A DNA stretch of 32,443 nt, taken from an uncultured bacterium. GTDB taxonomy: Bacteria > CAZDME01 > JAYEMH01. The stretch covers positions 1 to 32,443 of the forward strand of contig CAZDME010000010.1 of assembly GCA_964506785.1 (NCBI GenBank), in the 5' to 3' direction. Both the position numbers and the translations under genes were made by a program. A model generated the notes under the pieces. That model did no database searches and was not told the DNA's origin. It saw only the letters and a list, made by a program, of their open reading frames with translations. The first letter of the stretch is position 1, and every line of letters starts with the position of its first letter. Shown piece after piece: positions 1 through 32,443 of this stretch.

Positions 1-211
1 TGTCCACGAGAATCTCCCCGTTCCGGTCACAAATGAGCCCGCGTTTTGCCGTAAGAGGAATCAAGCGAATGCTGTTATTTGTGGCTAACCGGCTGTATTT
101 GGCGCCACAGATTACCTGCAGAAAAAAAAGGAAGGGAATAATGATTAAGGGAGGAATCAGGCTCAGGCCGACTATTAATCTCGCTTTTTTAGCTGTGATT
201 AGCTCGTTCAT
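1..211 (-). CDS. mrdA: Penicillin-binding protein 2 (MrdA), N-terminal part, runs off the window edge
   Basis: Not in the ORF track. My translation from ATG at 211 gives MNELITAKKARLIVGLSLIPPLIIIPFLFFLQVICGAKYSRLATNNSIRLIPLTAKRGLICDRNGEILVD: a TM anchor plus the class B PBP motif LQV..G..Y..LA.NN.IR...A.RG.I.DRNG. It lies directly after mreD. Confidence 0.9.
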   Translation of the reverse strand, partial: MNELITAKKARLIVGLSLIPPLIIIPFLFFLQVICGAKYSRLATNNSIRLIPLTAKRGLICDRNGEILVD

Positions 212-683
212 TTTTTTTGGATATTTTTTTCATTAAGGGAAAAACGACCAACCCGACAATAAGGTTATAACTTATGTAAAATGCGATTTTAACCAAAATG
301 GCCAAAGAAAAAGGTTGGGGTGTTGCCGAGAATAGAAGAATAACCCAGGTAAAAATTCTGTCAAGTAAACTGAAAATAACGATAATTGCTGCCTGGGCGC
401 CAAGGCTTTCATATACCTTCCGGCCGATAAGACTTACGAGAAATCCGCATAGGACCTTGGAAAGGGCATTAGTTCCCAGGTTGACCGAGGAAAAGATATC
501 TTCTAATAATCCCCCTAAAAAACCGTAGGATATCCCCCGGTAACTTCCTTGAAAGAATCCGATGGCCAGAACGATTACTAAAATTAAGTCGGGCTTAACG
601 CCGAAAATTTTAAACCGGGAAAAAATTGTTACTTGAAGGATTAAACCGGCCGCAATAGCAAAGAATAAGATTATTTTTTTCAT
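189..683 (-). CDS. mreD: Rod shape-determining protein MreD
   Basis: 164 aa hydrophobic protein with KPDLILV and GLLEDIFS...G.NAL motifs; 4-nt overlap with mreC. Confidence 0.92.
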   Translation of the reverse strand: MKKIILFFAIAAGLILQVTIFSRFKIFGVKPDLILVIVLAIGFFQGSYRGISYGFLGGLLEDIFSSVNLGTNALSKVLCGFLVSLIGRKVYESLGAQAAIIVIFSLLDRIFTWVILLFSATPQPFSLAILVKIAFYISYNLIVGLVVFPLMKKISKKNERANHS

Positions 684-1498
684 TTTTCAGCGGTTATTAT
701 TACTACTTCCTCAAGATGGGAAAAATTTACCGTGGGGGTTACTCTTATTTGTTGAAAAAGTTCTGTTTCTCTTTTTTTTACTGAAACAACCTGACCGACT
801 CTCAAGCCTTTCGGGAAAACACCTCCTTGTCCGGAGGAAATAATCGCATCCCCCTCTTTCAGTTCTTCTCTTAAGGAAATATAGTTTAACTGGCACCAAA
901 AATCATTAGTCCCGGAAATAACCCCCTGGGTCCTATTTCGTTCGACCAGAACGGCTATCTGGCTATTGCTGTCGAGAATAGTCATTATTTTAGATTGATG
1001 CGGTGTCGTCTCGATAATCCGTCCGACTAATCCCAGGGGCGTAATCACCGGGAAATTACGCTTCACGCCATCGGCATTTCCTTTATCGATAAAAATAACT
1101 TTATTCCAATTAGTCGCATCGCGGCCGATAACCTGGGCAGAAATTAACTTCAGAGGAGTTTTTTCGGCAAAGCCATGCAGTCTTCTTAAACGCTTATTCT
1201 CCCGGGCCGTTTCTTGCCAGATGTCTCGTTCCGCCTCCAAATTGGCTATTTTTTCGGAAAGCAACCGGTTCTTTTTTTGAAGTTCCTTTAAATCTAATTC
1301 TTCCCTTTTAAGATCCAAAACATTCGGATTGATTTTAGAGGCTGCCCGTTGAAAGGGAGAAAAAAGAAAGATTACCTTATTCTTAATCGAACGCTGACAT
1401 TCAGGGCTCAGGAAAAGAAGCAGGAGACAAAGAAGGGAAAAAGCAATTAGGACTAAGCTCTTTTTTATTTTAATCAGGTGAGAGGAAAAGAAAAACAA
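680..1498 (-). CDS. mreC: Rod shape-determining protein MreC
   Basis: TM helix, coiled coil (ENKRLRRL), IDKGNADGV...GLVGRI and SGQGGVFPKGLRVG motifs; start codon uncertain. Confidence 0.95.
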   Translation of the reverse strand: MFFFSSHLIKIKKSLVLIAFSLLCLLLLFLSPECQRSIKNKVIFLFSPFQRAASKINPNVLDLKREELDLKELQKKNRLLSEKIANLEAERDIWQETARENKRLRRLHGFAEKTPLKLISAQVIGRDATNWNKVIFIDKGNADGVKRNFPVITPLGLVGRIIETTPHQSKIMTILDSNSQIAVLVERNRTQGVISGTNDFWCQLNYISLREELKEGDAIISSGQGGVFPKGLRVGQVVSVKKRETELFQQIRVTPTVNFSHLEEVVIITAEK

Positions 1499-1512
1499 AG
1501 GGATATAAAACC

Positions 1513-2559
1513 TTACCTATAAGTTCCTTCTTTTATACTGGCTTTAAGCTTTTTTAAAAGATTAATTTCATCCAAAACCTTTCCTGCTCCCAGAACCACC
1601 GCGGTTAAAGGATCCTCGGCAATATGAACGGGAAGATTCGTTTCTTCCGATATTAGTTTATCAATCCCGCGGAGAAGGGCCCCCCCGCCGGCCAGGACCA
1701 ACCCCCGGTCGACTATATCCGATGAAAGCTCCGGAGGTGTTTGTTCCAGGGTGACCTTGACTGCTTCGACGATACCGGCCACCGGTTCGCTTAACGATTC
1801 TCGTATTTCTTCGGAAGTAATGGTAATCGTTTTAGGAAGCCCGGCTACCAGGTCCCTCCCTTTTACTTCCATGGTCATTTCTTCGGTCAAGGGATAGGCG
1901 GAGCCGATTTTAATCTTTATATCTTCGGAGGTTCTTTCCCCAACCATCAAATTATACGCCCGTTTTAAATATTGAATAATGGCATCGTCCATCTCATCTC
2001 CTCCGACGCGGATACTTTTGCTGCAGACAATTCCCGCCAGAGAAATAACGGCTACTTCGGTTGTTCCTCCGCCGATATCGATAATAATGTTTCCCGCCGG
2101 CTCAACTACCGGCAGGCCCACGCCAATAGCCGCCGCCATTGGCTCTTCGATTAGATAAACCTCGCGGGCGCCGGCATGTTCTGCCGAATCTTTAACCGCC
2201 CGTTTCTCGACTTCGGTAATCCCTGAAGGGATAGCCACAATCACCCGGGGGCGCACTAAAGTGCGGCGGTTATGGACTTTGGTGATAAAATAACGCAGCA
2301 TACTTTCGGTGATTTCAAAATCGGCGATTACTCCATCCTGAAGAGGTCTGATTGCCACCACGCTCCCCGGGGTTCTCCCGAGCATCCTTTTGGCTTCATT
2401 TCCAACCGCCAGAACCATATTTGTCCCTTTTTGTATGGCTACTACCGAAGGTTCGCAAAGAACAATACCCTGCCCTTTAACATAAACTAAAGTGTTGGCC
2501 GTTCCCAGATCAATACCCATATCTCTTGAGAAAAGCCCTAATAGATAATCAAAAATCAT
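1513..2559 (-). CDS. mreB: Rod shape-determining actin-like ATPase MreB
   Basis: [30 protein letters not shown] and [10 protein letters not shown] motifs. Confidence 0.99.
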
Positions 2560-2562
2560 TTT

Positions 2563-3309
2563 TTACTCAGTCCTTTGAATGCTTTTGACGGTGTCGGTCT
2601 CTGATACCTGTTTATTCTGTTTGATTATTTTCACCACCGAGGTATTTTCATATAGCTTAAGGATTTTTCCCTGGGCAATATTTTCTTCGCCTCGGAAAAA
2701 ACCCAAAAGTATATTTTCCGGCAGGCCTTTTTTCATTCCTAAACTGATTACCGCATATCCATAGTCGTTATCTACGGCTAAAACTTCACCCTGCCAGGAC
2801 GGGCTTTCTTGAACGACGATTTTATCTAAGGTTATCTGGGTTTCGTTTTCTCCCGCATTCCCCAGCCGGGCCAGCAACGATTTATTTTTTTCCATGAGAT
2901 TAGAGAGGCGTTGTTCTAATTTATCTTTTTCCTCTTTGACCTGGCTTACTCTTTTTTCAAGAAGCTTCCGCATATCTTTTAATTTCGAAAAATTACTTTC
3001 CAGAACAGTTCTTTCTTCTTTTACCTCGGTCAGTTCCTGGATAAGGTTACTGACTTGTGTTTCTTTCTTTTCCAGGTTCAGGCTATATTCAAGCTTCATA
3101 TCCTTAATACTCTGGTTTAACTGGTTGATAGTCATCTCTTTTTTGTTCAGGGTCGATTCTAATGTTGTTTTTTCTTCAAGCAGAGTCTGGAGCTCGTTTT
3201 CCAGGGTTAATCTTTTTTCATTCTCCTGGTAGTACATTACGCCTAATCCAATACAGGCAAACGACAACAATATAGCTAAAATTATACCTACTTGTCCCCA
3301 TTTAGTCAT
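2563..3309 (-). CDS. Membrane-anchored coiled-coil protein with a C-terminal beta domain (hypothetical)
   Basis: N-terminal TM helix, about 120 aa of heptad coiled coil, C-terminal GEVLAVD...AVISLGMKKGL; strong RBS (AAGGAGGGGG); 3 nt upstream of mreB. Confidence 0.85.
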   Translation of the reverse strand: MTKWGQVGIILAILLSFACIGLGVMYYQENEKRLTLENELQTLLEEKTTLESTLNKKEMTINQLNQSIKDMKLEYSLNLEKKETQVSNLIQELTEVKEERTVLESNFSKLKDMRKLLEKRVSQVKEEKDKLEQRLSNLMEKNKSLLARLGNAGENETQITLDKIVVQESPSWQGEVLAVDNDYGYAVISLGMKKGLPENILLGFFRGEENIAQGKILKLYENTSVVKIIKQNKQVSETDTVKSIQRTE

Positions 3310-3337
3310 CTAACCCCCTCCTTTGTAACTGGCGGCT

Positions 3338-3366
3338 ACTATAGCATAGTAATAACAGTTTGTAAA
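3338..3366 (-). promoter_or_regulatory. Putative sigma70 promoter of the coiled-coil/mreBCD-mrdA operon
   Basis: Minus strand TTTACA-17 nt-TATAGT with an extended TG. Confidence 0.6.
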
Positions 3367-3392
3367 GGAATTTTTAAAGCCTCCTTTTTTTC

Positions 3393-3421
3393 TTGAAGTT
3401 CAACCCGAAATAAGGTAGTAT
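3393..3421 (+). promoter_or_regulatory. Putative divergent sigma70 promoter for the SurA-N gene
   Basis: TTGAAG-17 nt-TAGTAT; moderate match to consensus. Confidence 0.4.
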
Positions 3422-3478
3422 AGGAGTATCGCTTGAATTTTTCCTATTTTAGAACATTGCAAATAACGGAGGGAAAAG

Positions 3479-4102
3479 GTGCTTTTGCGAAAAATGCGAA
3501 AAAAGGTTAAAGTGATTATGTGGTTCACTTTGCTTCTTATTGTCCCGGCTTTCATCTGGTGGGGCATAGGTTCGACTACGGCTTCAAGAAAGAATCTACT
3601 TGCCAAGGTCGACGGCATTCCGATTACCCTGGACCAGTTTTCTCAAGCCTTTAATCTGCTTTATAACCGTTACGCCCTGTTATTCTCCAGCCTGGGCGAA
3701 GACGAATTTCGGGAAAAGATTCGAGGCCTTAATATCGAAAAACAAACTTTCTCTTTCCTCATCGAAAATATCCTTTTGCAAAGAGAGATAAAAAAACGGC
3801 AGATTAAGATAAGCGACGATGAAGTTGCCGGGGCAATTAGGAAAGAACCGTTTTTCCTCAATCCCGATGGCGCTTTTGACAAAGGGAAATTTACGCGGGC
3901 TATCGAAAATGTTCCCGAAGGTCAATGGCAGATTTGGGAGGATCAGGTGCGTTCCAGGCTCGCCTTGGAAAAGCTGAAAAACCAAATTATTGCTCAGGCC
4001 GCTCCCGGGGATAAAGAAACAGCCTATGCTGCCTGGCTGAGTAATTTAAAGAGCCAGGCGAAAATTGTCCAGAAAAACGAACTGCCCGAATTAGTCGAAT
4101 AA
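3479..4102 (+). CDS. SurA N-terminal domain protein (PpiD/SurA-like chaperone, no PPIase domain)
   Basis: GTG start after GGAGG; MLLRKMRK..IMW TM anchor, AKVDG..I, ISDDEV..AI...PFF...G.FD...F motifs as in PpiD N-termini. Confidence 0.85.
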   Translation: MLLRKMRKKVKVIMWFTLLLIVPAFIWWGIGSTTASRKNLLAKVDGIPITLDQFSQAFNLLYNRYALLFSSLGEDEFREKIRGLNIEKQTFSFLIENILLQREIKKRQIKISDDEVAGAIRKEPFFLNPDGAFDKGKFTRAIENVPEGQWQIWEDQVRSRLALEKLKNQIIAQAAPGDKETAYAAWLSNLKSQAKIVQKNELPELVE

Positions 4103-4116
4103 AATATCCGGGAACC

Positions 4117-4383
4117 TCAGATTTTTCTAAAGATAAAAACCGCCGATAGAATTCCCAGCGCGCTGCAAACGTTAATTTTCAGATTGAATCCGAAAGTCAA
4201 GGTTAAAACAATTAGATTCCAGGTGCTCGGGACTAAAGAAAGGTTTGGTCCCTGGACGAAAAACTGATGGATTTTCCCTGCCGGCATTATTATCCCGATA
4301 ATTTCGCCGATTAATCCGCCTAAAATCGCTCCGATGATAATAATCAGCAAGAGCAGCCCCAAGTTTTTGCCTACCCTAAACAT
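4117..4383 (-). CDS. DUF4321-like small membrane protein
   Basis: Likely start MFRVGKN at 4383, 1 nt after the rnfB stop; IIGAILGGLIGE and LTFGFNLKIN..S.LG pattern. Confidence 0.7.
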   Translation of the reverse strand: MFRVGKNLGLLLLIIIIGAILGGLIGEIIGIIMPAGKIHQFFVQGPNLSLVPSTWNLIVLTLTFGFNLKINVCSALGILSAVFIFRKI

Positions 4384-4384
4384 T

Positions 4385-5260
4385 CTATTTTTTCTCCTTT
4401 TCTTTTTTGAATTCAAAATTACTCTGGACGAATTTATCCATAGAAATTTCCCTTTCTTTCCGCCCGGGGACATTTTTAACCAGCCAGATGCTATGGGTGG
4501 GGCATTTTTTTACGCATTCACCGCAGGCGACGCAGATATTCGGATTTATCCGGGGCAGATTATTTTCCAGAACAATCGCTCCCACCGGGCAAACCTTAAC
4601 GCAAAGGCCGCAGCCAATACAGCCAACTTCACAGACCTCTTTTACCTGTTTCGCTTTATCTTGGGAACGACAAAGGACAAAAATCCGCTGCGTTCGTGGG
4701 ACCAGTTCGATAATTTCCCGGGGGCAACTTTCTACACACCGGCCGCAGCCAACGCATTTATTTTCATCGATTTTCGGCAGGTCGTTTTCCCTCATTGATA
4801 TCGCCCCGAAGGGACAGCTGGCCACACAGGTTCCTAAACCTAAGCATCCGTAGATACAGCCTTTTTTCCCTCCGGCGGTCAAGAGAGCCGCCCGGCAGTC
4901 TTTTATCCCCTGATAATCGAATTTTTCTTTGGCTTCTTTATTTCCGCCGCGGCAGCGGATTAAAGCAATTTGTTTTTCCCTGATTACCAGCTCTACCCCC
5001 ATTATTTTTGCGATTTTCCGGGAGACATCTTCTCCTCCGACACAGCAAAGGTCAGGGGCAACTTTACCCTCGGTGACGGCCTCGGCATAGGCGCGGCATC
5101 CCGCAAAACCGCAGGCGCCGGAATTACCTCCGGGAAGAATTTCTAAAATTCTTTCTGACCTTGGGTCGTTTTTGACCGCCAGTTTTTTGTAAGCCAGGCT
5201 CAGGCCCAAGCCCATCATTAAACCCAAACCGCCCAGTATTACTGCCGAGAGAAGTATCAT
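4385..5260 (-). CDS. rnfB: Rnf complex subunit B (polyferredoxin)
   Basis: TM anchor, LPGGN(S)GACGFAGC Fe-S domain, several CxxCxxCxxxCP motifs; last gene of rnfCDGEAB. Confidence 0.95.
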   Translation of the reverse strand: MILLSAVILGGLGLMMGLGLSLAYKKLAVKNDPRSERILEILPGGNSGACGFAGCRAYAEAVTEGKVAPDLCCVGGEDVSRKIAKIMGVELVIREKQIALIRCRGGNKEAKEKFDYQGIKDCRAALLTAGGKKGCIYGCLGLGTCVASCPFGAISMRENDLPKIDENKCVGCGRCVESCPREIIELVPRTQRIFVLCRSQDKAKQVKEVCEVGCIGCGLCVKVCPVGAIVLENNLPRINPNICVACGECVKKCPTHSIWLVKNVPGRKEREISMDKFVQSNFEFKKEKEKK

Positions 5261-5337
5261 ATCGAAATGTCGTTAACCGAAAAAGTAATTTTTTTTACAA
5301 AGTATTAAAACTTTTCTTTATACACGTTCCAGGCCGT

Positions 5338-5943
5338 CTACAGCCCAAACAATCCTTGGAAGCCCAGAAAAGTCAAAGCCAGGAGGCTGGCAGTTATAAA
5401 AATAATGGGATGCTCTTTAAATACATCCGGAATCGGCGCTAAAATTATTTTTTCCCGCAGGCTGGCAAAAATGACAATGACAACGGTATAGCCGACTCCG
5501 GTAGAAAAACTGTAAACCAGGGTTCTAAACAAACTCAGGGAATAATCTATGGAGAGAAAAGCCACCGCCAGAATCGCGCAGTTAGTCGTAATTAAAGGCA
5601 GATAAATACCCATGGCCTGGTAAAGCGCCGGGCTGAAGCGACGGATTACCATCTCTTCCAGCTGCACCAGGGTAGCAATGGCCAGGATAAATGAAGCTGT
5701 TCTAAGGAAAGTCAGGTCAAGGTGAAAGATTGAAGTTTCCGGGGCAAGGAGAAAATAATAGATTAACCACCCGGTTAAGGAGGCTATTACCATGACGAAG
5801 ATAACCGCCAGGCCCATTCCCAGCGAAGTTTTCATCTCTTTAGAAACGCCAAAAAAACCGCAGAGTCCCAGGAAACGCATTAAGAGGATGTTATTTATCA
5901 ATATGGCGTTTAAGGCAAGCAGGAAGATATTCAACTCATTCAT
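5338..5943 (-). CDS. rnfA: Rnf complex subunit A
   Basis: NNILL.RFLGLC and GIYLPLITTNCAIL motifs. Confidence 0.96.
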   Translation of the reverse strand: MNELNIFLLALNAILINNILLMRFLGLCGFFGVSKEMKTSLGMGLAVIFVMVIASLTGWLIYYFLLAPETSIFHLDLTFLRTASFILAIATLVQLEEMVIRRFSPALYQAMGIYLPLITTNCAILAVAFLSIDYSLSLFRTLVYSFSTGVGYTVVIVIFASLREKIILAPIPDVFKEHPIIFITASLLALTFLGFQGLFGL

Positions 5944-6563
5944 ATTATCGTTTTCCCTTTCAGGCGCTTAAGCCCGGCGATAAGAAAACCGATGGTCAAA
6001 AAAGCTCCGGGTGGTAAAATCATCAATGCTGCCGGGGAAAATCCGCTTCCCAGCAAATTTATTTTAAACGGCGGGATAAAAAGAAAAGGCGCCGGATTGG
6101 CAATTGCTCCGGTGCCCAGCACTTCTCTAATCAAACCGATAACCGAGATTGCCAATAAAAACCCTATTCCCATGCCCAAGCCGTCAATTAAAGAATTTAA
6201 AAGAGTATTTTTAGAAGCAAAGGCTTCGGCCCGTCCCAGGATGATACAGTTTACTACAATCAGGGGCACAAAAACCCCCAGTGATTTATAAAGCGAAGGT
6301 AGATAGGCATGCATGGTATAATCGGTTATAGTAACGAAAGTAGAGATAATAATGATAAATACCGGAATTCTAATCTGGCTGGGAATAATCCGCCGGATTA
6401 AGGAAATGGACATATTAGAACAGATTAAGACAAATATAGTGGCCAATCCCATCCCGAAGGCATCGCGGAGAGTCGTTGAGCAGGCAAGGATTGGGCAAAG
6501 GCCGATCATTAAAATCAAAACCGGATTTTCCCAAATAATTCCTCTTTTAAAAATATTTTTCAC
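5940..6563 (-). CDS. rnfE: Rnf complex subunit E
   Basis: ENPV...IGLCP.LA, PLIVVNCIILGRAE and LPPGAF motifs; GTG start. Confidence 0.96.
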   Translation of the reverse strand: MKNIFKRGIIWENPVLILMIGLCPILACSTTLRDAFGMGLATIFVLICSNMSISLIRRIIPSQIRIPVFIIIISTFVTITDYTMHAYLPSLYKSLGVFVPLIVVNCIILGRAEAFASKNTLLNSLIDGLGMGIGFLLAISVIGLIREVLGTGAIANPAPFLFIPPFKINLLGSGFSPAALMILPPGAFLTIGFLIAGLKRLKGKTII

Positions 6564-6589
6564 TTTCGCCTCTTACTTTCTATTTCTAC

Positions 6590-6629
6590 CCTGATCCCCT
6601 GATTACCCGATCTCCTGATTACCTGATCC
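6590..6629. repeat. Five tandem imperfect 8-mers (consensus CCTGATYM)
   Basis: cctgatcc cctgatta cccgatct cctgatta cctgatcc in the rnfG-rnfE intergenic region. Confidence 0.85.
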
Positions 6630-6663
6630 CAAAAACTTGCACCTCGTAGGTGCAAGTTTTTGG
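6629..6663. repeat. Perfect inverted repeat, 16-bp arms and 3-nt loop
   Basis: ccaaaaacttgcacct-cgt-aggtgcaagtttttgg. Confidence 0.9.
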
Positions 6664-6672
6664 TGCAAGGTT

Positions 6673-7227
6673 TTATTCGTTCTTTCTTAATTTTTCCTTT
6701 AAATTTTCCTCAAAAAATATTACCGCCTCTTTAAACCCTTTGGTAACCGCCCGGGAAGAGATGGTTGCCGAGGTCACCGCCTCGATTTTCCCTTGAGACG
6801 GTTCGTCCTTAATTAAGCCGAGTTCATCCTTATTTTTCCCTTTAAATTGCCCCAAAAAAACCGGCTCCAATATTTTCGCCCCTAACCCGGGAGTTTCATT
6901 TTGTTCTAAAATTTGAAAATTTGAAACCGTCCCGTCCAAATCCAGGCCGACTAACATTTTTATTTTTCCGCCGTAACCGGCGGCGCTTACGGGAATTATC
7001 ACTCCGATTAAATTTTCATCCGCGCCGAAAGCGAGAAAATACGGCTGCTTGCCGATTTTCCCCTCATCGAATCGTTCTCCTTCGAGAAATATTTTTTTAA
7101 GAAAATTATCTGCCCGGCTTTGGCCGGCAATTTTGTCTTTTGTCTGCCGAAAAACCTGGGCTAAACAAAAAGCCGAGATAAAGCAGATAATCCCTAAGAG
7201 TAAGCTGGTACGGATAATCTTAAGCAT
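6673..7227 (-). CDS. rnfG: Rnf complex subunit G (FMN-binding)
   Basis: GYGG.I, ETPGLG and FMN-attachment-like AVTSATISS motif; start placed at MLKII (7227), overlapping the rnfD stop. Confidence 0.94.
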   Translation of the reverse strand: MLKIIRTSLLLGIICFISAFCLAQVFRQTKDKIAGQSRADNFLKKIFLEGERFDEGKIGKQPYFLAFGADENLIGVIIPVSAAGYGGKIKMLVGLDLDGTVSNFQILEQNETPGLGAKILEPVFLGQFKGKNKDELGLIKDEPSQGKIEAVTSATISSRAVTKGFKEAVIFFEENLKEKLRKNE

Positions 7228-8179
7228 ATTTTCCCTTTCCAAAAAGGCGGGGCTGGGTATATCGTTCAATCAAAGGGGTAAGGGCATTCATGAAAAGAAT
7301 GGCAAACGCGACCCCCTCAGGGAAGCTACCCCAAAATCTGATTAAAGAGGTAACTAAACCGCAGCCGATGCCAAAGAAAATTTTTCCTCTGGGGGTAATG
7401 GGCGAAGTAACGTAATCAGTGGCCATAAAGATTGCCCCCAGCATTAAACCGCCGCTCAAAAGATTGAATAAGGCCGAACCGTGCCCGGGAAAAACCAGGC
7501 TCATAATAACTACCGTGCCTAAAAAACATCCGGGAATCCGCCAGGAAATTTGTCTTCTGAGGAGAAGATATAATCCGCCAAGGAGAAGACAAAAAGTCGA
7601 TGTTTCCCCTAAAGAGCCGCTGATATTTCCCCAGAAAAGGGCGCCATAATCAGGCAGTTTTTGGGCCGTCTCAGTTAAACCTTTGGCGATGGCTAAAGGC
7701 GTAGCCCCGGTTATTCCTTCAATAGCCGCTTTCCAGTTGGAGCGGGGTATCACCCATGTACTCATCTGGGCCGGCCAGGCAATATTCAAAACGGCCCGTC
7801 CGACTAGGGCCGGGTTAAAGAGGTTATACCCTAAGCCTCCGTAGATTTGCTTTCCCAGAATAATAGCCGTTGCCCCGCCAAAAAAACTCAGCCAGACCGG
7901 CAGTCCCGGCGGCAGACATAAAGCCAGAAGAATGCCGGTTAATAAGGCGCTGTTATCTTTGATAGAAACCGGCATTTTTCTGAGTTTCTGAAAAATAATT
8001 TCCGTTAAGAGTGTTGCCGAAACCGTGGACATTATTACTTTAACTGCCTGCCAGCCAAAAAAATAGATACTGGCGCAGACTGCCGGCAACAGGGCTAAAA
8101 TAACCTCCATCATAATAATTGGCGTTGTCAGCCGCGATTGAATATGAGGAGAAACGGAAACTAACAGTTTTTCTTTCAT
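7220..8179 (-). CDS. rnfD: Rnf complex subunit D
   Basis: SPHI, KQIYGGLGYNLFNPA, ITGATPL (FMN-Thr), GSLGETS and FMATDYVTSP motifs. Confidence 0.97.
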   Translation of the reverse strand: MKEKLLVSVSPHIQSRLTTPIIMMEVILALLPAVCASIYFFGWQAVKVIMSTVSATLLTEIIFQKLRKMPVSIKDNSALLTGILLALCLPPGLPVWLSFFGGATAIILGKQIYGGLGYNLFNPALVGRAVLNIAWPAQMSTWVIPRSNWKAAIEGITGATPLAIAKGLTETAQKLPDYGALFWGNISGSLGETSTFCLLLGGLYLLLRRQISWRIPGCFLGTVVIMSLVFPGHGSALFNLLSGGLMLGAIFMATDYVTSPITPRGKIFFGIGCGLVTSLIRFWGSFPEGVAFAILFMNALTPLIERYTQPRLFGKGKYA

Positions 8180-8215
8180 ATTAAAGAGACAGTTTTCGCC
8201 GGCATCTATTTTTTT

Positions 8216-9553
8216 CTATAGTTTATTTTTAAGTTTCGCCAGCTCACACTTGGCAAATTTAATCCAGTGCACCAAAGGAATACCCGAAGGGCAATTATAG
8301 GCGCAGGCCCCGCATTCCATACAATCACAGAGATGATACTCCTCTGTTTTCTCCCAGAGGTTATTGCGGGCAAAAAGAGCGATTTTATTAGGCATTAAGT
8401 TAACCGGACAAACCTCTGAACAGCGGCCGCATTGAATACAAGGAAACTCTTCTTTAGTCATGACCATTTCTTCGGAGAAGACCAAAATGCCCGAAGAACC
8501 CTTGATTATCGGTACATCTAAGGTATACTGGGCAAAACCCATCATCGGTCCGCCCATAATTATTTTTTTTGGTTCCTTTTTTAAGCCGCCGCTTTTATCG
8601 ATTAACTCCCGGACGGTAGTCCCGATTCTCACCCAGAAGTTCCCCGGGTTATTAACCGCTCCGTCTAAAGTAACCACCCGTTCGATTAGAGGCGTATCTT
8701 CATAAAAAGCCTGATAAACGGCATAAGCTGTCGCCGCGTTGCTGACAATTACCCCGACCTGATATGGGAATGTTCCCGAAGGAACTTCTCGATTTAAAAC
8801 TGCCTGTATCAACTGTTTCTCTGCTCCTTGAGGATATTTGACCTTTAAGACCACCACCTCCAAACCTGGCTCCTGTATGGTTATTTTTCGAAAGACCTTA
8901 ACCGCTTCCGGTTTATTTCCCTCGATGGCAATATAGCCTTTTTCCACTTCAACTGCCTGCATTAACAGTTTAAATCCTTTAACTATCTCCCGGGTTTTTT
9001 CCACCATTAATCGTTGGTCACAGGTCAGGTAGGGTTCGCATTCTGCTCCGTTTAGAATATAGGCATCGATTTTTTTATCTTTTGGGGGAGAAAGTTTTAT
9101 ATGCGTGGGAAAAGCCGCTCCGCCCAAACCGACAATTCCGTTTTCTTTGACAGTTTGAATAATTTCTTCCGGAGCCAAAGGCGACAAATCGGTTTTTGTT
9201 TCTTTTTGGAATAAATCAATTTCCCTCTCCTCGCTTTCAATAACCATTGCCTTTCCCTGGCCTTTAAGCGGGTGAGGCATCTCTTTTATCTGGGTAATTC
9301 GTCCCGTAATCGGGGCATGAATAGAGGCTGAACATTCCCCGGCCGATTCGGCAATTTTTGTCCCGGCCAAAACCTCATCCCCTGTTTTATATAAAGGCCG
9401 GGCAGATCTGCCCAGGTGTTGGTCTAAAGGAATAATTACCTTAGTCGGCAGAGGCAGACGCTCTATGGCTTTATTGGCGGTTTTAGCCTTAAAAGCCCGG
9501 GGAAGTTTTATTCCCCCCTTAAAACTTAAAAAATCACTGGTTTGGATAGCCAT
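8216..9553 (-). CDS. rnfC: Rnf complex subunit C
   Basis: GIVGLGGAAFPT, NGAECEPYLT.D, YPQGAEK, GGPMMG and two 4Fe-4S motifs. Confidence 0.98.
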   Translation of the reverse strand: MAIQTSDFLSFKGGIKLPRAFKAKTANKAIERLPLPTKVIIPLDQHLGRSARPLYKTGDEVLAGTKIAESAGECSASIHAPITGRITQIKEMPHPLKGQGKAMVIESEEREIDLFQKETKTDLSPLAPEEIIQTVKENGIVGLGGAAFPTHIKLSPPKDKKIDAYILNGAECEPYLTCDQRLMVEKTREIVKGFKLLMQAVEVEKGYIAIEGNKPEAVKVFRKITIQEPGLEVVVLKVKYPQGAEKQLIQAVLNREVPSGTFPYQVGVIVSNAATAYAVYQAFYEDTPLIERVVTLDGAVNNPGNFWVRIGTTVRELIDKSGGLKKEPKKIIMGGPMMGFAQYTLDVPIIKGSSGILVFSEEMVMTKEEFPCIQCGRCSEVCPVNLMPNKIALFARNNLWEKTEEYHLCDCMECGACAYNCPSGIPLVHWIKFAKCELAKLKNKL

Positions 9554-9613
9554 TTTTTAAACTGCCGGATAAATTTCCTTTAACGGTTATTGCCTTTGAG
9601 GTAGGAGTTAGTT

Positions 9614-9892
9614 TCATTTCGAAACTTCACTTAGAGATTTTTTTAATTCTTCTGACAACGGGGCGACTCCTTCCCAGCGTCTGATAATTTGGCCGTCTTT
9701 TTCTAAAACTATGGTTGGAATTTTCCCGACATCATAAAAGGCGCCTTCGGCTAATCCTTCGGCGCTTTCAAGGTCATAGTAAGTTACCTCAATTTTATCC
9801 TGGTACTGCCAGTGGGCTAAAAAAAAGGAGACTTTTTTCTTAGCCGATTGACAGAGGCTGCAGCTTTCTTTGCCAAAAATCTTTATTTTCAT
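9614..9892 (-). CDS. Thioredoxin/glutaredoxin-like (NrdH-like) redoxin
   Basis: 92 aa, KIFGKESCSLC (CxxC) and cis-Pro motif KIPTIV; 1 nt downstream of nrdD. Confidence 0.85.
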   Translation of the reverse strand: MKIKIFGKESCSLCQSAKKKVSFFLAHWQYQDKIEVTYYDLESAEGLAEGAFYDVGKIPTIVLEKDGQIIRRWEGVAPLSEELKKSLSEVSK

Positions 9893-9893
9893 T

Positions 9894-12290
9894 TTAGGCT
9901 ACCTGATAGGTTCCTTTCTGTCTATCCTTTAATTCGCCCAGTTTTGATTTGTTCCAGTTATCCACCCGGCTGAAATAACCCACCACCCGGGTGACGCCGT
10001 AAACATTACTGCTTTGGCATGACGGGCAGACCTCTTTTATCCCCCGGCTGTTACGATGGCAATCTTCGCAGATGGTAAACTCCGGGGAAATAGTAAGCTG
10101 GGCTGCCTGGGTATTTTTAAAAGTTTTTTCCACCAGGTTCAGGATACTTTTTGCATTTGGCTTCTGCTCGCCGACAAAAGCATGAAGGATAGCTCCGGAT
10201 TCAATCATTGTATGGAATTTACTTTGCTTTTGGATTCTCTCTATCAAGCTTATCGGCGCGTCGGCGCGGAAGTGGATAGAGTTGGTGTAATAATATTCGT
10301 CTTTGTCAATATCTCCTTTAATAACCGACTGTGATTCGGGATATTCCCTCATATCCACCTTGGCCAGCCGGCGGGCGGCTGATTCAGCCGGGCTCTCTTC
10401 TAATGAAAAGCGGAGATTATATTTCTTTTCGGCCTCTTTGGCTCTCAGGTACATCATAGAGATAATCTTCAGTCCTAATTTAAATGTTTCATCGCTTTCA
10501 TGCAATTCCTTTCCGGTTATATACTGGACGCATTCATTCAGGCCGATTAAACCGATAATATAAGTTGCACTTTCCAAATCAACATAGGGACGGCCGTCTT
10601 TGGCGATTTTGCCTATCTGCCAGAGAGGCATACCCGGCTCTTTCATTAAATCGGCAATAAAGGCTTTTTTCTCTATGTGCGCCTTGATAGCCAAGCCAAT
10701 ACCCAGTTCAATTTCCTTAAACAATCCTTCTATATTTCCCCGGCCCGCTCGATAGGCGGCTTGCGGAAGATTGATAGTTACATTCTGAAAACCGCAGAAC
10801 CTCATGCTTTCCGGATGTTCTATCATGTAATTATCTTTAATTTGTGTCCTTAGCCGGCAGCAGGCGGAAAGAGTAATTTCATCCCGGTCAAAAACAAAAT
10901 AAGGACTGCCGTTTTCACTAGCCACCTGACAGGCATACTCTAATAACTCCTTTTGTTTAGGGTCTGTGAAGGATTCATCGTTAACATGGAGGTCGCATTT
11001 AGGAAAGGCAAATACGTGTCCGTATCTATCGCCCTGCCGCCAGACATCCAGCATCGCCCGGGCAAAATTTTGCGATTCCTTTTCGTATTCGCCGTAGGTT
11101 CTTCCGGTATATTCCCCTTTTGGCCCGATGGCCGGGATTTTACGAAGATATCTGGGTATGCCTAAATGGACGTTAGCATCGATAAATAAGGTTTGTCCTC
11201 CCCGGCTGAAAGCATTCTGCGAACCGCTATAAATCAGATACTGGGCTTCTTGCTGTAATTGAGAAGCGTTCATTCCGACTAAAAAGGGCGCGTATAGAAT
11301 GTTGATATAGCCTATTCCTAAAGCCCCGGCATAATAGGCCTGCATCGAAGCCAAAAATGTATTTAGATGTCCGGTAAGGGTCCGGGCGTGGGCGGCCGGA
11401 GCCGAACTGGTATAGAGGTTTTCCAGCTCCAATCCATACTTTTTGATATATTCCAGGGAATGTGATGAACAATAAACCCGGGTCGGATAGCCTAAATCAT
11501 GGAGATGAATAATCCCCCGCAGGTGGGCATCGGATATCTCCTTGCTAAAAATCCGGCTCAAGGCATATTGTTTCAGGGTATTTTCGGCAATAGATAAATT
11601 AACCGCTTCCGGGTTATTGGCGGCAATATTGCTGTTTTCGTTGCTTTTTGAGCGGACTAACTGTTCTAGATCATAAGAAGGCATGCCGACAATAACCTGC
11701 TTGGCTAATTTTGTTTTATAATCCCGTTCGAAAAGTTCGTTATCCACTAATTCCCTGATTAAGGAAGTGGAGATTTGCTTCAGGCCCGATTGAAATATTT
11801 TTTGTTCTACCGCCGCCGCAATTTCCGCTGCTATTTTGCCGGGGACACCGGCTTCTTTCATCAAAGCTTGAGCAATATAATCTTTATTCCAGGGCATAAT
11901 TTCGTCCCGGCTGGATGGAAAGACCAATAAAGATAAATCGGTAGTGCTCCCGGAGAGGCGGACTTCTTTCCTTACCTTCAAGCTTTCCCGCTGGCGGGTT
12001 CTTTCATTCCGGTAAAGAATATAAACCTTGGCGGTTTTGGCGTGTCCGGTTTCCATTAGCACCTTTTCGACGATATCCTGGATATCTTCAATATTGGGGG
12101 ATTGACCGGCGTACTTTTTCTGCAGGAAAAGGGTAACCGCTTCACTCAATTCTTCCGCCAGGAGCCGGTCCTCGCCGTTTACCGCTCGAGCCGCTTTAAA
12201 AATAGCTTCGGCAATTTTTCGTTTGTCAAAGGGGACCTGACGGCCATCCCTCTTTTGTACCGTTTCAATCGTCTCTGTTTTGGTTATCAT
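9894..12290 (-). CDS. nrdD: Anaerobic (class III) ribonucleoside-triphosphate reductase with two N-terminal ATP-cones
   Basis: VQKRDG ATP-cone plus a second cone, HLHDL, SACCRL, EESPAES, YYTNS, zinc finger CEDC...CPSC and glycyl-radical motif TRVVGYF. Confidence 0.97.
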   Translation of the reverse strand: MITKTETIETVQKRDGRQVPFDKRKIAEAIFKAARAVNGEDRLLAEELSEAVTLFLQKKYAGQSPNIEDIQDIVEKVLMETGHAKTAKVYILYRNERTRQRESLKVRKEVRLSGSTTDLSLLVFPSSRDEIMPWNKDYIAQALMKEAGVPGKIAAEIAAAVEQKIFQSGLKQISTSLIRELVDNELFERDYKTKLAKQVIVGMPSYDLEQLVRSKSNENSNIAANNPEAVNLSIAENTLKQYALSRIFSKEISDAHLRGIIHLHDLGYPTRVYCSSHSLEYIKKYGLELENLYTSSAPAAHARTLTGHLNTFLASMQAYYAGALGIGYINILYAPFLVGMNASQLQQEAQYLIYSGSQNAFSRGGQTLFIDANVHLGIPRYLRKIPAIGPKGEYTGRTYGEYEKESQNFARAMLDVWRQGDRYGHVFAFPKCDLHVNDESFTDPKQKELLEYACQVASENGSPYFVFDRDEITLSACCRLRTQIKDNYMIEHPESMRFCGFQNVTINLPQAAYRAGRGNIEGLFKEIELGIGLAIKAHIEKKAFIADLMKEPGMPLWQIGKIAKDGRPYVDLESATYIIGLIGLNECVQYITGKELHESDETFKLGLKIISMMYLRAKEAEKKYNLRFSLEESPAESAARRLAKVDMREYPESQSVIKGDIDKDEYYYTNSIHFRADAPISLIERIQKQSKFHTMIESGAILHAFVGEQKPNAKSILNLVEKTFKNTQAAQLTISPEFTICEDCHRNSRGIKEVCPSCQSSNVYGVTRVVGYFSRVDNWNKSKLGELKDRQKGTYQVA

Positions 12291-12291
12291 T

Positions 12292-12753
12292 TCATCTCTC
12301 CTTTTCTTTCTTCAGTCCTTTTACCGCCTGCATAAATTCCGTTGCATCTTTGAATTGCCGGTAAACCGAGGCAAAGCGGACATAGGCTACCTGGTCAAGT
12401 TTTTTCAGCCGGTTCATTACCTCTTCGCCGATAGCACTGCTTTTAACCTCTTTTTCCAATTTATTTTCAAAAAAAATCTCGATATCGCTGATAATCCTTT
12501 CGATTTCTTCCGTACTAATCGGCCTTTTCTCGCAGGATTTTATGAGGCCCCCTTTTATCTTTGTCCGGTCAAAGGCCTCCCGGCGGCCGTCTTTTTTTAT
12601 GACCATTAAGGGGATTTTTTCTACATATTCATAGGTGGTATAACGTTTTAAGCACTGGGAGCATTCCCGGCGGCGGCGAACGGCTCTTCCTTCTTGAGCC
12701 AGGCGGGAGTCAATTACCTTGTCATTATCTTTTCCGCAATATGGACAGAGCAT
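12292..12753 (-). CDS. nrdR: Transcriptional repressor NrdR
   Basis: CPYC...VIDSR...RRRREC..C zinc ribbon, ATP-cone, VAYVRFASVYR; start placed at MLCPYC. Confidence 0.98.
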   Translation of the reverse strand: MLCPYCGKDNDKVIDSRLAQEGRAVRRRRECSQCLKRYTTYEYVEKIPLMVIKKDGRREAFDRTKIKGGLIKSCEKRPISTEEIERIISDIEIFFENKLEKEVKSSAIGEEVMNRLKKLDQVAYVRFASVYRQFKDATEFMQAVKGLKKEKER

Positions 12754-12837
12754 CTGGGACTCCCTCATTCCCCAAAATTACTTTTTGAACCCCTATCGGT
12801 GGGTTTTCCCATTAAAAACTACCAATTCAATGAGAAA

Positions 12838-12884
12838 CTACATTATCTTGTGGGGATTGTATCGTATCACACTAGATATAGATG
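12838..12884. promoter_or_regulatory. Tandem NrdR boxes
   Basis: ctaCAttATcTTGtgg (12838-12853) and acaCTAgATaTAGatg (12869-12884) match acaCwAtATaTwGtg; their starts are 31 bp apart, the typical tandem spacing. Confidence 0.85.
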
Positions 12885-12890
12885 TGTCAA
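12861..12890 (-). promoter_or_regulatory. sigma70 promoter of nrdR-nrdD
   Basis: TTGACA (12890-12885), 18 nt, then TACGAT with an extended TG; the spacer contains an NrdR box. Confidence 0.75.
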
Positions 12891-12916
12891 GAAAAAATTT
12901 TTTATTCCCAAAAAAA

Positions 12917-15382
12917 CTATTTTCCGGAAAGCGTCCTAAGTGTGTTTTCAAAATTGGCATATTCCGCTTCGATATTACCCGTCTCTATTGGCGCGATAGC
13001 AATAAATAATTCCGGTTTTAATTTCTTAAAAGGAAGCTTTAAATTTTCGACATAACCGCTCACCTCACACCAGTCCTTTTTATTTTTAACATCCAATCCT
13101 GCTTTCTCAAAGTATTTTCCCCATTCTAAATCGAATTTTGTCTTTAGCATATGGACACGGTCAAACCAAATCTCGCTTAAATGCGCTCTCCGGAAATCGC
13201 CCCAGTTTAAGATTACCCTTTGAAACTTGGTTTTCGATAAAATAGCGTTTCTAAAGCACGACGCTTCCAAACACATATCCCAAAAACGCGCTCCAGTGAG
13301 TATTGCCCCTTTGAAATTAGACCACCCTAAATAATTATTAGTCCACCTTAGATAATTAAATGCAAAAACAGATCGAGTTAAATAAACCCTTTCAAAGTCA
13401 AATGCCATTAAATCGAACATTCCAGAAAGCAAGTTAACATTAATTAAATTTTTTCTTTCTCCTTTAATAAATTTAGCCCATTCGGCGTTCTTGTTTTTTA
13501 AATCGCTTACTCTTTTCTGTTGAAGCTGGTCCCAATCTATAAATTTTAAACCTTTTAAATTTCCCTCTGAATCTAATTTTACTAAAACATTTTCATCATG
13601 TAACTCCGCATAGAAAAAGTTTTCTTCACCTCGCCGGTAAGTTTTCTTTATTGCCCGGTTAAGATTAACCCTTACCTCATCTAAATTTTTTATTTTGTTG
13701 TTTCCTAGCGCTTCCGATAAGGTCTGGTACCCTAAAGGAATTAAATTAAGCTCATAATGATATTTTTCTTGACCATCGATAAAAAATGTTGGACAGACCC
13801 AGCGGCCCTTTCGGCTGAAGAGCTCTTTCATGGCCATAATATCCGCCGTAACTTTGATTTTTTTTACAATTTGTAAACCATTTTTGTGTTCATAGACCCT
13901 AAATTTTTCTATTTTTTCATCTTTTTTTTCGGCTTTCTTAAAATTTTCAAGCCCATTCTTTTTTAAATCCCCTGCCAATTCAATCACCCTTTTATCTTCC
14001 CAGAGGTTTATCTCTTCTATGAGCTTCGGCTCTTCTATATTAATCGGTTCTTTTTCCTTGCCGGCGATGGCTTCTTTTAAACTGACCGCCATTGAATAGA
14101 CTTCTTTCATTCCTCCCCGGCTTTCGAAGATAACTATTGATATCTTTCTTTTTTCCGAAAGCCTCTCCAGGGCTTCCCGTTCTTTTGTTTTCCCTTTGAT
14201 AACACAAAGAATATCTTCTGTGTTAACACCCTTGGTTTCGGCAAATTCAATCAGGGCATTAATCTCATCTGCTTCGCTAAGATTGGCCGGGATTTCTCCT
14301 TCTTCCGGCCGGATTATCCCATCCGGGTTGATTCCTTTGATTTCCTTTGCCAGTTTTTCGACGACATCCCCTTTTACCGAATCCCCGGCGTAGATAATGA
14401 CCTTGTCCAGGGTTTTATTTTCTGTAAGCACCCCTAAACTCTCCTTTAAATCCAATACTGCCCCGTTATCCAATAAGGCCTCGGCAAAGATAATCGGTGT
14501 TTTCCCCGCCAGCCTCTTTTCCCGACAAACCTCATCAAGCTCTTTTAAACTTTTGTTATAATCTTTTACTTTTCCTTTTACTTCCGCCATAGCCGCTTTA
14601 AAATTATCAATTTTAATCTTCGCTTTAAATTTAGGTAAAAGCTCCCTAACCGTCCTATCCACTAATTCCATATTAAAAACTTTAGTCTCATCAGAAGCAT
14701 TTTTCCAATCCCACAACTTATTCCCTAACATCTCTCCCGCAATCTGTCTTACATATTGTGACGGGACGGTATAAGAATCTTCCAAAATAAAAACGAATTT
14801 TTTGCCTTCCTGATTCTCATAAAATAAATATCCTTCGTTAACCCCGATATGTTTTGATATCTCGTTTAAAGTATTTATAGGTTTATTCCTGCAGTGGCGA
14901 TTATCATTCAAAATTTTCAAAATCTCAAATTTTTTTGGGACAGGTACCGCATGTAAATGGGCATGAACAATTGAATTTCCCCCTTGATTCTTATTTTCTT
15001 CATCTAGTATTGTCGAACCGTGTTCAAAAAACACAACATCTTGGCCGTATATATCTTTCAGTATCTGCCTAAGATAAATTTTAAGGGCTTCTAACTCTGT
15101 TAATTGCGCCTCATCAAAACTAGCCATACAAAACACATGATCTTTGGTGGTAATTAAAAGATGTCCTGGCGCTAAAGGATTATAATCCGGCAATACCTTG
15201 AAATTATCTGTTTCAAATAATATTTTCGGATCATTGCATATTCTACATGAAGCTAATGTTTCTTCCCTTTCCAATATATTTTCTATTTTTTTTGTATCGG
15301 CGAGATGTTCTTTATTTGCTGCTGGACGTAAATAGGCATCCGGCTTTGCCTCTGCCAAATCCGTAAAGGTCAGATTAGACAA
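12917..15382 (-). CDS. Multidomain protein: HIT (Cwf19/CwfJ-like) nucleotide hydrolase, unknown domain, atypical protein-kinase-like domain and pentapeptide repeats. The true N-terminus probably lies upstream across a frameshift.
   Basis: CRIC...PLAPGHLLI...FFEHG...HAHLH (14965-14951)...SQYVR...WDWK; VKK...YAELHDENVLV...FIDWD; SNFKG AILTG ARFWD MCLEA SCFRN AILSK TKFQR repeats. Confidence 0.8.
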   Translation of the reverse strand: MSNLTFTDLAEAKPDAYLRPAANKEHLADTKKIENILEREETLASCRICNDPKILFETDNFKVLPDYNPLAPGHLLITTKDHVFCMASFDEAQLTELEALKIYLRQILKDIYGQDVVFFEHGSTILDEENKNQGGNSIVHAHLHAVPVPKKFEILKILNDNRHCRNKPINTLNEISKHIGVNEGYLFYENQEGKKFVFILEDSYTVPSQYVRQIAGEMLGNKLWDWKNASDETKVFNMELVDRTVRELLPKFKAKIKIDNFKAAMAEVKGKVKDYNKSLKELDEVCREKRLAGKTPIIFAEALLDNGAVLDLKESLGVLTENKTLDKVIIYAGDSVKGDVVEKLAKEIKGINPDGIIRPEEGEIPANLSEADEINALIEFAETKGVNTEDILCVIKGKTKEREALERLSEKRKISIVIFESRGGMKEVYSMAVSLKEAIAGKEKEPINIEEPKLIEEINLWEDKRVIELAGDLKKNGLENFKKAEKKDEKIEKFRVYEHKNGLQIVKKIKVTADIMAMKELFSRKGRWVCPTFFIDGQEKYHYELNLIPLGYQTLSEALGNNKIKNLDEVRVNLNRAIKKTYRRGEENFFYAELHDENVLVKLDSEGNLKGLKFIDWDQLQQKRVSDLKNKNAEWAKFIKGERKNLINVNLLSGMFDLMAFDFERVYLTRSVFAFNYLRWTNNYLGWSNFKGAILTGARFWDMCLEASCFRNAILSKTKFQRVILNWGDFRRAHLSEIWFDRVHMLKTKFDLEWGKYFEKAGLDVKNKKDWCEVSGYVENLKLPFKKLKPELFIAIAPIETGNIEAEYANFENTLRTLSGK

Positions 15383-15510
15383 AAAACCCCTATAACAACT
15401 GCCGAAGTTGCCTTTAGGAGCTTCTGTCTTAGTTTACGGTTCACCGTGTACAGTTTACAGTTATTCATCGAAATTAATATCCGCCCTGGATTAGGTCTCG
15501 CCTCACTCAT
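15370..15510 (-). CDS. Short ORF encoding the signal-peptide n/h region of the downstream multidomain gene (frameshifted 5' part)
   Basis: MSEARPNPGRILISMNNCKLYTVNRKLRQKLLKATSAVVIGVFCLI* (alternative ATG at 15468). One extra T in the T6 run at 15381-15386 fuses it in frame to ...IGVFLSNLTFTDLAEA-KPDAYLRP. Confidence 0.65.
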   Translation of the reverse strand: MSEARPNPGRILISMNNCKLYTVNRKLRQKLLKATSAVVIGVFCLI

Positions 15511-15566
15511 TTATTGCGCCTTTAGTCACGTCTATTTCAATGCGGGTTTGTAATTATAGAAATCCA

Positions 15567-15593
15567 ATTATAGGATATCCGATATCCTATAAT
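15567..15593. repeat. Palindrome with 13-bp arms and a 1-nt centre
   Basis: attataggatatc-c-gatatcctataat. Confidence 0.9.
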
Positions 15594-15689
15594 ATTTATC
15601 CCCTCTAGATTGTTTCTAAATCTAAGAGCTGGGGATTAATTCGCCCAGTGACTTATGTTTGCTGACGCTCCATAAGTTACGGGCTCATT

Positions 15690-15726
15690 AAAAAAAGCTG
15701 AATCACCTATTTCTAGGCAACTCAGC
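15690..15726 (-). terminator. Intrinsic terminator, expression platform of the riboswitch
   Basis: GCUGAGUUGCCUA-GAAA-UAGGUGAUUCAGC followed by U7; 13-bp stem with G-U pairs. Confidence 0.9.
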
Positions 15727-15795
15727 CATTCTTGCTTTCGGCAAGACCTGTAGTTTTGCGTCTCCGCCTTACGGCGGATTTGCCTTTATCTAGTA
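15712..15795 (-). ncRNA. Cyclic di-GMP-I (GEMM-I) riboswitch aptamer
   Basis: Minus strand CUAGAUAAA-GGCAAA-UCCGCC-GUAA-GGCGGA-GACGCAAA-ACUACAGGUCUUGC-CGAAA-GCAAGAAUGGCUGAG-UUGCC-UAG shows the GGCAAA, GNRA loop, GACGCAAA, GGUCU and UUGCC hallmarks. Confidence 0.92.
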
Positions 15796-15811
15796 AGTTA
15801 GCCTTTAAGAG

Positions 15812-15840
15812 AGTATAGCATATAAAGAAGGAAAAGTCAA
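15812..15840 (-). promoter_or_regulatory. sigma70 promoter driving the riboswitch leader
   Basis: TTGACT-17 nt-TATACT with an extended TG, just upstream of the aptamer. Confidence 0.8.
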
Positions 15841-15853
15841 AAAAGCACAAAAA

Positions 15854-16351
15854 TTAGCGTTTTTTTGATTTAGCTTTGGAAGGAAAATTCACCAATTTTA
15901 CCTCAACCTTGGCTTTCTTAAGGAAGGAAATTCCGTTCATCGGACGGTTTTCTTTAAGGCAGACCACCCGGCTTATACCGGCAGAAACCGCCATTTTGGC
16001 GCACAGGATACAGATTAAACCGTCAACATAAAGGGTTGCTCCTGCGGAGGAAATGCCAAACTTGGCACATTGAAAAAGCGCCGAGGCTTCCGCATGGGTG
16101 CAATTGCCTACTTCATATCGGGTGCCGCTTTCAACCCCTTGTGCCTCCCGCTCGCAATAGTTTAAATCGATGCAGTGCGCCCCGCCGGGGATACAGGTAC
16201 CGTTATAACCGGTAGCAATCACCCTTTTCCCCCGGACAACTACTGCCCCGACTTGTTTTCTCAGACAGGTGCTGCGCTTGGATACAAAACGGGCCATATC
16301 CAGGAAATATTCATCCCATGACGGCCTCTTTGAACTTTTCTTTTTCAGCAT
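15854..16351 (-). CDS. dCMP deaminase (ComEB/DCTD family)
   Basis: RPSWDEYF, RSTCLR.QVGAV, TGYNG, HAE and CILC zinc ligands. Confidence 0.93.
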   Translation of the reverse strand: MLKKKSSKRPSWDEYFLDMARFVSKRSTCLRKQVGAVVVRGKRVIATGYNGTCIPGGAHCIDLNYCEREAQGVESGTRYEVGNCTHAEASALFQCAKFGISSAGATLYVDGLICILCAKMAVSAGISRVVCLKENRPMNGISFLKKAKVEVKLVNFPSKAKSKKR

Positions 16352-16459
16352 TGTTTAACTAAAATTATAAGCGGGTAGGAAGGTTTTGGTTTTAAATAGA
16401 TCCCTTTTCACCTAAACGCTATACGCTGTCTTCTACACGCTAAGAAACGTCACTTAAAA

Positions 16460-17704
16460 TTATAACCGCTTCGCATAAAGCGGAAATCTTAGGCAAAGTT
16501 TTTTTACTTCTTCTTTTATCCGGGAAATCTTTGACTCATTGTCAATATCTTTAAGCACCTCGGCTATCCAACCGCCGATTTTTTCCATCTCTTTTTCTTT
16601 CATTCCCCGGGTGGTCAAAGCCGGCGTTCCCACCCGCAGGCCGCTGGTGATAAAAGGGCTCCGGGTCTCAAAAGGAATAGTATTTTTGTTGACGATGATT
16701 CCGGCCCGGTCTAAAGCCGCTTCCGCATTCTTTCCGGTTATATCCTGAGGGGTAAGATCGATGAGAAAAAGGTGGTTATCCGTCCCTCCGGAAACAATAC
16801 GAAAACCGTTTTTTTTCATTTTTTCCGCTAAAACCCGGGCATTTTTGATAATCTGCCTTTGATACTCTTTGAATTCCGGACTAAGGGCCTCTTTAAAAGC
16901 GACTGCCTTGGCGGCAATGATATGCATTAAAGGCCCCCCCTGGATACCCGGAAAAATCATTTTATCAACTGCCTTGGCATACTTCTCCTGGCAGAGAATC
17001 ATTCCTCCCCGGGGACCCCGCAGGGTTTTATGGGTGGTTGAGGTAACGAATTCGGCCTCGGGCACCGGATTGGGATGAATCCCGGCGGCTACCAAACCGG
17101 CAATATGGGCAATATCGGCCATAATCATTGCCCCGGTTGAATCCGCAATTTTACGAAAAGCCTTAAAATCCAGGATTCGGGGATAGGCGCTGGCGCCAAC
17201 GACAATCATTTTAGGTTTGTGTTCTTTGGCCAGGCGCCCTAAGTTATCGAAATCAATCTGCTCGGTTTTTTTATCCACTCCATAAGAGATGACTTTATAA
17301 AATTTCCCCGAAAAATTAACCGGACTGCCGTGGGTAAGATGACCGCCGTGGCTTAAATCCATGCCCAATATGGTATCGCCGAAATTGAGAACGGCAAAAT
17401 AAACGGCCATATTGGCCTGAGAACCGCTATGAGGTTGGACGTTTACGTGCTCGGCAGAAAAAAGCTTTTTGGCCCGCTCGATGGCTAATTCTTCCGCCCG
17501 GTCGACAAATTCACAACCGCCGTAATAGCGCCTCCGGGGATAACCCTCGGCGTATTTATTGGTCATTACTGACCCCTGGGCTTCCAAAACGGCCTCGCTG
17601 GCAAAATTTTCCGAGGCAATCAGTTCCAGCTTATAAGCCTCTCTTTCGGTTTCTTCCTTTATCGCTTGAAAAATCTCTGCATCTACTTTAGCTAAATCAC
17701 TCAC
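16460..17704 (-). CDS. glyA: Serine hydroxymethyltransferase
   Basis: [34 protein letters not shown] (PLP Lys) and GGTDNH motifs. Confidence 0.99.
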
Positions 17705-17792
17705 CGTTTTCCTCCCCTGAATACCCCATAGCCTTAAACTTCCGTCTTTCTACCGACTTTAATCTAATACTACTATTTGACTGTTTTTTAAA

Positions 17793-18245
17793 CTATTTTA
17801 AACAGCGCTTCTCCATTTGCTCAATCAGATTTATCCGTCTTCGATGTCTGCCGCCTTCGAATTTAGTTTTCAGCCAGGCCCTAATCATCGCCTTGGCCGT
17901 TTTTCTTGGCAAGGCTTCATCGATTACCAGGATATTGGCATCATTATGCTGCCGGCTTAAACGGGCATCTTTCAAATTATGAGAGAGTGCCGCCCGTATC
18001 CCTCTGATTTTATTAGCCGCTATCGACATCCCGATACCTGAACCGCAGATAAGGATTCCCTTAAGCGAGCGGTCTTTTTTCACCGCCAGAGCCACCTTTA
18101 AAGCAATTTTGGGATAATCGGTTGAAGCCGGCGAATTACAGCCGCAGTCAATAACCGTGAAATTCTGCCTGAGCAAATCTTTTTTTAAAGTTTCCTTAAG
18201 CTTGAACCCGCGATGGTCCGCACCAATAGCAATTTTTATTTTCAT
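17793..18245 (-). CDS. rpiB: Ribose-5-phosphate isomerase B
   Basis: GADHRG, DYP, CGSGIG, ANK, HNDAN and FEGGRH.RR motifs. Confidence 0.96.
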   Translation of the reverse strand: MKIKIAIGADHRGFKLKETLKKDLLRQNFTVIDCGCNSPASTDYPKIALKVALAVKKDRSLKGILICGSGIGMSIAANKIRGIRAALSHNLKDARLSRQHNDANILVIDEALPRKTAKAMIRAWLKTKFEGGRHRRRINLIEQMEKRCLK

Positions 18246-18712
18246 AATTCCTCAACCTTTTTTAAAATCCCCGGCAGGGTTTTTTTGATATTTTCCTTTG
18301 TTTTTCTATAAACCGACAAAGGTTTTCTAATGGGGTCTGGCAGGTCAAGAAAATTTCCTTCGGGTAAAAACTGGTTAATTAAAAATATTTTTGGCTCTAG
18401 GCCGGGATTTTTTTCTAACAGGTGCTGCCGGTGTTTTTTCTCCATGACAACGATAAGGTCGGCCTGGTTCAGTAACAAAGGGTCAAGCTTCTGGGCTCGA
18501 TAGTCCTTGGCGTCTATTCCATCTTCTTTCAAAACCCAGATTGTCCCGTGAATAGGCTTTAATCCCAGGGGGACAGCCGTTCCCGCGGAAGCAACTTGGA
18601 CTTTTTGGGAAAGCCCTTCTTCTTCCAATAATTTTTCAAAAAGTTTTTGCGCCATAACGCTCCGGCAGCTATTTCCCGTGCAGACGAATAAAACCAGCTT
18701 GCTGCCGTACAT
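18242..18712 (-). CDS. Low-molecular-weight protein phosphatase (YwlE-like, probable protein-arginine/tyrosine phosphatase)
   Basis: FVCTGNSCRS P-loop, SAGT, ADLIVVME..H and DP motifs; tsaC-PTP-rpiB-glyA order as in Bacillus ywlC-ywlE-ywlF-glyA; start placed at MYGSK. Confidence 0.88.
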   Translation of the reverse strand: MYGSKLVLFVCTGNSCRSVMAQKLFEKLLEEEGLSQKVQVASAGTAVPLGLKPIHGTIWVLKEDGIDAKDYRAQKLDPLLLNQADLIVVMEKKHRQHLLEKNPGLEPKIFLINQFLPEGNFLDLPDPIRKPLSVYRKTKENIKKTLPGILKKVEEL

Positions 18713-18713
18713 T

Positions 18714-19322
18714 TTAACAAAGGGCTTTTTTGATTTCCTTCGCACTAATTCTCCCTGTACGTAAAATCCGCCATTTTGCTTTGGTCAAATCAACTACGGT
18801 TGACGGCTGTCCGCAAATTTTCTCTTTCCCGTCGACAATCAACTCTATTTTTCCCCAGAAGGCCTTTTTTACCTGCTTTCCCGTTTTAAAGTCTTTTTTT
18901 CCGGAAAGATTGGCGCTGGTAACTACTAAAGGCGCTCTTACCTTCTTTAAAATGGCCAGGCCGATTTTATGATTTGGAATTCGGATGCCGACGCTTCCCT
19001 TTTTCTTCTTTAAAATCAGCGTTATCGGCCCGGGCGAAAATTTTTTAAGCAAAATCCCCGCTCTATCCGGAATTTCCGGAATTATATTTAAAATTTTCTT
19101 TGGTGAATCTACCTGAATGGTTAATCTCTTTGTAATCCGGCGCTTTTTTAACCGATAGATTCTTTTTACCGCTTTCCTATTATCTGCCAAAGCCGCTAAA
19201 CCAAAAACCGTTTCTGTCGGAAAAGCGGCGATTCCTCCTTCTTTCAAAACCTTGACGGCTTCTTTAATCCTTCCCGGCTCGGGACTTTTCGGATTAATCA
19301 AAAGGTACTTAGTTTTTGGCAT
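18714..19322 (-). CDS. tsaC: L-threonylcarbamoyladenylate synthase (TsaC/YrdC domain only)
   Basis: FPTETVFGL, K.R, PGPITLIL, GIRIP, TSANLSG and PSTVVD motifs. Confidence 0.93.
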   Translation of the reverse strand: MPKTKYLLINPKSPEPGRIKEAVKVLKEGGIAAFPTETVFGLAALADNRKAVKRIYRLKKRRITKRLTIQVDSPKKILNIIPEIPDRAGILLKKFSPGPITLILKKKKGSVGIRIPNHKIGLAILKKVRAPLVVTSANLSGKKDFKTGKQVKKAFWGKIELIVDGKEKICGQPSTVVDLTKAKWRILRTGRISAKEIKKALC

Positions 19323-19813
19323 TAAGAAAGTTTTTTGTTGCTTTCTCTTATTTCTTTGCTCAGGTTTTTTTTATAAGCCAGGAGTTTATTTTTAATCTTT
19401 TTATTATCTCCGGCCAAAATTTGCGCCGCGGCAATAGCCGCATTTACCGCTCCGGATTTTCCGATAGACATCACCGAAACCGGCACACCCCGGGGCATCT
19501 GCCACATGGAAATGAGGGCGTCAAAACCTTTTAACGGCTGCGAGACCAGCGGCACCCCGATTACCGGAAGGATAGTTTCGGCGGCAATAATTCCCGGAAG
19601 ATGCGCTGCCTTACCGGCTCCGGCGATAATCACCTTAAACCCTTTTTGTACGGCCGTCAAGGCAAACCTCGATGTTTCTTTGGGGCTGCGGTGGGCAGAA
19701 AGAATAAACATTTTATATTCTATTCCAAAATCTTCTAAGGTTCGGGCCGCCTCCTGCATTACCGGTAAATCAGAATTACTTCCCATTAAAACTGCCACCT
19801 GCGCCTTTTTCAT
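19322..19813 (-). CDS. purE: N5-CAIR mutase / AIR carboxylase PurE
   Basis: MGSNSD, SAHR.P, AGAGKAAHLPG and QMP.GVPV motifs. Confidence 0.97.
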   Translation of the reverse strand: MKKAQVAVLMGSNSDLPVMQEAARTLEDFGIEYKMFILSAHRSPKETSRFALTAVQKGFKVIIAGAGKAAHLPGIIAAETILPVIGVPLVSQPLKGFDALISMWQMPRGVPVSVMSIGKSGAVNAAIAAAQILAGDNKKIKNKLLAYKKNLSKEIRESNKKLS

Positions 19814-19835
19814 AATTTAACCCTTTCACGCTAAT

Positions 19836-21128
19836 TTAATTTCTTAATCGTTCCAGAGCCGTCTGCCCGATATCCCGGCGGAAATAAACTCCTTCGAAAT
19901 GAACAGCCTCAATCGCTCGATAGGCCCTTTTTATGGCTGATTCGATATCTTCGTCCCAGGCGGTAATTCCCAGCACCCTTCCGCCGGAAGTAACTATTTC
20001 GTCACCTTTTAATTTTGTCCCGGCCTGAAAAGCGGTTACCTGAGGAAGCTTTTTTAATTCTTCCAATCCCTCGATTATCTTTCCCTTTTCATATCTGTCC
20101 GGGTAACCTTTTGACGACAAAACCACGCAAACGGCTGCCCCTTTTCGCCATTTAAGCCTTTTATTTTTCAAACCGCTTCCGGAACAAAGCGGCAGAATTT
20201 CCATTAAGTCGGAATCGAGCAAAGGTAGAACCGCCTGGGTTTCCGGATCCCCAAAACGGACGTTATATTCCAAAACCTTTGGCCCTTTTGGGGTGATAAT
20301 CAAACCGACATAAAGAAGGCCTTTATAGGTTCGCCCCTCTTCCCTCAAGCCCCTGATTGTCGGGAACAATATCTTTTCTTCAATCTCTTTAAATACTTTT
20401 TCATTAATCACCGGCGCCGGCGCGTATGCCCCCATGCCTCCGGTATTTGGCCCTTTTTCTCCGTCATAAATCTTTTTATGGTCCTGGGAAGGCCTTAGCG
20501 GCAGGATATTTTCTCCGTCTGTAAAGATTAAAACCGTCGCTTCTTCTCCTTTAAGAAATTCTTCGATGATAACCTTATTTCCTGCTTCCCCAAAGATTTT
20601 TTCGGTTATAATTTTATCGATTGCCTCTTCGCCTTGGCGGAAATTTTTGATAATAAGCACCCCTTTCCCCGCGGCTAAACCGTCGGCTTTGACCACAATG
20701 GGCTTATCCGCCGATGGTAAAAGTTTCTCCAGATATTCTTTGGCGGCCGAGGCTTCTTCGAAAATCTTAAACGAAGCCGTCGGAATATTATATTTTTGCA
20801 TAAATTCTTTTGAAAAAGCCTTGCTGCCTTCGATAAGGGCCGCTTTTTTATCCGGCCCGAAAATATTAAGTCCTCTTTCGCTGAAATAATCGACTATACC
20901 TTCAACCAAAGGTTTCTCCGGCCCGACTATCGTCCAGTCTATTTTCTCTTTCCGGGCAAAGTCCGCCAGGGCGGGAAAATCATCGCCTGGGATATTGGCG
21001 CATTCTGCTAATTCTGATATCCCCGCATTACCCGGGGCGCAAAAAATTTTATCAACCTTTGGGCTCTGTTTAATTTTCCAAACTAAGGCATGTTCCCGGC
21101 CGCCTGAGCCGATAATCAATATTTTCAA
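19836..21128 (-). CDS. purD: Phosphoribosylamine-glycine ligase
   Basis: IGSGGREHA, VVKADGLAAGKGV, QDHK, GPNTGGMGAY and RFGDPE motifs; TTG start. Confidence 0.98.
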   Translation of the reverse strand: MKILIIGSGGREHALVWKIKQSPKVDKIFCAPGNAGISELAECANIPGDDFPALADFARKEKIDWTIVGPEKPLVEGIVDYFSERGLNIFGPDKKAALIEGSKAFSKEFMQKYNIPTASFKIFEEASAAKEYLEKLLPSADKPIVVKADGLAAGKGVLIIKNFRQGEEAIDKIITEKIFGEAGNKVIIEEFLKGEEATVLIFTDGENILPLRPSQDHKKIYDGEKGPNTGGMGAYAPAPVINEKVFKEIEEKILFPTIRGLREEGRTYKGLLYVGLIITPKGPKVLEYNVRFGDPETQAVLPLLDSDLMEILPLCSGSGLKNKRLKWRKGAAVCVVLSSKGYPDRYEKGKIIEGLEELKKLPQVTAFQAGTKLKGDEIVTSGGRVLGITAWDEDIESAIKRAYRAIEAVHFEGVYFRRDIGQTALERLRN

Positions 21129-21171
21129 ACCCGCATCCTTAATTATCCGCCGCTATGAGTTAGAAGCAAAT

Positions 21172-22776
21172 TTATTGATGCCTGAAATGTCTTACTCCCG
21201 TAAAAACCATACTGATATGTGCTTCGTTACAGGCATCTATTACATCCTGGTCGCGCTTCGAACCGCCTGGTTGAATGATTGCTTTAACCCCGATTTTAGC
21301 CGCTTCATCAATAGCGTCCCTGAAAGGAAAGAAGGCATCTGAGGCTAATACCAGGGAGTCTTTTTTACCAATCTCTATTTCTCTAAGTTTCATAATGGCG
21401 ATTTTTACCGCATCCACCCGGGACATCTGTCCGGCGCCGATTCCCACGGTTCTCTCGCCCTGGGCAATGACGATGGCATTAGATTTAACCTGTTTGACCG
21501 CCCGCCAGGCAAAAAGCAATGAAGCAAGCTCCTCTTTGCTTGGTTTTCTCTTGGTGGCAATTTTTAAGTCTTGGGATTTTATCCGGATGACATCCTTATC
21601 CTGGACCAGAAACCCTCCCAAAAGAGAGCGGTAATCCCACTGGCCGTTCTTTTTATCTCCGCCTGAGGAGGGAATCTCCACGACCCTTCTTTTTCCCTTT
21701 TCTTTAAAAAATTCCAAGGCTTCGCTGCTAAATCCCGGCGCAATAATAACTTCAATAAATTTTGTTGCATTTAATTCCTTGGCGGTTTCCTCATCTACCC
21801 GGCGGTTTAAACCAACCACACTGCCGAATGCGGAAAGCGGGTCGCCCGCCAGGGCTTTTCGGTAAGCCTCGCTTAATGTCTCCGCCGAAGCCAAACCGCA
21901 GGGATTAGTATGTTTAATGACGGCCGCTGTCGGCTTATCAAATATATTTACCGCTTCCCAGGCGGCGTTCATATCCAGGTAATTATTAAAAGATAACTCT
22001 TTTCCCTGGAACTGTTTGGCTCCGGCTAAACCTGATTTATTGCCGGGGAGGCAAAAAAAAGCCGCTTTTTGGTGGGGATTTTCGCCGTATCTTAAATCCC
22101 GGCTTTTTTCTAAGGCTAAAGTTATCTTTTCGGGTATTTTATCTGCCGGCCCGGTATCCTGAATTTGCCGGGGGTTCTCTGGGTTTTCCCTTCTTTCGTC
22201 TAAATATTCATTTATTATCCGGTCGTATTCCGCCGTGCGCTTGAAAGCCTCCTTGGCCAACCCATACAAGATTTTATCGGAAAGTTCTCCCTTATGATTT
22301 TCCAATTCTTCGATTAAGCTTGGATATTGTTTAGGATTTGTAATTACCCCCACCCATTTAAAATTTTTGGCGGCCGCCCGGATTAAGCTCGGCCCGCCGA
22401 TATCTATGTTTTCGATAATTTCTTCGAAAGTTGCTTTTTTTTCGTTTTTAACCTTTTCGAATGGGTAAAGATTAACCACTGCCAAATCAATCTTTTCGAC
22501 TCCTAATTTCTTTATCGTCTCCAAATCTTTAGCATTATCTCTCCTGGCTAAAATACCGGCAAAAATAAAGGGATGGAGGGTTTTTACCCGTCCCCCGAGA
22601 ATCTCTGCAGATTTAGTATAGTCAGCCACATTGGTTACCGGGATATTATTTTCCTTAAGGAATTTGGCCGTATTTCCCGTGGATAAAATCTCAACCTGAA
22701 AAGTTCTAAGCGCCTTGGCCAATTCAACTATTCCCGTTTTATCCGAAACGCTGATTAACGCCCGCCTTACCTTCAT
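21172..22776 (-). CDS. purH: Bifunctional AICAR transformylase / IMP cyclohydrolase
   Basis: RALISVSDK, GRVKTLHP, IDIGGP, LRYGENPHQ, KHTNPCG and SDAFFPF motifs; start placed at MKVRR (22776) after an AGGGAG RBS. Confidence 0.98.
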   Translation of the reverse strand: MKVRRALISVSDKTGIVELAKALRTFQVEILSTGNTAKFLKENNIPVTNVADYTKSAEILGGRVKTLHPFIFAGILARRDNAKDLETIKKLGVEKIDLAVVNLYPFEKVKNEKKATFEEIIENIDIGGPSLIRAAAKNFKWVGVITNPKQYPSLIEELENHKGELSDKILYGLAKEAFKRTAEYDRIINEYLDERRENPENPRQIQDTGPADKIPEKITLALEKSRDLRYGENPHQKAAFFCLPGNKSGLAGAKQFQGKELSFNNYLDMNAAWEAVNIFDKPTAAVIKHTNPCGLASAETLSEAYRKALAGDPLSAFGSVVGLNRRVDEETAKELNATKFIEVIIAPGFSSEALEFFKEKGKRRVVEIPSSGGDKKNGQWDYRSLLGGFLVQDKDVIRIKSQDLKIATKRKPSKEELASLLFAWRAVKQVKSNAIVIAQGERTVGIGAGQMSRVDAVKIAIMKLREIEIGKKDSLVLASDAFFPFRDAIDEAAKIGVKAIIQPGGSKRDQDVIDACNEAHISMVFTGVRHFRHQ

Positions 22777-22819
22777 CTTCTCCCTTTTCTCTTTTTCCTT
22801 TTGACTATGAGCCGCTTTG

Positions 22820-22910
22820 GCTTTTAGCTCTTCGCTCATAGCTCTTAGTTTTTTCTTACTATCGGCCATAAGCTGTCAGTTATGAGCTATTTGATATCAG
22901 CCACGAGCCA
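22820..22910. repeat. Degenerate heptamer tandem repeats in two mutually inverted blocks
   Basis: Minus strand TGGCTCG TGGCTGA TATCAAA TAGCTCA TAACTGA CAGCTTA TGGCCGA ... TAAGAGC TATGAGC GAAGAGC TAAAAGC. Confidence 0.7.
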
Positions 22911-22911
22911 G

Positions 22912-23949
22912 CTACACAACCCGCACTTCTTTTTTCCCCTGGACGATTGTCCCAATCGAATAAGCCTTAACCTTCATTTTCCTCAATTGCTGTAAAACCC
23001 GTAATTCATCCTTCTGGCCGATAACCAGAGTCATCCCGACACCCATATTAAAAGTCCGAAACATCTCGTAATCGTTAATATTGGCCTCTTTCTGGATAAA
23101 TTCAAAAATAGGATAAACCGGCCAGCTTCCCTTTTCGATAATGGCCGTCTTGTTTTCCGGAAGAATTCGTATAATATTGTCGTAGAAGCCGCCTCCGGTA
23201 ATGTGAGCCGCTCCTTTAAGAGAAAATTTTTCATTAAGGGCTAAAACCGTTTTTACATAAATCGCCGTGGGCTTAAGCAATTCTTGAGATAATTTTCTCT
23301 TCAAGGCGGTTACATTCTGATTTATTTTATATTTCAATTTTTCGAAAAAAATCTTTCGCGCTAAAGAGTATCCGTTGCTATGCAGTCCGTTGGAGGCAAG
23401 GCCGATTATTATATCGCCCCGGGCAATTTTTCTCCCGGTAATCATTTTGGATTTTTCGGCTATTCCCACGGCAAAACCGGCTAAATCAAAGCCGTCGAGA
23501 GGGTACACCCCGGGCATCTCCGCCGTTTCTCCGCCGATTAAGGCGCAGCCGGCTTCCCGGCAGCCCCGGGCGATTCCTTTAATCATCTCTTTGGTCCTTT
23601 TCCAATCGAGCTTTCCCATGGCGATATAATCGAGAAAGAATAAGGGTTCCGCCCCGTGAACGACTAAATCGTTTACTGACATAGCTACCAGGTCAATGCC
23701 GATAGTATCGTACCGGCCGGCCATTTTGGCGACGATGATTTTTGTTCCGACTCCATCGGTGGCGGCCACCAGTAAAGGCTCCTTATAATTTCGAAGAAAA
23801 GGTTTAAATAAACCGCCGAAACCGCCAATTTCGCCTATAACCCCGTCTCGGTCGGTTGTTTTAAGCAGCCGGCGGATTTCTTTTACCAGGCGGTTTCCTT
23901 CATCGATATTTACCCCGGCTTCTTTATAAGTCAGTTTTTTTTTCTTCAT
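22912..23949 (-). CDS. purM: Phosphoribosylformylglycinamidine cyclo-ligase (AIR synthetase)
   Basis: TYKEAGV, TDGVGTK, NDL...GAEP, GGETAEMP, HSNGYSL, HITGGG and TFNMG motifs; start MKKKKLTY overlaps the purL stop (ATGA). Confidence 0.97.
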   Translation of the reverse strand: MKKKKLTYKEAGVNIDEGNRLVKEIRRLLKTTDRDGVIGEIGGFGGLFKPFLRNYKEPLLVAATDGVGTKIIVAKMAGRYDTIGIDLVAMSVNDLVVHGAEPLFFLDYIAMGKLDWKRTKEMIKGIARGCREAGCALIGGETAEMPGVYPLDGFDLAGFAVGIAEKSKMITGRKIARGDIIIGLASNGLHSNGYSLARKIFFEKLKYKINQNVTALKRKLSQELLKPTAIYVKTVLALNEKFSLKGAAHITGGGFYDNIIRILPENKTAIIEKGSWPVYPIFEFIQKEANINDYEMFRTFNMGVGMTLVIGQKDELRVLQQLRKMKVKAYSIGTIVQGKKEVRVV

Positions 23950-26552
23950 CGTTTCCTTTTTTTCGCTCGCTTCTTCTTCCCGGTCTTCTTTGTTTTTACC
24001 TTTTTCCTTCTGGAGACCCGTTTTGTTTGAGGTTTCTTTTTTATTGTAGTCTTCTTCGGTTTTCTTGTTATTTTTTTCGCTTTCTTTTTGCCCTTCGTTT
24101 TTTTCCTTTTCTTCTTTGCCGTCTTCGGNNNNNNNNNNNNNNNNNNNNNNNNNNNNNNNNNNNNNNNNNNNNNNNNNNNNNNNNNNNNNNNNNNNNNNNN
24201 NNNNNNNNNNNNNNNNNNNNNNNNNNNNTTCCTTTTCTTCTTTGCCGTCTTCGGTCTGCCTTCTACCTTCTCCCGTTTCTTTTTTAACAGCTTCCGAAAA
24301 GTTTCTTCCCACTTTTCTTTCAATCTTGCCAGAGGTAAATTTATTATTTTTTTCTCGTTTCTGCTAATCAGAAGTTTATTGCCTTCAACCTTTCCAATCG
24401 GGTTAAAAGCCGCCTTTAATTTTTGCGCCAGATTTTGCAGGGCCAAAAGGGCCGAAGGGGCAAAGGAAACAACGAATCGCGACTGTGATTCTCCAAACAG
24501 CAAGGCATCGCTCCTCACTGGTTCTCTCACCTTGAATTCCATCTGCGGTGTCCTTTTTCCCCAATTAAAAACTACATCGGATATTTTAATGTCAGCGCCT
24601 AACATTTTCTTGGGGTTATTCAGGCAGCATTTCGCCAGGGCAACGGCCAGGCCGCCTTCGGCGCAGCCATGAGCAGAATTAAGCAGACCCTGCTGAATAG
24701 CCGTCAAACAAAATTTTTGCCCTTTCTTTTCGGTATCCCAATCGATTTCCGGGGCATCGCCTTTTTTTAATCCATAGACTGTTTTTAAATATTCGCTTCC
24801 TCCGATTTCGTTCTTTGTCTCGCCGATTAGGGCAATAAGGTCTCCTCTTTTCTTAAAGTGAGGGGTTGTCGTTTTTTGATAATCGTCGATAACTCCGGCC
24901 ATTCCTATTATCGGCGTGGGGTCGATGGCCCCATGGGGATTTTCATTATTCAAACTTACATTGCCGCTTACTACCGGTGTATTTAATTGACGGCAGGCTT
25001 CGCTAATTCCTTCGACACATTTCCGCAGCTGCCAGAAATTTTCCGCTTTCATTGGATTGCCGAAATTTAATCCGTCGGTTATAGCTAAAGGTTTTGCCCC
25101 GGAGCAGACTAAACTGCGCGCGGCTTCAGCTACCGCAATTGCCCCTCCGCGATAAGGGTTCAGGAAACAGTAGGTGCCGTTGCCCTTAACTGTCCAGGCC
25201 GCTGCTTTCTGGCTGTTGGGCAGGCGGATGGCGGCCGCTTCCGAACCCGGGCCGAGTAAAATCCTTTTCCGCAGACTTGGTTTAATCTGGTTATAAACTA
25301 TTTGCTGGCAGGCAATATTTACCGACGCTAAAAGTTTTAATAACACTTGATTATAATCTGACGGCTCTTTTATTTCCTCAAAGTTGTAGCTCATTGTCTC
25401 GGCGATATATGCCGGTGTTTTTATCTCCCGAAGATACTCTGGAGCTTCGACTAATATTTTTGACGGCACCTCGGCGACAATCTTTCCGTCCTGCCTGATT
25501 CTTAAAATACCGTCATCAGTCACCACCCCTATTTTTACTGCCGGTATTTTCCGCTTCTCAAGAATTTCCAGGGCTAAATGTTCTCTTTCCGGATTTAACA
25601 CTAAAAGCATTCTCTCTTGCGATTCGGACAGCATCACTTCATAGGGATTCATCCTGGCTGACTTTCTTGGGACCAGGCCGACGTCGATATCCATTCCCCG
25701 GCCGCCTTTATACGACATCTCGGAAGTCGAGCAGACCAATCCGGCGGCTCCCATATCCTGCATTCCTTCGACACATTTTTTTTCCATCAGTTCCAGGCAG
25801 GCCTGGCGGAGAATTTTGCCCAATTTAGGGTCGCCGATGGCCACTGCCGAAGAATCTATTTTTTTCGATTCGTCGATTCCTCCCGAAGCGAAAGCCGCCC
25901 CGCCGATTCCGTCACGGCCGGCTGCCCCGCCAATGGTATAGACCAAACTGCCGGCATTCGATGCTTTCGCCCGGATTAAGTTTTTCTTTTGTAAAATACC
26001 CACGCACATAGCGTTAACCAGAGGGTTCTTTTCATAGGAAGCGTCAAAGGATATTTCTCCTCCTAAGACCGGCACTTCGGCAGTATTGGCATAGTAAAAA
26101 AAACCCCGGCCGACTTCTCTCAAAAGATACTGAACATGCTTATTTTCCGCCCGGCCAAAACGCAGTGAATAAAGCAGCCCCACTGGTTCTGCCCCCATGG
26201 TAAAGATATCGCGGGCAACCCCTCCTCCACCGGTAGCGGCCGCTTCAAAAGGCTCAATGGCCGAGGGATGGTTATGAGATTCGACTTTCATCGCCACGGC
26301 CATGCCGTCGCCGATTTCGACGACACCGGCATTTTCTCCCGGCCCCTGAATAACCTGCGGCCCGGAGGTAGGGAAAAGCTTTAAAACCGATTTCGAGTTT
26401 TTATAAGAACAGTGCTCTGACCACATTGCCGAGAAAAGCCCCAGTTCGGTATAGTTTGGTTCCCGGCCTAAGTATTTAACGATTTTTTTGTATTCTTCCT
26501 GGGTTAAACCTTGCTCTTCTATCATCTGCGGCGTTATTTTTATCTCTTCCAT
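23946..26552 (-). CDS. purL: Phosphoribosylformylglycinamidine synthase, small PurL subunit, with a Lys-rich C-terminal tail (spans the N gap)
   Basis: WSEHCSYK, KVESHNHPS, RDIFTMGA.P, QDMGAAG, SESQERM and LNFGNP motifs; no glutaminase domain. Confidence 0.95.
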   Translation of the reverse strand: MEEIKITPQMIEEQGLTQEEYKKIVKYLGREPNYTELGLFSAMWSEHCSYKNSKSVLKLFPTSGPQVIQGPGENAGVVEIGDGMAVAMKVESHNHPSAIEPFEAAATGGGGVARDIFTMGAEPVGLLYSLRFGRAENKHVQYLLREVGRGFFYYANTAEVPVLGGEISFDASYEKNPLVNAMCVGILQKKNLIRAKASNAGSLVYTIGGAAGRDGIGGAAFASGGIDESKKIDSSAVAIGDPKLGKILRQACLELMEKKCVEGMQDMGAAGLVCSTSEMSYKGGRGMDIDVGLVPRKSARMNPYEVMLSESQERMLLVLNPEREHLALEILEKRKIPAVKIGVVTDDGILRIRQDGKIVAEVPSKILVEAPEYLREIKTPAYIAETMSYNFEEIKEPSDYNQVLLKLLASVNIACQQIVYNQIKPSLRKRILLGPGSEAAAIRLPNSQKAAAWTVKGNGTYCFLNPYRGGAIAVAEAARSLVCSGAKPLAITDGLNFGNPMKAENFWQLRKCVEGISEACRQLNTPVVSGNVSLNNENPHGAIDPTPIIGMAGVIDDYQKTTTPHFKKRGDLIALIGETKNEIGGSEYLKTVYGLKKGDAPEIDWDTEKKGQKFCLTAIQQGLLNSAHGCAEGGLAVALAKCCLNNPKKMLGADIKISDVVFNWGKRTPQMEFKVREPVRSDALLFGESQSRFVVSFAPSALLALQNLAQKLKAAFNPIGKVEGNKLLISRNEKKIINLPLARLKEKWEETFRKLLKKKREKVEGRPKTAKKKRXXXXXXXXXXXXXXXXXXXXXXXXXXXXXXXXXXPKTAKKKRKKTKGKKKAKKITRKPKKTTIKKKPQTKRVSRRKKVKTKKTGKKKRAKKRKR
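24129..24228. other. Assembly gap (100 N) flanked by an identical 26-bp sequence
   Basis: ttccttttcttctttgccgtcttcgg occurs at both 24103-24128 and 24229-24254. Confidence 0.95.
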
Positions 26553-26557
26553 ATCGA

Positions 26558-27466
26558 TTAGGCCCCTTCTCGCTTTGTGGTTAAGCGGCTGAATGCTTCC
26601 TTATATTTTTCTTGAGTCTTTTTTACGATTTCCGAAGGAAGTTCGGGAGGCGGTGGAGTTTTTTTCCACTTAACCTTTTCCAGGTAGTTGCGGACAAACT
26701 GCTTATCGAAACTTTCCTGAGTTCTTCCTTTTTTATATTTCTTCTTATCCCAGAAACGCGACGAATCCGGCGTTATTGCCTCATCGATTAACATCGTTTC
26801 ACCGTTTTTCTCGTCCAGGCCGAATTCGAATTTGGTGTCGGCTATAATAACGCCGCGTTCCTTTGCATAGCTGACTGCCATTTTATACAAATCCAGGCTT
26901 TTCCCCTTAAGAAAAAGCGCCTTTTTTTCCCCTACTTTGGCTGCCAGTTCGTCGAAGCTTATGTTTACGTCATGGGCTCCCGCGCTTTCTTTTGTTGCCG
27001 GAGTAAAAATAGGCTCGGGAAGCTTTTCTGCCTCAAGAAGCCCAGCCGGGAGTTTAATCCCGACAATGCTTTGCTTGGACTGGTATTCCCTCCAGCCCGA
27101 TCCGGCCAGATAGCCGCGGACAACGCATTCCACGTCGATTCTTTTCAGTTTTTTTATCAGCATCGACCGGCCTTCTAACTTATTTCGATGAGATTTAAGT
27201 TCGGGAGGAAAATCTTTCCAGTCGATGGAAATCATATGATTGGGGACAATATCGCAAAGCTTCCTGAACCAGAAGGCAGATATTTGATTTAGTATTTTCC
27301 CTTTGTCCGGGATTAGAGTGGGTAAAATGAAATCGAAAGCGGAAATTCGGTCGGTAGAAACCATCAAAAGCTTATCGCCCAGATCATAGAGGTCTCTGAC
27401 CTTGCCGCGATAAAACAGAGGGAATTCTTTTAGGTAAGATTCTTTCAGGCCTGCCTTCGAACTCAT
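26558..27466 (-). CDS. purC: SAICAR synthetase
   Basis: GKVRDLY, TDRISAFD, ECVVRGYLAGS, ADTKFEFG, DE..TPDSSRFW and DKQ motifs. Confidence 0.98.
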   Translation of the reverse strand: MSSKAGLKESYLKEFPLFYRGKVRDLYDLGDKLLMVSTDRISAFDFILPTLIPDKGKILNQISAFWFRKLCDIVPNHMISIDWKDFPPELKSHRNKLEGRSMLIKKLKRIDVECVVRGYLAGSGWREYQSKQSIVGIKLPAGLLEAEKLPEPIFTPATKESAGAHDVNISFDELAAKVGEKKALFLKGKSLDLYKMAVSYAKERGVIIADTKFEFGLDEKNGETMLIDEAITPDSSRFWDKKKYKKGRTQESFDKQFVRNYLEKVKWKKTPPPPELPSEIVKKTQEKYKEAFSRLTTKREGA

Positions 27467-27521
27467 AAATTTCGCAATCTAATGTAAATGGAAGGTAAAC
27501 ATGCCTTCCAAACTATGCCTT

Positions 27522-28814
27522 TCAAATCTTAAATTTTTTAAAGGCGTGAGGTAAATTCTTAAGGTAAATATCCAGATTGAAACAATTGCTGATTTCGGCT
27601 TTATCCAAAAGCTTGCCTATGGCATTATCCTTAAGGAGTAAACTTTTGAAGTCTTCTTTTTCCTTCCAGACCTGCATGGCTACATTCTGAACCAGCCGAT
27701 AGGCATCCTGGCGGGATAGCCCTTTTTTGGTTAATTCGAACAGTATCCTCCCGGAAAAAATCAAACCCTTAGTGGTCTTTAAATTTTCCGCCATCTTCTC
27801 CGGATAAACCATCAGATTTTCCACTATGTACTGAAAGCGGTTGAGGATATAATCGATAAGAATCGTGCCGTCGGGGATGATCACCCTCTCTACCGAAGAG
27901 TGGCTGATGTCTCTTTCGTTCCAGAGGGTAATATTTTCAAAAGCGGCCAAACTGTAGCTCCGGATTAAACGGGCCAAACCACAGATTTGCTCACAGCTTA
28001 CTGGATTGCGTTTATGCGGCATCGCCGAAGAACCTTTCTGCCCCCGGCTAAAGGGTTCTTCTACCTCTCCTATTTCTGTCCTTTGGAGATTGCGTATTTC
28101 GGTGGCGAATTTCTCTATACTGCCGGCCAGAATAGCCAGTGCGGCCATAAACTGCGCCTGCCGGTCGCGCTGCAGGATTTGGTTGGAAATCGGAGCCGGT
28201 TTTAGATTCGAATTTCGGCAGACATATTCTTCCACATAGGGGTTAACTAAGGCATAGGTGCCTACGGCGCCGGAAAGTTTGCCGTAGCTGATTGCCTCTT
28301 TGGCCTCTTCGATTCTTTTCTGACTGCGTTCTAACTCTGCCAGCCAGAGGGTTAATTTAAAGCCAAAAGTAATTGGTTCGGCATGAATTCCATGGGTTCT
28401 GCCCACCATAACGGTTTTCTTATAGGTTTTAGCTCTTTTCTTGACCACAGCTGTTAATGATTTAAGGTCTTCTAGAATTATATCGGCCGCTTCCCTCATT
28501 TGAATGGAAAGGGTTGTATCTAAAACGTCATTGGAGGTCAGTCCGAAATGAATAAATTTTCCGTCCGGGCCGATATTTTCCGAGAGATTGGCGATAAAAG
28601 CCAGTAATTCATGCTTTACATCGTTCTCGATTTCCTTGATTCGCTTAAGACTGAATTTAGCTTTAGTCTTAATGTTCTGTACGGACTCTTTGGGAATTTG
28701 TCCCAATTCAGACATCGCTTGACAGGCCAGTATTTCAATGTCCAGCATCTTCTGAAAGCGGTATTCCGGAGCCCAGATTTTGGCCATTTTGGGTAAGGTA
28801 TAACGTTCAATCAT
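27522..28814 (-). CDS. purB: Adenylosuccinate lyase
   Basis: MIERY, HFGLTS.D, GRTHG.HA, GSSAMPHKRNP and ERDISHSS motifs. Confidence 0.98.
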   Translation of the reverse strand: MIERYTLPKMAKIWAPEYRFQKMLDIEILACQAMSELGQIPKESVQNIKTKAKFSLKRIKEIENDVKHELLAFIANLSENIGPDGKFIHFGLTSNDVLDTTLSIQMREAADIILEDLKSLTAVVKKRAKTYKKTVMVGRTHGIHAEPITFGFKLTLWLAELERSQKRIEEAKEAISYGKLSGAVGTYALVNPYVEEYVCRNSNLKPAPISNQILQRDRQAQFMAALAILAGSIEKFATEIRNLQRTEIGEVEEPFSRGQKGSSAMPHKRNPVSCEQICGLARLIRSYSLAAFENITLWNERDISHSSVERVIIPDGTILIDYILNRFQYIVENLMVYPEKMAENLKTTKGLIFSGRILFELTKKGLSRQDAYRLVQNVAMQVWKEKEDFKSLLLKDNAIGKLLDKAEISNCFNLDIYLKNLPHAFKKFKI

Positions 28815-28890
28815 ATTTCCCCCGTTTTTAACTAATCTCGCGTTTGCTTAAGGCCGCTCCCCGAAACTTTCTTCCCTGTCTTGAACACGC

Positions 28891-28919
28891 ATTATAACAA
28901 GTTTTAAATTATCGGTCAA
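28891..28919 (-). promoter_or_regulatory. sigma70 promoter of the pur cluster
   Basis: TTGACC-17 nt-TATAAT with an extended TG. Confidence 0.85.
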
Positions 28920-28954
28920 GCAGTTTAATATAGCCTGGGGGCCCTGTATGAGGG

Positions 28955-31111
28955 TTATATCCTCTCCTTGCGGAACAAAAAGGAAAGGGAATAAAAGGCG
29001 ATGACGATTAAAAGGAGCATGTTTATTCCGGCCACAAAAGAAATCGATTCTAAAATCCCTCCGGCCGCGGCGCCCAAAAGATTTGAGCCAAAAGCAGCAT
29101 CCTTATGCCGGCAATTTTGGAGGGAATGCATAAAAATAATCCCGGCGAAAAATATCGGTAGATTCAAAAAAATACTTACTAAAATTGATTTGGGCCAATA
29201 GCCTAAAAAGTTGAATGTTCTCAGCGGGACTAAAAAGATGATTAACACCGAAAGGATAAGGAAAAAATAATAAAAATTTGGATTTCCTATTCTTATCCTC
29301 GAGACAAAAAGGTTAGCCGCCAGGATCAGAAGCAAAATGGCCGAGATGGTAAAGGCATTCACTAACCAGGTTGAACCAAAAAGCAATGTGGTTTTACTGA
29401 TATTTTGAAACTCAAGCAATAGAAAAGCCGCTCCCAGAAAGAAGAAATGGAGATTTATTTTCCCTCCCCCGGGTAAAATCGTTTTTCTTGCCGTCAAGAA
29501 AAGTAATAGCAGAATGATTATTACGGAAAGGTGCATCCTGGGGATCATCGGCCTTTCCAGGTATAAATATGGCCAATTGTCGGTTGTTAGTTTAACCGGC
29601 TTGCTTTTCGAAAAATCGACTTTATTTTTCGAAATGAACTTTTTAAGTTTTAAATTGCTGTTTATCGCGCTTTTGATATTTTTGATATTTTCCCCGGTCA
29701 CAAACATAATGCCGCCCCAGCCAAAACGGCCTTTGCTCCTTACCCAGAAGCTGACCGGAGGGATACCGAAAGTTTCCTTCAACAACCCGTTTATTCTTTG
29801 GGCAATCCATATTCTCTGCGGCTCAAAGATTACCGTAAATACGCCGTCTTTTGTTAATAAATTTTTTGCCTCCCGGAAGCTTTCTTTCGTATAGATATAG
29901 TGGTCCAACCTCATGTTGTTATAACTGGATGATAACGTGTGGGAATCAAGAAGCCCCAGAGAAACAATGTCATATTTTTTCTCGGCCTTTTTAAGAAACG
30001 ACCTGGCATCGTTAATGACTATCTTAAGGCGGCCGTCTCTATAGGGCTCTTCCGGATGAAATTCTAAGCCCAGTTTATAAATTCCCGGGTCTATTTCTAC
30101 CGCGTCTACGTTTTTCACTTCGCTTCGCAACGCCCCGGCGGCATCATTACCGGCCCCGGCCCCCAAAAGAAGGACATCTTTGGCGTCTCCCTTGAACAAA
30201 TATGGCAAATCATACTGGCTGAATTTCCTCGTTTCAAAATCGAAATAATCGGGGTATTTTTCAATAAAATTTTCCGAAAGGTTTAAAAGCCCCATGTAGC
30301 CGACGTTATTGACCTGAAGCAAATAGCCTTTATTGATTTTTCTTATTTTATCGCGAAAGGGGCTGATACTAAGTTTTTGGTAAGGAGACCAAACCGTTTG
30401 AATTTTATCGCTTTTCTTTTCCAGAACGATTGTCGGAATAATAAACAATAAGCAGATTAAAATTGCCAGAAGATTATTCCGCCGGTTCTCGGCGCGTAGT
30501 AAAGCCATTGCGAAAAGCATGGCGGAAATTAGAATGAACCAAACCCGGGGCGGGCTGTATATGAACGAAAGTAAAGCTAATGCCCAGACTCCTAAAAAGC
30601 TGGCGCCGATATTGATTGAATATGCCTTGACGGTATCCTTATATCTATCCAGGAAATAACCCAGTCTTTGGCCCAGCGGTATAAAAATAAATAAAATAAT
30701 AAAAAAAACCGCCAGTGTCGCCGCTATCCCCAGTAATGTTTTTGAAAAAGTCGCCCGCAGGCCGGCTTCATACCAGATAACTGAATCGGTAAAGGTGCTT
30801 AAAAGGAGCGGGATATCTCTAAAAAGATGAACTTTGCTGTTATCTACTGTTATCATGATGGGAAGCTTAACCATCGCCAGCAGGGCCGCTAACAGCAAAG
30901 CCGTAATCGACAAATTGGGCTTTTCGTCGGGGAAAAAACAGCCCCAGCCGATACCCAGAAAACAGGCTAAAAGGACAAGATTATTGAAATAGGCAAAAAT
31001 CCTTATTTCCGTTGATATCCAGCGGATAAGTGTTACCTCGAGAAAAAGCGTCAGGAAGCTCAGCAGGAAAAGCTCGAAATTATCTTTTTTTAATTCGATT
31101 GACTTCTGCAT
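28955..31111 (-). CDS. Polytopic membrane protein with a central spermidine-synthase-like SAM/dcSAM-binding domain
   Basis: N- and C-terminal TM bundles; WSPYQK, LLLGAGAGND, VEIDP, NDAR and TTDNWPYLYL motifs. Confidence 0.85.
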   Translation of the reverse strand: MQKSIELKKDNFELFLLSFLTLFLEVTLIRWISTEIRIFAYFNNLVLLACFLGIGWGCFFPDEKPNLSITALLLAALLAMVKLPIMITVDNSKVHLFRDIPLLLSTFTDSVIWYEAGLRATFSKTLLGIAATLAVFFIILFIFIPLGQRLGYFLDRYKDTVKAYSINIGASFLGVWALALLSFIYSPPRVWFILISAMLFAMALLRAENRRNNLLAILICLLFIIPTIVLEKKSDKIQTVWSPYQKLSISPFRDKIRKINKGYLLQVNNVGYMGLLNLSENFIEKYPDYFDFETRKFSQYDLPYLFKGDAKDVLLLGAGAGNDAAGALRSEVKNVDAVEIDPGIYKLGLEFHPEEPYRDGRLKIVINDARSFLKKAEKKYDIVSLGLLDSHTLSSSYNNMRLDHYIYTKESFREAKNLLTKDGVFTVIFEPQRIWIAQRINGLLKETFGIPPVSFWVRSKGRFGWGGIMFVTGENIKNIKSAINSNLKLKKFISKNKVDFSKSKPVKLTTDNWPYLYLERPMIPRMHLSVIIILLLLFLTARKTILPGGGKINLHFFFLGAAFLLLEFQNISKTTLLFGSTWLVNAFTISAILLLILAANLFVSRIRIGNPNFYYFFLILSVLIIFLVPLRTFNFLGYWPKSILVSIFLNLPIFFAGIIFMHSLQNCRHKDAAFGSNLLGAAAGGILESISFVAGINMLLLIVIAFYSLSFLFRKERI

Positions 31112-31130
31112 TGGACCCTTTGAATTAAAA

Positions 31131-31811
31131 CTAAAGCTGTTTTATGATTTCGTCCGCGGTCGTTATATCGGCAAACCCAAAAGCCAGATTAAGCAGACTC
31201 GCCAGGTGCATCTTTTCATTAATGCTGCCGGTGCCGTCAGCCGGGAAAAATACCCGGTAATCCCGATAATAAGCGTCGCGGGCAGTGGATTCACAGCACA
31301 TATTAGTCATTATTCCCGAAATAATTAAATCTTCTATTTTTAAACATCGAAGCACGGTTTCTAAATCAGTGTTGTAAAAAGCGGAATAGCGGTGTTTCTG
31401 TATGACTTTTTCCTTTGACAGGGGGCGGATTTCGTCATGCACTTCACTTTCTGGGGTTCCTTCAAGGCATTTACCTTGCCACCACCAGCCCATGATACCT
31501 TCGTCGAAACCATTGGGATGGTGGACATGCCTGGTAAAAATTACTGGCCGGTCTATTTTGCGAAAGGCGCCGATGAGTCGCTTTACAGCCGGGAGAATAG
31601 CTATTCCCCCGCAAGTAAACGTTGGAGAAGAAGGGTCCAAAAAAAAGCGCTGCATATCAACGACCAGGAGAGCCGCCTTCTTTCCGTTAAGCTGCATCTT
31701 ATGTGTATTAAAAGGCTCGATTTCTTTAAGCCAGAGTTGGGTTTTAGCCCCGATAGATTCTGCGCTTACATATGGCTTTATGTTTCCCTCCGGCCTATTT
31801 CCGTTTTTCAC
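31131..31811 (-). CDS. Isochorismatase-family cysteine hydrolase
   Basis: LLVVDMQ, K.RYSAF and G.MTNMCCESTARDA (D-K-C triad); GTG start after GGGAGG. Confidence 0.93.
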   Translation of the reverse strand: MKNGNRPEGNIKPYVSAESIGAKTQLWLKEIEPFNTHKMQLNGKKAALLVVDMQRFFLDPSSPTFTCGGIAILPAVKRLIGAFRKIDRPVIFTRHVHHPNGFDEGIMGWWWQGKCLEGTPESEVHDEIRPLSKEKVIQKHRYSAFYNTDLETVLRCLKIEDLIISGIMTNMCCESTARDAYYRDYRVFFPADGTGSINEKMHLASLLNLAFGFADITTADEIIKQL

Positions 31812-31943
31812 CGTTACCTCCCTTTTCTATGGTCCGCATTAACCGGCAAACTTTCCCGGCGTTACGCTTTAATCGGACGCTTAAATTAAACATTTTTGCT
31901 TCGTTGGCCAAATAACGGCGTTAGACGGTATCCAGGAAAGCTC

Positions 31944-32443
31944 TTAAATGGCGGGCTGCTTTTTCAATTTTTCGACAAGGAGACTTTTGACGCAATGGAA
32001 TATGATTAAATGGATATCTTCGGAAACTTCCATATTATCGATCTCTGCCTGGATGGAAACATCGGCTATTCCTTTAATCTTCCCGCCGTCGAATCCGCAG
32101 AAAGCGGCCGTTTTCGCCCCGGCTTTCTTGGCAAAATCCAGGGCTTTAACCACATTCATTGAGTTGCCGCTGCCGGAGAGGCCGATGACCAGGTCGTCTT
32201 TCTTTACAAAATTCTTCAACTGTTCGAGAAAGATGTCTGAAAAGGATATATCATTGGCAATCGCCATAAGAGCCGGGATATTGTCATTCAGGCAAATCAC
32301 CTTGAATTTTTTATCGAGGTTATAAGAAACCCCTTTAATCAGGTCTCCTGAAAAATGAGATGCGGTTGCCCCGCTTCCCCCGTTGCCGAAGATAAATATC
32401 GTCCCTTCGCGGTTATACACATCTAAAAGCATCTCCGTAAATT
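31944..32443 (-). CDS. gmhA: Phosphoheptose isomerase GmhA-like SIS-domain protein, 5' end beyond the window
   Basis: GNGGSGA.ASH, A..ND...F..Q, SGSGNS.NV and ED.H motifs; the frame stays open to the window edge. Confidence 0.85.
   Translation of the reverse strand, partial: FTEMLLDVYNREGTIFIFGNGGSGATASHFSGDLIKGVSYNLDKKFKVICLNDNIPALMAIANDISFSDIFLEQLKNFVKKDDLVIGLSGSGNSMNVVKALDFAKKAGAKTAAFCGFDGGKIKGIADVSIQAEIDNMEVSEDIHLIIFHCVKSLLVEKLKKQPAI

Follow-up and report, generated by a model that had tools for sequence, protein, structure and literature searches.

A c-di-GMP riboswitch gene for a putatively exported modular HIT/kinase-like/pentapeptide protein with a polymorphic leader in a small-genome uncultured bacterium

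The window, a stretch of 32,443 nucleotides from the 1.38-Mb genome of an uncultured bacterium, carries on its reverse strand a 3.1-kb insertion in which a promoter, a c-di-GMP-I riboswitch and a structured RNA leader precede a gene that is split in two by the length of a single T run. We consider it probable, at roughly 60%, that the locus encodes a modular protein which is induced by c-di-GMP and exported through the Sec pathway, and that it belongs to a lineage-specific gene set in which riboswitch, signal leader and cargo follow one another. The features listed in a preliminary description of the locus, namely the promoter, the GEMM-I aptamer with its overlapping terminator, the structured leader, a short open reading frame (ORF) and an 821-aa ORF, were all recovered. 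The designation of the unit as self-contained, on the other hand, stands for the promoter and riboswitch but not for the 3' end, where a terminator search was negative and the unit is not closed; the stop codon of the 821-aa ORF lies about 20 nt ahead of the nrdR promoter (12861-12890, reverse strand). The insertion separates the dCMP deaminase gene from nrdR, and in a relative (genome G002) that retains the order glyA, dCMP deaminase, nrdR and nrdD it is absent, with a mere 181-nt spacer in its place and the nrdR promoter, which marks the downstream edge of the insertion, preserved.

Results

A canonical c-di-GMP-I riboswitch with its own promoter

Transcription would begin from a sigma-70-type promoter at 15840-15812 (reverse strand), TTGACT-17 nt-TATACT with a TG before the -10 element, which scores 10/12 matches and leaves 19 nt between its end and the aptamer. 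No other of the 15 promoter-like sites in the interval 12700-16000 is better and, because shuffled sequences yield 9.3 +/- 2.9 such sites, it is the position of the promoter rather than the site count that is informative. The Rfam covariance-model search called for in the preliminary description places a canonical-type c-di-GMP-I (GEMM-I) aptamer at 15712-15793 (reverse strand), with 66.9 bits for RF01051 (GA 35). The c-di-GMP-I-GGC variant (RF03167) was also considered and rejected: its score passes (66.8 bits versus GA 59), but the window has an A where the variant consensus has a conserved pocket G within GACGCGAA, a residue that, on our reading of the consensus, would define the variant. 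In the same alignment the aptamer reads AAAGGCAAA ... GACGCAAAAC ... UUGCC and matches the ligand contacts of the canonical class, presumably G20, A47 and C92 if our assumed Vc2-structure numbering and its assignment to the window hold. All 15 GEMM-I matches in the genome exceed the RF01051 cut-off and all carry GGCAA and CGCAA, with tandem aptamers on contigs C7 and C55; the genome also encodes four GGDEF proteins as possible makers of the ligand.

The putative expression platform is an intrinsic terminator at 15689-15727 (reverse strand), composed of a 14-pair stem (15727-15696) and a run of seven T's, which overlaps the aptamer's 3' side by 16 nt and whose stem is present in the ligand-free minimum-energy fold. 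This overlap points to ON-switch logic. Without ligand, the hairpin and U run would terminate the transcript, while in the c-di-GMP-bound state the aptamer would sequester the 5' arm of the hairpin and allow RNA polymerase to read through. The proposal of a dedicated promoter and a c-di-GMP ON switch is thus borne out at the sequence level, which supports an ON-type riboswitch with a putative response to the dinucleotide. The RNA leader as a whole (15815-15360) folds at -142.5 kcal/mol (z = -6.6), a stability reached by none of 100 shuffles, and is composite. The first 118 nt after the aptamer (15594-15711, reverse strand), which comprise the terminator 3' arm and two hairpins, recur by blastn with 87-88% identity over 118-120 nt in the two paralogous riboswitch loci of contigs C1 and C2 and are followed in the 5' UTR by a dispersed REP-like palindrome (15567-15594), copies of which occur at 93-100% identity on nine other contigs, C5, C7, C15, C30, C52, C72 and C84 among them.

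A T run of variable length splits the export leader

The short ORF of 46 aa (15370-15510, reverse strand; alternative start ATG 15468) matches positions 3-29 of a leader profile built from paralogues (E 4.3e-9) and is closed by a TGA at 15372-15370, owing to the frameshift at a T6 run (15381-15386, reverse strand) that leaves the leader out of frame with the mature protein in the window. The second half of the leader, LSNLTFTDLAEA with its AEA signal-peptidase-type site (15347-15382, reverse strand), opens the 821-aa ORF (15382-12917, reverse strand, TTG start), whose residues 2-33 match profile positions 30-60 (E 2.8e-6); the read-through with an X at the break scores E 7.5e-19. Because the profile matches on either side of the break, the two ORFs constitute one gene, and the earlier suggestion that the short signal-like ORF belongs to the large one is confirmed by these matches and by an intact T7 allele. 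DNA homology to the paralogue on contig C4 starts at 15469, paralogues show ARA or AWA where the window has AEA, and 3/3 leader-bearing ORFs of the genome lie behind a GEMM-I aptamer.

The intact allele occurs in other natural contigs, where a T7 run restores a single 864-aa frame. T7 is found in X5 (depth 7.4) and L038, and T6 in the window, X1 (depth 10), X3 and X4 (3.5) and L039; these lengths are those of assembled metagenome contigs of depth 3.5-10, not of raw reads, and some of the sequencing runs may duplicate one data set or be what the window was derived from. Over 12800-15900, X5 differs from the window by one added base at the T run and at no other position, and the run is likewise the sole difference among all T6 and T7 contigs; L038 reads stop-free over 6534-9128 to encode an intact 864-aa protein (P0152). 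The length of the T run, which varies between natural samples, is therefore what decides whether the protein keeps its putative export signal.

On inspection the T7-allele leader looks like a cleavable Sec signal peptide, with a basic n-region, a hydrophobic core and small residues at -3 and -1: P0152 has six K/R before a VVIGVF core, AEA at 53-55 and a best 12-residue window of hydropathy 1.98. Translation of this allele would start at ATG 15510 or 15468 to yield an 864- or 850-aa preprotein with n-region KLYTVNRKLRQKLLK, core ATSAVVIGVFLSNLTF and predicted cleavage at AEA. The flanking charges, +6 on the N side and about -1 past the core, would place the C-terminal bulk outside according to the positive-inside rule. 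In the T6 allele of the window the leader would be severed after 46 aa, and for this reason the T run may provide a further, heritable switch between on and off (or between exported and not exported), unless it marks a recent inactivating mutation.

Domain architecture of the cargo

The predicted mature protein begins with a HIT/CwfJ-C-like domain (aa 45-254; 14621-15250, reverse strand) that carries a CxxC and the motif HAHLHAV, exceeds the Pfam cut-offs for HIT (29.0 versus 21.5 bits) and CwfJ_C_1, and also matches DcpS_C. The best match of its family profile (A5) is the CWF19L1 C-terminus (E 3.8e-13 over 165 positions), followed by Hint and Fhit; HAHLHAV aligns to the Hint1 triad with HxHxH intact, and across 33 sequences H101, H103 and H105 show little or no variation. 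A lineage-specific alpha/beta domain, here termed MID, follows (aa 255-445; 14048-14620, reverse strand; AF2 pLDDT 87.6) and forms the C-terminal end in the related proteins examined.

The protein-kinase-like domain (aa 447-680; 13343-14044, reverse strand; AF2 pLDDT 80.9) has no Pfam match in the 821-aa protein itself, and its assignment rests on homologues, which match EcKL at 1e-7 to 7e-9, and on a fold search in which a two-domain query retrieved IRE1, CaMKII, Wee1 and LicA with probability 1.0 but with E about 1e-3 and TM 0.24-0.31. The catalytic Asp of the kinase motif H-x-D-x4-N is replaced by Glu in the window (YAELHDEN), with IDW retained; across the 24 modules found, this position is His in 20, Asp in two, Glu in the window alone and Leu in one, and the catalytic-loop Asn and metal-binding Asp are kept (N152, I169 and D170 invariant in 14 sequences). 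The C-terminal part (12920-13342, reverse strand) consists of a pentapeptide-repeat region (aa 681-780; PF00805, 22.7 bits versus cut-off 20.2) with a conserved CEV cap and a 41-aa tail, and regular short strands at 204-300 of the AF2 model predict a right-handed beta-helix. In the fold search proposed in the preliminary description, the beta-helix matched NleL, Rfr, MfpA and QnrB1 (E 2.5e-4 to 7e-4), the kinase-like part gave the matches above, and MID had no specific match among PDB folds (TM <= 0.43).

The exported part would accordingly combine a HIT/CwfJ-C nucleotide hydrolase or transferase, an alpha/beta domain, an Asp-less kinase-like domain and a pentapeptide beta-helix. This architecture had been put forward as not recognised from any description, and it is indeed unmatched as a whole: among 1.84 billion representative proteins none other than the protein itself shows it in full, the nearest case, P0010, touching all modules but covering HIT incompletely.

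Recurrence of the design and evidence on export

The support for export of the T7-allele protein comes from sequence comparison. In a further genome, G001, three ORFs (1853, 967 and 2391 aa) share the leader and a C-terminal MID and have an aptamer match 150-471 nt upstream; in G002, 0/2 MID ORFs lie behind an aptamer. A hydropathy rule assigns signal-like N-termini to 15 of 25 kinase-pentapeptide proteins and to five of eight MID proteins. The preliminary description had named ordinary cytoplasmic homologues as evidence against its reading, and these were found in part: by the same kind of crude rule, a signal-like N-terminus is absent from 112 of 116 HIT-only homologues and present in four, among them the closest, P0005 (48% identity). 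Signal peptidase I, three secretins and a TolC-like protein are encoded in the genome. It also counts against this reading that HIT and kinase-like domains require nucleotides, which are scarce outside the cytoplasm, and that the window carries the broken T6 allele.

The likeness to Omnitrophota proposed earlier is corroborated, as the kinase-pentapeptide module is found in Omnitrophota proteins of 1,700 to 18,735 aa, a riboswitch of this type preceding two of them. The design thus recurs in two Omnitrophota genomes, where loci L037 and L043 both combine a promoter, GEMM-I aptamer, overlapping terminator, signal-like leader and kinase-pentapeptide ORF; the larger ORFs (3686 to 18735 aa), four of the six examined, have no aptamer on their contig.

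Discussion

Several alternatives bear on the split gene. The 821-aa product could start at TTG 15382 and stay in the cytoplasm, the 46-aa ORF being a separate leader peptide, as might be suggested by an AGGGG 4 nt upstream of the TTG, by the gene callers' choice of an 821-aa protein (cluster P0001, four member sequences on two contigs) and by the mostly leaderless HIT homologues; we regard this as very unlikely, as the ORF itself begins with the second half of the export leader, has no ATG before residue 85 and is fused to the 46-aa ORF in the T7 allele. Least probable of all is programmed -1 slippage on the T6 mRNA at GTT TTT T, producing the T7-type full-length protein at a set ratio: a tRNA-Phe that moved back one base on the U run would re-pair perfectly and give the exact T7 protein sequence, but in the zero frame the site does not have the canonical X XXY YYZ form and the paralogues on C4 and C2 have their leaders in frame with no shift needed. 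A recently inserted paralogue in decay, turned into a pseudogene here by the loss of one T, would make the polymorphism an ordinary mutation and no switch. T6 is found in more assemblies than T7 (the window, X1, X3, X4 and L039 versus X5 and L038), the insertion is missing from G002, and a run of seven is short for a classical contingency tract. However, the 821-aa frame bears no other lesion, and the otherwise complete identity of T6 and T7 contigs across the 3.1-kb unit means that the change is very recent or recurrent; moreover, the break falls in the one homopolymer of the leader, the kind of site in which reversible switches of surface proteins reside. We find decay improbable.

A different question is where an exported protein would act. 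An effector that enters host or prey cells upon attachment, and there finds nucleotides for its HIT and kinase-like domains, would be in keeping with cytoplasm-type domains behind an export signal, a small genome and a beta-helix that resembles injected effectors, with NleL as the top Foldseek match and PipB and PipB2 models matching a homologue (P0036) below their cut-offs; related modules occur in the Omnitrophota giant proteins, which are tied to predation in the accessible text of a preprint (West-Roberts 2023, 10.1101/2023.11.21.568195). Secretins and a TolC-like protein, however, permit secretion rather than delivery into another cell, the kinase-like domain lacks its catalytic Asp, and the evidence fits a surface or periplasmic protein equally, such that we view delivery as doubtful.

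The preferred reading of a c-di-GMP-induced exported protein has precedents in Firmicutes, where c-di-GMP-I riboswitches precede genes for surface or secreted proteins such as the adhesins and Pro-Pro endopeptidase of Clostridioides difficile and, in Bacillus thuringiensis, where the riboswitch is Bc2, Cap/CbpA, a collagen adhesin (PMC6200980, PMC8610288, PMC4933901, PMC7423583). As in these systems, a canonical GEMM-I element lies in the 5' UTR of a gene with a (here putative) signal peptide, and c-di-GMP would couple expression to a surface-associated state. In contrast, the cargo is HIT, kinase-like and pentapeptide modules where the Firmicutes have adhesins or a protease, the organism is uncultured, small in genome and equipped with outer-membrane components, riboswitch and leader are reused in the lineage as a cassette before varied cargoes, which suggests regulon growth by cassette duplication, and the leader contains a polymorphic T run. 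The T6/T7 contigs present a slippage-prone 5' coding tract with both lengths in nature, as contingency loci do, and so may add a second layer of control. The opa genes of Neisseria encode phase-variable surface proteins, and their signal-peptide coding region contains a repeat tract; here too, tract length in a slippage-prone leader would determine whether the exported protein is produced, and both lengths exist in nature, although the run described here has just six or seven T's and is known from metagenome contigs alone.

Among individual modules, the CwfJ_C_1 and HIT matches with intact HxHxH recall CWF19L1/Drn1 (CwfJ_C_1/CwfJ_C_2) and Hint/Fhit, but known CWF19L1/Drn1-type members are eukaryotic nuclear or cytoplasmic proteins, whereas this domain stands behind an export leader; its bacterial relatives of 200-240 aa are unnamed in NCBIfam. 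The predicted right-handed beta-helix is shared with the type III effectors NleL, PipB and PipB2 and the DNA mimics MfpA and Qnr, yet the repeats here are short, degenerate (22.7 bits) and set in a fixed kinase-like fusion ending in the CEV cap (alignment A4), and the protein showed no membership of the Qnr, MfpA or PipB sequence models.

Neither Omnitrophota nor their relatives are in culture, and the many-domain proteins that they export, suspected to serve as weapons or for attachment, have had no regulation described so far. In the accessible text of two sources (10.1101/2023.11.21.568195; 10.64898/2026.06.07.730766), the giant proteins start with a signal or anchor and continue with numerous enzyme domains of cytoplasmic type, those named including HIT, NUDIX, kinase and HATPase_c, and the terms 'riboswitch', 'c-di-GMP' and 'pentapeptide' each occur zero times; the same text of West-Roberts et al. 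2023 (10.1101/2023.11.21.568195) gives no protein of at least 5,000 aa in 34 Ratteibacteria genomes. The locus would link such proteins to a defined signal, c-di-GMP, through a canonical riboswitch. More speculatively, and in our estimate with the odds clearly against it, c-di-GMP riboswitches could be the master switch of an exported arsenal with cytoplasm-type enzyme domains in PVC-related small-genome bacteria, including this lineage and Omnitrophota, with the kinase-like 'HGH'-pentapeptide module and exported CwfJ/HIT as previously undescribed classes of secreted effectors that act on nucleotides within or at the surface of a partner cell, and with the T run adding stochastic on/off control, so that expression is gated by both signal and phase. 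Were export disproved, what remained would be an ordinary riboswitch ahead of an orphan protein. Like the Omnitrophota giants, the window protein joins an export-type N-terminus to cytoplasm-type domains and the kinase-pentapeptide module, but with merely 864 aa it offers in compact form modules that elsewhere are embedded in proteins as long as 18,735 aa, and so brings HIT, MID and the kinase-pentapeptide module within practical reach of expression and assay.

One putative export leader divided by a T run

We read the unit, with a probability of roughly 0.6, as encoding a Sec-exported modular protein switched on by c-di-GMP, whose leader is detached in the window allele by natural variation in a T6/T7 run. 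The preliminary description had listed a signal-peptide-like ORF and an 821-aa multidomain ORF, and both are present on the minus strand: ORF46 (46 aa, 15510-15370) encodes the signal-like first half of an export leader and overlaps, at GGGGTTTTTTG, ORF821 (821 aa, 15382-12917), which has a TTG start and no ATG before residue 85. The two prove to be halves of one gene when compared with a profile built from five database leaders and from those of two genes on contigs C4 and C2 of the window's genome, both of which lie behind c-di-GMP aptamers and begin KLYTVNRK..LLKA.S.VVIGAFLFN..DFARAEA..LRP. Positions 3-29 of the profile align with ORF46 (E 4.3e-9) and positions 30-60 with the beginning of ORF821 (E 2.8e-6), and when the two are read through with an X at the break the match is a single block (E 7.5e-19). 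What separates the two frames is the loss of one T.

Both run lengths are found in metagenome contigs. Locus L038 carries T7 and locus L039 carries T6; over 9,245 nt they differ by one substitution and the T-run indel, and inside the unit they are otherwise identical to the window. L038:6534-9128 encodes an uninterrupted 864-aa protein, P0152. Among contigs assembled from sequencing runs, that of X5 (depth 7.4) shows no substitutions over 12800-15900 and one extra base at the T run, and T6 is carried by the X1 contig (depth 10) and by the X3 and X4 contigs (3.5). This run-length evidence comes from assemblies rather than reads; X3 and X4 seem to share a data set, and some of the runs may be the window's own source. 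Over 14880-15500 the assemblies of X1, X3 and X4 are fragmented into short contigs whose depth is about half that of the flanks, and a single X5 contig spans the stretch; the depth dips may reflect strain bubbles, or co-existing alleles, around the T run.

A c-di-GMP-I riboswitch with the layout of an ON switch

The promoter and the GEMM-I aptamer overlapping a terminator, as noted in the preliminary description, are all present on the minus strand. The near-consensus promoter (TTGACT-17 nt-TATACT, with TG before the -10 box; 15840-15812) is followed after 19 nt by an 82-nt Rfam match to the c-di-GMP-I clan (15793-15712), and the terminator, a 14-pair hairpin then seven T's (15727-15696), has 16 nt in common with the 3' side of the aptamer. 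The top-ranked Rfam model is the GGC variant (66.8 bits, cut-off 59), and with the canonical model RF01051 the score is 66.9 bits (cut-off 35). Where the variant consensus has its conserved G in GACGCGAA, the window aligns an A, and given this A and the equal RF01051 score we read the aptamer as an ordinary c-di-GMP sensor. Identity with the GGC variant was dropped on the same score and on a canonical pocket position, with aptamer positions mapped to what we take to be G20, A47 and C92 of the Vc2 structure.

The terminator hairpin is present in the computed minimum-energy fold without ligand. A ligand-bound aptamer would withhold the terminator's 5' arm and turn the gene ON, in keeping with the overlap between terminator and aptamer 3' side, an arrangement usual for ON switches. 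This RNA adds a member to a known class, and the regulatory idea is likewise known.

Shuffled versions of 15815-15360 (456 nt) fold far less well than the native sequence (z = -6.6; 0 of 100 shuffles as good). This leader RNA is composite: for 118 nt past the aptamer it is 87-88% identical to the corresponding segment of riboswitch loci on C1 and C2, and a palindrome in the 5' UTR, TATTATAGGATATCGGATATCCTATAAT (15594-15567), has near-identical copies on nine other contigs and probably represents a REP-type hairpin family. Within 12700-16000 no Rfam family besides the aptamer is matched at E <= 1, and the leader hairpins thus do not correspond to a described RNA.

A shared putative export leader

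In P0152, six K/R residues precede the core ATSAVVIGVFLSNLTF, which is moderately hydrophobic (hydropathy 1.98 for the best window of 12 residues) and too short for a typical membrane helix, and AEA stands at residues 53-55, where relatives carry ARA or AWA. Candidate starts are ATG 15510 and ATG 15468, and DNA homology to the C4 paralogue begins at 15469. The positive-inside rule allows a protein to be oriented from its flanking charges, and by this rule the charge balance of the leader places the C-terminal bulk outside. The genome encodes signal peptidase I, three secretins and a riboswitch-controlled TolC-like protein, so it has both an outer membrane and ways of crossing it. On the basis of such inspection and of comparison with relatives, we infer that P0152 is exported.

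All three ORFs with a P0152-type leader in the window's genome follow a c-di-GMP aptamer, and in G001, a genome from a different genus in the family, three ORFs (1853, 967 and 2391 aa) share both the leader and a C-terminal MID, a lineage-specific alpha/beta domain, with an aptamer match 150-471 nt upstream (two of the three just below cut-off, at 34.1 and 32.3 bits). Across MID-bearing ORFs, an aptamer lies upstream of the one assessable case in the window's genome, of three of five in G001 and of neither of the two in the related genome G002.

Six to ten residues past the predicted signal-peptidase site lies a motif, (F/Y/N/T)LR(P/Q/V/G), represented in the window by AYLRPAA (15314-15334; aa 17-23 of ORF821), which recurs in paralogues on C4, C2, C29 and C27, among the G001 ORFs and in the database relatives P0005, P0025, P0029, P0042, P0044, P0049 and P0067, and may be a secondary sorting signal. 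The codons for KLYTVNRKL (15430-15466) form a degenerate 7-nt array (ACTGTAA/ACTGTAC/ACGGTGA/ACCGTAA), and a non-coding spacer on C59 (about 5456-5488) is 91% identical to this stretch; this part of the leader, its n-region, may derive from heptamer repeats found between genes of the genome, or translation may in truth begin downstream of it.

Modules of the encoded protein

In word-based searches the whole protein matched itself only, and residues 447-821 gave no match among shorter proteins. The modules became visible only in an exhaustive HMMER search across 1.84 billion representatives; this gave 2,415 matches at E <= 1e-3, of which the best 150 were listed. The HIT / kinase-like / pentapeptide architecture proposed earlier has no other full match among these 150: full coverage of all modules is confined to the protein itself, and P0010 touches all of them with the HIT module covered in part. 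The matches delimit three modules (residues 45-254, 255-445 and 447-780).

The first module matches Pfam HIT (29.0 bits) and CwfJ_C_1 (29.8 bits), with a sub-threshold HinT match as the only NCBIfam result, and holds a His triad, HAHLHAV, and a CxxC. With a profile of 33 HIT sequences the top match is the C-terminus of CWF19L1 (E 3.8e-13, 165 positions), followed by Hint and Fhit proteins. The module stands alone in 116 of the best 150 matches, mostly proteins of 200-240 aa, and by a crude hydropathy rule four of these 116 have a signal-like start, including P0005, the closest relative among the matches listed (48% identity).

MID (residues 255-445) is common to a paralogue on C38 and to large G001 and G002 ORFs; it occupies the C-terminal end in the 11 related proteins in which it was placed and is internal in the window's protein. 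Its AlphaFold model is confident (pLDDT 87.6), but Foldseek returned only generic Rossmann-like matches (E >= 3.4e-3, TM <= 0.43), so we assign it no function; the ESM Atlas gave no usable match.

Residues 447-780 form a fixed kinase-like plus pentapeptide module, found as one copy or as tandem copies in proteins as long as 6,375 aa among the HMMER matches listed and in ORFs of up to 18,735 aa in Omnitrophota genomes. Its homologues match the EcKL kinase family and Pentapeptide, and its model (pLDDT 80.9) retrieves, at E about 1e-3, the beta-helices NleL, Rfr, MfpA and Qnr and protein kinases or LicA. The family has HGHLHxxN as its catalytic loop and the window YAELHDEN. Neither the loop Asn nor the IDW Asp varies, and the position of the canonical Asp holds His in 20 of 24 modules, Asp in two, Glu in one (the window) and Leu in one. 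The modelled fold is kinase-like; with the canonical Asp missing, ordinary phosphotransfer is doubtful. Across P0002-P0132 a fixed HGHLHxxN...IIDW is followed by pentapeptide repeats and a CEVTSP-type cap, the modules often standing in tandem and beside HATPase_c, and by their sequences they look like an undescribed domain family.

The same design in Omnitrophota

Searching with the kinase-pentapeptide alignment identified a single GTDB-representative locus, L037, in a MAG titled Candidatus Omnitrophota, and two loci in metagenome contigs, both copies of the window's locus. At L037, an aptamer (52.9 bits) with an overlapping terminator is separated by 100 nt from a downstream ORF (at least 705 aa) that combines a signal-like leader with the kinase-pentapeptide module. 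Of 301 sampled Omnitrophota genomes, 19 matched at E <= 1e-10, about eight of them carrying the kinase part. Among six kinase-bearing ORFs checked, two have an aptamer directly upstream, namely that of at least 705 aa and one of 1707 aa (L043) with promoter, aptamer, overlapping terminator and signal-like leader; the contigs of the other four (3686, 3770, 5508 and 12679/18735 aa, the last two being one class) carry none. With 3-16 aptamers in each of these genomes, two of six is, in this small sample, well above the expectation for a random gene. The likeness to Omnitrophota modular proteins suggested in the preliminary description is thus borne out by the riboswitch-leader-module design of L037 and L043.

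That c-di-GMP riboswitches precede genes for secreted or surface proteins is established for C. difficile and B. thuringiensis (PMC6200980, PMC8610288, PMC4933901, PMC7423583). Two Omnitrophota preprints describe signal- or membrane-anchored proteins rich in cytoplasm-type domains, HIT, NUDIX and kinases among them, and propose that they act in predation, and the words riboswitch, c-di-GMP and pentapeptide are absent from the available portions of both (10.1101/2023.11.21.568195, 10.64898/2026.06.07.730766). Relative to those portions, the cargo modules, the reuse of a riboswitch plus leader cassette, the Omnitrophota-type link and the polymorphic T run are not described.

Insertion upstream of nrdR and alternative readings

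G002 carries glyA, dCMP deaminase, nrdR and nrdD in the same order (76-87% protein identity) with a deaminase-nrdR gap of 181 nt only, which identifies the 3.1-kb unit as an insertion. The unit had been called self-contained, and it does have its own promoter and riboswitch; its 3' end, however, is open to possible read-through, the stop codon lying about 20 nt ahead of the conserved nrdR promoter with no terminator between the ORF821 stop and nrdR (12769-12919), so the unit is not fully self-contained. Read-through dependent on c-di-GMP could add to transcription of nrdR-nrdD (anaerobic ribonucleotide reductase). Both insertion edges (12891-12919 and 15835-15853) consist of a T-rich run plus TTGAC, which serves as the -35 box both in the unit's promoter and in that of nrdR, and the undisturbed spacer of G002 has a single T-rich TTGAC box; the twin edges could represent a duplicated target, microhomology or chance in T-rich DNA.

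The main sober alternative, which we consider improbable, is that the unit is a recent insertion undergoing simple decay. As to the preliminary description, its observation is confirmed and its interpretation is partly supported; the part of it that proposes an effector delivered into a host cell we regard as similarly unlikely, and we retain the reading of an exported modular protein under c-di-GMP control.

A dense riboswitch regulon

The window's genome (1.38 Mb, 112 contigs, 91% complete) contains 15 aptamers above the RF01051 cut-off, including two tandem pairs (e.g. C7:27613-27884, C55:7533-7730), and four GGDEF genes. G001 and G002 have seven and three aptamers above cut-off, and Omnitrophota genomes G328 (about 1.5 Mb), G246 and G299 have 16, 11 and 11 matches; these lineages, all with small genomes, seem to be characterised by very high riboswitch density. 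Genes behind the aptamers of the window's genome encode mostly envelope or exported products: a >1,864-aa protein with a C39 peptidase domain, a TolC-like OEP with TPR repeats, a family-4 glycosyltransferase, a >1,512-aa DUF2341/LamG protein and orphan proteins with signal-like starts. At C1:50703-52383 (L010, L026), a riboswitch with the shared leader RNA is followed by a DUF1015 protein without a signal-like start, apparently the regulon's single cytoplasmic member, and then by an 844-aa TPR protein with a signal peptide. At C38:12719-13207 (L002), a paralogue with TPR and a C-terminal MID, its 5' end cut by the contig end, adjoins hrcA.

Follow-up and report, generated by a model that had tools for sequence, protein, structure and literature searches.

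A signal-peptide-like leader split by one base ahead of a modular protein gene in an Omnitrophota-like bacterium

Judged from sequence, two open reading frames on the minus strand of a contig from an uncultured bacterium (32,443 nt, analysed whole and referred to here as the window) are the two halves of one signal-peptide-like leader, lying one base out of register. The reading favoured here, at a probability of roughly 0.6, is that the two belong to a single gene, encoding an exported modular protein, in whose signal-peptide region a real and recent single-base OFF mutation has taken place. The upstream ORF spans 15510-15370 (46 aa) with a second ATG at 15468, and the long ORF, which opens with TTG at 15382, is in the -1 frame relative to it. 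Between the two halves lies a run of four G (15390-15387) followed by six T (15386-15381). Upon re-check, the coordinates given for the ORFs, the G4T6 run and the TTG start in the initial annotation were found to be correct. The features of the leader region are as follows.

15370..15468, minus strand: upstream ORF, leader n-region and first half of the h-region, by leader profile; its length agrees with the leaders of homologues
15381..15390, minus strand: G4T6 run, site of the one-base break, with an in-frame G_GUU_UUU inside it at 15388-15382
15323..15382, minus strand: latter half of the leader, read in the -1 frame, with the remaining h-region, an A-E-A cleavage-like site (ends 15347) and the family xLRx motif (profile columns 27-61, 24.7 bits)
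12917..15382, minus strand: long ORF, 821 aa from TTG, no internal stops

Of the two possible starts of the upstream ORF, ATG 15468 is the likelier and ATG 15510 the alternative; calculated anti-Shine-Dalgarno pairing was -6.5 kcal/mol for the former versus -3.4 kcal/mol for the latter.

A leader profile was built from 11 in-frame homologues that had been found via another part of the protein, with the window protein excluded. When the profile was run against 1,237 six-frame segments of the window, the top two matches were the two leader halves at 26 and 25 bits (E 3e-7 and 4e-7), the next best segment having an E of 0.027. As an independent profile ranks the two halves first in the window, the split leader is far beyond chance, and the hidden signal peptide proposed in the initial annotation is supported by homologues. 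The suggested one-base disconnection at or near the T run was likewise confirmed, as the profile halves lie in two frames and the read-through leader with X at the break scored 54-61 bits for break codons 40-46 versus 28 bits for codons 25-32, placing the break at the T run or at most about 15 nt away. The residue at the break column is Ala in 10 and Val in 2 of 12 homologues, meaning that the missing base was not necessarily a T, and deletion at the G/T boundary would fit as well as a shortened T run. The earlier proposal that T6 had been shortened by one T hence stands with respect to the position of the break, which maps to the run, but not with respect to the base, which may have sat at the G/T boundary. 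The Phe beside the break is invariant (12/12 homologues).

The TTG at MSNLTF is not the usual start in this family. The leader was in frame in 12 of the 15 nearest homologues, while one starts at the internal position equivalent to the TTG. In the window protein the leader carries a net charge of +6 ahead of its best 11-residue hydrophobic window, that is, a basic n-region followed by an h-region. Hydropathy of the h-region was 1.93 with X at the break, compared to 2.3-2.8 in 10 homologues and 0.33 for the form starting at TTG. The A-E-A cleavage-like site has small residues at -3 and -1; among the full-leader homologues position -1 is Ala in 12/12 and position -3 is mostly Ala, with a few Val or Gly. 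Profile and hydropathy together support a signal-peptide-like leader of predicted Sec (SPase I) type. Mean identity of its first half to the 11 homologues was 70%, compared to 65% among the homologues themselves. With only 36% identity to homologues in the C-terminal domain, these values indicate that selection on the leader lasted until recently. Nothing among 1,716 ORFs of 80 loci matched the leader profile, and the similarity of the leader in locus L004 is accordingly a by-eye resemblance only.

Out of the three causes put forward in the initial annotation, recent pseudogenisation was the best fit, the leader being undecayed and the ORF without a stop. As 2,463 nt are free of stops while 5.6% of substitutions would create one, neutral divergence of more than about 2% since inactivation is unlikely. 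The promoter-like site, aptamer and terminator described below all look intact. The lesion would be of a commonplace type, a replication error at one of the short runs of an accessory gene. Ribosomes starting from ATG 15468 would meet the stop at 15372-15370 after 32 codons, resulting in little or no exported protein, while the TTG, 10 nt before that stop, could yield some leaderless cytoplasmic 821-aa product and chance -1 slippage at G_GUU_UUU could give a little of the full-length product. For reversion, only the slow rates documented for 6/7-nt runs would apply. An intact leader would route the HIT and kinase-fold cargo through Sec.

That the leader is a relic, with a stable cytoplasmic protein now starting at TTG 15382, is very improbable. 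In its favour, an SD-like AGGGG stands a short distance ahead of the TTG (-5.2 kcal/mol versus a median of -4.5 kcal/mol for 21 housekeeping starts), HIT and kinase folds are usually cytoplasmic, and in their clade no branches are longer than those of the window protein and the related protein P0040 (1.16 and 1.34). The out-of-frame leader half is nevertheless undecayed at 70% identity, which argues for a recent state rather than a stable one.

A consensus or assembly error at the homopolymer would leave the true gene intact and its product exported. The rest of the gene and the control region are intact, homologues are in frame and the break falls at a homopolymer, all of which would be expected of such an error; moreover, the locus was selected for being broken, so that a low overall error rate is compatible with a rare error here. 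That rate was estimated from two controls. In the window, 0 homopolymer shifts were observed in 102 runs of 6+ nt (27 genes, 26 kb), a control that is partly circular as these genes were chosen as open. In a wider control, 0 shifts were observed in 642 runs from 347 gene copies in 45 comparable genome loci, the single apparent shift being a 100-N gap and not a homopolymer. With 0 of 744 runs of 6+ nt shifted in conserved genes, the upper 95% bound is 0.4% per run, amounting to about 5.5% over the gene's 14 runs and 2% over the 5 runs of a second family gene, L060. A longer G4T8 run in purL (26107-26096) sits in an open frame. The window contains a 100-N gap with duplicated flanks, of the same form as the gap in a short-read scaffold, and this gap style suggests short reads, which have a low indel error. 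Assembly error, another of the causes initially put forward, is on account of the 0/744 disfavoured and was considered an unlikely, though appreciable, alternative to a real mutation.

Functional recoding, in which -1 frameshifting at G_GUU_UUU or transcriptional slippage on T6 would fix the ratio of exported to non-exported protein, appears quite improbable. The initial annotation had reported no canonical slippery heptamer in the upstream frame, and a strict X_XXY_YYZ heptamer is indeed absent there, but the in-frame variant G_GUU_UUU had been overlooked. A -1 shift at this site (15388-15382) joins the two halves exactly, and G_GU is a variant of X_XX that is used in phage T7 gene 10, by bacterial ribosomes, and in cardioviruses (PMC5009743). 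Folding of 15440-15370 also gave a hairpin that abuts the site on its 5' side and extends over it (z -3.1, the folding window having been picked after the fact). The phage and cardiovirus sites resemble the present one in that the -1 product of a G_GU-type heptamer joins frames; they need 3' stimulators, however, and none was found here in the 82 nt 3' of the site (z -0.64), nor was an internal Shine-Dalgarno sequence found 6-17 nt upstream. The homologues are in frame and mostly have Ala at the position, meaning that the motif is unconserved, and over 8,285 codon positions in conserved genes G_GUU_UUU turns up in frame 7 times. As to transcription, slippage by E. coli RNA polymerase is undetectable on runs below seven T (PMC6260861), and the present run of six is shorter.

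The region upstream of the gene contains a set of control elements on the same strand.

15812..15840, minus strand: sigma70-type promoter-like site, TTGACT, 17 nt, extended -10 TATACT (10/12 matches)
15712..15793, minus strand: c-di-GMP-I (GGC variant) riboswitch aptamer (RF03167, 66.8 bits versus a gathering score of 59, E 6.8e-14, full model 1-80)
15690..15727, minus strand: intrinsic terminator, 14-bp stem and U tract, its 5' arm overlapping the aptamer 3' strand
15567..15690, minus strand: structured 5' UTR with a pair of hairpins (15690-15590) and an inverted repeat of 13 perfectly matched bp (15567-15593), z -5.4

Two promoter-like sites were found in the region against a shuffle mean of 1.9, and as this count equals the shuffle expectation the promoter call rests mainly on position before the riboswitch. 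The aptamer is a full-length match above the gathering score to the c-di-GMP-I GGC variant family (clan CL00126), with no structural difference; the overlapping terminator is a feature of the aptamer at this locus. Apart from RF03167 no Rfam family was matched, the 5' UTR (15567..15690) giving no match at gathering score. In riboswitches of the c-di-GMP-I type, G at position 20 specifies c-di-GMP and A specifies c-GAMP. The position that we take to be 20 by Vc2 numbering is G here, and c-di-GMP is the predicted ligand. When 15690-15711 was included in folding, the terminator hairpin displaced the 3' pairing of the aptamer (z -4.6), and the overlap of the two would constitute an ON-switch expression platform. 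Binding of c-di-GMP would prevent the terminator from forming and the gene would be transcribed at high c-di-GMP. No riboswitch was found in 8 related loci, L060 among them. The riboswitch and its terminator, the protein family and the in-frame G_GUU_UUU had all escaped the initial annotation.

The long ORF encodes a modular protein with the following parts.

14933..15232, minus strand: HIT (histidine triad) domain, about residues 51-150 (PF01230, PF04677 and PF11969 above gathering score; HxHxH intact)
14054..14620, minus strand: core of the family C-terminal domain, residues 255-443 (profile 156 bits; no Pfam family)
13463..14035, minus strand: protein-kinase-like fold module, residues 450-640 (predicted model, pLDDT 87.8)
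13133..13345, minus strand: pentapeptide-repeat region, residues 680-750 (PF00805, 22.7 bits versus a cut-off of 20.2)
12923..13015, minus strand: final 31 residues of the family C-terminal domain, displaced to residues 790-820 (profile 187-217, E 3.4e-7)

The predicted model of the C-terminal core is a Rossmann/HAD-like alpha/beta fold (pLDDT 88.5). Its best structural match was middling (Z 8.4, rmsd 3.2, 127 aligned), with other Rossmann folds comparable, and a Foldseek search of the PDB gave nothing at E 0.001. The domain had no NCBIfam match and no usable ESM Atlas hit, and none was found in phages or plasmids; missing database matches do not show that the fold is new. For the kinase-fold module the best match had a Z of 9.9 (rmsd 3.7, 167 aligned), 63 chains had a Z of at least 8 and nearly all of the best 50 structure rows are described as kinases. 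The residue that we take, from the catalytic-loop motif, to occupy the catalytic-Asp position is Glu here and His in the family consensus, and catalytic activity of the module is doubtful.

The family plan, namely a leader, variable cargo and a conserved C-terminal domain, was observed in 57 of 102 retrieved proteins, with the conserved domain at the extreme C-terminus in 55 of the 57 and the largest homologues reaching 6,375 aa. In the window protein the cargo consists of HIT, kinase-fold and pentapeptide parts, and the shared C-terminal domain has no Pfam or NCBIfam model. From its terminal position this domain may be a sorting or anchoring module. A role of the last ~30 residues as a general export signal was also considered and was not supported, the tail profile having matched 1 of 49 held-out proteins, namely the window protein. 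Polymorphic cargo families with a C-terminal sorting domain are known, such as T9SS CTD cargo with its Ig-like sandwich. By analogy, and in general outline, these would be alike in Sec-type leader, variable cargo and conserved extreme-C-terminal domain; the T9SS CTD is an Ig-like sandwich, however, whereas the domain here is Rossmann/HAD-like, and the present analyses linked no secretion machine to it.

A 90% cluster of the window protein holds 4 member sequences on 2 contigs. A full-length word-index homologue search gave the self-match only, residues 1-120 had no counterpart among 43 candidate shorter proteins, and alignment of the C-terminal domain to longer proteins gave 3 matches, all previously known. 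The genome appears to be Omnitrophota-like, although its GlyA placement is not firm, the organism branching outside 40 Omnitrophota-type loci in a tree with one outgroup. In an NrdR genome scan the best identity among the matches listed was 63%, with no close relative among them. Large multi-domain Omnitrophota proteins with signal peptides have, in the accessible parts of the reports, been proposed to be exported and to have roles in predation (West-Roberts 2023; bioRxiv 2026.06.07.730766). As far as described there, these are alike in combining a leader with borrowed enzyme domains in an Omnitrophota-like genome; the window protein differs in being about 850 aa only, and no T2SS or pilus genes were found in the window. 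No description of the conserved C-terminal domain was found in the accessible parts of these two reports, nor in the literature searched was there one of a family sharing it, though bioRxiv supplements may list such proteins.

Selected phase variation, whereby runs of 6-7 nt would act as reversible ON/OFF switches for the exported cargo family, was also weighed. The break lies near the 5' end of the gene for what is probably a surface or exported protein, and such tracts are enriched 5'-proximally in genes for proteins of this kind (PMC2831843). The invariant Phe beside the break makes a T-rich stretch an inherent part of the leader. L060, the only other family gene observed with DNA context, likewise appears to be split: an A7 run marks the junction of its two overlapping ORFs, and one set of intact homologues is matched at the N-termini by the leading ORF and at the C-terminal domains by the trailing one. 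P0040, in turn, begins at the window protein's internal position. Such recurrence (L060, P0040) would favour a selected switch over passive mutation, and family genes with DNA are apparently broken at runs in 2 of 2 cases, versus the 0/744 in conserved genes. This is, however, a sample of two, one of them pre-selected; the L060 break is internal, away from the leader, and separate translation of its two ORFs is conceivable, while P0040 is on a 4,104-nt contig, making a contig-edge or start-call effect possible. Switching at such runs is also slow by published rates, which are about 1e-7 to 1e-8 for 6/7-nt runs and 1e-3 to 1e-5 for most 8-9-nt switches. At the protein level, the run is interrupted in 10 of 12 homologues, which have Ala there. 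Runs of 6+ nt are commonplace in conserved genes here (102 in 26 kb), and T runs of 6-8 nt on the sense strand number 25 in the conserved genes of the window. In terms of contingency-locus traits, a frame-setting tract near the 5' end is present and is neither conserved among homologues nor unusually long for the genome. The switching between exported and cytoplasmic forms suggested in the initial annotation is a candidate explanation at most: a run of 6/7 nt is short, and many of that length lie in conserved genes of this genome. We regard selected phase variation as unlikely.

The closest likeness is to the 5' A6/A7 tract of Listeria monocytogenes inlA, with a reversion rate of about 5.5e-7, and to swrA, flhA and vaa, in all of which one base is lost in a 6/7-nt run near the 5' end. 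In inlA-type tracts, as here, a short peptide is made and the remainder of the surface or exported gene is intact; there, however, both alleles and the rates were measured in many strains, whereas one allele is seen here and the run is unconserved in homologues. The 5' frameshift itself is hence of an ordinary, familiar kind. Its practical consequence is that gene callers report a leaderless, seemingly cytoplasmic protein and that export is missed in annotation. The setting adds a little weight, namely a family with an unmodelled domain, a c-di-GMP riboswitch and a lineage thought to be predatory or host-dependent. It is a speculative extension that the Omnitrophota-type family of leader, cargo and C-terminal sorting domain forms a c-di-GMP-gated polymorphic arsenal with members toggled by 6-7-nt slippage and G_GUU_UUU possibly leaking. 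Were family genes systematically switched at short runs, a candidate effector repertoire would be phase-variable in Omnitrophota, a group in which the literature searched gave no report of phase variation.

Under the favoured reading of a recent OFF mutation the gene is accessory, and its surroundings bear on this. The spacing between the deaminase gene and nrdR is at most 174 nt in 19 of 23 loci versus about 3.1 kb here, and this gap, wide here and narrow in most loci, points to the split gene being an accessory insertion.

The short upstream ORF on the minus strand (ATG 15510 or 15468, ending at 15370) and the long minus-strand ORF of 821 codons, whose TTG start at 15382 takes in the last two T of the T6 run, were found to be offset by -1, meaning that one missing base separates them. 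Frames and coordinates thus agree with the one-base disconnection at G4T6 proposed in the initial annotation. Its further claim that the upstream frame has no canonical slippery heptamer holds for the strict X_XXY_YYZ form, but a variant occurs in that frame.

15386-15381, minus strand: T6 run, directly after G4
15388-15382, minus strand: G_GUU_UUU, in the upstream frame

Within the leader coding sequence, the G4T6 run also supplies the 3' side of an imperfect hairpin (15370-15440, minus strand, z -3.1), a quasi-palindrome that could promote deletion or mask the ribosome-binding site of the TTG start.

A HMMER search with residues 250-640 of the window protein against 1.84 billion representatives retrieved 102 proteins, the query counted in. 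A shared domain was present in 57 of these and ended at most 3 residues from the C-terminus in 55. In a tree of this domain the window protein shared a 16-row clade (SH-aLRT 90) with 15 others, 12 of which have its leader in frame; the remaining three were a protein with a different hydrophobic N-terminus, a 247-aa piece lacking a hydrophobic N-terminus and a close homologue, P0040, whose start coincides with the internal position of the window TTG. A consistent leaderless start, named at the outset as the refuting case for orthologues, was not seen in these homologues. A profile of 11 clade leaders, chosen by eye with the window left out, was scored against 1,237 six-frame window segments. 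The upstream ORF ranked first with 26 bits and the beginning of the long frame second with 25 bits; the third segment reached only E 0.027, and a read-through leader with X at the break gave a score maximum of 54–61 bits at codons 40–46. By these sequence comparisons the two segments are pieces of one genuine leader, predicted to be signal-like, which supports the hidden signal peptide first suggested. Judged by hydropathy and charge, 33 of the 57 family proteins have a signal-like N-terminus; the remaining 24 take in the window protein and some number of contig-edge fragments. At the break column homologues carry Ala (10/12) or Val (2/12) followed by an invariant Phe, so that the missing base may be a T or a base at the G/T boundary; the loss of one base stood, its assignment to the T6 run less so.

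Identity to homologues is 70% in the out-of-frame half of the leader, compared with 65% between the homologues and only 36% in the family domain. No stop was found in the 2,463 nt of the long ORF, which limits neutral drift to ~2%. Because the leader half is kept and the ORF is open, the lesion is judged to be young. We consider it a genuine OFF mutation, recent and of a single base, affecting an accessory gene for a predicted exported protein, with a probability of roughly 0.6; a stable cytoplasmic form is scarcely credible. Among the three causes initially offered, recent inactivation was favoured and assembly error disfavoured (shifts at most 0.4% per run).

All 102 runs of 6 or more nt in 27 conserved window genes (26,128 nt), including a G4T8 run in purL, lie in open frames, a control that is partly circular as the genes were chosen for being open. 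A non-circular control was drawn from the 45 of 80 fetched related loci labelled Omnitrophota or Planctomycetota (347 gene copies, 642 runs). Its single frame change was a 100-N gap, and one of its two in-alignment stops was internal in a glyA (locus L003, 8716-9948, plus strand, aligned residue 298). The pooled upper bound on shifts was 0.4% per run, or ~5.5% for the split-leader gene, and the 100-N gap in the window, whose flanks are duplicated, has the same form as the short-read scaffold gap of the control. An assembly error at the homopolymer, the gene being intact in reality, is on these two grounds unlikely, even though the locus was pre-selected as broken. The window gap (24129-24228) is spanned by the purL tail, the end of purL (23946-24312, minus strand) being very Lys/Arg-rich and of low complexity, and probably explains why the purM ORF has a long 5' extension.

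Functional recoding at G4T6 would find its site in the in-frame G_GUU_UUU. In T7 gene 10, a G_GU-type site accompanied by a distant 3' element is functional on bacterial ribosomes (PMC5009743), so a leak here is possible by analogy. In contrast to that system, no structure was found in the 82 nt on the 3' side (z -0.64). Homologues are in frame, the same motif lies in frame 7 times among 8,285 conserved codon positions, no internal SD was found, and transcriptional slippage by E. coli polymerase is reported as undetectable below T7 (PMC6260861). Recoding is accordingly very unlikely.

Selected phase variation would be in keeping with the enrichment of 5' runs in prokaryotic genes (PMC2831843). 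The inlA run described there (A6/A7, near the 5' end) is of 6/7 nt, comparable to the T6 run in the leader, but its A6 to A7 reversion of ~5.5e-7 is far under most 8–9-nt switches. Among the 1,716 ORFs in the 80 loci, a search for other family genes returned only one, in locus L060:

3325-5850, plus strand: first ORF, overlapping the second; leader and N-terminal domain
5792-9871, plus strand: second ORF; helicase-like cargo (by motif) and C-terminal domain
5803-5809, plus strand: A7 run, in the ORF overlap

Both ORFs match one and the same set of intact homologues, at their N-termini in the case of the first ORF and at their C-terminal domains in that of the second, and from its sequence this gene appears split. 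Such recurrence is the one point that favours phase variation, but a mechanism cannot be established from two genes when one was pre-selected, and we regard phase variation as improbable next to simple recent inactivation. P0040, which lacks the first half of the leader, forms the longest branch of the clade and lies on a 4,104-nt contig, may be a third split case or a contig-edge effect. Locus L004 encodes two large proteins (5875-9708 and 10517-13465, plus strand) in which a leader is followed by an xLRP motif, one of them having a Ser/Thr-kinase-like domain by motif; neither scored with the leader or C-terminal-domain profiles. The small ORF between them resembles a REP-associated transposase by motif.

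Two control elements precede the window gene:

15840-15812, minus strand: sigma70-like promoter, upstream of the gene
15793-15712, minus strand: c-di-GMP-I-GGC aptamer (66.8 bits)

The 5' arm of a terminator overlaps the 3' strand of the aptamer, and we infer that the two form an ON switch. By Vc2 numbering, position 20 of this aptamer would be a G. The rule of ligand specificity (G20 for c-di-GMP, A20 for c-GAMP) is stated in PMC6140456. Between terminator and start codon lie a perfect 13-bp inverted repeat (15567-15593) and two stable hairpins (within 15567-15690, z -5.4), which may be a candidate operator or a further RNA element.

The window protein contains a HIT domain, the family-domain core (residues 255-443), a kinase-fold module (Z 9.9, rmsd 3.7, 167 aligned) without the usual catalytic Asp, and pentapeptide repeats. 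The last 31 residues of the family domain are moved to the protein end, the kinase-fold and pentapeptide module (14035-13015, minus strand) being inserted between the core and these residues; the core lies away from the C-terminus in only 2 of the 57 family proteins. The domain model (pLDDT 88.5) suggests a Rossmann/HAD-like fold, with structural matches only middling. Cargo is unrelated in close homologues (alpha/beta hydrolase, HEAT, TPR, carbohydrate-binding, ARMT1/PHP and PEP-utilising domains), with recognised domains in 7 of the 15 scanned and none in 8.

Two preprints on long proteins of Omnitrophota (10.1101/2023.11.21.568195 and 10.64898/2026.06.07.730766) report multi-domain forms with signal peptides and put forward a predation hypothesis; the accessible text of the second does not mention frameshift, riboswitch or homopolymer. 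None of the papers listed for Omnitrophota on a conserved C-terminal domain, on riboswitches or on phase variation describes the family. The single event is of an ordinary known type, a 5' homopolymer-run frameshift; the main interest lies in a leader-cargo-C-terminal-domain family that has no name yet, in its control by c-di-GMP and in the second apparent break in L060.

Since deaminase and nrdR lie within 174 nt of each other in 19 of 23 related loci, the gene between them is by this comparison an accessory insertion. Unrelated insertions of 0.4–3.5 kb in the other four (L038, L043, L074 and L028) indicate that the site tolerates them. The organism may be a deep-branching Omnitrophota or belong to a lineage next to that phylum, as the nearest NrdR among the matches listed are Omnitrophota-type at no more than 63% identity and the window GlyA branches outside 40 Omnitrophota-type loci in its tree. 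A nrdR-nrdD-glutaredoxin-like array and, immediately after it, a complete rnfCDGEAB cluster occupy 4385-12768 (minus strand); nrdR stands beside a close nrdD homologue (71%) in only 1 of the 80 loci, L006. Between purB and an isochorismatase-family gene lies an ORF (28955-31111, minus strand) for a membrane protein of 718 aa that has a spermidine-synthase-like domain.
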